A stretch of 58,709 nt of DNA, filler included, from Jimgerdemannia flammicorona (lineage: Eukaryota): assembly GCA_003990765.1 (NCBI GenBank). It is 3 parts of 3 records of this genome, joined end to end, with 100 filler letters (N's around TTAATTAATTAA, not from the genome) between each part and the next. Parts side by side here need not be neighbours in the genome. Positions count along the whole stretch, not along the records: positions 1 to 19,506 come from RBNJ01001924.1; 2 more parts are not named here. One strand, written 5' to 3'. Positions 1-58,709 of the stretch are shown here, in pieces (position 1 is the stretch's first letter; every line of letters begins with the position of its first letter). The position numbers were made by a program, and so were the translations under genes. The notes under the pieces are model-generated. The model had not been told where the DNA came from, did no database searches, and saw only the letters and a list, made by a program, of their open reading frames with translations.

Positions 1-19
1 AAAAAAAAAAAAAAAAAAG

Positions 20-790
20 ACACCAGCTTAGTCCTATCCTTCACCAATTCTCACCCCCTACTAAGCCTCCAGCCATTGATCCCTTTCTTGCTCTTGAAGA
101 TACTCCATACTATCCTCAGAACAGAAATCATCTACTGATATATCCTCTAGCAAAAGGTGATCTCATCTTTATATCTGGGGGCTTCAGTCTATCTCATCAT
201 CATCACTCTTTCCGTAGAGGCCAATATATATGATGAGCCCCATCAACCACTCCCCACTAGAAGCTCTTAAAGTACATTCTCTAACTTCTTTTCAGTACCA
301 CCAGAGAGAATAAATCTCCAAAAGCACTTCTGGCAGAGAACTACACCTCCTATATCCTCTGTATAAGAGGAACTCACTCACAATCTCTCAGCTCACTAGC
401 TCACTTCAACCACTATACCCTCAAGCAGTATAAGTACTTTGTAAAGTCCATCAGGCCAAGGCCTCCTTAGCCTACTGATAAAGTCAATATCTTCCATCCA
501 ATCTAACTTTATCATTTAGTCCAGATCTAGGTCTTGGTCATCTTCAGAAACCATTTAACCACCTATGCTGGGAAGTCCAGATAATATCTCAGAAACTACA
601 ACTTAGATAATCAATATATATTCAACACCATCACCCTATTTAGCCTAGCCCAGATAGCTGTCCATTAGGATAAATATCTTCTCCTTCTGATATCAGAAAC
701 CTAGATGGAAATTGAGACAAGAATCAGATGAACACTTCTCTATACAATTATCTCTTCACTACTATTCCTAGTATTAGCTAATAGTAATAT
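20..790 (-). mobile_element. Degenerate non-LTR retrotransposon (L1/Tx1-like) relic, post-RT region
   Basis: Minus-strand translation around 430-670 gives NRVMVLNIY*LSKL*F...GGLGLMDF, the GRV..LN...LSKLW / GGLGL.D motifs of L1/Tx1 ORF2. Similar to 26300-26700. Many stops; boundaries approximate. Confidence 0.6.
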
Positions 791-3700
791 TATAAATAGT
801 AAATAAATCTAATTAATAATTCATAAACTTTCTGAAATAAGAAAAATCCTAAATATACATTAATCCAATCTTGAAATCAATAAGTATAGAGGACATACTC
901 TATATGAAATTGATCTTGACCTTAAGAAAATGGCCTTTCAGAATATCTAAAACTTCTAGAAAACCCTTCCAGAACTATGTAATGGTATCCTAACAAAGTA
1001 CTCTCTTATAGTCTGATACTATTAGTATAGAGATCTTAGTAAGTAGTATCTTGAGGTATTCTATAGCTATTGTGCAGGCAGGGGTCCATTCAGTCTTGAT
1101 ATTGATTCCTTTTCCTATCTGACTAGTAAGTGGAGTAGTGATTACAGAGTATCCTAGAAAATATTGAAGGAACTTAAGGGTGGTGAAGATGGAAATATCT
1201 TATAGAGCTGATATTTTTTAACAGTCTATATTGATACCATCAGCTGAGATGATGTATCTCAGATATTATACTTGCTTATCTTAGTATAAAACTGATATTC
1301 TCATAGTAAGGTCAGTATACTTTATAGGAGTATAATATAACTCAATTGTTTCACTATAGATCAGAATATCATCTATATATACTAGAATATATATATTAAG
1401 TAATAGTCTAAAGATGTTGTTCATGAGGTTCAGAAAGATTGCAGGAGTATTGTTTAGACCAAAAGATATAACTCAGAATGGTAATATCTAAATCATATCC
1501 TAAAGGCTGTTTTCTTCATATTTTTATTATTAATAAGAATCTGGTAATATCTATTTCATAGGTCTAGTAGAGAGAATATCTTAGTCTTGAAAATATAATA
1601 GAGTAGCTCATCAATCCTTAGCAGAGTATACTCATTCTTGATGGTGATTTTGTTGAGAGCTCAGTAGGTAATAAATATTTACAATAAGCTATTCTTCTTC
1701 TTATAAATAGAATAAGTGCTTCAAAGAGTGATCTGCTGGATATAATATATCCTTGAGCCAGTAGTTTGATCAATTCCTTCTTGAGGACTTTGAGTTTAGG
1801 CTAGACTTCTGTTATATTGAGATTCTACTCCTGGGATAAGATCAATCCTATGTTGGATTTAATGCTTGAGGAGAAGGTCTGTAGATTCTGGAAAATGTCT
1901 CAGAATTCCTCAAAGAATTCTTATGCTTCTGGTGAGACTAGACTAATTGGAGCTTATACTATCTCTTCTACTTTATAGCTATATTAGGTATTTATCTTCT
2001 TATAAGATAGTCTCTTTATTTTAGATAGTAGAGATGAGATCAAACTTTTAGTAATTGGTTCTATTTTGATAGAAAATTAGATTGATTCTTCTTCCTTCAT
2101 AATGTAGGTTAACTTCATTTGTTTTCTAGTTGATATCTAGATTGTATTTGTTAAAACAAGTCTTTTCTAAAATAATAGCATATCCTAGAAGATCTGCAAT
2201 ATTGATATCTAGCTTCTCTTAATATTTGCTGATGTTGAGTATTAGGTTTTCATAGCTTCAAGTTAATGATCAGATCTTGCTATTACCAAAAGTTACTTAT
2301 TTCTTCTTAGTTATTAGTTTGCTTTAGACTACAATTCTCTTGGCTGTCTTAGTTCTATGAAGTTTTCTATAGAATCACTATCTAATAAGACTACTATATC
2401 TTATTTATTGACTTGTTCTTCAAACTTAATATAACTATCCTATATACTTCTTAATAGTATTGAGCTCATTATCATTATCTCAATCAGTTTCATTATTCTC
2501 AAAGTCTGTCTTATATTATCCTTCACAAGTAGTATGGTCTGATTTGAGTTCCACTATTGTCTCCTTGACCTGACATTTTACTGTTTAAATCTTAAAAACT
2601 TTAGAGAGACAAGTATGATATTACTAATATATTCTATATAGTTTATATAAATAAAATAAGAACATTATCTATATTGTATATAAATATCTACAATTCTCTG
2701 ATACTAGATTTTAAGACTGATTTTCTTTACTTTATTGACTCTTTGCTTACTGAGAGTTCAGTCAGTAGAGCTAAATCCTTTCTTGTCTCAGTTAGTCTTA
2801 TCTAGTTCAGAGACTTCTTCAATAGTAAGATCTTCTTTAATCTTTTTAATAATGGCTTGAGCAATCTTTTAGACAATCTTTATATCAAAGAGTATATTAT
2901 TAAAGTTATATAGAATGACTTGGATTTCTTCTATAAAGTCTTAATCAATGACTTCTTCTTTTAGATCAATATTGAATTCTACTTTATTCAGCTAAGCAGA
3001 TAGCTTAGGGGCTTGCATACCAATACTAGTTTATATTGTTATATTAGGGCCTAGTAGGATAGTGAGCTCTTAGCTACTGTAGAGATTATAATCTATATTA
3101 ATTAATTATATCTTAATAGAGATAGTGGTCTTATAGAATATATTTTTTATCTTAATGATGTTTTCTGGTCTTTATTATCTAATTCTTGTTCAATTACAAT
3201 AATGCTGTATTTTCTCAGTTTGTTAGATAAGCCTTTGTTCTACTTTTCTGAACAATTATAGGATATATATTCTTTTTTCTTAAAGATAAAGTACAGGCCC
3301 TTATTTAGAAGCTGTCTTTATTAATTGTCACTATATACCTTAGTCCTTCTATACTCCTCTAGGCCTTGATTTCAGATGAGGTAGCTCTCTTGTCTTGTTG
3401 GTCCTTCCAGGTATAGGGCTTAGATAGCTAGAATTTCATAGACTTGGGTAAAATACTATGAGTAGTTACTAGTACTCTTAATAAATCTAATCAAATCAAA
3501 TTTGACCCAAATTCAATTTAATTTAATTGAATCAAAGATCCAATTTGATTCAATTCAAATTGAATCAAATGGTAATTTAATTTAAAATTTGATTTAAACC
3601 CTATTTTTAAAATATAATAACTCAATAAATATATATCCAAATTTAATAGTCTTTAGCTTATTAGATTTGTAAGATAAACCTAATAAGCTAAATATTATTA

Positions 3701-5300
3701 AATTTAGATATATTTTCTTAAATTATTATATTTCTAAAAATAAGGTTAAAATTAGATCCTTAATTTAATTCAAATTCAATTTGAAATTTATTTAAATTGA
3801 AAAATTTCCAATTTAATTTGATTTGATTTATTTGGGAGTACTAGTGCCAGTATTTCTTTGAAAGGTTCTGTTTTTTTATCTTTTGTATAAGCTATTTTGA
3901 TAATTCTATAAAGAGGTAGTTAGCTCTGATACTATTGATAGCTAAGTTGTTCTCTTAGTAGATAAGTCTCATAGTCTTAAGATAGATATCTATCCTAATG
4001 GTAAAGGTTTTAAGGTCCTTCTCATTATTTTTATACAACTTTATGTAAGTCAGCTTATTCTAGATCTCTTCAATATAGACTGTATTTTGGAATTTATTCT
4101 GCAGAAGGGTCTGGAGTCCTGGAGCTCTATTATGATCATCTTATTCTAATCTGTTATTAGTTGGGTTCTATATAATAACTTGAAGTTAATCTTCTCAGAT
4201 TACTAAATATTCTTCTAGAGTATACTTGAACTCAGCTACTATTCTTGAGAAAAAGATTGTAACTGTTTTCACTTAAGCTGCAGAAGTGATAAATAGTTGT
4301 GAAATAGTATACTCTATATATTCAGAAGGATACTCAGTCATAATTTTACTAGTTGATATAATATCATATATTAACTATTTTGATAAAGCTTTCAATATCA
4401 GTATACTTCCTACTAAAGATTGAGATTTGTAAGGTCTTAGTAGGTTTGTTCTATTTAGCTATTGGGTCTACTATTTCTATCAGAGCTACTAGCTACTGGA
4501 TCAAGGCTTAGATATAACAGCCAGTTATTGTAATTGTTATTAGAAGTACTGTGAGAGTTGATTTTTCTAATGAGATTTCTGTCTGATATAGTTGTGATAC
4601 TGTGTGACTAGAGATTACTTGGTTTTCAGATAAGAGATAAAATATATTAGTGAGAGTGAGTCTAAATCTCTGAACTGATGGTGATCTTATTTAGGTATCT
4701 ATAGTTCTTAACTTACTTGATTACTATCAGTAGCTGATTGAAATATTCTTAAACCTGCAGTTTCTTATTGACTATCTTCAGATTGATATCCTTCTTGGTC
4801 TTCTTTATAGTTACTATCTTAATAGTTTGAGTGTTATAGTACTGACTCAGTTCTTTGAAAAGAATTTCTGATTCTAATTAGGTAAATAGTTCTGCTTCTT
4901 GTTCTGAAATCTATAGAAGTAAATCTAACCATTCTTAATCTAGTTTAATTATAGAGTTTATATGATAGATTTCTACTCTACAGTTAAATAATATTCTGAT
5001 TAGAGTAGTATAGTACTGATCTGAATTAATCTACTCTTCAGCTGCTGTTTGTACTTCAGGATCAGAGATATAGTCTAAAATTTTTAATTAGCTATAGTTG
5101 TTATTTCTGGAGTTTTAATAAGACCAATATGACTTCAGACAAGTGTGTTAAACCTATAGAAGCTATAGAGATTTTTAAGGCCTAAGTGGTAGTTTCTAAA
5201 TATCTCATATAGATTAATAAAGTTGGTCTATAAGCTATTAATTGAGATCTTAATTTGATCTTTTTCTGGATCCACTTAGTCCTAATGACTATAGTAAGGT
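790..5300 (-). mobile_element. Degenerate Ty3/Gypsy LTR retrotransposon internal region (gag-PR-RT), truncated
   Basis: Minus strand shows the RT motif [21 protein letters not shown]...LVYIDDIL (~1360-1480), a protease-like VLLDSDSIENFI (~2355-2395), an eroded CCHC knuckle (~3250-3310) and gag-like sequence to ~4450. Boundaries approximate; LTRs not identified. Confidence 0.8.
3470..3843. mobile_element. Foldback MITE (hAT-like termini) inserted in the Gypsy gag region
   Basis: Termini TAGTACTC...GAGTACTA. The whole element is an imperfect palindrome with central arms TTTAGCTTATTAGATTT / AAACCTAATAAGCTAAA. Related copies at 20040-20437 and 39209-39404. No clean TSD at this copy. Confidence 0.7.
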
Positions 5301-5449
5301 AAGTCTCAATTTGTGGGTCAATTATTGAATTATTAACAGTTAGTTCTAAGTATTCTCTTATCTAATATTTGGTTTAGATCCAACTTATAAGAGGGTTTTA
5401 ATACTATCTTAGTTTAAAATTCTACTGCTATTAAGTTATAATAATTCTT

Positions 5450-6272
5450 ATTTCTACTCCTCTCTTATTCTTAGATAATTTGAAAAGTAAGATATTACTT
5501 AGAGACTTGACATATATATATATATATCAAGAAGCCTTTCAATTGTTCCTTTACTTAGTAGTATTTATTAAGATTAAAGAAGTACTATTTCTTTGAATAG
5601 AGAATAGAATATAATCTGTAGCTAATTGGCTGACAGTTAGCTAGTATTAGTAAGAAGAAAGTCTGGCTAGTGTTTGATCTTAGAGTACTGAGGTATAGTA
5701 GTAGCTTTCTCTAAAGTTTTGAGTAATATAGTGATATATACTGAGGAAGAATATTATGTTGAACTTTCACTTGAGTTATTTAGTTAATTGTAGAACTTTA
5801 ATTGTGAAGAGTATTATAATATTAGGTAAGAGATAAATTTTATACAGATGTCAAAATATTGGCTAAGTGAGTATAAGATTCTTAGAGACTTCTGAGTAAT
5901 AGTTGATAGTTGTTTAGAAGTAATAAAGTAAGAAAGTAAAGAGGGAGATCATTGGGGGAACTTGAAGTTGAGATTAGTGAAGTATATATATTAGTAATGA
6001 GTGACTCACTATTAAGCAGGCTTTAGTAGTATGGGTGAGATTGACTAGATATTAGCTATATATATATATTTAAAGATAAAAGATAGAAAAAATTAGAGAA
6101 GCAGATGATATAGTAAAAGGAGTTGGTAATGGACAATCTATCTGACTAGTAGTGGGGGTAGAGTACTCAGAGTAGTCACTATTACTACATAATAGAGAGG
6201 ATCTATGAGAAAAGTAATAAGAGAGAGTAGTTATTAATAATCAGATAGTATTCTAATATAAAGAAGTGAGAG
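5450..6272 (+). mobile_element. 3' fragment of an L1/Tx1-like LINE, interrupted by the Copia element
   Basis: 5600-6272 aligns by eye with 26870-27530. The sequence resumes after the Copia at 19489 (GGGAGAAAGAGG). Confidence 0.7.
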
Positions 6273-6432
6273 TATTGTAGAATACTTGAAAGAGTGGAGA
6301 GAAGAGAGAGAGAGATATTGTTTATTAATACTAGCTTATATGCTTTTATATGTACTGATGATATTTATAAATGATGATATATTCAAGCTGTGCCACCATA
6401 TATTAAGTTGCTATAACTAAGATATTTCAATA
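6273..6432 (-). repeat. Copia 3' LTR
   Basis: Direct repeat of 19327-19488, differing mostly by transitions. Confidence 0.9.
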
Positions 6433-8444
6433 CTTCTACTCAATAAGATATGTTTCAGAATATGCAGAATATATAAATAAAAGATTAACTAAATATGACC
6501 AACTGGATGCTATCTAGATAATCAAAAAAGGTTGAAATTCTCTACTTATAAGTATAAAAATAGGTAAACAGAGTAGTGAAAAATGAAGATCCAGAACAAT
6601 GTTATTAAAGATAAATACTCATAATGGAATAAAACTAGTAATATTGATAAAAGATATATATACAAGATGTAAGATATAGTAGAAAGCTTTTAGCACTCTG
6701 AAAATCTTTCTATTATATCTATATTATTACTACTTACTGCTTACTATCATAGAATTACTACTTACTGACATATAGTCCCTATTAGCATAGAGTTATCTGT
6801 AAGTCTCATTCCTTATATATATAAGTTAAACCTAGCCTTTAGAGGAGCTTTAGTTAACAAATCTGTCATCATATACTTTTTGGAAGTATATTCTAAATAT
6901 ATAGTACTATTTTCTATATATTTTTATATAAAATGATACTATATATCAATGTGCTTTATTCTAGTATGATATATAGAGTTCTTTGCCATAGTAATCATAG
7001 ATTAATTATCTTGTTGAAGTAGCATAGAGTGCTATTGATTGTATCCTAATTTCTTTAGTAGTTTCCAAAGCCATATAGCTTTCTTTATTGCCATAGATAA
7101 TACTTAATACTCTGCTTATATAGATAACATTATCACCAAAAATTACTTATGTGTTTGCCATAAAATGACTCTGTTTTTACTGATTTTAAAGAGATATCCA
7201 GTTGTAGAGTACTGATTATTGAGATCTTTAACTCAGTATACATTACATATACTAGATAGCCTTATAGTACTCCCACTTGATCTATTATTATTACTACTTA
7301 AATGTAGCATATTATGCTATATCTTTGATATATCTAAAGATATACTGGATTACTATCCAATGTGAATTAATATAGCAGGATGAGTACTGTACTACTTTAT
7401 TAACTATATATAATATATCAGATCTTATTCTAAGCATAAGATACATGAGAGATCCCACAGCTTACCAATAAGGAATATTGTTATCTTTGGATATAGTATT
7501 AGACTTCTTTAGCCTCACAGATATCTTTATAGGTGTTCTGATAGGTTTGTATTCACTCATGCCAAATCATTTGAGTAGAGTCTGAATATATGTGGCTTGT
7601 AATAAGTATATAGTACACTATCATATATGATCAATATTCTAAGAAGATAGAATATGCTACCTATATTCATCATCTTGAATTTCTGATATAAAGTCACCTT
7701 TATGTTATTAATCTCATTTTTCATCAACCAGAATAATATTATTGACCCAAATTCCTAGGTATTGTAATGTGCCCTGTTCAATGCAGGCAAATTACAAGGT
7801 TGGGGGTTGATGTAGTTTGGCTTGAGCCCCCAGTTACTTTGTCAAAAATTCTATAATTCCTGAGGTCCTTGGTGGTGTTTAGTGGTATAATAGTCAAAGC
7901 TGGATATCTGTGAGCGATTTCCTTATTGGGATGGTTCTCTGGGTGTAGCGGCGATTTGTGTATGTGATGGATGATTTGGTATAGTGCGACGATCTCTGTG
8001 TAGTGCGGTGATCTCTGTATAGCATGGCGCTTTCCTTATGCATGGCAGTCTGACAATTTCAGCAGTTTTCTTCTTGGGTGACGACGATCTCCAAAAGTAT
8101 GCCATTTCTGGCAAATAACTCAATTTGGCCAGATAACTCGGTTTTGGTACGGATTCTCCTAAATCAGCGGGCTCACTGGGAATGGGTAAATAACTCAAAA
8201 ACGGCAGATAATGTGGATAATTAGGATAACTCAGAGGGCAGATAATTCAATAACTCGGATAACTCGGGAAGCTCGGATGGTGGATTCTTAGCAAGTTACA
8301 TCAAAGACTGGCTTTGTTTGCACAGGGTTACGTCGTAGACTGGCTCCACTGTGAAGTTGGGTCAGATAGACTGGCTTGTGGCAAGGTTCCTTATAGTGGG
8401 TCCTCTGGGAATACAGGTTCTTCTTGAAAATGGCAGCTTATTCC

Positions 8445-8947
8445 AGAGGAGGAGGAAGGCCCAGCGGGAGCCATGGGAGCGAACCCAGAGCCAGTGTCAA
8501 AGCGAACGGAAGATATGTGGAAAGGCGTGTATAAGGGGGATGAACAAAGAACGTAACTGAAATTGCATCAGCCATTTATTGCCACGTAAAAACATGGTCC
8601 TTATATACAAAATACGACATCCCAAAAGGGAGGACGCGCCACAACTCGGGGCAAACCGAATTAGGAACCACATGACCGCCGGAGATAGGTGGAGATAAGA
8701 GGGGAGCCAATCCCAGTTGCAGGATAAAAATCACAAACAAACACAAACAAAACAAATCCAAATCGAGATTAAAAAACATCTGCAGACCCCGGAGGGGTGA
8801 GCGTGAGCGAGGGGTGAGGCCGAAACAGAGCGAGCCGCAGCGAGCCCGAGCGAAGCGAGGGGCTGAAGGCAGTGGAGGGGAGCGGAGTAAGGCCGAGACC
8901 CCGGAGTGAGCGCGAGACCCCGGAGGGGGCAAGGATGTTTTTTAATC
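8445..8947 (-). repeat. PLE pseudo-LTR, 3' copy
   Basis: Near-identical to 11920-12421 and, inverted, to 13525-14027. Includes the first ~24 codons of ORF1. Confidence 0.95.
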
Positions 8948-11026
8948 CTCTCCAGCAGAGCCAGAGGCACCAGAAGGTGATGAAAACACAAAACGAGAAT
9001 GATGGATTAAAGAAGAAACAGAAGGAAGACGCGAATGAGCAATCAGAGGGCGTCGGGAAAGAGATGAAAGTCCATGGCGGGAAAGAGAAGAGCGCAGGAC
9101 GATATCAGGGCGTTGAGCAACCCAGCGAGCACAATCAAATAGTACGACGAGAATCGGGGGTGGGAAAGAAGAGGGGGTATAGAGAGGGTAAGGGGGGAGA
9201 GAGGGAAGGGAGGGGGGGTAAAGGGGAGAGAGAAGGGAAGATCGAACAACAGACCATTCAACAGAAGCAAGCAGATCGCGAACAATAGAAATTGGGTAGG
9301 CACAACGATGGACCACGAAGTTGCCAAGAACCCGAACAGCAGACACCCAGTCAGAACGACAGGAGCAGCATAGTGCAAGACGACAAGCCTCACCACGAAC
9401 ACATTCAAGAAGAGTGCGATGAGGATGGTTGGACAAGAAGTCAGGGAACTGTTGGGAACGTGGAAAATGAGAATAAACAACAGTTCGGAAAGGAGAAAGA
9501 GAAATGGAAAGGTCCAAAAAGGGAATACTGGTCGTACCACACACCCAAGTAATAGAATGATGGGGAGGATAGACACCACGAAACACACTAGGGATATCAA
9601 TACCAGCAACAGCAAGGACGATAAAGTCATCGATGTATCGGCGAAAGAAGATATCCCCAGCCCAGAACGCGATGGAAAGAGGTGAAGAAGGATCACGTAT
9701 CGCACGCAGTTCATGAGCCAAGCCAACAAGATTGGCAAGGGTGGGGGCACAATTCGTACCCATGGCAATACCAGAAGTCTGGTGAAAGGAGCCAAGGGCT
9801 GACTCAAAATAATTAGAGCCGCAGACGAGGAGCGTAAGCTCAACAATGGAAGCCAGTGAGACAGGGGAGTCCAAAGGAAATACAATGGAACCCAAGAAGC
9901 GAAGGCAATCATCGATCTCATCAAAACGAATAGCAGTGTAGAAGGAGGAGAAGTCACCAGAGGCCAAATGGGAAAAATGGTGAACAGGCACAATGGTGGA
10001 GCAGAGAAGGGCGAGCTCCAGAGTATCACGAAGAATGGTATACTCAGGCCCAAGACGGTGTTGTAAAAGAGCCATCCAAGAGAGAAAGAAGTGGGATAAC
10101 CACTTAGAAATCTCAGTAGTGGGGGAGTTATAAGCAGCCGTAATGGGATGCCAAGCCAAAGTAGGCTTGTGAACTTTAGAAAGGGCATAAAAAACCGGAA
10201 GACAAATGTCCGGAGAGGATAAAGAGTCCTGGAAGAAGTTAAAAATAGGGTTCGCAAACGGGGAATCCGAAAGCAACCTAGCATGAGCTAAGATAACCCG
10301 AAGAAGAGTGAGAACCTCATCCAATCCAAGAGCACTAGGCTCATAAGCCACGGCTCGAAGGAGGGCAGAAAGGCCATCAAGGTAGAGCAACTTAGGAATA
10401 AGTGCAAAACCCTGATTCTTATCAGTGACTGTGAGCAAATACATAGGCAATTGCTTGACCGATTTAAGTGCGGTACGCACGGCATGGTCCGAAACCAAGC
10501 AAGAGTGAGTGCATCCAGGAATGGACAACAAGCAAGCCATGTCGAGGAATACGCAGTGTGAAGAGACATTGGGAGGGGGGACCCAATCGCTAGGAACAAA
10601 ATAGCGAGAGGGCATCTCACCACGATCTTTGAAGAAGATGGCAAGGTCAAGAGCATGACGAAAACATGTGAGACGAGCCGGATCGGTGAAGGAGAATTGT
10701 GAGGGAGTCGCAGGAAAAACAAAGTGAGGACCCAAAGATAAGGCAAAGACTTGAAGGGGAGAAAGAGGGCAGTCAGCCAAAGAAAAAGGAGGATACAAAA
10801 GTGTTCCAAGAGAAGAATAAACCTGAAAGTTCGGGACAAGCAACTGGGAAAGGCGAAGGGGGGACAACATGAGGAACCACTCAGGGTACACCAGAAGCGA
10901 CAACGGGATCCGAGACAGGACGGGGACACTGGGGGAGAACCAGGCCGGGGGGAAGTTTAGGAGTGGGAGGTCTTCCCCTTCCCTCTGACTTTTTTTGAAG
11001 GTGGCGAACCCGACGAACAGGAGCAC
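8942..11026 (-). CDS. Penelope-like reverse transcriptase, 694-codon uninterrupted frame, no GIY-YIG domain
   Basis: Motifs ALSLGPHF, TDKNQG, PVFYALSKVHKP..WHPI, DFSSFYTAI, GIAMGTNCAPTLANL, FRRYIDD, IPFLDLSI, NHP...GEACRL..CS and RPLIAHSR, then a stop within ~30 aa. True start uncertain: 11026 is GTG and the first in-frame ATG is ~10870. Confidence 0.93.
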   Translation of the reverse strand: MLLFVGFATFKKSQREGEDLPLLNFPPAWFSPSVPVLSRIPLSLLVYPEWFLMLSPLRLSQLLVPNFQVYSSLGTLLYPPFSLADCPLSPLQVFALSLGPHFVFPATPSQFSFTDPARLTCFRHALDLAIFFKDRGEMPSRYFVPSDWVPPPNVSSHCVFLDMACLLSIPGCTHSCLVSDHAVRTALKSVKQLPMYLLTVTDKNQGFALIPKLLYLDGLSALLRAVAYEPSALGLDEVLTLLRVILAHARLLSDSPFANPIFNFFQDSLSSPDICLPVFYALSKVHKPTLAWHPITAAYNSPTTEISKWLSHFFLSWMALLQHRLGPEYTILRDTLELALLCSTIVPVHHFSHLASGDFSSFYTAIRFDEIDDCLRFLGSIVFPLDSPVSLASIVELTLLVCGSNYFESALGSFHQTSGIAMGTNCAPTLANLVGLAHELRAIRDPSSPLSIAFWAGDIFFRRYIDDFIVLAVAGIDIPSVFRGVYPPHHSITWVCGTTSIPFLDLSISLSPFRTVVYSHFPRSQQFPDFLSNHPHRTLLECVRGEACRLALCCSCRSDWVSAVRVLGNFVVHRCAYPISIVRDLLASVEWSVVRSSLLSPLYPPSLPSLPPYPLYTPSSFPPPILVVLFDCARWVAQRPDIVLRSSLSRHGLSSLSRRPLIAHSRLPSVSSLIHHSRFVFSSPSGASGSAGED

Positions 11027-11046
11027 ACCCCATCAGAGTGCCAGAC

Positions 11047-11991
11047 CTAGCGGCCACAGGCCTTCGTGCAGCCCTTGCATTCAGGGGCACAGGTCGAGGA
11101 GGCAGAGGAGGAACCGGCGGAGGAGGTGGAAGGCAAGCGAGCAGCTGAAGGGGCAGCAGCGCGAGGAATACCACCATGGGGGCAGACGAAGCCTGATTGG
11201 GCTTGGCAGGGGTCTTGGTGGGGGTCTTGGAGGGGGCCTTGGCGGTGGCGGCAGCGAAGGAGCGAACCTCAGCATGAGCAGCAGCCCGAGCTTCAGCGCG
11301 AATGGCCTTGGAGACCGAAACCTCAGATGGTGGCGCGAGCAGAAGCGGTGGCGCGAGATGACTCTTGCTCGTAAAGACAAGCAACGAAGGAGGTGCCGGC
11401 GAGGAGGAAGCGACGTACAGCATCGATGTCGGCAGCGACAGAAGGAACTTAATGGATGGCAAAGCCACAAAAGGGGGCAGCATCCGAGAGGTGAGAGGAG
11501 GCGAAGGCCACGAAAGTGGCACAGGCACGATGGAAGGAGGTGGAGGCGGCGGCGGCGGAAGCAGCGGCGGCATCAGCAGTGGCGAGTTTGGCGGCAGCAG
11601 TGGCGGCGCGAACCTCTTCAGAGAGGGCTTGGCGGCGGGCCTCAGGGAGGACAGAATAGCGGATGGTGGACGGAGCGACGACGTCGATGTCATGGCGGAG
11701 ATGAGCCTCCTTGGCAGAGAGGGCAAGAACCGACCGGAACTGAGAAAGGAGCGGATGACCAGAAGGATGAAGGTCCAGGGGGAGGGAAAGAATGGCAGAT
11801 GAGACATAGGTCTTGAACGAGACAGTGGCGGGGGTGAAGGCAGGGGGGGGAGGAGGAGGAAGAACCTCATCCATGAGCTCGTCGACGAGGACGGAGGCCC
11901 CGAGGGCAGACGGTACAGCAGAGGAGGAGGAAGGCCCAGTGGGAGCCATGGGAGCGAACCCAGAGCCAGTGTCAAAGTGAACGGAAGACAT
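11047..11991 (-). pseudogene. ORF1 of the Penelope-like element, Ala-rich and helical/coiled-coil-like, disrupted
   Basis: ATG at 11991 lies inside the pLTR (MSSVHFDTGSGFAPMAP..). Ala-rich helix RRQALSEEVRAATAAAKLATADAAAA; in-frame TAA at 11449-11451, with the frame continuing VPSVAADIDAVRRFLL. The middle segment reads better in another frame (KAIRAEARAAAHAEVR). Ends TAG at 11047. Confidence 0.6.
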
Positions 11992-12421
11992 GTAGAAAGG
12001 CGTGTATAAGGGGAACGAACAAAGAACGTAACCGAAATTGCATCAGCCATTTATTGCCACGTAAAAACGCGGTCCTTATATATAAAATACGACGTCCCAA
12101 AGGGAGGACGAGCCACAACTCGGGGCGAACCGAATTAGAAACCACATGACCATCGGAGATAGGCAGAGATAAGAGGGGAGCCAATCCCAGTTGCAGGATA
12201 ATTATCACAAACAAATACAAACAAAACAAATCCAAATCGAGATTAAAAAACATCTGCAGACCCCGGAGGGGTGAGCGTGAGCGAGGGGTGAGGCCGAAAT
12301 GGAGCGAGCTGCAGCGAGCCCGAGCGAAGCGAGGGGCCGAAGGCAGCGGAGGGGAGCGGAGTAAGGCCGAGACCCCAGAGCGAGCGCGAGACCCCGGAGG
12401 GGGCAAGGATGTTTTTTAATC
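11920..12421 (-). repeat. PLE pseudo-LTR, 5' copy
   Basis: Direct repeat of 8445-8947; continues into ORF1. Confidence 0.95.
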
Positions 12422-12743
12422 TCGATTTGGATTTGTTTTGTTTGTGTTTGTTTGTGATTTTTATCCTGCAACTGGGATTGGCTCCCCTCTTATCTCCGCC
12501 TATCTCCAATGGTCATGTGGTTCCTAATTCGGTTTGCCCCGAGTTGTGGCACGTCCTCCCTTTTGGGACGTCATATTTTGTATATAAGGACCACATTTTT
12601 ATGTGGCAATAAATGGCTGATGCAATTTCGGTTACGTTCTTTGTTCGTCCCCCTTATACACGCCTTTCCACATGTCTTCTGTTCGCTTTGACACTGGCTC
12701 TGGGTTCGCTCCCATAGCTCCCGCTGGGCCTTCCTCCTCCTCT
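12408..12743 (+). repeat. Inverted partial pseudo-LTR
   Basis: Reverse complement of 11920-12254. Begins exactly at the 14-bp IR and ends at CCTTCCTCCTCCTCT. Confidence 0.95.
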
Positions 12744-13530
12744 TGTTGGCTTGGCTCATGAACTGCGTGCGATACATGATCCTTCTTCACCTCTTTCCAT
12801 CATGTTCTGGGCTGGGGATATCTTCTTTCGCCGATACATCAATGACTTTATCGTCCTTGCTGTTGCTGGTATTGATATCCCTAGTGTGTTTCGTAGTGTC
12901 TATCCTCCCCATCATTCTATTACTTGAGTGTGTGGTACGACCAGTATTCTCTTTTTGGACCTTTCCATTTCTCTTTCTCCTTTCCGAACTGTTGTTTATT
13001 CTCGTTTTCCACGTTCCCAACAGTTCCCTGACTTCTTGTCCAACCATCCTCGTCGCACTCTTCTTGAATATGTTCATGGTGAGGCTCATTGTCTTGCACT
13101 ATGCTGCTCCCATCGTTCTGACTGGGTGTCTGCTGTTCGGGTTCTTGGCAACTTTGTGGTCCATCGTCGTGCCTACCCAATTTCTATTGTTCGCGATCTG
13201 CTTGCTTCTGTTGAATGGTCTGTTGTTCGATCTTCCCTTCTCTCTCCCCTTTACCCCCCCTCCCTTCCCTCTCTCCCCCCTTACCCTCTCCGTACCCCCT
13301 CTTCTTTCCCACCCCCGATTCTCGTCGTACCATTTGATTGTGCTCGCTGGGTTGCTCAATGCCCTGATACCGTCCTGCGCTCTTCTCTTTCCCGCCATGG
13401 ACTTTCATCTCTTTCCCGACGCCCTCTGATTGCTTATTCGCATCTTCCTTCTGTTTCTTCTTTAATCCATCGCTCTCGTTTTGCGTTTTCATCACCTTCT
13501 GGTGCCTCCGGCTCTGCTGGAGAGGATTAA
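12741..13530 (+). pseudogene. 5'-truncated second copy of the PLE RT
   Basis: Reverse complement of ~8942-9732. YIDD is mutated to YIND and there is a TGG>TGA stop at 12925-12927. Confidence 0.95.
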
Positions 13531-14027
13531 AAAACATCCTTGCCCCCTCCGGGGTCTCACGCTCGCTCCGGGGTCTCGGCCTTACTCCGCTCCCCTCCGC
13601 TGCCTTCGGCCCCTCACTTCGCTCAGGCTTGCTGCGGCTCGCTCCGTTTCGGCCTCACCCCTCGCTCACGCTCACCCCTCCAGGGTCTGCAGATGTTTTT
13701 TAATCTCAATTTGGATTTGTTTTGTTTGTGTTTGTTTGTGATTTTTATCCTGCAACTGGGATTGGCTCCCCTCTTATCTCCGCCTATCTCCGGCAGTCAT
13801 GTGGTTCCTAATTCGGTTCGCCCCGAGTTGTGGCACGTCCTCCCTTTTGGGACGTCGTATTTTGTATATAAGGACCATGTTTTTACGTGGCAATAAACGG
13901 CTGATGCAATTTCGGTTACGTTCTTTGTTCATCCCCCTTATACACGCCTTTCCACATGTCTTCCGTTCGCTTTGACACTGGCTCTGGGTTCGCTCCCATG
14001 GCTCCCGCTGGGCCTTCCTCCTCCTCT
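13525..14027 (+). repeat. PLE pseudo-LTR, inverted 3' copy
   Basis: Reverse complement of 8445-8947. Confidence 0.95.
13860..13900 (+). promoter_or_regulatory. Candidate TATA box and AATAAA in the pLTR (present in all four copies)
   Basis: TATATAAG followed ~26 bp later by AATAAA, ~90 bp upstream of the ORF1 ATG, and preceded by the hairpin ACGTCC..GGACGT. Function is inferred. Confidence 0.45.
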
Positions 14028-17000
14028 GTGGTTTCTTCAGGCTTATCTGGCAAGTGAACCAAAAATGGACTCATTCTTTGTATCAGAAAGTGGACTGAAG
14101 TAGGAAAAGGAATGCTTTGCTCACAATCTCCTAGTAGTGGCTGTAGAGTTCCTCTCAAAGTGTGGTAGGCAGACTTGTCTTTTGCTTTTGGATTCAATTT
14201 TGGACTGAGGTTTATTCACTCTTGTCTCTGGGGTATTTTATACTGCTATCTGGATAATTATATATTTACCATCTCTGGTAATATTTGGGTATATCCACAG
14301 GACATGAGTGTGTCCACAGGACATAAGTGTGTCTGCCAGATACAGATATGTCCTCAGGATATAGATAAATAACCCCGATTTGGTATTCTGGCTAATTATA
14401 AGTATGGCAGTCATGAGTAACTATGCTATGCTGGGAATTCACATCATCTGACTATGTTATACTATTTGCTCACTATAGTATACTGTTCCTGAAGATATAT
14501 ATTAGATATATACATATGAATCAGCCTTATAATACTTAAATCTGTTATCTAAGAAATATTTGTTAATTTTTGATTCTACAGTCTTATGTACTACTTATTT
14601 GATACTATAGAGATATTTATGTATCTTATATATAAGCTTGTTTCTTTTATTGAATAATTCATATTCTTGTAATTGATATATATATAGCTCTATATCTACA
14701 TTGCCTTTCAAAATGGCTGTCTTAACATATATTTGGTAAATTTCATAATTATATTTAACTTTGATTGCAAGAAGTATTCAAAGTAAAGTAAGCTTAAATA
14801 CTAGAGAGAAGGTCTCATCATAGTCTATGCCATATTCTTGTAAATATCTCTTTTCTACAAATTAGGCTTTGTAATACTTTATATTACTATTACTATTATA
14901 TTTAACTTTATATATCCAGTGAGATCCTATTGCCTGTCAATTTGCCAGAAGAGAGACTAAATCTCATGTGTCATTCTCAATAAGTAAATTATATTCCTTA
15001 TCTATGGCCTTTTTTCACTCCTTTTTATTATCTAAATATATGACTTCATTATAGTTTGCTAGCTTATTAGTTATTGTTATATAAGTATACTTACAGATAT
15101 AGTTTATATGTATAATTTTTATAATAAAATATCTTAGGTTGGTCCCAATAATCTTCTAAATTCACTTTGACTTCATTTTAGGGTCTAGATTTACACTTTC
15201 TTTTACCCTTCAGAGAGATATCCTCATTATTATTCTTGTTTGTAATTTTCATAATTCTAGGCTCTAATAGCCTCATTAGTATATATATGGATTATGCTGG
15301 TGCTGATACTGGCTAGATACCATTCTGCTTATCTTTGAAGTTGACATAGTTGTTACTAGCTATACTATTGGGTTAGTTGAGATAGGAATCTTCATACAAA
15401 TTTCCTACTTAGTCTTCTTAAATTGAATATTATGAGAGATGACTATATAATATTTCTGCAGATTCTATAATCTATATACTGCTCCATCATATCTAAGGAG
15501 TATATGCTTATCTGCTTTAGGCTCAAATTTGTCTCTATTGATACCTTTATCCAAAATGTAAACCTTACTTCTGAATATCTATAGGTACAAAATATCTGAC
15601 TTAGCTCTACTTTATAATTCCTCAGAAGTAAGACTACTATTATTTCTAGATTACTGATTGTTTCTGTGATTATTTCTAGATCATTAATTGTTTTTGAATT
15701 ATCAATTATTCCTGGATTAATAATTGCTAGATCTGCTGAATCTACTGAAATCTTTGCTTATAGTTTGAGAAATATAATAATTTTGGATATATGTTATTAT
15801 ATTTACTACTTTGGTCCTAAAGGAGTACAATAGGTCAGCCATATGCATCATCATTCAAGCTATCTCTACTACTGTTTGATTAAAGCATTCTATCACACTG
15901 TTCTATTCAGATATATAGAGAGCTATTATAGAGTGCTGGATACTATACTTCTTCAAGAAATATCTAAAGACTTTGTTGAAATATTCCTTACTATTATCTG
16001 AGTATAAGATCTGTATCTTATATTACATTTTGTTCTCTACAGTTATATAGAATTCTCAGAAATTTTTGAATAACTCATTTTTTATTATAAGAAAGAATAT
16101 ATAGACTTTGCAAGTATAATTATCAATAAAGGTGATAAAATACTTCTTTCTAGAGTATATTACCATTTACATGAAGCCACAGATATCTGTATATATTATT
16201 TTGAGAATACTGACCACTTGCTTTGTCTATTTCTGAAATGGTTACTAAGAAGCCTCATTTGCTATATATCTATTGTAAAAGAAATTCAGAGATATATAGT
16301 CTTATAATTCTCTTACTGAACTACTTCTTATCATCTATTCTAGACTCATCTTGCTGATATGCCCTAAGAATTTATACTATATATACCAGAGATCCTCTCC
16401 AGTTATAGCAGAATATGTAAATGATGTACTACTTACTTAATATATTATTAATTGTATATAGGTTTCCCTTTTTTGATTTATATATTAACTTCTTATTATT
16501 CTTTAAATTAATTACTATTATACTATTCTGTTATATATTTACTCCTTTATCTCCTTGAGTGATCATCTGGTCTATTGAAAAGTAGTTCTTCCCTATATCT
16601 GAAGTATATAGTATATTAATGAAGGTATCTGAGAATTTATTAACTTTTCTATATAAATATATATCAATATTGCCCTTAACTTAAGTATAGATGATACTAT
16701 TATCATCTAGTTTGATAAGTGCTCAAACTTCTTATATGTAGAGAACTACTTCCAGTATACTATTATATACTATATTGCACCAGAATCTATAAGCCAGACT
16801 TCTTTACTATATATGTGAGTACTCAGTATATAGCTTATATTAGTACTGATACTTATGTTAATATTTTTTATCAATGTAAAAGTATTTCTCAAATTCACTC
16901 CCAAATCTCTCTCTGTATAAAGATAGATTACTGCTGTGAAAAATATATCTTAGTTGCTTTTATTATTATTGGTATCTATCATATTTGTCTACTCTTAACT

Positions 17001-17617
17001 GCTCTTTTCCTTCTTCTTTCAGTTACAGTCTTACTTGTGATGTCTATACTTATTATAGTAGAAGTATTTACTATCAAATTTAGCTCATTGACCATCATAG
17101 TGATCATCATATTGTTTTTACTCTCATTCTTTATTCAGCTTGCCTTTGTCTTGTCCACATACTCTGTAGAAGGGTTTCTCATTATTTTCATTGTCATTAT
17201 TGTCACTCAGCCTTATTTTCTCATTTAAAAGGCTCATGATGATATGCTTATAGTCTGATAGTTTGTCAGATTCTCTCATAGTGGTAACAACCATATGGTA
17301 TACCTCAGAAAGGCTATATGTGAGGGCTAGGACCTTGTCTTTATCCTTAATAGTATCTGCTAGTGTAGAAAAAGAATTCACTTGATTAATTAACTTATTG
17401 ACATAGTCAGCATAGTTCTGAATACTCTTCTTGAACTTTATTCAAAGATTACACAGTTGTGCTTTCAGATGAAATCTGTTTGATATAGATACTTATTAAT
17501 AGTGATTGCATAAGATCTCTCAGGCTTTATTCACTATCATAATATTGATAGTATATTTCATTTACATATTCAAATGGATAAATATAATCTCTCTTAGTGC
17601 TCTACAATTTTTCATAA

Positions 17618-18977
17618 TATAATAGTACCTGGCTCAATAGAGGCAAATTATAAGGTTGGGGGTTGATGTAGTTTGGCTTGAGCCCCCAGTTACTTTATTA
17701 AAAGCAACAAAATGTTCTTAGTGTTTAGTGGTATAATAGTCAAAGCTGGATATCTGTGAGCAGTTTCCTTATTTGGATGATTCTCTGAGTATAGCAGTGA
17801 TTTGTATGTCTTTTCCTTCTTGAGTCAACTGGAAATTGGTAGAATGTCATATATAGTGCAATGATCTCCTTATGTATAATGATCTAGTAATTTAGTGGTA
17901 TTTCTTCTTGAGTTGCAGGTGATCTCTGTATGATGATCTTCATGTAGCGCAACAATCTCCAAAAGTATGTAATTTCTAGCAGATAGCTTGATTTGGGTAC
18001 AGGTTTACTGGGAATAGAGGATGGTGCAGATTCTTCTAACTGGGAATAATGCTGGTAGCAGATAATTTAATAACTTGGACTCACTGGGAACAAATGAATA
18101 ACCTGGGTGATGTGGGTAACTCAGATAACTCAGATAACTCAGATGTCATAGATTCTTCCTGAATCAGTAGGCTTCTGGAAATAATAACTCAGGTGGTACA
18201 GATTCTTCCTGAATTGGCAGCTTCAACTGAGAATGTGGATAACTTGAAAATAGTGGATGATGTGAATTCTCCTGAATCAGTGGATTTCTTGAAAACAGTA
18301 GCTTCAACTGGGAATTAACTTGGATTCTTGACAAGTTACATCAAAGGCTGGCTTTGTTTGCACAGAGTTGCATTATAGACTGGCTCTACTGCGAAGTTGT
18401 GTCAGAAAGACTGGCTTGTGGCAAGAAAGGTAGGTTCTCTGAGAATGTGGTGAATAACTTGAAAATGGCAGCTTATTCCTTAAGTAGTAGATTACTTAAA
18501 TGGTAGTGAAGTTCTCCTTGAACTTGGTGGCAAACCTCAGGCTTATCTAGCAAGCAAACCAAAAACAGACTCATTCTTTGTATCAGAAAGTAGACTGGAG
18601 TGGAGAAATAAGCTCACAATCTCCTAGCAGTGGCTGTAGAGTTCCTCTCAAAGTGTGGTAGGCAGACTTGTCTTTTGCTTCAATTTTCAACCAAGGTTTA
18701 TTCACTCTTATCTTTGGGGTATTTTATACAAGTTGGTTGCTATCTGGTTGCTATGTGGCTAATAATAGATTTGCTACTTATGGCAAGTTGTGCAGGTCCA
18801 GCACAAGTGTGCAGGTCTGGTACAAGTGTACAGGTCCTGCACAGATATACCTTTTCTGGTAGTCTGGCTATTTATACACTTTTCTGCAGCAATGGTTGCT
18901 GTGTCTGGTTACTATGCTGTATGTTCACATTATCTGGCTAAGATATAATTTGGGTGGTATATTTTCAGTATGTCACA
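17618..18977 (-). mobile_element. Ty3/Gypsy-type solo LTR (copy A2) inserted in Copia gag
   Basis: Homologous to 7763-8444 plus 14028-14477. Termini TATAA(TGTAA)...TCACA; 4-bp TSD ATAA/ATAG; internal GATAACTCA microrepeats. Confidence 0.8.
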
Positions 18978-19326
18978 ATAGTATTATATTTCAATATTTA
19001 TATCTGTAACTTCCAGTAGTCCTCCAGACCACATTCTTTCAAGAGATTTGTTATATAATATACCCATATAGCATAATCCCTACTACTAAAGATAGTAATT
19101 ATCCTCTTTATCATTATTAGTACTACTGCAGAAATAGTTATAGTTGTGATTATCATATTAGGCACACTTATGCAGTCAGCACCCATTTTAAATCCTATTT
19201 TACTTAAACTACTTGGTAGGCTTATATTTGATATATTTATTAGGTTTGATATATTTATATAGTATAGTATATATATTAAAAAGGTGTCTTTGTTATCTGC
19301 TTTTACTAGTAGAGCTTATAATATTT

Positions 19327-19488
19327 TATTGTAGAATACTTGGAAGAGTAGAGAGAAGAGAGAGAGAGAGGTGTTGTTTATTGATACTAGCTTATATACC
19401 TTCATACATACTGATAATATTTATAAATAATAATATAGTTAAGTTGTACTACTATATATCAAGTTGCTATAACTAAGATATTTCAACA
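19327..19488 (-). repeat. Copia 5' LTR
   Basis: Direct repeat of 6273-6432; ends TTTCAACA on the plus strand. Confidence 0.9.
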
Positions 19489-19506
19489 GGGAGAAAGAGG
19501 GGGGGG

Positions 19507-19606
19507 NNNNNNNNNNNNNNNNNNNNNNNNNNNNNNNNNNNNNNNNNNNNTTAATTAATTAANNNNNNNNNNNNNNNNNNNNNNNNNNNNNNNNNNNNNN
19601 NNNNNN
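19507..19606. other. Artificial contig linker (N44-TTAATTAATTAA-N44)
   Basis: Exactly 100 bp with a six-frame stop core; identical to 39109-39208. Confidence 0.97.
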
Positions 19607-20039
19607 TTTTTTTTTATTTTTTTTTTTTTTTTTTTTTATTTTTTTTTTTTATTTTATATTTTTTATAAAATTTTAAAATTCTTAGAAATTTTTTTTTTTT
19701 TGACTTTATATTTATTAATAATTTGGAATTAACTTGCAGTGAGGTATGTAGTCCTGAGTTAAAATTTTATGTGGGTCAAATGTGATGAATTAGATATCAA
19801 TGAGTCAACTATAGCTAGTTAATTAGATTAGTTACTCCTATATAGAAAAAATATAAAACCCCACTCTCTTATATTAAAAAAAAAAATACAAAATCTCAAA
19901 TAAAAATGAGCAGGTTTTGTAGACCTTGAGATATCAGGAAAAAGTCACATCTAAGTAAGTTAAGTATATCTTAATAATCTATTAAAAATATATATCTTAA
20001 TAAGAGTTACATAGAATTATTTTCATTAAGATATATAAT

Positions 20040-20437
20040 TAATACTCTCAAATAAATTAAATCAATTCAAATTTAATTAAATTGAGGATCATTCAATTAA
20101 ATCAAATTGGAGATTTTTGAATTTAAATTGAATTTGAATTAAATTAAATTTGAATTGAATTGAGATCTAATTTGATTTAATTAAATTAAATTAAAGTCTT
20201 CAAATTTAAAATATAATAACTCAATGGAAATATATATGTTTAAATTTAATATTTTTTATTATACTAGATTCTTCATTATAAGATATATTGAACAAGTTAA
20301 AATTTATTAAATTTAGATATATTTTAATCAAGTTATTGAATTTTAAAAAATTAGATTTAAATTAGACTTTAAATTGAATTGAACCTTGATTCAATTTGAA
20401 TCAAATTGAATTAAGTCTTAATTCATTCTAAATACTA
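20040..20437. mobile_element. Foldback MITE, hAT-like
   Basis: Termini TAATACTC...AATACTA; 8-bp flanking duplication TATATAAT/TATATAAC; same arm motif (AAATTTAGATATATTTT..CAAGTTATTGA) as 3470-3843. Confidence 0.65.
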
Positions 20438-21599
20438 TATATAACTGAGATATACTAACTTCTATTATTATTTTTATACTTCTAAGATATGTAATAGTTA
20501 TATTAATAGTTTGATATAAATTTATGAAAAAATTATATTATAATAATATTTTTATAAAAAGTAAGAAATTTTAATAAAAATTTATTATAATAGTTCAATA
20601 TATACAAATATACAAATCTGCCATATTATATAGAATCTATAAATCTAGCAAATTTATCTCATTATATCAAATCTATCTAAATAGAAAATCACTAAAATTA
20701 TCTATACTATATGAACAGAACTTATATATATCAGATATTATTAAATATTATATTAATAAGTTACTAGAAATTCTAATGAAAATTTTTATAAAAATTTCAA
20801 TAAAAATTCTAACTAGTAGTTATAGATATCTTATATAGTATAACTATATATATATATCTAGTATACTATATTTAGCTATAGCCTTAAATATATATAAATA
20901 TTCTCTATATTAGTATACTGTAACCTTAGTCTAAAAGTAGAAGAAAGTAATAGTTAACTATCTAGTATATTTAGAAGAATATCTACTAAAAACTACTTAA
21001 TTCTTAAAGGTAGTATTTTAAATAAGCTAATTTAAATTAAATTTAAATTAGATTTAAGTTAATCTAGATAGATTTAGATAGCTAAATGAGCTAATTTAGA
21101 TTAATTCAAATTGATTTAAAATAGCTTATAGGTAGTATAATTTGAAAAAAAGAATATAATGTAATAATTAATACTTTTAAATAAATTAAATCAAATTGGA
21201 GATTTTTGTATTTGAATTAGATTTAAATTAAATATCAATTTAAGATTCTTGATAGCTTATTACATTATAAGATAATCAGTTCTTTATTTGAAAGATATAT
21301 TACTTAAACTATATGTATATAAAAATATATATATATATAACTGAAATTTACACCTAATCAAAATTTATATATAACCAATATATATTTTTGAAATTCTTAT
21401 ATATATATAACTCTGGTTCTGGTTTTGATCTTAGTTATATCTAGTTATAGTAATAGCTATCTAATAAGTATTATTATATGATCTCTTTCTTAGCAGAAAA
21501 TCTAAGATTAATAAATTAAGTTATTGACAGATTATAATATAGTTTTCTATATTTTCTATAATTTTTGTAACTTATATAAGATCAATCTTTGGTTTTTAG

Positions 21600-21910
21600 A
21601 GTAGTGACTTAAGTAATAGTAGTAGCTTAGACTTAGATAGTAGCTTAGGCTTAGATAGCAGCTTAGATAATAGCTTGGGTAGTAGTGATGACTTGGGCAG
21701 TAGTAGTGACTTGGGCTTAGGCTTGGACAACAACTTAGGCTTAGATAATAGCTTGGGCTTAAGTGGTAGCTTGGGTTAAAGCAGTAGCTTAGGCTTGAGT
21801 GATAACTTGGGCTTAAGTGGTAGCTTAGACTTAAGTAGTGGCTTTAGGTGTCTTAAGAGTAGAGGCTTTAGGAGTAGTCTGAGGAGTGGCTTCAAGAGTA
21901 GTCTTTGAGA
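21600..21910 (-). repeat. Eroded Pro/Lys-rich coding-type microrepeat
   Basis: Minus strand reads KPKLSLKPKLLL.., consistent with a (KPKPPP)n tract after C>T erosion. Confidence 0.5.
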
Positions 21911-22139
21911 TAAATTACTTAATTGTTTCTTTAATCTTCTTCTTCTTCTTCTTATATTTATCATCAGTCTTAGGTTCTTCATTATCCAATCAGATAACAA
22001 TCTTGTTGATAGTATTATTTATATTCTCAATAACTCTAGAAAGATGATTGATATAGAATTAAAGTTTTTTATAAGGTGAGGTTATTTTTTGTTTTTTGTT
22101 TTATTTTTTATTATTAAAATCAGCTTATTTATATATATT

Positions 22140-22590
22140 TTATCTATACTTATTATAATATCTGAAGCTCTTAGCTTATGCTTATTGCTTGTAGACTTAT
22201 GGACTTATATTTATAAGCTTATACTTATAAGCTTATACTTATTGCAATATTCAAAACTCATAGCTTATACTTATTACTTATAGAATTATAGGCTTTTGGG
22301 CTTATGCTTATTATAATATTCAAAGCTCTCAGTTTATACTTATTACTTATAGGATTATGAGCTTATACTTATTATAATATTCAAAGCTCTTAGCTTATAC
22401 TTATTGTTTATAAGATTGCAGACTTGTAGACTTATATTTGTTATAATATTTAAAGCTCTTGGCTTATACTTATTGCTTATAAAATTGCAGGCTTACAGGC
22501 TTATACTTGTTGTAATATTTGAAGCTTTTGGCTTATATTTATTACTTACAAGCTTGTAAACTTGTAAGCTTATAAGTATAAGCATTTCAA
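22140..22590. repeat. Degenerate tandem array, ~55-70 bp units, ~7 copies
   Basis: Recurrent ATACTTATTATAATATTCAAAGCTCTTAGCTTATACTTATTGCTT with internal GCTTAT sub-repeats. Confidence 0.85.
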
Positions 22591-23043
22591 ATATAGTAAT
22601 TAAGTATATATAATATATTCTTAAGCTTTGAATATATTATATTATTTATACTGCTTATTATCTATTCCTAGTATTTCTGGACAGATATAATAATATCTTA
22701 CTCATCTTGTTAAAACTAGAAATAATTGAAATTATATTTAAATATGACAATTAGATATATATTCAGAAATTATATTCAGATATAATATATCTATAAGTTC
22801 TGAGTTATACTTATATTATAATACTCAAGTACTATATTTATTTAGTATTTCAAAATTTAACTATATTTTGAGATTTAAGATTAGCTATTGTTATTGAAAT
22901 ATTAAACTGATTACTATATCTTTAAATATATATATTTATGAATTATTTCAGAGTCTAAAGTATCTCTTTTAGCTACTATAAAATCTTTATCACTTGAAAA
23001 AACCCTTTTAACTAGAGTACTTATTACTAGAATAGCTAAGTAG

Positions 23044-24585
23044 TATTATATAGCAGGTGCTAAGTTCTCCAGGTATATTAGATTCTCTTCAAGATATATT
23101 TCTTAGACTAACTATAAGTTTCTTATAAGCAAGTTCTATTGAAGTATCTTTCCAAGATCTTATAGTTCTCAAACTTCTAATCTTTAAACTATTCTGTTAT
23201 CTCTGGGATTTGCTAATATAGAATTAAGTAGAGAACTAGAACTTTTGTGCTCTTAAGTAGTTGAGTACTTGAATGTTTAAGTATTTTTAATACTGACTTT
23301 ATTTCAAAAAAAATAAGAGGGGTATTTATATAGAATATAATTTCAATATTGCTAAGATATAAAGCTAAATATAAAATCCAATGATTAAATAAGATATTTG
23401 AATATAGAAAACTTCGGATTATAAGTATAAATTCAAGTATCTATATAATTTATTGTACAAGATCAGAATGCTGGAATAATTTCTGATAGTTACATATATA
23501 AACAAATTAGAATAGAATATTCAGAATTCTGGAGACTTTGTCTTCATCACTATCATTAAGACTAGAGGTTAGAGACAGAATGTCTTCAAAGGAAATAAGA
23601 TCAGCAAATATTTTTATTTTATTTGTTTCATATATATCAATTAGTAAGATAATATCATTACTAGTGATATTATCATATTTGATAGTAGTGAGAAAGAAAT
23701 TAGGAACTCTCCAATCTATAATATTTTTCTCTACAAAGTAGAAGACAAAGATAGAATCTTAAGAGGATCTGATCTGAATACTAGGGCCTTAGAATACTGA
23801 GATTAATTCTTATAAGAATTGATCTAGATTATTCTTGAGGATAGAATTCTAGAACTTTTCTATCTTATTACTTTTGAGAGTAATACATAGTAGATTGGGC
23901 TTCTGTGGTTATTATAACTTCTAGTACATCTATGCAGTAGGCTGATAATTCCTTAAAGTCTGAGACTTTGGTATACTCTAAGTTGGAAATTGACTAAGAT
24001 ACATACCTGAAGATCTGATAGATCTTTTTGGCTACTCTCAATTTATATACATCTATAGAGGTGGTATCTTATATCTCTTAGGAACTGACCTGAGAGAATT
24101 TCTAGCAGAGGAGGTTTATTATTTTATATTTCTATTATATCCAGAGACATTCAATAGTGGTAGTGATCCTTATCTCTATTTCACAATAGTAGAGAATAAA
24201 GTGATAAGGGTTACTAATACCTAAGTTAAGGCTAGGGATTCTTCTGGTACAGATCCTTATAGCTCTTCTGATGTCTTAGAACATTCTTTTTTAGACTAAG
24301 AAGCCTTGGTGATTTCTGAAACTTGTAGTTTGACAAGTGATAGATATTTTATTTATAGTAAGTCTTTCAAACTATTTCAGATTTTTGTAAGTCTTATTAG
24401 AGTTACTGCTACTATATTCCTTAAGATATCTATCTTGTGGTTATCATGACTCATAGTTGGTCATTATTACTCATCTTATAGCCTAGGTGAGTTATGCTAT
24501 ATGATCTTCTTGTACTCTGATCTGGTGACTTATAAGGAAAGACTATCTCCTGTAATAATATCACCATTCTGAGATCACTGTTATA
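23044..24585 (-). mobile_element. Solo LTR of Gypsy family B (~1.54 kb)
   Basis: Reverse complement of the LTR at 29118-30620; perfect 4-bp TSD GTAG (23040-23043, 24586-24589). Confidence 0.9.
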
Positions 24586-24779
24586 GTAGTTATATATCAT
24601 TTTTGCTAGATTTGGGAAATCTCTATTATAGTCCTAATATTTTTAATCAATTATATAAATTAATTAAAAAAACTCAAATAATATTTCAAATTAACTTAAT
24701 TTAAATATAAATTTCTAACTCACTTATTACTAAGATAATATATCAACTCTTGCTTAAAATTTAACAGTTTTACTTTTCA

Positions 24780-27626
24780 AATAAGTATTTAGCTAGAATG
24801 TATTGAAGAAAAGCAAATAGATTTCAAGGAGAGTTATAGTGATAGAGAGTAAGATGGGCTTCTTAGCAGTTAGTAAGATTATAAATAGATTGGACTAGCT
24901 TATTGGGTCAGGTGGCTGTTGAGGATTGGAAGTTAAAATAGACTCAGATAAAGGTAGAGAAGTTGAAGTAAGTATTGAGAGTAGAAGAAGAGGCTCAAGT
25001 TTAGAGTTTGATAGCTTGATTATAATAGCAGAGATTTGAGAAAGGTGAGAGGCCTTTTAGATTATCTAGACTTCTCTAGGCAAAAATAGTGAGACAGAAG
25101 TAAGAAGGAGTATTAGATAAGGAGGATATCTTAGTAGTAGAGATATAGCTGATCTTGAGTTCTCTGAGGAATCAGTAGAGAGGTCTGTAGAGTAAGAAGG
25201 AGGAGAGTGCAGATGAGGAGACTATTGAGTATATTCTGAAGAATTGGCACTCTCTATAGATTGAGAATCTTGAGAATCTGATTCTGTTAGTCTAAGAGAA
25301 TGAAATTCTGAGTATTCTATTAGCTATGAAACTAGGTATAGCTTTTGGTAAGAATGGTCTACTCTGAGATTTTTAAAAGAGAATAGTGGAAGTTCCAAGA
25401 GTACTGAGAGAGATGAAGACTCTTTATAATTTTATACTTATATCTGAGGAGTGGATTGAAGGGCAAGACCTTGATCTGGTTATACTATTCTATAAGAACA
25501 AGGACAGATAAGAGAATTAGAAGAATTGGAGACCAATTATGCTTCTGAATATAGATAGGAAGCTAGTCTCTAAAGTAATTATTGTAAGACTGCAAAGGAT
25601 GGCCCAACAGATATTAGAGATAGAGCAATGAAGTTTTATTAGTAAATAGTTGATTAGAGATGAGATAGCATAGATGTATAATATGATTGAGAAGATGAGT
25701 TAGTAAACTGGATAAAAGATTAATAGAAGAAGGTCTGTAACTAGGTTTGATATATTTGACTGAAAAAGGTACTAAAGAGGATTGGTATACCTTATTGATT
25801 CTAGATATTGATAATAAATCTGCTAGAGGCAAGCAGGATTATAATTTTATATAATAGATATTATAGTATTATATTCTTACTAGAGAGAGAGATTTTCTAG
25901 AGAGATCCATTGTTCTCTATTCTTTATATTTTGTTATTAGAGCTATTCATAGATAGAATTTGCTATATAGTAATAGAGCTTTTAGTTCTTGGGGTAGTCT
26001 GAAAGATTGGAGCCTTTGCAGATAACATAGTAGTTAAACTTGACTATTGCTGATATAGATATACTGTGGGAGACTATGGATTAGTATGAGGAGTACTCTG
26101 GAGTAAAGCTCAATTATTATATATAAGTATAAAATAATAGTACTGAGAAATGATTTAGTCAGAGGGGATATTATTGAAATAATTGTCTCTGTAGAGGAGA
26201 CTATAAGATATCTGGACATTTTTCTATTAGTATAGTTCAGTCTTACCCAAAGTATAATGAGAGTGAAAGATGGGAGAATAGAGAGATATCTTTCAGAGTT
26301 GAGGGAGATACTACATTTCTCTTATCAGATAGATATTAATTCTAAATATCTATTAAATGTCAAAGCTCTGATATCTAACATATTATCTGGATTTTTCTAT
26401 ATAGATAGTGAAGAGATTGCTGAAGGTAGCAAAAGACTGAGTCTGGGCAGAGAAGAGAAGTTATATTAGCTGAAAGATCTTAGTGACTTTAGTTAATAGA
26501 AAAGGTATTGGTCTGATAGACTTTCTGAAGAAGTTGCACTATATTTAGATTTAGTGATTGAAGAGAACTGTCAAGCTATATAGAGATGAATAGGTGTCTT
26601 TAATACAGAGGATCTGGGAGATATAGTTCTCTTCTTGAAGATCCTCTGACAATTTTCTATCTATAATTGATCTGGAGAATAATAGGTATATATAGTTTAA
26701 AAGATTCTGATAGAGAGTAGTAGATAGTACTCATTATATTAGTCTACACTAGAGGAGTATTAAAGAGAAATACACTGAGGTCTAGTAATATAGAGGTGAG
26801 ATAAACTGCTACTAGATAACTCTTCTCTAATGAATTTTAATATTAGTGCAGAATTAGAGTACTAATGGGGAATGAGACAGAATCTATAACTGGTTAGCTG
26901 ATAGTTAGTTAGTATTAGTGAGGAGTAAGACTGGGCTAATATCTGGTCATAAAGTACTGGGGTATAGTAGTGCTTCTTTTGAAGTTCTGGATAGTATAGT
27001 AGTATTTGCTGAGGAGAAATATTATATTGAATTTTCTTGGGTTATTTAGTTAATAGCAGAATCTTTATCTATAAGAAGTATTATAATATAGAACAGGAGA
27101 GAGATTTTATATAGATGCTAGAATATTGGCTGAGTAAGTATGAGTTCTTAGAGACATCTGAGTAGCAGTTAGTAAGTATTTAAAGTAATAAGATAGGAGG
27201 GTGGAGAAGATGAGTATTGGGGAAACTTGGAGTTATAGTTGATAAGATATATTAGTAATAAGTAGCTAACTATAAGATAGACTTTGGTGGTATAAGTGGG
27301 GTTGGCTGAACATTAGCTATATGTTTTTGAGGAGAGAAAGTAGATGAGATTAGTGAAGAAGATAGTATAGTAGAAGAGGTTGTTAGTAGATATAATATCT
27401 GATTAATAGTAGGAGTAAAGTCTCTAAAGAGATTGCTATTACTATCTAGTAGAGTAGATCTGTAAAAAAAGTAGTAAAAGGGTTATAATTATTAATAATC
27501 AGATAGTATTTTATTGTAAAGAGGTGAGAGAGAAAGAGAGGAGAGAGAGTCTCTCAGAGAGATTAGATAGAGATTAGATTAATATATAATCTCTTTCTCT
27601 GCTATTATATATTAGAAAAAAAAAAA
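24780..27626 (+). mobile_element. Degenerate 5'-truncated L1/Tx1-like LINE (RT and 3' end)
   Basis: NWRPIMLLNIDRKLVSKV (~25523), eroded QGDPLSP (*RDPLFSILY, ~25900), AFADNIV (~26010), and an A-tail at ~27616-27626. Confidence 0.85.
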
Positions 27627-29117
27627 TTCAGTTCATATTTACTAGTTTATGTTTACAGCTATTTAGATTTGTATTATTTAATATAGTTTAGGTTTACTGC
27701 TATTTAGTTCATATTATTATATATTTCTGTATCTTTAAGAAAACAAATCTATTAGTATCTACTAGTTTATATCTGTAGTTATTCAAATTCATATCATGAA
27801 ATTATAGTTTATATATTGTACTTTCTGTCTATATTCTTAGCAATTTAGTTTATAAAATATGCAGAAATTTGAGACTTAGTTCAAGACTGATAAGTATGAC
27901 TACCTAGATAAGAAAAATAATAAACAAATAGTATTTATTATCAAGATAGATCTGCAACTCAACCATTCTGATTTTCTAAATGACATTCTTAATGCTATCA
28001 ATAAAATCTAGATATTTATTACTATATAGGTAAGATGGAAAGAAATATAAATTACAGCTAATGAAAAATTATTTTGTATAAGCAAAACAGAAATAATACC
28101 ATCACTATCTCTAGCCAGTGATGAAGTGTCCTCTAATGATAGAGATGAAACAAAAAGTTGCTATTAGTACCAAATAAAATACCAAGTATCAAAAGTAATA
28201 GCAACTTCTAAAGAAAGTCAAACAGACTAACAAAGTTAATAAAATATTTCAACAAATTAGTTCTACCTTTAGACAAGATGTAGTTTCTAGACAAAACTTA
28301 GAGCTAATAAACTTAATTAGAATATACTCTAAATTATATGAATATATCACCAATACTACCTCCAAGGATGCTATTATGGAAAATCATCTATTTGGTAAAA
28401 AATTATAATATAATGAATAAATTCAGTATAATAAGACTAAGAAAGGATGAGAAATAGTGATCACCCATCTGGTCAAAAAAGTACTACCTTATCTTACTAA
28501 AAGAGAAGAAGATTAAAAGCAAAACAATATAGTCAAAGAAGTATATAAGATTTATAATATAACTTCTCACTTAATACCAAACAGGATCTACCATCTATAT
28601 AAGAAGTAAGTAAATGAGATTTAATTCAAATATAAAAAAAAATGAGATATATATATTTACTATATAAAATATATCTGTAATAAATCTGCAAACTATATTA
28701 TAAATACTACTATACTATAAATACTATAAACTATAAATACTATAAATATTATATACAAAAATCTCAATTTATATCAATAAATATTTGAGTTTAATAATCT
28801 ATAGACTCTTATATTATATATAATTCATTATTGAATACATACTCCTAACTCTACTATATACTTCTTAAATGAAAACTAGTCACAATTACAAATAATGCCA
28901 AGTTTATATAACTGTATTTTGGTCTATATACTTAGCTATTTAGTCTAACTATGTATTTATAAATAAAATATATATTTAAAAAAGTTTCTCTTATAATAAG
29001 TAATCTGTATACTTATTTACTAAATATGAATAAAAAGAATATATATTCAATTTACCTACTAAGTTCTTTCTTACTGAATTATATTTCTCAAATAAGAGTT
29101 ATATGTATACTATATAT

Positions 29118-32100
29118 TGTAATGGTAACTTCAGAATGATGACATCAGTATAAAAGACAGTCTTTCCTTATAAGTTACTAGATTAGAGCACAAGAAGATC
29201 ATATAGTATAACTTACCCAGGCTATAAAATGAGTAATGATGACCAACTATAGGTCATTGGAACCATAAGACAGACATCTTGAGGAATATAAAAGAAGGAT
29301 CAAGGAACTGCAGTAGTAGTAACTCAATAAGACCTACTAATTCCAAAATAGCTCAAAGACTTACCACAAACAAAATACCTGCTACTTACCAAACCTTAAG
29401 GTCAAGGAACCATCAAGACCTCTTAGTCGAGGAAAGAATATTCTAAGATATCTAAAGAGCTATAAGGACCCACACCACAAGGACTCCTAGTATCAACCTA
29501 GATACTGGTGACTCTTATCATTATATTCTCTACTACTGCAAGATAGAAACAAAAATCACCATTGCTACTGAATACCTCTAGATGTGACAAGAATATGAAA
29601 TTGAAAACCTCCTCTACCAGGAATTCTCTCAAGCCAGCCCTCAAAAGCTACAAGATACCACTTTTATAGATATATATGAAATAAGAATAGCTAAGAAGAT
29701 TTATCAGATCTTTAGGCATGTACCATAATTGATCCCCAACTTAGAGTATACTAGAATCTCAGACTTCAGAGATCTGTCAGCCTGCTATATCAATGTACTA
29801 GAAGCTATGGTCCCAGTCCACTATCACCCTCAATAGTGATAAGATAGAAGAGTTCTGATATCTTATCCTCCAGGATAACTCAGATCAATTCCTGCAAGGA
29901 TTGATCTCAGTATTCTAAGGCCCAAGTATTCAGGTTAGACCTCCTCAAAATCCCACATTTGTTCCTTATTTTGTAGAAGAGAACTTTATAGACTAGAGAG
30001 CCCCTGATCTCCTTGCTCTCCCTACTACTGAATATGATGACATCATTGGCAATGACATCATCCTATGTAACATATATGAAACATATGATGAAGCATGTAA
30101 AATGGATGAAACATTTGCAGATCTCATCTACTTTGAGGACAGTGATGAGGATGAAGCCCCCATAGTCCTAAACTTTCTACTCTGAGTTCTTAGTGACTCT
30201 GAATTCTTCCAACATCCTTTTTTTATACTACTGAAATTTTACCAGCACTCTGAACTTATGTAACCATCTGTATCAATACTGGAATCTATACTGATAACTG
30301 TAGTTTTCTATGTTCCAGTATTTTATTTAGTTATTGGAATTTATATTTAGCTTTATATCTTAGTAACTATTGAATTATATTTTGTATAAATACTCCTCTT
30401 ATTTCCTTTGAAATAAAGTCAGTTCCAGTTCACTTACTCCCAATATGCAAGCAATCTAAAAGATAATAAGACAGTTTAAAGATAAGAAGTTTGAGGACTA
30501 TAAGATCTTGAGAAAGTACTCTAATAAGAACTTGCTTATAATAAACTTGAGGTTAGTCTAAGAGATATATCTTGGAGAGAATCTGATATATTTAAAGAAC
30601 TCAACAACTACTATGTGACAACTTAATACCTATTGGCTAGTGATTTAAGACAAATCTCTCACTTTTAAGCTGAAAAATGAACAACTTCCACAATAACTAT
30701 CCTGACTATAAGAGTCACCCCTGCAAGAATTCAAGATAAGATAGAAATGCATCCCCCCACATTCTATAGATATATGTATTACTGAAGAGTCAATCCTGAT
30801 CTTTATTGAAGACTTTGAATAATTTACTACTGTATAAGCCCTTGGTATGGATATACAATTAGTTCTTCTACCTATCAGTCTCAGAGAATCTGTCAGAGAC
30901 AAGTTCAATGCAGCCACCATTGCTAATGCTGGTATAGCCAAACTTGCCAATATGAAGACCTTCCTCAGAACCACATACTATACCAAAGAGATTAAGCAAG
31001 CTCTCAAGGATTAACTCAATACTATCTGCCAAAGACTCAGTGAAGATCCCAACTCATTCTATACCTGAATCTGCCACTAGATTGTTTTGGCTAGCTATAA
31101 TAAATACCTTAAGGAACAAATGGTGGATTTAATCTTTCTTAAAGAGCTTCATCCTGAAATTGCCCTAGAAATCTGGTCTACCTCAGCTGCTCTGACACTT
31201 GATCAGAAAGTGGTCTTTGCATAGAGATATTGAACTGCCAGACACTCTGCCAAATACTCAATAGAGAAAATAACTAACATCAAGATAGAGCCATCAAAGC
31301 CAACTAGTATCATACCCACTATAGTTGTAAATAGACAATCATCCCCACCTATTCCCAAGATAGCCAAGACTGACCCAGTGGAGGAACTCATCAAGTAGTT
31401 TGCCAAGATGACTACATACCTTGGTAATATTGTTAGAGAAGTCTGAAGTACCAACAGGAGACCAGTACAGAGATTTGCAGCTACTATAGAAGAATACAAT
31501 ATCATATACTTCAGATATAGAGAAGAAGACCACTATGTAAAGAGTTATATAACCAAAATAAGATGCAAAGCTCAATCAAGCAATACTACTAGAACTAGAG
31601 AACAAAACAATGCAGTAGTCATCAAGGAGATTAGTGATACTGATGATGAAGAATACTATGAGAAGTCCAAATTCTACCCTATTGCTGAAGGTGCCAGAAC
31701 CCAGTCCAAGCCCTATGACAAGAAGAGTAACAGCAAGCCAGTTAGAAAACCAAAGAAGACTCCAGCTATTACTGTTCAAAGTAAGATCCAATCTGAGGAG
31801 ATTGATCAAGACATGGAGTTAGATGAAACTGCCTGCCAAATTATTGAAGATACTACTCCAGTCTCAGGAGAAAGTGAAAGCAAGAAAGAACAGAAGCTAC
31901 ATAAGACCAATATCTATCAGTATAATATCTATAAGGATCTCAAGGAACAGAAGGTCAATACTACTTTTGGAAAACTAGCTGAAGTCTCTGCCTTTAGATA
32001 GTAGTTGAGAGTAGGACTTACAACTACTGTCAAGAACTAAGAGTACAAGATCATAGAAGCTCATAATGCACAAGAAGATAATCAAGAAGATTCAGATGAA

Positions 32101-35100
32101 GAATCTGAAGATTAGTATGTATAAGACATTAGTCTATACTCCATATCATATTGAAGATTATATCTTTGATGCCATCATTGATACTAGTACTGGAGAATAT
32201 CTCATAAGTAAGAGGACAATTGACTGCCTAGACTGGGACATTGAAGAGTCTATCAAGATGGTCTATATTACAGTAGATGGTATATGAGCTATCTCCCTTA
32301 GTAAGATCTGAGAAGTTCCTATCAAGATTGGAGGAGCTACCATATTAGTAGACATAATTGTTATAAGCATCACCAACTATAACATTCTTATTAGCAACTA
32401 ATAGCTTCACAAGGCCAAGGCTATCATTGATCTCAATGTCCAGAAGATGCAGATCAATTATAGAGGAAGAAAGGTATGAGTCTTTATTAATATCTATAAA
32501 GGAGTTCTATCAGATATAGAGAAAGGAGATGAAGAGAACATAGAAGTCTTCATACACTCAGTAATCAAGAACAAGAACAAGATACTCAAGCTTACAGATG
32601 AGTAGTGGTATAACAAGATCATTAATAGCTATACTTCTCAAGAAAGATATCCCCATAGTACTAGAATATACTACTCTAAACACCTGAATGACTACTGATC
32701 CTATATCAGTGAAGTCAGGAAAATCCACCAACAAAAGCATAAGTAAGAAGCTGCTGAAGCAAAAAGAGAAACTAAAGAAGATGACCAGCCCCCAGAGCTT
32801 CAAGCTAACAGTAATGATGAGGAGGAACAAGAACCAGACATCACTCTCAAAGTTAAGAAGTTTCACTCCAAAGTCAAGATCCCAGAATATAAGACTGAAG
32901 GAGCTATAGAAATAGACCTTGCTAGCATTCAAGATACTACTCTTAAACCACAGACCACTACTCTACTTGGTATTGGAATTGGAGTCAAGTTATCAGAAAA
33001 CTATACTGGAATTATCAAGACTAGGAGCAGTCTGGCCAAAAGCAAAATCTCAGTTAAAGGAGGAGTAATAGACCCTAATTACATTGGCAAGATCTTTCTC
33101 ATAGTCAGGAATCACAACTCCACCACTCTATTCAAAGTTAAGAAGTATGACAGAATTGACCAGATGCTGATCCATGAAGTCAAAAAGTCTAAGATCACTA
33201 AAGCCATTAAACTCATCAAGACTAAGAGAGGAGAACAAGACTTTGGATCTACTGGAAGAGGAGCATATACTGCCACTAAGATTACTGAACTCAGCACAAG
33301 AAAGATAAGAACCAGAATAAGTACATATATACCATCAGAGAAAACTTTTCCCTAGAGAAACAACTTCTTAAGATCCTACACCAGAATGAAGAAGTACTTG
33401 CTATAGACTTCAGAGATATCCACAATCAAGAACTCAAGTACTACCAAAAAGTTGACATCAGTGATACCAAGCCCATCTATCAGAAAGCCAGATCTATACC
33501 ACCTGCCTACAGAGAATGGCTGCAAGCAAAACTCAAGGAAATGGAAGAAGCTGGAATTATCAAGCAAGCTATCAGCCCCTGGACTTCACTCATTATTCTT
33601 ACCTTAAAGAAAGAAAGCAAGCCTGGAGAGTTTGCCCTAAGACTCTGTATTGATTATAGGAAGCTCAATATAATCACTAAGAAGGATAGACAGTCTTTGT
33701 CAAATATTCAAGAAATCCTTACCACTCTTGGAAGCAAAGCCAAATACTACACTACCTTGAATCTGTTCTTAGGCTTCCATCAGATTAGTCTCACTCAAGA
33801 TACCAGTGAGAAATCAGTCTTCATTACACCTAATATCACTTATGTCTATCTGTGAATGTTATTTGGAATGTGCAATACCCTAGCAAGTTTTCAGCAAATG
33901 ATGAACAGAGTCTTCAGCAATGAGATTGGAAAATAACTCTTCATCTATGTCAATGATGTGATCATCTTTAGATACTGCATAAGAATATGTCAACCATATA
34001 TAGCTAGCTCTCAAGAAGCTCAAGGAGCATGGCCTCTACATCAAGCCCAAGAAGTATAAGTTTGCAGTCTGAGAAATCACCTACCTAGGACACATCATCA
34101 ACCAGACTGAAATTCACATAGATTCTATAAATATTGAGGCTATTACAGCCTACTCAAGACCCAGGACAACTACAGAAGTCCATATCTTTCTTGGACTGGC
34201 CTCTTATTATAGAAGATTTATCAAATAATACTCTAACATTGCAGCACCTATCTATGAGCTACTGAAGAAGAAGACTAAATTCAAATAGACTAAGAAATGT
34301 CAAGAAACCTTCAATGAACTCAAGACCAGATTGACCCAAGCACCCATTCTCAGAAGACTAGATTGGAATCTAGAGTTTATTCTACAAACAGATGTAAGTA
34401 CTATAGAACTTAGAGCAGTCCTAGCTCAGAAGAAAGATGGACATGAATATGTCATCTCTTATATAAGCCAAGATACCCATGAAATAGAACAGAACTATGA
34501 GTCATATAAGCTTAAATGCTTAGCAGTAGTTTGGGCAGTAGATAAGTTCTACTACTACCTAGCTGGGAAATACTTCACTATTCAAACAGACTATTCTACT
34601 CTTACCTAGCTATTCCACACTCTGAACCCTAAAGGAATATATGCCAGATAGTCTACAGACTATAAGAGTATGACTGTACTATCAAACACTACTCAGAAAA
34701 AACCAATGCTAATGCTGATATACTCTCAAGGATACTCCAAAACACCCTCATTAAGATTATTTAACATGAATAAGGAGTTATACTATGGATTAATCAGCTA
34801 CTTTGAGTAGCAGAAAATGCTCAACCATCTCAAACTCTAGACTATTACTATCATTAACTGAACTTAGAAACAATTTGAACTAGACAATATCATACTCAGA
34901 AAAGAAGGAAAGCTCATAATACCTGAACATAAGAAGTATCAAGTAATTAAGGAAGTATATGAATAAGGATACCTAGGAGGAACCAACACATATAATAAGG
35001 TAAGAAGAACTATATGATGGTCTAAGATAGATGAAGACCTGTACCAATTTATCAAAAGATGTGACAAGTGCTAAAAATAGAAACAAGATCAGTAAGAGCA

Positions 35101-36710
35101 GATATCCAGATCATCAAGAATTTGAGCTTATCCCCTTCTACTATATTATAATAGATATCATTAGACTACTACTAGTAACACTATCAGGAAACTACTATAT
35201 TATAGTTATTATAGATCTCTTTACTAAATGGATAGAAGCAAGAGTATTACAAGAAGTCAATGCTCTCTCTATAGCTAACTTCCTGTATTGAGAAATCATC
35301 TGCTGCTACAAGACACCAAAGCAAATCACTACAGACTATAGTATAGAATTTGTCAATAGATTTCATGAGATAATATATTAGAAATATAATATTCAGTATA
35401 TCAAGACCACTATGTACCACTCTCAAGAAAATGGACAGATAGAGAGAACCAATAAGACCCTTAAGAACATTCTGATGAAGATCTCAGATATATATGAGAA
35501 TTAAGATAACTACCTCCCAACTGCTCTCTCTGTCTTACAAGATATATATATAGTCACAAAGTACACACTTTACCCCAAGAGAACTACTCTTTAGAGAAGA
35601 AGATTCTGATGAAACCTTAGCTACAAATCTAGATCTAACATAGAGATAGATTGACTCAGAAATCCAGAGACTATACCAAATCAGGAAGAAGGCTAAAGAT
35701 TACATCATCAAGTCATAAGTACTGATGAGAAAGAATACAGAAAAGAATCACAAGACCCTAGAACCCATCTAAATCAGAAAAAAGGTTCTACTATATTGAA
35801 ATATAGTAGAAGCCTTATGATTGTAAAAACTGGAGCCCAAATGGGAAGAACTCTTCTATATATATATAAGATATCAAGAGAACTACCTTCTGACTTAGAA
35901 AACTCTCAGAGACCATACTATCTATCACAGTGCACAGGAACAGACTCATGAACCTATATAAGAGAAGTAAAACATGATGACTGCTTATGAGATTCTAGTC
36001 TGTAAATCATAACAGTATGTCTCATGACCAATAGGAAATCTATCTGGACCATTCTCTAAGAGATATGGTACTAGTAACTACTTATTCATGAGACTTTTGA
36101 AGCTAGAGGAGTTTGAACTATCAACTGATTGATCAAGATCAGAATCAGGCCCTTACTCTATATGAAGGGAGTGACTCTTCACCATCATGCCAAAATATAT
36201 AGAGAAGATACCAGCCTATAAATACTACTCTTCAACCTCCTGTCAGAGGTTATGGGATCAGCAAATTTTTCAGGACTAGACTAATGAATAAGGATATTCA
36301 AGAAGATCCTTATTTAGGAGGAAGATGTAATAGTGACCTCAGAATGATGATATCAGCACAGGAGATAGCCTTTCCTTATAAGTTACCAGATTAGAGCATA
36401 AGAAGATTATATGGCATGACTCACTCAGGCTACAAAATGAGCAATAATAACTAACTGTGAGACATTAGGACTACAAGACAGACATCTCAAGGAATATAAA
36501 AGAAGGATTAAGGAACTGCAGTAACAGTAACTCAACAAAACTCACTAATCTCAAAATAGCTCAAGGACTTACTACAAACAAAATATCTGCTGTTTGCTAA
36601 ATCTCAAGATCAAGAAATCACTAAGATCTCTCAGTCTAGGAAAGGATATTCCAAGACATCTGAAGAGCCATAAGGACCTATACTATAAGGACTCCTAGTG
36701 TTAACCTGAG
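29118..36710 (+). mobile_element. Ty3/Gypsy LTR retrotransposon B (gag-PR-dUTPase-RT-RH-INT-extra ORF), degenerate
   Basis: 5' LTR 29118-30620 (TGTAA..GACA); protease FDAIIDTS (~32165); dUTPase ~32850-33256; RT with RLCIDYRKLN and YVND; RNase H LQTDVS; integrase ~35000-35600; PPT TTTAGGAGGAAGA; 3' LTR from 36326, truncated near 36710. Confidence 0.93.
32850..33256 (+). pseudogene. dUTPase domain in Gypsy B pol
   Basis: KTRSSLAK, GGVIDPNYIG, DRIDQMLI and RGEQDFGSTG are eroded dUTPase motifs 2-5. Confidence 0.85.
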
Positions 36711-37299
36711 TTCTGATCTTGATTTCTTGAGCAATAGTACTGCCACCAAATCCATCACACTATCCATCAGGTCTCTGGGTCTCATGCCCCCCCCCCTGTT
36801 CTGAACTGCCAACCACTGTCACATCTGAATTTTTTTCCAGATTCCCAGTCACAGCTCCATCAGCAGTTACATCTCTAACTCCTACTTCCCCTCCTCCCCT
36901 ACTGCTCAACCCTCTCAAGAGAGCCCCTCCCTGTCTCCCAACAGTGGCCATTAAAGACTTCCCTAGGCCCAGCCAACTATCTAGCCCAGATGTCATTCTC
37001 TCTATCTTGACCTTATCTACAAAGGTCATCCTCTCTCTTCCTTATTGCCTCAATCCACCTCTTCCTCCATTACCAGTACTGTGGCCCACCATAGAAGGCT
37101 CTGGCATTCCCAAACCATCACTACTTCTCCTCCCTACATGCTGCCAGTCAAAGGCACTACTGCCCCCCTGGTTGATATACTCACCAGTATGATTATTGCT
37201 ATCTATGTTATTAGTTACCTTCTATTAAAAATATTGTCAAAAGTGTTATCTGAGTCTTGTGTCACCTGAATGTTATCAGTGAAAGATTATATAGTATTA

Positions 37300-37865
37300 G
37301 AGTCTGATCTATACTAGAGTCCAACTGCTTGAAGTTGCTTCTTATAGTAGATTGGTGGGCTGTAAATTCTACATACTTCCTCTAATTTATATCTTATATC
37401 AACTTATATCTTGGAGCTATCTCTTATTGCTGACAGAGAGTTACAAATTTTATATACTCTCTCTACCAACCCCACTGACCCCACTGATCCCCACTATACT
37501 TCTTTTGTTTTGTAGTACTAGTTTTCACTTTTACTAGACTCTACTGACTTCTTGGCCCCACTTTGTAGTACTGCTAGTATAGTACTATAGTATAGGGTCA
37601 GAGTACCTATGAAACCCAAATCTGCACTAGTATTTAATCTATATTAGAGTCTGACTACTTGGAGATACTTCTTACAGTAGATCATTGGGCCACAAATTCT
37701 GTATACTCTCTCTGACCCAAACTTTCTATACCAACTTGTAGCTTGGGGTCACCTCTTACTACTAATAGAGGGCTACAAATTTTGTATACTCTCTCTGCTA
37801 ACTCTGCTGATCCCTGCTGATCCCCCACCAATCCTGCTGACCTCTATACTACTTGAGATAGTAAG
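37300..37865. repeat. Tandem duplication, ~330-bp period
   Basis: ATCTATACTAGAGTC (37307) recurs as ATCTATATTAGAGTC (37637); internal ACAAATTTT.TATACTCTCTCT sub-repeats. Confidence 0.75.
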
Positions 37866-38449
37866 GGGCTATAAACACTAGTATGCTCTTGAGCTAAACT
37901 CTCTCTTTTTTTTTTTTCTTTAAATAATTTACAAAAAATAATTTATTTCTAACTCTTTTTTGTTTAAAGTAGCAGAACTTACTCAATTTTAGTAACCCAC
38001 ACTTCACTAAGACTTTAGGTATATACAGACCTAAATTGCCTCAGTATTCAGTATATATCTCTTAGAGGAAATAAGATCTATTCTGTTAGAGAACACCTGC
38101 TCAACTGGAGTACTGGTAGTAGGAATGGCCAGATAGTCTTGAGCTATACTATATAGGCTGGAGAAGTCTATTTGATACATCTGTGGTCACATACCCCAGA
38201 GGTCAGAATAGTGGTTAGAATGGTAGTTAGAATAGTAGATAAAATTAGTCCAACCCCACCAACTACTTGTGGAAAGACAACTTATGTACCTTCTACTAAT
38301 TGAGTACCTCTATGCTCTCTAGTAGAATTATATAGTTACTGGTAAGGTAAATAATGAGTTTGTCTATTGATAACAATTCTTTCACTGATGGCTCTCTCTT
38401 TCTCTTTTTACTGAAGTAAATATATAACAGAAGAGATTCTTTAATATAT

Positions 38450-39090
38450 TTATCTAGACTTTAGCTAGAACCTTGTAATGACATATAGTTTTTCTGATAA
38501 GTTTCAATTATGACTTACTTGGCTTCTTCAATATAGTGCTGCTTTCAGCTCTGATATTTGTGATATTATAGCTTTAAGTATAGATCCAATACTATTTTGA
38601 GAAAAAAGAGTGAGTTTTATAGGAGTTTCTCTTTTTTTTTTTTTGAAAGAAGTGACTACTATATCAATATATCTATACTGATTAAGTATATAGGGTTATC
38701 TGTTTTAGAGTAGTATTTTCTAAGCTTACTCAGAGCAACTACTATAGCATCTCTCTGATCTGAGCTAAACCAGAAATCATTACTACTCTCCAGCTTTTCC
38801 TCAAGCTTGTCCTCTAGTTAGTTAATTAAAAGATTATATACTGGTATTGTAGAGCTTATTGTCAGGGTAGTTTGTTTGACAATATTCTTTATACAATTAT
38901 CAAAATACTAGTAGTTAAGAACAGTGTATTGTTACATTACTATATAGAGGTAGACAAAATAAGTATAGAGTTAAAGCAATCATCACTTATTTCCAAAACT
39001 CTGATAACATTTCTTAGTACATCCCACTTGCTTTCATCTATAGCCTTACTCTATACTTCCTTGTTAGCAGCAACTATGAAATCTATCAGC
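38450..39090 (-). pseudogene. Intron-containing hAT-superfamily transposase relic
   Basis: Minus strand reads KWDVLRNVIRVLE | ..TLTISSTIPVYNLLIN*LE...ALSKLRKYYSKTDNPIY | LDLYLKL*Y...IEEAK, resembling the hAT pattern W..L...LE / KL.KYY...LDPR.K. Confidence 0.65.
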
Positions 39091-39108
39091 TTTTTTTTTT
39101 TTTTTTTT

Positions 39109-39208
39109 NNNNNNNNNNNNNNNNNNNNNNNNNNNNNNNNNNNNNNNNNNNNTTAATTAATTAANNNNNNNNNNNNNNNNNNNNNNNNNNNNNNNNNNNN
39201 NNNNNNNN
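39109..39208. other. Artificial contig linker (N44-TTAATTAATTAA-N44)
   Basis: Same 100-bp structure as 19507-19606. Confidence 0.97.
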
Positions 39209-39404
39209 TAATCCGATTTTAATGTTCTTGGTATCATTAGAAAGGCCTTATTAAGGGCTTTCAAATGACACCAAGATTATCAAATTTGGATGATTATTCA
39301 TCAAGTTATTGATGTAAACATTTAATTGTCTAATTTGGAAATCAAAACAATGGTTGATTCGAATCCATCTGAATCCCATCTGAATTGACTCGTTCAGAGC
39401 ACTA
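39209..39404. mobile_element. Right part of a foldback MITE abutting (inserted in) the 5' LTR of Gypsy C
   Basis: Central hairpin TCTTGGTATCATTAGAAAGGCC..GGCTTTCAAATGACACCAAGA, the shared arm motif, and terminus GAGCACTA. LTR sequence resumes at 39405. Confidence 0.65.
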
Positions 39405-41805
39405 CTCATAACTTAGCTGCGTAACTCAGTAGTTATCTCATAGCTAGCAAACTTGTATAAATAACCCAGTATCTTCAAGTGAATAAACCTCAGATCGAAA
39501 GTGTTAGTAAAAGAACAAGTATACCGATAAAGAGACTTTCGGGATTATCTCTTAAAAACACATTTGGCCTCAAGGAACTACTGACTCTGGGAGTCAAGAA
39601 GATAAGAATTCAAGATAAAGAAATCTGACATACTTGCCCACCTTAGCATCTACTACATTACAACTTAGTGCCTATTAGTTGGTAATTCAAGATGAATCCC
39701 TCACTTTCAAGCTTAACAATGAACAACCACAACCAGAATGCACACAACACAATCAGACAGAATGGATATAAGACCCCCCGTATTCTATGGATATATATCC
39801 GATGAATCAATCATCACCTTCATTGATGATTTCGAGTAGTATACTGCTATAAGGACCTTAAGTGCAGTATAACAAGTAGCCCTACTCTCTGTAAGCCTCT
39901 GAGGTCCAGCAAGAACTGCATTTACTGCAGCCAATATACAAGCAGCTGATGATCCAGCAAGAATTATAGCTTTCAAGACCTGGCTCCAAGCAACCTACTA
40001 TACAGACAAAATCAAACAGATACTCAAAGATTAACTAAATACTATCTGCCAAGGAATGTCTGAAGATCTAAATATATTCTATACAAGAATCTGACATCAA
40101 ATAGTCCTTACTGACTACCCCGATGCAGTTCAAGACTAAGTGGCCAAGAATACCTTTATGAAAGGCATTTACTAAGAAATCACTTTAGCCATTTGATCTA
40201 CCCCAACACTACTGGACCTGGGATAGAAGGTTACCTATGCCCAAAGATACTGGACTGCCAGACACCCTCAAGGCCATACAATAGAAAGGATAACTGGAGT
40301 AAAAATTGAACAAGCACCAAGAGTCACCAATATAATCCCAGCTACCATAGTTAACCAGAATACACAACCACAACCACAAGACCAGAGAAGGGTCGATCTA
40401 ATGAAGGAACTGGCCAAACAGTTTGCAGAAATGACTGCACACCTCAGTGATGTAGTCAAAGAGTTCAAGAAGAAGTCAGTACAGAAGTTTGCTACTACAA
40501 ATGCAAGACAATCAATAACATACTATAACTGTGGAGAAGAAGGCCACTATGCCTCCAAATGTATGATAGAAACCAAGTGAAAGGCCAATCCAAGCAATGC
40601 AACCAGAAACTGCGAACAAGCAAACACTATCACCTTTGAGAAGATTGGAGAATCTGAGGAAGAAAGAGAGGAATGGGAAGCTTATCCTACCACCTCAAGT
40701 AAGAAGGATGTCTGATCCAGTCCCTACAAAAGACCTCCAGGCAGACCTCTTAAGAAGGCCCAGACACAGACAAAACAACCAGAAATAGTCATCAAAAAAG
40801 AAATTCAGCAGAGCAAAGCTAACCAAGATATGGAGCTAGAACAAGATGCTGAGCTGGAGCAAGCATTAGAAGATATTATTCGAAATACTATCCCATCAAG
40901 TGAAGGGAAGAAGGAGCAGAAACTGCACAAGAGCAAGACCTTCAAGTATGACATCTTCAAGAATCTCAAGGACCAAAAGATCAATGCAACCTTTGGCCAG
41001 CTGGCTGAAATCCCAACATTCAGACAACAAATAAGGACAGGAATCTCAGACATCAGCAAAGACCAAGGTTACAGAATAATCGAAGCCAACAATGCACAAG
41101 AAGATTCAGATAAAGAGAGTGAAGATAACTGGAAAACATCAGCCTATGCTATCTGCCAGATCGAGGACTGGGTCTTTGAAGCCATCATTGATATAGGAGC
41201 AGAAAGATGTCTCATCACCAAGAAAGCAGTAGACTGCCTAGGTTGGGAGATAGAAGAAGCCACCAAATTAGTGTTTGTCATAGCTGATGGGACATGAGCA
41301 ACACTCTTGGGAAAAATTCAGGATATATCAATCAAGTTTGGCAAAGCCACTATCTCTGTGGATGTTATTGTTACCAATACAACCAACTATGATATCCTCA
41401 TTGGCAACCAGTGGCTTCACAAAGCCAAGGCCATGATCAACCTCAGTGCATAGAAGATGCAGATCATCTACTGGGGAAAGAAGATCAGAATTCTCATCAA
41501 TGTCTATAAAGGAGTCTGCTCTGAGATAGAGGAAGACCAAGAAGAAGAAGCCTATATAGTTATTATGAAGAAAGGAAAAGGCAAGCAATTGACAGAGGAA
41601 GAATGATATACAAGAATTGCAGACAGATATGCCCCACTAGGAAGGTGCCCCCATGGTGAAAGAATGTACTGTACCCAGCACTTGAATTACTACTACTCTT
41701 GTATCATTGAGATGAAGAAGATCACCAACAAGCCAAAGAAGAACCAGGAGGAACCAGAAGATGGACCACCAGAACTATTGGATAACAGCAATGATGAAGA
41801 AGACA

Positions 41806-42218
41806 TCACAGTCAAGATACAAAGAATCTACCCTGATGTAGTTATGCCACAATACAAATTGGAGAGTACAGTAGGAATGGACCCCTCTACCACAACACAC
41901 ACAATACTCGAACTGCAGACCACCACCATTCTAGGAACAGGAATTGAAGTAACCATCCCACCAAACTATGTCGGAATCCTCAAGACAAGGAGCAGCTTGG
42001 TAAAGAGCAAAATATCAATAGAAGGAGTTATTAATTCAGACTATATAGGAGAAATTCTCCTCCTCATCAGGAACTACAACCCAACCATTCCATTTGAAGT
42101 AAGGAAGAAGGATCAGCTGGCACAAATGCTCATCCTACCTATCCTTAATCCAAGAATCAAGGAGATCACAAACATTAGACAAACTTAGCAAGGAAGGGCT
42201 GGATTTGGCTCTACAGGA
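41806..42218 (+). pseudogene. dUTPase domain in Gypsy C pol
   Basis: KTRSSLVK, GVINSDYIGEI, DQLAQMLI, then *QGRAGFGSTG (42201-42218). Confidence 0.9.
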
Positions 42219-44935
42219 AGAGGAGTCCTTGTAGCAACTAAGATCACTGAGTTGGAGCACAAGAAGGAGAAAAGCCAAGACAAACACACCTATACAATCA
42301 GAAGGAACTTTCCCCTAAGGGAAGAATTGTGGAGCCTCTTGCATACATTCGAAGATATACTGGCCACAGATTTTAAGGACATCAAGACCAAGAAACCCTT
42401 GTATTATCATGACATCAATACTGGAGATGCAAAGCCAATCTATCAGAAGACCAGCCCCATTCTACCAGCATACAGAGAATGGCTCAAGACAGAGATCAAG
42501 GAAATAGAGGAATCCGGTATCATTGAAGAAGCCAGCAGTCCTTGGTCCTCCCTCATCATCCTTGCACCAAAGAAAGGAAGCCAACCAGGAGAATTTACAC
42601 CAAGACTCTGCACAGACTATAGAAGACTCAACAAGGTCACAGAGAAGGACAGATAACTATTGTCAAACATTGGTGATATTCTTATCATACTGGGAAATGA
42701 ATCACAATTCTATACCATCCTGGATCTGTTCTCAGGATTCTACCAAATCAGCCTTACACCTGAAGCCAGCAAAAGATCAGCCTTCATCACTCCTGATGGA
42801 ATCTATGTCTATCTTCACATACCCTTTAGAATGTGTAATATACCAGTAAGCTTCCAGTGAATGATGAACAGCATCTTCAGGAATGTTATGGAAAAATGAA
42901 TGATGGTATATGTAGATGATGTGATCATCTTCAGCCAAACTGCCAAGGAGCACTTGGAACACATTGAGGAAATTCTCAGAAGGCTTCATAAATATGGCCT
43001 CTACATCAAGCCCAAGAAATGCAAGTTTGGAGAAGAAGAAATCACATACCTTGGACACATCATCAACTGTGAAGGAACACATACAGACCCTACAAAGATC
43101 AAAGCAGTAGCAGCATACCTACCTACTAGTATCACTGAAGCCCGAGCCTTCATGGGACTTGCATCCTACTATAGAAGATTTATTAGAAGGTTCTCCCACA
43201 TCACCAGTCCTATCTATGATCTGTTCAGAAAAGAGGTCAAGTTCCAGTGAACTCAGTAGCAGCAACTAGTCTTTGATGAGCTCAAGACCAGATTGACCCA
43301 GGCCCCAATCCTGAGAAGACCCGACTGGACTCAAGAGTTTATTCTGCAGATGGATGCCAGTGCAATGAGACTTGGAGCTGTCTTTGTACAAAAGAAGAAT
43401 GGTACTGAATACATGATAGCTTATCTCAGCCGAGATACCCAAAGAGCTGAGCAGTCCTATGAATCATATAAGTTGGAATGCCTTGCAGTCATCTGGGCTG
43501 TAGAGAAGTTCCACTACTATCTGACTGGCAGACACTTCACCATCCAGACAGATCATTCAGCACTTACCTGATTGCTCACTACCAGTGAGCCCAAAGGAAT
43601 CTATGCCCAATAGATCATAAAGCTGCAAGTATACGATGCCATGATCACCCACCACTCTAGAAGAATCAATGCCAATGCTGATGCCCTCTCATGGACACCC
43701 CAAAGGACCCCACCCCCATGAAATCACCATGAATAGGGAGCTGTATTATGGAATCATCAGCTATCTGAGGCAGCGAAAGATGCCCCCGCATCTGGAAGAA
43801 TAGACAAAAACAATTATTAATTGGACATGGAAATAATTTGAAACTGATGGAGAAATACTCAAGAAAGGATAACAATTAGTCATCTCCGAGTACTGGAAGA
43901 ATCAAGTGATGAAAGAAATACATGAACAAGGTCACATAGGAGGAACAAACACATTTGACAAAGTGAGAAGAACCTTGTGGTGGCCTGGAATGGAAGAAGA
44001 TATCAGACAATTTGTCAGGATCTGTAACAAATGCCAGAAACAGAAACAAGACCGATAAGATCAAGCCCCTGGATCAGCAGACATCAAACCGATACCATTT
44101 GCCCACATTACAATGGATGTAATTGGCCCCCTACCCCTGACATTGACTGGCAACTGATATGTCATTGTAATAGTAGACCTGTTTACAAAATGGGTAGAGG
44201 CTGGGCTGCTCAAGGAAGCCAATGTACAGTCAATTGCCGATTTCTTGCACAGAGAAATCATCTGCCAATTCAAGACCCCAAAGCAAGTTACCACAGACAG
44301 AGGAACAGAATTTGTCAACCAGTTTTATGAGATTCTTTACAAGAAGTACAAGATCCAATATATCAAGACCACCGCATATCACCTACAAGGAAACAGACAA
44401 GTAGAGAGAATCAACAAGACCCTCAAGAACATCATTGCCAAGATCTGTGATGAATACAGAAACTGAGACCACTATCTTCCAATAGCATTATTCACTCTGT
44501 GGAACATACGATCACAAAGCACCTATTTTACACCATGAGAAATGCTATTCGGTAAAGAAAGTTCTAGTGGAAGTTTGTCAGCAAGTAATAATGCAATTTG
44601 AAAGCATGTGGATATGGAGATATGGAGATTGCACCAGATCAGAAAAAAGGTAGAGGATTACATAATCAAGGTGCAGGCACTACAATGGAATAATGTGGAA
44701 AAAACCCACAAGCTCCTGGAGATTATCAAGATAGGAGATGAAGTCCTAGTATATCAGAACATAGTAGAAGCTTCTTGGTCACGAAAATTGGAGCCCAAGT
44801 GAGAAGGACCTTATCTGGTATAAGATATAAAAGAGACTACTTTCCAGCTACAAAAGTCCTCAGACACAATAATTCTCACCACCATTCATCGAAACCGACT
44901 CAAGAAGTACTATGGCCAATAACTGAAGCACTGCG

Positions 44936-45372
44936 ATGACACTTAAGATTATTAGTACTGTCCAAAGAGCCATCGAAAGACAATGGCACACCACCGAGCC
45001 TCTGACTATAGAGGTATACTATGAGGATATTCAGAGCATTATACAGACTCATCTCTCTCGGATCTCACACTTTAGAGCCTATCAATATCAGGCAGAATTC
45101 CAAGAGTACTTCAAGCTTAGACAGGTGCTCAATCAGGATCCAGCAAAGACCAAAGAGGACTGGATTGCTGAGTGTCAACTCTCTCACTCACAGATCACTA
45201 TTGCCAAAAGGATCTACAAGTTATTCTGAGAAGATGAACTAGCAATAGACTATCTGAGAGGAGTAATCCCCACCAACTTCGAGAAAGTAAGAAGACATCA
45301 TTGGGAAACAGTCATGTAGCAAATTGCACAGTATAAGACCATACAGACAGTTGAAGTCTGAGAGTTTGAATA
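44936..45372 (+). pseudogene. Additional ORF of unknown function between integrase and PPT in Gypsy C
   Basis: ATG at 44936, just after the pol stop; 97 open codons, then continues past TGA (EDELAIDYLRGVIPTNFEKVRRHHWE). Confidence 0.6.
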
Positions 45373-45410
45373 GATATCTCAGGGATGAGACCATCTATTT
45401 AGGAGGAAGT

Positions 45411-45867
45411 TGTAACGGTATAGCCAAATTAGAAAGAAGGAAATAGAGAATAGATACTTGATCACACCCATTCCCAAAGTAGTATAGCTTTATAGTTAGC
45501 AGTTGCCAATTTTGACATTGTCTAAATTTCTAGACATTGTCCAAATCGAATACCCTGATTTAGTATAGCATTTAGACATTGTTTAAATTTCTAGACATTG
45601 TCTAAATGACTCATAACTTAGCTACGTAACTCAGTAGTCATCTCATAGTTAGCAAACTTGTATAAATAACTCAGTATCTTTGAGTGAATAAACCTCAGAT
45701 CAAAAGTGTTAGTAAAAGAACAAGTATACCAATAAAGAGACTTTCAGGATTACCTCTTAAAAACATATTTGACCTTAAGGAACTACTGACTCTGGGAGTC
45801 AAGAAGACAAGAATTCAAGATGAAGAAATCTGACATACTTGCCCACCTTAGCATCCGCTATGTTATA
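45411..45867 (+). repeat. Gypsy C 3' LTR
   Basis: TGTAACGG...TGTTATA; 45610-45867 matches 39405-39662; TATAAATA and AATAAA at 45661-45692; GACATTGTCTAAAT tandem motifs at 45514-45607. Confidence 0.9.
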
Positions 45868-46396
45868 CTATATAATATATTTTATATTCAGTTTATCTGA
45901 TTTTGTTAAATTTCTTCTATATAATATATAATAAATAAGATTACTTTTATAATTCTGTACAGTCTTTTACTCTTCTTTTTTTTTCTAAATTCCTGGTAAT
46001 TCTTGCTTAAGTTTTTTTTTTAAATTCTTCCTGATAAATCTCAAGTTTTTACCCTACTCTTTTTTCAAAATAGTGCTGTAATTTTCAGCTCCATAGTGAA
46101 TTTGATGTAAATTAACTTTATATATATATTTTTATATAGGGATAGTCCCATACCTTTCGAGCTATAATGGGTGTTTTGAAGTTTTAATCGATGGATGCCA
46201 AATATCATACAAGAATGAGTGCATCTCCAATCCGAATCTCCACCCAACTGGTAGTTATCCTGAGACACCTGTCTGGAGCGGTTCAAATCTCGACATTACG
46301 AAAGTTATGAACGACTGTCGTCAGCTGATTTGTCAACATTTTTTCCCATTGTACAATATGCCCCCGTACCGTCATCAACTCGACTCGTCATCTGAG

Positions 46397-49300
46397 TCAT
46401 TCTTCTGCTTTTTCTTTCCCTTTCCATGGAGGGATGATCTTGTTGGCACACGGGTTGGGGTAGTTTCCCGGGTTGGCGGCCTTACCCTTGCGACGGGAGA
46501 TCACAAACTCCCAACACCCACATCTAGCGGCGTTTCCTGTGAGATTTTCTTCAAGAGATTGACAGTGGCGCATAGTTGCTAAAACAGATTGAAGGAACTG
46601 TTTTAACCATTCCATAGATGCTTTTGATAACATGTATGGCTTCCTGACCAATCCATGTACCTTCAAGAACAAAAGGCGCAAAACTGCCTTGGCAAGGTGG
46701 CCAAGCGCGTCAATGCTTTGAAATGAAACAATTTCGCGAACTTATACACGCCAGAGCATTGGAGATTCATAACGTAAACACTCCCCTCAATGCCTTTATA
46801 CGAGATGCCAGAAACGATAGAGGTTAGACCACGTTCTCCGCAGAGAATCCACCTGCATGTGTACTCAACCGACGTTAAGATCCCAAAGACTTCGAGATTC
46901 ACAATATTCTTCTTGTGTTTGCTGGGAAGGCTCGTGTACAGATAATCGATCTGGTCTTTGAGCTCTCTCGCGAGCTTATAGCGATCGCGCAGGAATTTCG
47001 TTTGCCCCTCTAGACTGTCGCTTCGGCCGGACTCCATTGTGAGCAATTCTCGGGCCCAAGTGTCTCGCGTCCGCACGGTGGCATCCAATTTCGCCGAGTA
47101 CTTCTTTGTGCCATACTGAAGTTGCGCGTTTTTTCGGTAGGACACAGCCCGGGATCCCTGTTCTCCTCTAAAAGAAATACAGTGACCAACGGGAAGGAAA
47201 GAAAGTAGCATCTTTGAGATATTAAATGCTGCTCTCACCGAATAACCTTCACACCGCTCATATCAAAGAAGAGCGAATCGATGAATACGCCGTATACATG
47301 CACTTGGAGAAATCCTTCTGTATTGGTCGAGTCAAGCAAAGGGTTTTCGGGAAGCTCGAAGAACTGGACGCTTAATGGGCAAAGATAGCGACGGTGTTGT
47401 TAGGATCCAATCGGCTACTCAGATCGAACACCGAGATACTTACAACTTCCGAAAAACCATGTGTATGTATTCGAGATTATAATGTTTGCTGATATTGTAG
47501 TTCGTGCCATTAATACTTCACGGATCTCTACAATTGTGGGCTGGAAAAAAAAAAAAAAAGTGAGGATATATGTCACAGCTAAAACAAACCGACACTATCG
47601 TTAGATTTACCTTGTTCAATCGCAACAAATATTCTGACTCGGCGAATTGCACACCCACTTTACTCCTATTCTCCTTTTCTGACTCATGAACAGCAACGAG
47701 TTCATCCCATGTGTCCCGGACCTTCCACGTCACAAATTCCAGCACAAACCGGAGCGTTTCTGTCAAGCTCGAGTATGTAGCTGCGCGCGAACCTGGACAA
47801 CTGGAAGATATTAAACAAAGTCACGGACGTAAAAGAGGGCATCGCTAACAGCATCAATACTTACAAATCCTGCACGCCTGCTTTGCTCCTTTTTTTTTTT
47901 TTTTTTTTTAATGGACTCTATGTCCCATGGATTTTTATTGGAAGGGAACCTAGACTATATAGGCCAAAACCCTCCCCCACCACCCATCAAGCACTGCCCC
48001 CCCATTAATCTAGGCTAGCTATTGTCCAGCAGCTTGACTATGCCAGGTGCAGCAGGGCAAAGTTGCCCGCACCTCGTTCTGCGCACCATGCTCTCCCTAC
48101 CACCAGGGGAAACCCAGCCATATGCCAATGACCGAAAGTGCACATCTGAGAACCCAACATATGTACAAGGCCATGCCCAAGTCAAATAGAATAGCCCCTG
48201 CCACCCCAAAGAGAATGACAGGTAAAGAAAAAACCCTCATCAAAGTACAACATGGTGGGTAGGGCCTGGTTCTCTCAGTCGAGGTAAGTAGAGGACTTAC
48301 ACGTGAGGTGGGAGGAGACCCCCAATACCCCACTACTCAAGCCTGCGGGCCTTGATCATGTTGCCATGTCAGCTCCCGGTTCCAGTTGAGTGTAGCCAAA
48401 ACACCTAAAATGGGTAGCCTCAGGCCCCCCGACCCCCTCTGATGACCGGGGCCCAACCCCACAAATCGCCAAAAGAAGCCGAGAGTGACACCTACTATCT
48501 AACTGCACCGCACCAATCAAAAGGCCCCACCGAAGCAGCACTCGCCCCAGCCCTGACAACCGCCCCCAGCCTGGCACCCTACTGGTTCACCATAATCGCC
48601 CTTCCTCCTATCTGTGATGACCATCTCCCCTCCCATCCCGACATCACCTGAAAAACAGTCACCTATGCCAGAACTGCGCTTGCCGGGAAGCTTGCCAAAG
48701 CTAGAGAGCCCCACTATAGGCACCAAGAACCTGCAGGTAACCTACATTGAGTACTTGACACCCAAGATTGGCCAACTTCCTATGTAGCCTGAGACACACC
48801 GAGACAACTCCTTGTTGGTGACAGCAAAAGAAAGAAGGCGCTACACCAAAATGGGTATACCCCAAATACAGCTGAAAGCACCAGAATCTGCAAAAAAGTG
48901 GAGGAAGCACCGATCTGACACCGATAAAGGGGCAACTCATCACCATTGCCCTCCTCCCACCATGCCCCTGCAGGCACAGCAAACCAACCCGAGGTAGAGG
49001 GGGTAGTATTAGGGGAAAGGGGACTCAGAAGGTCACCTACCAAACCTTGTGACCGATAAGGTAGCGGAGAAAGGAGCTGTGCTGACACCTGCTTTGCTCC
49101 TATATGCTTTGAATATATGCCCGACGTTCTTGCCACTTGGCAGGATCCATCCGCTCTCGACACTCAATTCAATAGTTGGAGGCAATCCTCTTTGTCGTCG
49201 CCGTTGTCGCTATTCTCATCATCTTCATGACTGTCATAATCGCTCTTTTCGCTGTCATCTTCATTTTTCAATTAGAGCAAAGTCCGTTTCCGAGATCTTC

Positions 49301-50942
49301 CGCTTAGGCGACCGCGACACTCTTTTGACAAGGAACACGTTCGAGTCGGACTTGTGTATCGAGGAGCTGCTGGACGAAGAATCACTTTCAATATCGTTCA
49401 GCCTTTGGCGGTGCTTTTCTGTCCGCGCTTTGTTATAGGTCGTTTTGACAGAGCAATTCTCTCCATTGTTGTCCAGATCTCGCTTGTTATTCTCAGGTAA
49501 AGCATCTGAGAAGAGATATTCTTCGGTATGCTGTCTAGCGTCACCAAATAAATTGACGCTGCTAATAAGGTGTCCGCGTTTCACTGACAACTATTTTGCA
49601 TAATGATGCAAATTTGTTATCCACTAGTAAAGGTGAATATCAATAGTACAAGATATGACTCACCGCCTTCCGCTCAAAGATGATATCCTCCCAAAATGGT
49701 TTTCTGCTATTATGTATTTGCATGATTGGACACCATCTATTCGATAAGGGAATATGAAGAAATACTAGAACTCTCGCCGGAACAAAAACTTGGTAAACGC
49801 AAATCACAAATCGCAATGGTGGGGCTCGGATAGGCAGCCGATGGAATACCCCTGAAGTCTGATAGGCAGCGGACCAGGGGCGCCCTTAAAAAAAACGTAC
49901 TATACCTTCTTCGCATAATTATCTGGACTAAGTTCTTTTGCCGCGCCTTTAAAGCGACGGAACCAAGCACCGTCAAGTACCGCCCAGTCATCGGAAACCG
50001 GTGTTGAAGAAATGACGACATCGCGATGGTGTTTCAAAAACTCGATGTAAGACCAGACTTTATGCTCCTTCAGGTAGGATACAAGAGCTAGAATGTTCGT
50101 TGGTAAGTTAGAAGGAATGTAATTTTTTTGTAAATTGCCTTCCCTGGAGACTTACTGGTATAACCAAATTATACGAGTAACCGGGATATTTCTCCGGCTC
50201 CTCCTTTTGGAGCATTTTTTCACGCCTTCCTTCTTTCGGCTCCTCCTTTTGAAGCTTTTTACGTTGGGTTCGTATCTAAACGGGATATGCCGTCAATACA
50301 GGATGGATTGATATACAAATCAATGGTAAATCTAACAACCTTTTCCATTTGTAAATCTGAGCCAACAGTGATTGATTCTACGTTGTTCCACTTCATGATA
50401 CCTTTCACGGTGATCCTTACGTCATAGTGATTGGAGATGGAAGATTGAATATGAGTACACGATTGGAGTGATAAGAAAATTAAAATTAGCAATGGCTGAT
50501 GGCCGAAGGTTGACAACAACGGGCACACAACGGAACGCATTTGTCCACCGTACAAGAGGGTCCTTGAGACTCCCAATTGCAATATACGACGAAACGCATT
50601 TCATCAAAGATCAAGCGCACTTGATTCTCCTAGTCGCATAACCGCGTTTTGTAAACCTCCAGCGCGACAAAAAGAAAAAGGAAAAATGTCCTGCCTTAAA
50701 TCATTCAGCAGCCGCCTTGCAGCTATCTTTGCCTCTGGTGAATCGACGCTGTTTACCTCCTCGATATCGCTCTTGAGTTTACGGGCTTCCTCTTTGTATG
50801 AAAATGTGAAATCGGGCTGTTGTTGGCGATACTTGTAGAAGCCGATGAAAGAATAATCCGCCGGTGCAGTTTCACGAAAGTATTCAGATGATTTTCGATC
50901 GGATTCTCCAACTTCTCCTTTTGGCTCCTATTTGGCAGACAT
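46397..50942 (-). pseudogene. Multi-exon pseudogene: N-terminal header domain(s), acidic linker, C-terminal PD-(D/E)xK/REase-like domain (Crinkler/CR-effector-like)
   Basis: Exon-like pieces with splice-like borders: SEYFRETAPADYSFIGFYKYRQQQPDFTFSYKEE; SYLKEHKVWSYIEFLKHHRD..LDGAWFRRF; WILPSGKNV; TEGFLQVHVYGVFIDSLF; GEQGSRAVSYRKN..KLDATV..ELLTMESG..KFLRDRYKLARELKD..LEVFGILTS. Stop at codon 5 (ATG TCT GCC AAA TAG), several frameshifts and a LINE insertion. Family assignment is by resemblance only. Confidence 0.65.
47891..49087 (-). mobile_element. 5'-truncated non-LTR retrotransposon insertion with polyA tail and TSD
   Basis: T20 at 47890-47909; 14-bp TSD CCTGCTTTGCTCCT at 47877-47890 and 49088-49101; removal restores AYRSKAGVQDL. 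CpG-poorer than the flanks. Confidence 0.88.
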
Positions 50943-51174
50943 GGGAAATGAGTAGATGATTTTTCGATCGGATTTTTTTACAGCATTATGTAGAATGGAT
51001 TTGGTTCAGTACTGTTAATTTCTGAGTTATGGCGTACGTTCGTTCACATACAAAGCCCACCTCTTACGTTCCCGCCTTCGAAAAATGATTTCATCGGCAG
51101 ATGCGGGTGTTGCTGTCGAAGAACAAGGGTTTCAAGTATCAAGGGTTTCATATCAGAACAAAAGAAAGCGGAGA

Positions 51175-51423
51175 TCGCAACGAGGAAGGCGCCGCTCCAT
51201 GTGAAATGATAACAGCAAACCCCGGGAGCCGCTCTATGTTGACGATATAGAAAATGCGCCACATAATAACAACCGCGAGGTGCCTTTCCCTCATCACTCG
51301 CAACGAGGAAAGCGCCGCTCCATGTGAAATGATAACAGCAAACCCCGCGAGCCGCTCTATGTTGGCGATATAGAAAATGCGCCACATAATAACAACCGCG
51401 AAGCGCCTTTCCCTCATCACTCG
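51175..51423. repeat. Tandem repeat, 2 x 123 bp
   Basis: Units start at 51175 and 51298 (TCGCAACGAGGAA..) and differ by a few substitutions; partial echo at ~51455-51485. Confidence 0.95.
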
Positions 51424-51894
51424 GGCACCGAATACTCCAGCAAAACCTCTCGAGTCGCTCCATGTGAAGAAAAATGACAACAGCCTCCGCCTTCAAAAAA
51501 ACCTACTTTTTTATGTGCCTTGTTCACTTGACGCGTACCGATCGTACCAAATTCCGTCGAGTCAGCCCCAATCTTCGGTGAATGGAGGTGATTCAAGGAT
51601 GGTGTCTCGAAGCGTGTTTAGAAAATGAGGATACGTGCAGTCAACGCTGTCCACATCGCGGAAATACGCGATCACGGCTGAGAGAATCGCGCGAAATTGG
51701 TCAGAAATGCACGCGATGAGACAAAAGAAGTATCGGCAGTATTTTACCTTTATGACCGGGATACTTTTCGTCCGTCGCCATGTCCTCGTAAAATGCAGAG
51801 CTGCGAGGAAGACGCGAAAAAAAATACCAGGAACGGAAGTGATGTTTTGGGCCCAAAATTTTTGATTGGACAACCAAGACTGCAAAAACAATAT

Positions 51895-52375
51895 CACTAC
51901 TTGTATTTAAATTTTATGATCCCTGCTCATACTAAATTTAAATGTGATGGCAGATCAAAAGACTATATAGATCATGTTGTAGATGTGATAAAAATATCTA
52001 GTATTACTGGACTAAATAAAGTTTAACATTATAATAATAGTAAAGGGTTTTAATATTTTGATATTCTAAGTAATTTGGAAATATATTTTAAGAAGTTATC
52101 TAATATACAAAGGTTTCAACATTTCCTTTTCACTCATGCTAACTCTGGTATGATTAAAGTCCAAGAAGTTACTAATATGTAGTTTATTTTTAAGAATTTA
52201 AGTTATTGAAGACTAAGAAATCAAAGACTTAAAGATTATTAAAAAAATCAATATCTTGTTATTTTCAATATTAATATCTTTTTCTATAGAATTGAAATAT
52301 CAGAAATATCTTTATCACAATATTTGTCTATTTGTCTAGATAAATTCAAAGATATTACTTATCTAAAATTAATCT
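51895..52375 (+). pseudogene. DNA-transposase C-terminal relic (Sola-like GHT..CD motif) in an AT-rich island extending to ~53290
   Basis: LNFMIPAHTKFKCDG and an eroded YQKYLYHNICLFV...FKDITY terminus; abrupt loss of CpG. Confidence 0.5.
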
Positions 52376-53405
52376 AATCTATAATATATATTACTAAAAC
52401 TAAAAAAATATAAATAATTAAAATAAACTCTAATATCTTTATTACTTTATTAAAGAATAGATAAAAGTCAAAGAGAGAAAGTTATAATTAAGATGATTAC
52501 TTATAAACTAATAAATTTTTTTTATTATAAAAAATAGAGATTATTTTAAGAAGTTTTAAAGTAAGATAAAAATTATTCTTTGTTAATCAATAATATAGAG
52601 ATAAATATACTAATTAATATATATAATAAATAATAAGAATATTTTATAATTGATTTTGATAATTTTAAGAAAAGATATATATAATACTATATATTTAACT
52701 AATAAAGAATTAAATATCCAATAGTAATACTTCTCATTACAATAATCAATTTAATTTTTATAATTATTTATTTTATTTTTTTTATTACTCAGAAGTTATT
52801 ATAAACTTTAAAGAAAATTTGATTAATAAATTAGTAATTATTAATTCTTACTTTTTGAAAAGAGATTATACCAAAAGACTTGGTTTTGCTATCACTAGTA
52901 GTAATTTAGAAAAAAAAAAAAAAAAAAATTACAAGTTAATTATATAACTATAAGAATTACTCTATCTAATATACCTAGAGAAATCTATACTTCTACTTAA
53001 TGAGATTATTAATAAAAATATCTCAGACTTTGATATCTTTATTAATAATGCTCCAATTATCATTCTGATAAAACTTATATTATTCTTCTTATCATTATCT
53101 CTAAGCCCCTAATATCTAATATCAAAACTAATACCACTGATCTCAAAGACCATTACTGCTTTAAAAATAAAAAATAAACAATTAGAACAAAAACTAAGAG
53201 CTCTGCAAATACAAGAGAGGGACAGCTGAGTTTTTTGGATGATCAGTGGATCACTACTTTGTTTTAGTAGTTAAAATTAAAATAACGAAAAAGGAAAATG
53301 TTTTAATCAGGACTGATTCCCGAGTGACGTCAAATGTTCACTTTGTTGCAGCACACCCAAATAGACATATAACTTTGCCTCCCCATCCTTGACATTATCA
53401 TAAGA

Positions 53406-54331
53406 ATGGCCTCCCACGACCCCATCGTTCCTCACTCCCCTGGCATCAGTGCCTACATGTCCGTTCATGCCGCGACGAGTGAGTAATCTTGTGCCTATCC
53501 AGGGGTTTTTTTCGCTCGGTCGTGCCAAAACCGCTCTGGACATCGTCTTTCCATGGTTTCTGTCTCCTTCTAGACCTGGCATATGTCAAGTACTTTGCCA
53601 AGGCGACCGACGCTGTCTCTGCTACCTTCAAGAGCATAGACTCGACGGGGTTTGTGGTCTCGTACAAGAAAGCCAACGGCGTCGAGAAGGATGCGCGCAT
53701 CGAGTTCCAGACGCCGTTGACAAAGCGCGAGGAGATTAGGCCCGTGCTTGAAGCCATGGCCAAGGAAGCTGAAGACGCGCTGGGTCTGGTATGATATCTA
53801 ACCACTGTGTTCGCAAGCTTTTCGTCTGTGCTGGACCACGACGATCATTATAGTTGACTATAGCTCAATTCACAAAACCTCCAGCCCTCCAGCCTCTCCG
53901 GCCCACCGCCCATCGCGGCGATCGCCAAGGCCATGTACGCCAACGCAATGCATTCCCCCCCCTCCGGCCTCTGGGACGAGGAGAACTTGGACGTCTTCCA
54001 GCTCGTCTCCTTCCGTAAGGCTTTCCCTATAGTAGCCATTTGCGGCGCCACCCTATATCTCCAGTTCGCCACAACCCCGCCAGTGTGGGCCGCACAGCTT
54101 CGTGATATTTTCCCCACCAACGCGCTCCGCTACTCCTCGTACTTCATCTTAATAGCGCACTCGCTCGAGAGCACAGCCGCGCTGGCGCTATGTCTGAAAC
54201 GCGGGGTGTACTCATGGAGGAACACGTTTCTGTGGACAGTGCAGGGTCTTGTGACTGGGTTCCCTAGCACCATGGCGATTATTGATCACGGGAAGGTGGT
54301 GAAGGAGGCGAGGGCAAAGAAGCAGCAGTAA
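53406..54331 (+). CDS. DUF2470-like N-terminal domain plus TMEM254/DUF4499-like C-terminal membrane protein, 3 exons
   Basis: Exons 53406-53478, 53574-53788 and 53885-54331 with GT-AG introns splice in frame: MASHDPI..AYMSVHAATNLAYVKYF..ATFKSIDSTGF..IEFQTPL..IRPVLEAMAKEA..LIAHSLES..W.VQGLVTGFPS. Confidence 0.85.
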
Positions 54332-54720
54332 GGGTGGAGAGATCTTGTTCTATCATTTTATTTTACTATTCCCTATTACGATTATGTAAGGCAGGCTAAT
54401 GGTATGATTAGCAGCGTCTTATCGTAAGGATGTGTAAATTACACGATCTTTTTTTTTTTTATTATTATTTTCGACGATGCATGTACGTAATATGAATAGA
54501 AACGAGAATGAATAATCTCCCTAGTACCATATCTTCCAAGGAGATAGATGGGTGAGGGCTCTACACGATCATGCTTATTGGCATCAGTTGAGATGAGGAG
54601 TGCATGGATGAGATGAGGAGTGCATGGATGAGTCGTAAACTCCAAGGGGCTCGACCGACCTCTCTCTCTTGGCTGGAATTCCATGAACGAACCAACCAAC
54701 GCCAGCCACCGAATTTATAA

Positions 54721-58674
<3,954 letters not shown>

Positions 58675-58709
58675 GTGAGTAGCTTCTTGGTGCAGTTTTT
58701 TTTTTTTTT

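What the first reader, a model, noticed from the sequence alone, without database searches (positions are those of the whole stretch)
8445..14027. Young Penelope-like retroelement without endonuclease, inserted at an internal non-telomeric site with two 3' ends facing outward
Seen: the RT carries all the PLE motifs but stops ~30 aa after the RPLIAHSR motif, with no GIY-YIG at either end. The layout is host <-[tail-pLTR-RT-ORF1-pLTR] then [part pLTR-tail]->[truncated RT-pLTR-tail]-> host, inside a solo LTR inside a Copia, with no telomeric repeats at any junction. Established: endonuclease-minus PLEs (Athena, Coprina) are related to telomerase RT and normally attach to chromosome ends. Inference: each end of a double-strand break primed its own cDNA from an element RNA 3' end and the two cDNAs were joined head-to-head. 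That would be RT-mediated break patching by a possibly undescribed PLE lineage.
Basis: partly seen in the sequence, partly recalled or inferred. Interest (0 to 1): 0.88.

Follow-up and report, generated by a model that had tools for sequence, protein, structure and literature searches.

The report
Nuclease-less Penelope-like retroelement, head-to-head insertion
A 5.6-kb mobile element of the Penelope-like class, which has no DNA-cutting enzyme of its own, sits inside an old Copia repeat of a soil fungus as two copies joined head-to-head, which suggests that both ends of a chromosome break were extended by the element's reverse transcriptase.

Summary
Window 8444-14028 is a GC-rich island in CpG-depleted repeat DNA of Jimgerdemannia flammicorona (Endogonales). 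It is one Penelope-like element (PLE) locus. On the minus strand lies a full 3475-bp unit preceded by a 504-bp partial upstream unit (pLTR). On the plus strand lies an inverted 336-bp pLTR piece plus a 1288-bp 5'-truncated copy. Both outer ends are element 3' ends that stop at the same nucleotide. There is no target-site duplication and there are no telomeric repeats. No GIY-YIG or other nuclease was found in any frame, and the nearest relatives also lack one. However, the layout itself is the published standard PLE insertion layout, and an endonuclease-bearing (EN+) PLE protein extends both target strands in vitro. What is unusual is that an endonuclease-less (EN-) fungal PLE shows this layout at a non-telomeric junction. 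The head-to-head joint lies on a 14-nt self-complementary sequence of the pLTR. The copies differ only by transitions, mostly at CpG, about 1.8% per copy, so the locus is young only relative to its neighbours. Break patching without an endonuclease is plausible but unproven, because there is one locus and no genome.

The parts
8444..8947 (-). Copy A, last 504 nt of the unit (3' pLTR / 3' UTR). Its 3' terminus ...CCTCTG abuts the host at 8443/8444.
8942..11032 (-). Copy A reverse transcriptase frame, 696 codons stop-to-stop. The DKN motif and YIDD are intact. The stop TAA (8942-8944) lies inside the first 6 nt of the pLTR. No endonuclease domain follows.
11033..12042 (-). Upstream coding region of copy A. 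The best-supported frame is 11452-12042 (197 codons, ATGs at 11991 and 11949, i.e. inside the upstream pLTR). It is then broken by stops or frame changes before the RT frame takes over near 10930. No known domain and no relatives.
11919..12421 (-). Partial upstream unit of copy A (5' pLTR, last 504 nt of a unit), joined in perfect tandem register to the unit start at 11919/11918.
12408..12421 (.). Head-to-head joint. It is a 14-nt overlap GATGTTTTTTAATC, which equals pLTR positions 168-181 and is the reverse complement of pLTR positions 1-14. Both sequences are present in every pLTR copy.
12408..12743 (+). Piece B, the last 336 nt of a unit in inverted orientation. It is joined to piece C with a 3-nt (TCT) overlap.
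12741..14028 (+). Piece C, a 5'-truncated copy (last 1288 nt: RT remnant 12754-13527 with a W->stop and YIDD->YIND, then the pLTR 13525-14028). Its 3' terminus ...CCTCTG faces the host on the right.
14029..14033 (.). TGGTT between the element end and the point where insertion-free LTR copies resume. It is either filler or the remnant of a target segment that varies between LTR copies.
7644..8443 (.). Left host flank, an LTR-like repeat (83-100% matches to 17634-18478), CpG-depleted.
14034..14243 (.). Right host flank, the continuation of the same LTR-like repeat (85% match to 18537-18729).
14598..17441 (-). Degraded Copia interior next to the target: RVT_2 at 14598-14777 and copia-type gag at 17127-17441. 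The other LTR copy is at 17634-18729.

Best explanation
This is one insertion of an endonuclease-less Penelope-like retroelement family of Jimgerdemannia flammicorona, in the canonical PLE layout.

Inferred mechanism:
1. The Copia LTR was broken between ...TTATTC and T(T)CTTCAGG.
2. Both 3'-OH ends were used as primers by the element's RT. On each side the RT started at the same fixed point of the element RNA (...CCTCTG), without homology to the target.
3. The left cDNA copied a whole 3475-nt unit and 504 nt of a second unit, using either a tandem read-through template or a jump to a second 3' end.
4. The right cDNA copied 1288 nt, switched at a 3-nt overlap to a unit 3' end, and copied at least 336 nt more.
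5. The two cDNA 3' ends then paired through a 14-nt sequence of the pLTR that is the reverse complement of the pLTR's first 14 nt. They were filled in and ligated, which restored the chromosome.
6. The locus has since decayed by C-to-T transitions, mostly at CpG.

Shown: the anatomy, the common 3' termini, the overlaps, the absence of a TSD, of telomeric repeats and of a recognisable nuclease, and the equal age of the pieces.

Inferred: the order of events, the use of both ends as primers, and the origin of the break (spontaneous or made in trans).
For: - Anatomy and identities.
- Three termini end at the same nucleotide, and there is no homology between these termini and the target.
- The joint lies exactly on a 14-nt inverted repeat that every pLTR copy carries. 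A 3-nt overlap lies at the B/C switch.
- The host flanks are adjacent parts of one LTR. Soil-metagenome contigs of insertion-free LTR copies join 8385-8443 to 14029-14034; five forms of such joints are listed tables 5 and 5c. One form ends ...ATTATTC and runs straight into 14034. There is no TSD.
- The pieces are of equal age. Polarised singletons per pLTR copy are 14, 8, 8 and 6 in 504, 504, 504 and 336 nt. A versus C shows 47 differences in 1288 nt, all transitions, with no third-position excess: 4 of 29 in the coding part.
- No nuclease was found.
- The nearest relatives end where this RT ends. The query's 8-row group in the IQ-TREE subset has no EN, and the long C-tails of P0020, P0130 and P0017 are low-complexity. 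The EN+ rows sit in a separate clade (96*, 100*).
- 0 of 23 metagenome loci of relatives carry the EN.
- The family's RT is under selection. 18 of 27 listed differences between a 93%-identical metagenome contig and copy A fall on third codon positions, p = 4e-4.
- Published: a PLE protein extends both target strands and starts at a site not homologous to the target (PMC11167929, passages).
Against: - There is one locus only.
- No genome is held, so an EN+ helper, other copies with an EN, or a subtelomeric position cannot be excluded.
- The published view is that the EN's cleavage properties create the tandem/inverted layout (PMC8557442, passage). That view would favour a nuclease acting here.
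- The upstream 1 kb of coding sequence has no recognisable domain, and its AlphaFold model was unusable (mean pLDDT 43). An unrecognised nuclease is therefore not ruled out.
- The N-terminal (Naiad/Chlamys-type) EN was tested only with Pfam's GIY-YIG model.
- Whether 45-55 nt of target were lost or 4-5 nt were added is unresolved, because LTR copies differ at that spot.
- The hammerhead ribozyme that other PLEs carry was not found.
Confidence: 0.55

Rival explanations
1. Ordinary endonuclease-dependent PLE integration, with the nuclease supplied in trans by an EN+ PLE or another element of the same genome. The EN-less element is then a parasite of that machinery, and the layout follows from staggered cleavage of both strands.
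For: The layout is the one described for EN+ PLEs, and it is attributed to the EN (PMC8557442 and PMC3846280, passages). Both-strand cleavage and extension have been shown in vitro (PMC11167929). pLTR sequences alone suffice for trans-mobilisation in rotifers (PMC3846280).
Against: There is no TSD. In the passages read, EN+ PLEs are reported from animals, conifers, the green lineage and protists, while fungi are said to hold only EN- PLEs. No EN was found in this window (one search found no other PLE piece). None was found in the query's nearest clade or in 23 metagenome loci. Purifying selection on this family's own RT suggests that it uses its own enzyme.
Confidence: 0.15
2. Two separate insertions. 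A 5'-truncated copy (B+C) inserted first, and a full copy (A) later landed exactly at its 5' boundary in the opposite orientation, its 5' end attaching to B by the 14-nt homology.
For: PLEs often insert into other PLE copies (PMC3846280, PMC11167929, passages). A microhomology-mediated 5' junction would look the same.
Against: The second break would have to fall precisely at the host/B boundary, since the outer host flanks are contiguous LTR sequence. B and C are not older than A (6 and 8 versus 8 and 14 singletons).
Confidence: 0.1
3. Snap-back self-priming. Only the left end primed. The cDNA 3' end folded back on the 14-nt complement 154 nt upstream and copied itself, as proposed for the palindromes at Penelope inverted junctions.
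For: The 14-nt inverted repeat lies exactly at the joint. The idea is published for rotifer Penelope (PMC3846280, passage).
Against: Self-copying from that point should run from the pLTR into the unit's 5' start and finally into the left host flank. Instead B is followed by unit position 2188 onward. Piece C stops at the very nucleotide where RT starts on the other side, and is then followed by the correct right-hand LTR sequence.
Confidence: 0.1
4. The inverted arrangement is a later rearrangement or an assembly artefact of a simple tandem insertion.
For: Such structures are known to trouble short-read assemblies (PMC8557442, passage). No read-level check of the joint was possible, because laid contigs only.
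Against: The arms differ at 47 of 1288 positions and the four pLTR copies each carry private changes, so they are distinct sequences and not one copy placed twice. The joints have the overlaps typical of PLE insertions.
Confidence: 0.05

Closest known systems
Canonical EN+ Penelope/Poseidon-type insertions (Drosophila, fish, rotifer Pen2a_Av; PAc of Anolis)
   Same: - A full unit between direct pLTRs, plus an adjacent inverted 5'-truncated copy, head-to-head.
- A short overlap at the inverted joint (15 bp in Pen2a_Av, 14 nt here).
- The ORF start lies inside the upstream pLTR.
- The RT starts at a fixed site not homologous to the target.
(PMC3846280, PMC8557442, PMC11167929, passages.)
   Different: No GIY-YIG EN in any frame. 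No TSD. No hammerhead ribozyme hit. No optional 30-40-nt tail was seen. The host is a fungus. The RT lies outside the EN+ clade of the relatives sampled.
EN- PLEs Athena (bdelloid rotifers) and Coprina (fungi and others, e.g. Coprina-1_Alen of Ascochyta lentis)
   Same: The RT ORF has no EN. There is an upstream ORF in another frame. Direct terminal repeats are present. The host is fungal. Among distant metagenome relatives, 2 of 23 loci carry CCCTAA-type repeats next to the element.
   Different: Those elements are described at chromosome ends behind reverse-complement telomeric repeats with an adjacent hammerhead motif (PMC8557442 and PMC13159263, passages). Fungal and protist EN- PLEs are said not to share the direct-plus-inverted pLTR organisation (PMC3846280, Conclusions passage). 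Here there are no telomeric repeats at any junction, no HHR, and the full Penelope-type layout. Clade membership was not testable, because no named reference sequences were available. The one named fungal relative (Puccinia sorghi, P0014) sits in another clade.
EN- PLEs away from telomeres: PLE-X of Chara braunii (genome-wide) and Selaginella (28S rDNA), MjPLE01 of kuruma shrimp
   Same: PLEs that lack the EN yet insert inside chromosomes; 'alternative means of securing 3'-OH groups' is invoked for them (PMC8557442, passages).
   Different: Those derive from EN+ clades (Chlamys, Neptune), carry a CxC motif and canonical HHRs, and some target rDNA. The present RT groups with EN-less relatives only, and no HHR was found. 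Their insertion anatomy was not in the passages I read.
Endonuclease-independent L1 insertion at DNA lesions
   Same: Retroelement cDNA used at a pre-existing break; no TSD. (PMC1920257: search listing and start of abstract only. The features of such insertions are recalled, not read.)
   Different: As I recall them, those insertions are usually 3'-truncated and joined by microhomology to the target. Here both arms start at the element's exact 3' terminus with no target homology, and two cDNAs are joined to each other.

Membership tests
Penelope-like elements (PLE), as a class | RT of the PLE type, with the DKN motif upstream of the RT core | tested here: met
   TDKNQGF in the query and TDKNLGF in relatives. 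2556 phmmer relatives at E<=0.001. 16 of the 152 proteins held carry a C-terminal GIY-YIG with two Cys between GIY and YIG, the PLE hallmark named in PMC8557442. All 15 invariant columns of a 23-RT alignment are kept in copy A.
Penelope-like elements (PLE), as a class | pLTR formed by a partial tandem copy upstream of the full unit, with the ORF start inside it | tested here: met
   504-bp direct repeat in exact tandem register. ATGs at 11991 and 11949 lie upstream of the tandem junction 11919/11918.
Penelope-like elements (PLE), as a class | Inverted 5'-truncated copy adjacent to the upstream pLTR | tested here: met
   12408-14028 is inverted, with a 14-nt overlap at the joint.
Penelope-like elements (PLE), as a class | Hammerhead ribozyme motif in the pLTR (absent only from Naiads and most Chlamys, per PMC8557442) | tested here: not met
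   Rfam cmscan of 7500-15000 at E<=1 gave 0 hits. The pLTR alone at E<=10 gave 2 unrelated weak hits and no hammerhead.
Penelope-like elements (PLE), as a class | [quoted passage not shown] | tested here: not met
   Both host junctions and the tandem junction end at the same nucleotide. With one locus, an optional feature cannot be excluded for the family.
EN+ PLEs (Penelope/Poseidon, Neptune, Nematis, Hydra; Naiad/Chlamys) | GIY-YIG endonuclease, C-terminal or N-terminal to the RT | tested here: not met
   Pfam at E<=0.1 and E<=1 on all 20 sense-strand frames of 40 aa or more gave none. My own PLE-EN HMM on six frames gave a best E of 0.18. The N-terminal type was tested with Pfam only.
EN- PLEs Athena / Coprina | No endonuclease domain | tested here: met
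   The relatives P0001 and P0005 end at the same point.
EN- PLEs Athena / Coprina | Attachment to telomeres through reverse-complement telomeric repeats at the 3' end | tested here: not met
   No runs of TTAGGG, TTTAGGG or TTAGG type on either strand in the window. The 3' ends abut LTR sequence directly. This holds for this copy only, and the host's telomere repeat is not known to me.
EN- PLEs Athena / Coprina | RT falls inside the named Athena or Coprina clade | not testable with these tools
   No named reference sequences could be brought in. The query forms a trio with two unnamed metagenome proteins (50% and 28-33% identity; 97-99* support). Named relatives are only Racocetra fulgida, Stenamoeba stenopodia and Puccinia sorghi.
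Endonuclease-independent (break-primed) retrotransposition | No TSD; target unchanged or deleted; no nuclease available | tested here: inconclusive
   There is no TSD. The target change is unresolved: either 4-5 nt added or about 45-55 nt lost. The absence of a helper nuclease in the genome could not be tested.

The most novel reading that the evidence does not exclude
The RT of an endonuclease-less, telomerase-related retroelement can by itself heal both ends of an internal chromosome break and rejoin them through a built-in 14-nt self-complementary sequence. This would mean that the enigmatic tandem/inverted architecture of all PLEs is a property of the RT and its RNA, not of the GIY-YIG endonuclease. 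It would also mean that EN- PLEs colonise chromosome interiors by break patching.
Probability: 0.3. Interest if true: 0.78.

Novelty: new variant of a known kind. Interest (0 to 1): 0.55.

Why it matters
PLE specialists attribute the complex tandem/inverted insertions to the element's GIY-YIG endonuclease. They describe fungal EN- PLEs as telomere-bound elements without that organisation (passages in PMC8557442 and PMC3846280). A fungal family that lacks the nuclease yet shows the full layout at a non-telomeric junction is a natural test case. If a genome census confirms it, the layout must come from the RT/RNA complex. The question of what makes PLE insertions look as they do then becomes testable with one protein and free DNA ends. 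It would also document PLEs in Endogonales. My six full-text searches found no description of them there.

Tried and rejected
- Whole-genome census: impossible, because no genome is held.
- Earlier notes of this scan: none for this genome or sequence. One unrelated rotifer note came up.
- Sequencing runs: one soil-metagenome study was listed, and no RNA holder was listed. Only contigs could be laid, so read-level confirmation of the joints, copy number and expression could not be obtained.
- The 'opposite strands' joint 8857/13653 is ambiguous. The reference itself holds inverted copies, so a colinear 38-nt indel would be reported the same way. I do not count it as a second inverted junction.
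- The joint 8443->14033 (depth 2, side 21) is too weak to call an empty allele.
- An exact 20-nt pattern from the pLTR in JGI metagenome contigs gave 0 matches.
- A protein-based scan gave 23 loci of only 24-28% identity (one short 55% segment), useful only for the EN and telomere-repeat tallies.
- Upstream ORF: no similarity to the N-terminal extensions of 46 relatives. No PDB sequence hit below E 0.08. No homologue among 8000 scored candidates of 108-345 aa. No Atlas hit. The AlphaFold model was unusable (mean pLDDT 43), so no fold search was run.
- RT against PDB: the single sequence gave nothing. The 23-sequence profile hit only generic RTs (group II intron, retron, DRT) at E 3e-7 or weaker and no telomerase at E<=0.01. 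The telomerase kinship is therefore taken from the literature and was not shown here.
- ESM Atlas for the RT gave unnamed eukaryotic (mostly rotifer-labelled) clusters, with no clade name.
- Gladyshev & Arkhipova 2007 and Arkhipova et al. 2017 are not held. What I say of them comes from passages that cite them.
- The DNA fold of the joint region is not independent evidence, because the stretch contains the start of the inverted copy.

Full report
**What is there.** The window's 1-kb GC profile shows an island of 0.48-0.63 GC at 8001-14000 between flanks of 0.25-0.32. The repeat finder and a self-BLAST resolve it into four related pieces.
- On the minus strand lies a unit of 3475 bp (11918->8444). 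Its last 504 bp (8444-8947) are repeated immediately upstream (11919-12421, 94.2% identical), in exact head-to-tail register.
- On the plus strand, 12408-12743 equals the last 336 bp of the unit (95.5%).
- Also on the plus strand, 12741-14028 equals the last 1288 bp (96.4%, no gaps).

The insertion therefore reads: host, then copy A pointing left, then pieces B and C pointing right, then host. Both outer ends are element 3' ends. These two ends and the internal tandem junction all stop at ...CCTCCTCCTCTG.

**Identity.**
- The 696-codon frame 8942-11032 scores only weakly against Pfam RVT_1 (E 0.014).
- It finds 2556 proteins at E<=0.001 in the 1.84-billion-protein library; the best are 50% and 33% identical.
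- It carries the DKN motif (TDKNQGF) and YIDD, and it keeps all 15 invariant columns of a 23-sequence RT alignment.
- Of the 152 relatives held, 16 end in a GIY-YIG domain with two cysteines between GIY and YIG. This is the PLE signature described in Craig et al. 2021 (PMC8557442, passages).
- The element is therefore a PLE.
- The host is Jimgerdemannia flammicorona (Endogonales, Mucoromycota). A 281-residue exon of the PMR1-type ATPase at 57306-58148 is 100% identical to two NCBI proteins of that species.

**No endonuclease.**
- The RT frame ends 28 residues after RPLIAHSR, and its stop codon lies inside the first six bases of the pLTR.
- An HMM built from the 16 PLE ENs recovers all 16 at E<=6e-21. 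It finds nothing in the six frames of 8000-14500; the best hit is E 0.18, 5 bits, outside the element.
- The two nearest relatives end at the same point.
- In a FastTree of 141 RT cores (11 of 152 dropped for not covering the core), the query joins P0001 (100*) and P0005 (97*). All 15 EN+ rows lie in a separate 22-row clade (96*).
- I built an IQ-TREE subset of 43 of the 141 rows. I chose the query's group, the EN+ clade and 14 others, and left out five long-branch rows. The result is the same: the trio has 99*, the EN+ clade has 100*, and the query sits in an 8-row EN-less group with SH-aLRT 94.
- The long C-terminal tails of three members of that group are low-complexity and are not EN.
- Of 23 metagenome loci encoding distant relatives, none has the EN, and 2 carry CCCTAA-type repeats.
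- Limits: the N-terminal EN type was tested with Pfam only, and the upstream 1 kb has no recognisable domain at all.

**The upstream ORF.** The element's sense strand is 67% pyrimidine. Stops are therefore rare in all three frames, and long open frames are not evidence of genes.
- A codon-usage score trained on the RT favours frame 11452-12042 for the first 600 nt. It then switches between frames until the RT frame takes over near 10930.
- That frame has ATGs at 11991 and 11949, inside the upstream pLTR. This is how PLE ORFs are described to start (PMC3846280).
- It is interrupted by stops at 11451 and further down.
- It has no detectable relatives or fold.

**The target.**
- The flanks are two adjacent parts of an LTR-like repeat with a second copy at 17634-18729.
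- Copia gag (17127-17441) and RVT_2 (14598-14777) remnants lie between the two copies on the minus strand. The target is probably that Copia's other LTR.
- There is no TSD.
- The second copy has 55-58 extra bases at the insertion point.
- A soil metagenome holds this organism or a close relative: 378 contigs were laid, 74 of them at least 99% alike. It contains insertion-free LTR copies. One reads ...ATTATTC directly followed by 14034.
- So either 4-5 bases (TGGTT) were added or about 45-55 bases were lost. The LTR family varies at this spot, and I cannot decide between the two.
- No telomere-type repeat occurs in the window.
- Whether the region is subtelomeric cannot be told without the genome.

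**The internal joints.**
- The head-to-head joint is a 14-nt overlap, GATGTTTTTTAATC (12408-12421). This is pLTR positions 168-181, and it is the reverse complement of pLTR positions 1-14. Both sequences are present in every copy.
- The two antisense cDNAs would thus end in mutually complementary 14-mers.
- The joint between B and C has a 3-nt overlap.
- Arkhipova et al. 2013 describe the same thing for a rotifer Penelope: the inverted pLTR overlaps the direct one by 15 bp, and there are palindromes at such joints.

**Age and decay.**
- A and C differ at 47 of 1288 positions. All 47 are transitions, with 4 of 29 coding differences on third positions and 22 amino-acid changes. These include a stop and YIDD->YIND in C.
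- Polarising the four pLTR copies gives 36 singletons, of which 32 are G>A or C>T, and 20 of those 32 are at CpG. They are spread 14, 8, 8 and 6 over the copies.
- The pieces are thus of one age, about 1.8% diverged each, and they decay by cytosine deamination.
- CpG observed/expected is 0.66-0.83 in the element, 0.00-0.13 in the surrounding repeats and 1.1 in the genes. The insertion is therefore young relative to its neighbours, but it is not pristine.
- Five sites split the pLTR copies two against two. Four of them group the two inner pieces against the two outer ones. This hints that the inner pieces came from another template or from the source's upstream pLTR, but parallel CpG hits could produce it.
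- By contrast, a 629-nt metagenome contig 93% identical to copy A differs mostly at third positions (18 of 27 listed, p = 4e-4). Lineages of the family therefore diverged under selection for a working RT.

**Mechanism.** The most economical reading is one event in which both DNA ends of a break primed cDNA synthesis at the element's fixed start site, and the two cDNAs were then joined through the 14-nt complementarity.
- The identical termini on both sides argue against snap-back synthesis from one end. So does the fact that C is followed by the correct right-hand LTR rather than by an inverted copy of the left flank.
- The contiguous host flanks and the equal age of the pieces argue against two insertions.
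- Frangieh et al. 2024 (PMC11167929, abstract and passages) showed that a purified EN+ PLE protein cleaves and extends both target strands, and that it starts reverse transcription at a site not homologous to the target. That is the behaviour needed here.
- What remains open is who made the ends. Nothing in the data distinguishes a spontaneous break from a nuclease supplied in trans. The absence of a TSD and the absence of EN+ PLEs from fungi in the passages read lean towards the former.

**Comparison with what is known.**
- The layout is the textbook PLE layout (PMC8557442 Fig. 2 legend and text), so it is not by itself evidence of break repair.
- EN- PLEs inside chromosomes are also in print: PLE-X and MjPLE01.
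- The combination is what departs from the literature I could read. [quoted passage not shown] - The Coprina element of Ascochyta lentis is strictly terminal, lies between telomeric repeats, and has direct repeats only (PMC13159263, passages).
- Six full-text searches found no account of PLEs in Endogonales, nor of an EN- PLE with this layout. Subscription papers and the two key EN- PLE papers were not available.

**Verdict.**
- I file this as a new variant of a known kind: an EN-less PLE family of an early-diverging fungus with the canonical Penelope-type insertion anatomy at a non-telomeric junction.
- It rests on a single locus.

Noticed in passing
window 1-45000 versus 53800-58709: Repeats are almost free of CpG (observed/expected 0.00-0.13) while the genes have 1.1. 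All 47 differences between the two PLE arms are transitions. This points to strong methylation-driven deamination, or a RIP-like process, acting on repeats in this Endogonales genome.
   Followed up: partly
window 8444-12421: The element's sense strand is 67% pyrimidine, so its cDNA strand is purine-rich. Long stop-free stretches therefore occur in all three sense frames and mimic ORFs. The bias recalls the strand asymmetry of telomere-attached retroelements.
   Followed up: partly
window 32747-33852 and 41607-43247: Two LTR-retroelement remnants encode a dUTPase next to their RT (Pfam dUTPase E 2e-23 and 9e-16). The first is more AT-rich than the second.
   Followed up: no
window 53864-54328 and 54721-58707: A TMEM254-like frame lies directly upstream of the PMR1-type Ca/Mn ATPase. 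The two NCBI J. flammicorona proteins that match carry both Pfam families, so this is either a merged gene model or a real fusion.
   Followed up: no
L010/L011 (one 11.8-kb metagenome contig): An EN-less PLE relative is present as at least three perfect (100%) head-to-tail units of 3196 bp. Most other relatives' contigs are 3.0-3.9 kb, about one unit. This suggests tandem arrays or circular forms collapsed by assembly.
   Followed up: partly
L009:18-35 and L012:93-110: Three CCCTAA-type repeat units lie upstream of the RT on its sense strand in 2 of 23 metagenome loci, as expected for telomere-attached EN- PLEs.
   Followed up: no
window 19507-19606 and 39109-39208: Two pairs of 44-N runs, which are masked or unresolved stretches.
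   Followed up: no
window 1284-1472 (-): A short RVT_1 fragment (E 8e-9) of another decayed retroelement lies left of the target LTR.
   Followed up: no

Follow-up and report, generated by a model that had tools for sequence, protein, structure and literature searches.

The closest described counterparts of the locus analysed here are found among Penelope-like elements. According to Arkhipova et al. 2013 (PMC3846280), the endonuclease-containing Penelope of Adineta vaga occurs with two direct pseudo-LTRs (pLTRs) plus one inverted pLTR, bears 18-bp and 38-bp palindromes at the 5' end of the pLTR and, in case of Pen2a, a 15-bp overlap of the inverted and the direct pLTR. The consistent palindromes at the inverted junction were considered there to be best interpreted as self-priming, and endonuclease-deficient elements of protists and fungi were stated not to share the inverted-pLTR organisation (PMC3846280). 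According to a further report, endonuclease-lacking elements are generally located at chromosome ends with reverse-complement telomeric repeats, and canonical hammerheads are present in all Penelope-like clades but Naiad and most Chlamys (PMC8557442). Coprina-1_Alen is described as possessing LTR-like direct repeats and residing at telomeres (PMC13159263). The origin of tandem and inverted pLTRs in Penelope-like elements is an acknowledged open question; in PMC8557442, 'still undefined features' of the cycle are held responsible for these structures, with GIY-YIG nuclease properties suggested as determinant.

The window (i.e., the whole stretch of 58,709 nucleotides from Jimgerdemannia flammicorona that was analysed) contains one composite insertion, consisting of a full-length minus-strand copy and an internally deleted plus-strand copy in head-to-head arrangement (Table 1). 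Both outer ends of the composite are element 3' termini (...CCTCCTCCTCTG, reading outward), and the inverted arms at its two extremes extend over 1288 nt with 96 % identity. The direct repeat formed by the two pLTRs of the full-length copy (8444-8947 versus 11919-12421) shares 94.2 % identity over 504 nt. A TATA-like motif (TATATATAAGG) is located in segment X2 near 12075-12085 on the minus strand, and the probable start codon lies about 25 codons (~75 nt) before the pLTR end. The N-terminal region following this ATG is Ala-rich, yielded no Pfam match and requires at least two frame changes to be joined to the reverse transcriptase (RT) frame in the full copy. The full-length and the plus-strand copy overlap in block M2 solely by the 14-nt repeat at 12408-12421. 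Within the plus-strand copy, 2187 nt are skipped; the skip begins exactly at the element 3' terminus, and the joint between X3 and the RT fragment displays a 3-nt microhomology (TCT). Neither self-comparison nor tblastn with the RT revealed further element copies in the window.

Table 1. Coordinates of features of the composite insertion (positions in the window), followed by contigs with distant relatives (positions in the respective contig)
Feature	Position	Strand	Remarks
Whole composite	8444..14028	.	Element of about 50-56 % GC in CpG-depleted DNA of about 30 % GC
3' pLTR, full-length copy	8444..8947	-	Segment X1 (8444-8780) and block M1, sharing the 14-nt repeat 8767-8780
Block M1	8767..8947	-	Repeats 8767-8780 and 8934-8947; core 8781-8933; directly after RT stop
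14-nt repeat pair 1	8767-8780 / 8934-8947	+ / -	Pattern scan
RT reading frame	8942..11032	-	696 aa, stop to stop; TAA at 8942-8944
Probable element ORF start	11449..11991	-	ATG 11991-11989 within pLTR; six-frame view
5' pLTR, full-length copy	11919..12421	-	Segment X2 (11919-12254) and block M2 (12241-12421)
Block M2	12241..12421	-	Core 12255-12407 in the orientation of the full copy; so aligned, 96.1 % identical to M1
14-nt repeat pair 2	12241-12254 / 12408-12421	+ / -	Pattern scan
Segment X3 (inverted X)	12408..12743	+	Starts with the 14-nt repeat; ends 1 base short of the canonical 3' terminus (...CCTCCTCCTCT)
RT fragment, plus-strand copy	12741..13530	+	Last 790 nt of the RT frame (equivalent of 9731-8942)
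3' pLTR, plus-strand copy	13525..14028	+	Block M4 (13525-13705) and segment X4 (13692-14028)
14-nt repeat pair 3	13525-13538 / 13692-13705	+ / -	Pattern scan
Extra bases TGGTT	14029..14033	.	Between element end and resumption point of paralogous empty sites
Terminal-overlap contigs			L001, L003, L005, L008, L009, L010, L013, L016, L018, L020, L022, L028, L029
CCCTAA repeats plus module	L021 1634-1845; L025 7495-7706; L027 1241-1452; L031 7849-8060		

Outside the composite, two frames with dUTPase domain (32747-33855, followed by a weak RVT_1 match, and 41607-42188) probably represent pieces of a retroelement with dUTPase that occurs twice. At 54721-55341 and 57306-58151, in the CpG-normal part of the window, there are exons encoding a P-type cation ATPase (domains Cation_ATPase_N, Cation_ATPase and Hydrolase). 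The N runs at 19507-19606 and 39109-39208 each consist of two 44-base runs with 12 bases between them.

The preliminary description of this DNA had claimed that each complete pLTR begins with a 14-bp inverted repeat bracketing a 153-bp GC-rich module, and the pattern scan bears this out: the 14-mer GATTAAAAAACATC occurs at six sites in the 58.7-kb window, all of them exact in a scan allowing one mismatch, and these sites form three pairs each enclosing 153 bp of about 71-72 % GC. Shuffled versions of the window are expected to contain 0.06 matches, and six were reached in none of 100 shuffles. Also as described before, the RT stop codon TAA resides within the repeat, both in the minus-strand copy (8942-8944) and in the plus-strand copy (13528-13530). 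The 14-nt pair represents the longest perfect inverted repeat of the 3475-nt element unit (runner-up 11 nt), and an inverted repeat of this length arose in just one of 200 shuffles of the unit. Since the 14-mer is A/T-rich (3 G/C among 14 letters), the duplex formed by it would be weak. Its sequence is identical in all three blocks; this perfect conservation carries little weight, because the repeat contains no CpG and divergence within the locus is nearly all of the CpG-type transition. The enclosed core differs strongly in composition between its strands (on the element sense strand, C makes up 48 % and A 5 %), is not self-complementary, and contains five runs of at least four C on the sense strand; a minus-strand cDNA of the module would have five runs of at least four G. 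Module plus flanks are predicted to fold no better than shuffled sequences (z -1.8 as RNA, -1.6 as DNA). The 181-bp block of repeats and core thus delimited opens the 3' untranslated region, or pLTR, of an endonuclease-lacking Penelope-like element. Its interpretation as an inserted MITE or foldback element was rejected, as no target duplication is present beside the repeats and all three copies in the window occupy the same element position.

On the basis of its sequence, the element is placed among the Penelope-like elements lacking an endonuclease, with assignment to neither Athena nor Coprina, because of its RT relatives and motifs, the end of its ORF, and the lack of GIY-YIG and of telomeric repeats. 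The RT frame displays the motifs DKN, KVHKP (KxHK), GIAMGTNCAP and YIDD plus a thumb; the match of Pfam RVT_1 to this frame itself is weak (E 0.014). An indexed search retrieved four related proteins, and an exhaustive search 2556 representatives at E ≤ 0.001, five of them at E ≤ 1e-30. Closest to the RT are P0001 with 50 % identity and P0008 with 75 % identity over 95 aa. The four first matches and 49 of the 150 listed representatives were scanned with Pfam. RVT_1 was detected at E ≤ 0.001 in 39 of these scanned relatives (in some under the Pfam gathering score), and three (P0004, P0021, P0052) possess a C-terminal GIY-YIG domain after RVT_1, i.e., the canonical Penelope-like architecture. 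The nearest Atlas clusters are annotated as PF26215 (HTH_animal). In the alignment, the ORF stops ~20 aa past the last aligned motif, as it does in P0001, P0005, P0010, P0012 and P0002, and the closest relatives likewise end right after the thumb without an endonuclease. Pfam scans covering every long frame of the full copy gave no GIY-YIG domain at E ≤ 10, a further Pfam scan gave none at E ≤ 0.01, and none was visible in the six-frame view; the absence of an endonuclease rests on Pfam and frame reading, by which a divergent N-terminal endonuclease in the frameshifted copy may have been missed. Rfam returned nothing at E ≤ 1 over 7000-16000. The full copy contains a single hammerhead-type CTGANGA, situated inside the ORF and with no GAAA within 60 nt; minimal hammerhead variants could escape such a search. 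Six kinds of telomere-type repeats were tried, each on specified strands, and none was found anywhere in the window. Traits shared with Penelope-like elements are the pLTRs, which stem from a partial tandem and include the beginning of the ORF, and the adjacent inverted 5'-truncated copy (arms of 1288 nt and 336 nt). A DIRS-like element was considered and discarded, since the frames scanned contain no recombinase domain and the RT relatives are Penelope-like.

At the inner junction, the sequence beyond 12421 does not continue into the RT; it is an inverted copy of what precedes 12241, as stated in the preliminary description. The resulting arms (11920-12254 versus 12408-12743) are 94 % complementary over 336 nt and surround one single module. 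That the inversion takes place exactly at the 14-nt repeat was confirmed as well, the junction overlap being identical with the repeat at 12408-12421. The claims that the pLTR begins with the repeat and that the inversion occurs at the repeat are one and the same fact, because the joint itself sets the inner edge of the 504-bp direct repeat. Since the junction coincides with the longest perfect inverted repeat of the unit, use of the repeat's complementarity in the joining is well supported for this one locus. Palindromes may also stem from misjoined repeats during assembly, and such structures do trouble short-read assemblies according to PMC8557442; N runs are moreover present elsewhere in the window. 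Between 8444 and 14028, however, there are none, and the arms differ by 4-6 % with copy-specific transitions, whereas collapse or mirroring would give identical arms. The diverged arms therefore argue against an assembly artefact, which we regard as barely credible.

Public sequencing runs and contig collections were also searched. Run X1 (share of words 0.16) provided 331 contigs of many diverged copies, distributed as 59, 115, 111 and 46 over the identity classes; no head-to-head joint is listed among these contigs, which are short and say nothing on other copies. The sole opposite-strand joint, at 8857/13653, is found in one of them (depth 2.3), and the module points in one element direction to either side of it; this joint is a 38-nt length variant within the module (core 8781-8933), involving no inversion. 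Runs X2 and X3 contained next to nothing specific to the element, and the exact pattern of repeat, 140-168 nt and repeat had no match in genome contigs and none in viral contigs.

The repeated parts of the composite have since decayed at CpG sites. All 47 differences between the outer 1288-nt arms are transitions, 34 of them in CpG context, and the three modules differ pairwise at 7, 9 and 8 positions, with 24 of 24 changes being transitions private to one copy. The four X segments are 93.5-97.3 % alike. Variable sites are mostly private to one copy, which is compatible with a single event followed by decay; of the shared sites, four pair X1 with X4 as well as X2 with X3, a single one favouring another grouping. 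Private changes are roughly twice as frequent in segment X2 (11919-12254) as in the other three X segments and include the sole transversions and an indel. Observed/expected ratios of CpG are 0.02-0.10 for the A/T-rich flanks, as against 0.76 for the element and 1.01 for the gene-bearing end of the window. This pattern fits repeated parts that would have been alike at insertion and would have decayed later by cytosine deamination in a repeat-targeting host. In the comparison of window positions 1-45000 with 45001-58709, the A/T-rich, repeat-derived DNA was found to be nearly free of CpG with normal GpC; methylation or a RIP-like process seems to cause hypermutation of CpG in the repeats of this host.

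With respect to the insertion site, contigs of the paralogous flanking repeat from a public run join 8385, 8391 or 8443 to 14029-14034 with the whole insert absent; one of these contigs copies the left flank up to ...TTATTC and resumes at 14034. The composite hence sits at a single site. Compared with these paralogous empty sites, it shows no target-site duplication; because they are paralogues and not the pre-insertion allele, this reading carries an uncertainty of a few bases, within which a small duplication or deletion is possible. The target DNA is itself a multi-copy repeat (8244-8443 and 14044-14228, with summed contig depths of 44 and 341 in run X1), several paralogues of which lack the insert.

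Two explanations by separate events have to be weighed against this picture. In the first, replication template switching or break repair between short inverted repeats turned a direct or tandem arrangement into a palindrome after insertion. Short inverted repeats are known substrates of replication template switching, and the junction indeed lies in such a repeat. The inverted segment, however, runs exactly to the outer end of the insertion, where a canonical 3' terminus stands beside intact target, so that an inversion would need a second breakpoint at the element/flank border, at which no repeat copy exists; divergence is, furthermore, similar across all repeated parts. Such a rearrangement of DNA is accordingly judged improbable. 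In the second explanation, the structure arose from two independent insertions, or from a random 5' truncation that met the repeat by chance, the A/T-rich repeat possibly being a preferred target within a GC-rich element. A Penelope-like protein is reported in PMC11167929 to favour A/T-rich sites at its own ORF/pLTR border, and at this border the repeat offers an identical A/T-rich sequence on either strand. On the other hand, no element-encoded endonuclease was found, a nested insertion gives no 14-nt overlap and would have to hit the end of the earlier copy exactly, and all parts are similarly diverged, which makes this course of events decidedly improbable.

As to how the two copies were joined, the preliminary description had offered two possibilities: a cDNA ending at the inverted repeat that folds back and primes its own second strand, or two cDNAs annealing through the repeat. 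The latter fits the anatomy better, since element 3' termini are present on both sides of a single target; the former fits it less well. Our tentative preference, at somewhat short of even confidence, is that each side of a break primed a cDNA and that the two cDNAs then paired via the 14-nt repeat. A single insertion event at a DNA break would then have given rise to 8444-14028, each DNA end priming reverse transcription at the fixed 3' site of the element (...CCTCCTCCTCTG, ~75 nt into the ORF). The left cDNA would have covered the whole unit and been extended across X and the module as far as the distant repeat. The right cDNA would have taken in X together with the module, then 790 nt of the RT, before it jumped back onto a template 3' terminus, copied X once more and stopped just past the near repeat. 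With GATGTTTTTTAATC and GATTAAAAAACATC as their 3' ends, the two cDNAs would be complementary over 14 nt and could anneal, whereupon each cDNA may have primed second-strand synthesis on the other, yielding a single module, oriented as in the longer copy, between palindromic arms. Because two cDNAs of one element have the same polarity, they can pair only at an inverted repeat. The border between X3 and the RT, located at the 3' terminus minus one base and with TCT microhomology, would in this two-cDNA reading be due to a jump onto the template end; end-directed template jumps of the type seen in the right copy also give rise to pLTRs. Since no element nuclease is available, a pre-existing break would be needed, which fits the missing target duplication. 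In favour of this reading, a purified Penelope-like protein is described in PMC11167929 to cleave and extend both target strands in vitro. The order of these events, a break as the target and pausing of the reverse transcriptase at the stem and the module are thus proposed from the structure of one locus with one junction, and the data contain no sign that either cDNA stopped at the repeat.

The main rival of two annealing cDNAs is fold-back self-priming, in which one cDNA ending in repeat, module and repeat snaps back with the module as loop, and the hairpin is copied into a palindrome. The geometry of such a hairpin is matched by the arms 11920-12254 and 12408-12743 around one module, and self-priming is the published reading of junction palindromes (PMC3846280). 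Copying of one arm from the other would also predict the pairing of X2 with X3 and of X1 with X4 at four shared sites, versus one site otherwise; these groupings are, however, equally compatible with two cDNAs made off the same multi-unit RNA. Beyond X, moreover, the right arm is not the complement of the left arm, and the 2187-nt skip starting at the 3' terminus is left unexplained. Fold-back on a left-primed cDNA would furthermore give an inverted left flank, whereas the right flank is the normal target continuation. Fold-back is hence considered unlikely, if the strongest among the alternatives.

Modules closed by inverted repeats were also found among distant relatives. A profile scan of metagenomes provided 32 loci with 23-31 % identity (L032 with 55 %, over 33 aa only), none of which belongs to the same family and none of which has a head-to-head element pair. 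The corresponding protein-profile scan gave no match in viral contigs and one distant locus in genome contigs (L033, 25 % identity). Among the 32 metagenome contigs, 13 have a length of 3.1-4.0 kb and exact terminal overlaps of 60-127 bp (Table 1), and one contig (L014/L015) is a tandem with a period of 3196; tandem or circular organisation is thus common among distant relatives. Rfam, including hammerhead models, returned nothing at gathering score in the loci of 16 relatives. Inverted repeats were counted in 28 loci, leaving out L015 (on the contig of L014), the satellite-rich L024 and L026, and L032 with its weak match. Perfect inverted repeats of at least 11 nt numbered 60 versus 8.95 in shuffles, 38 of the 60 residing in the repeat-rich L025; without this locus, 22 were counted versus about 7.9 in shuffles, several of them in coding sequence, so that the enrichment is weak.

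Two distant families share the arrangement in particular. In L021, L025, L027 and L031, arms of 9-11 nt (partly decayed) surround 144-148 nt downstream of the RT stop, forming a 166-nt module ~30 nt after CCCTAA repeats. These repeats are located at, or a few hundred bases past, the ORF stop, with the stop lying within them in L021 and L027; this arrangement is the telomere-associated signature of endonuclease-lacking Penelope-like elements. In case of L031, a 720-bp direct repeat flanks the ORF, and the module is situated 19-20 nt in from where this repeat starts. The second family (L017, L018, L028 and L029) has 11-nt arms around 112-113 nt, likewise downstream of the RT stop, and indels in the two arms compensate each other between L017 and L028. 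Since the sequences are unrelated to the block in the window and the excess of repeats is weak, the modules of both families are regarded as a structural parallel rather than as demonstrated homologues. One may speculate that the repeat-closed module is a dedicated cis element of an endonuclease-less and hammerhead-less Penelope-like group that renders the ends of two independently primed cDNAs complementary, which would allow both sides of a chromosome break to be bridged and tandem or inverted pLTRs to form with no nuclease encoded by the element, and that the modules of the distant families are the same device, but this wider proposal is rather doubtful.

In comparison with known systems, the element resembles Athena and Coprina, as described in PMC8557442 and PMC13159263, in its RT with DKN motif and thumb, an ORF ending soon after the thumb without an endonuclease, an N-terminal extension, and LTR-like direct repeats as in Coprina-1_Alen. 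Unlike these, it has no reverse-complement telomeric repeats at its 3' end or elsewhere in the window, and no hammerhead motif was found; the insertion lies inside a dispersed repeat with no chromosome end visible, and the structure is head-to-head.

L1 twin priming, reportedly described by Ostertag and Kazazian in 2001, is said to involve two-sided priming of cDNAs that are joined internally by short complementarity; the 5' part of a single copy is reportedly inverted, with microhomology of 1-6 nt, and target duplications are left. The two-cDNA reading of the present locus is similar in that two cDNAs would be made from both sides of one target and joined internally. It differs in the presence of two overlapping copies, in a 14-nt repeat borne by the element itself and in that no duplication is seen.

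Penelope of Adineta vaga is likewise comparable: it also presents a full copy with two direct pLTRs and an adjacent inverted one, overlapping at the joint (here by 14 nt), and, according to PMC3846280, its pLTR contains a TATA box and the first ORF codons, and some insertions lack a duplication. Unlike in Adineta vaga, the palindrome is split here into two 14-nt arms around an asymmetric 153-bp module in one orientation, with no contiguous palindrome; neither GIY-YIG nor a hammerhead core was found, and the inverted copy includes RT sequence and an internal jump. The locus thus presents the full tandem-plus-inverted architecture without detectable nuclease or hammerhead, and its joint falls on the only long complementary sequence of the element. 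If general in the family, the inverted structure would be independent of a nuclease and would result from two-sided priming and template sequence instead. Supplements and subscription papers aside, literature searches yielded no account of a junction of this type with an inverted repeat divided by a module, nor of a two-cDNA model for Penelope-like elements. The concept of a junction palindrome is already published; what is new are two variations on it, namely the split of the repeat and the occurrence in an element with neither nuclease nor hammerhead.
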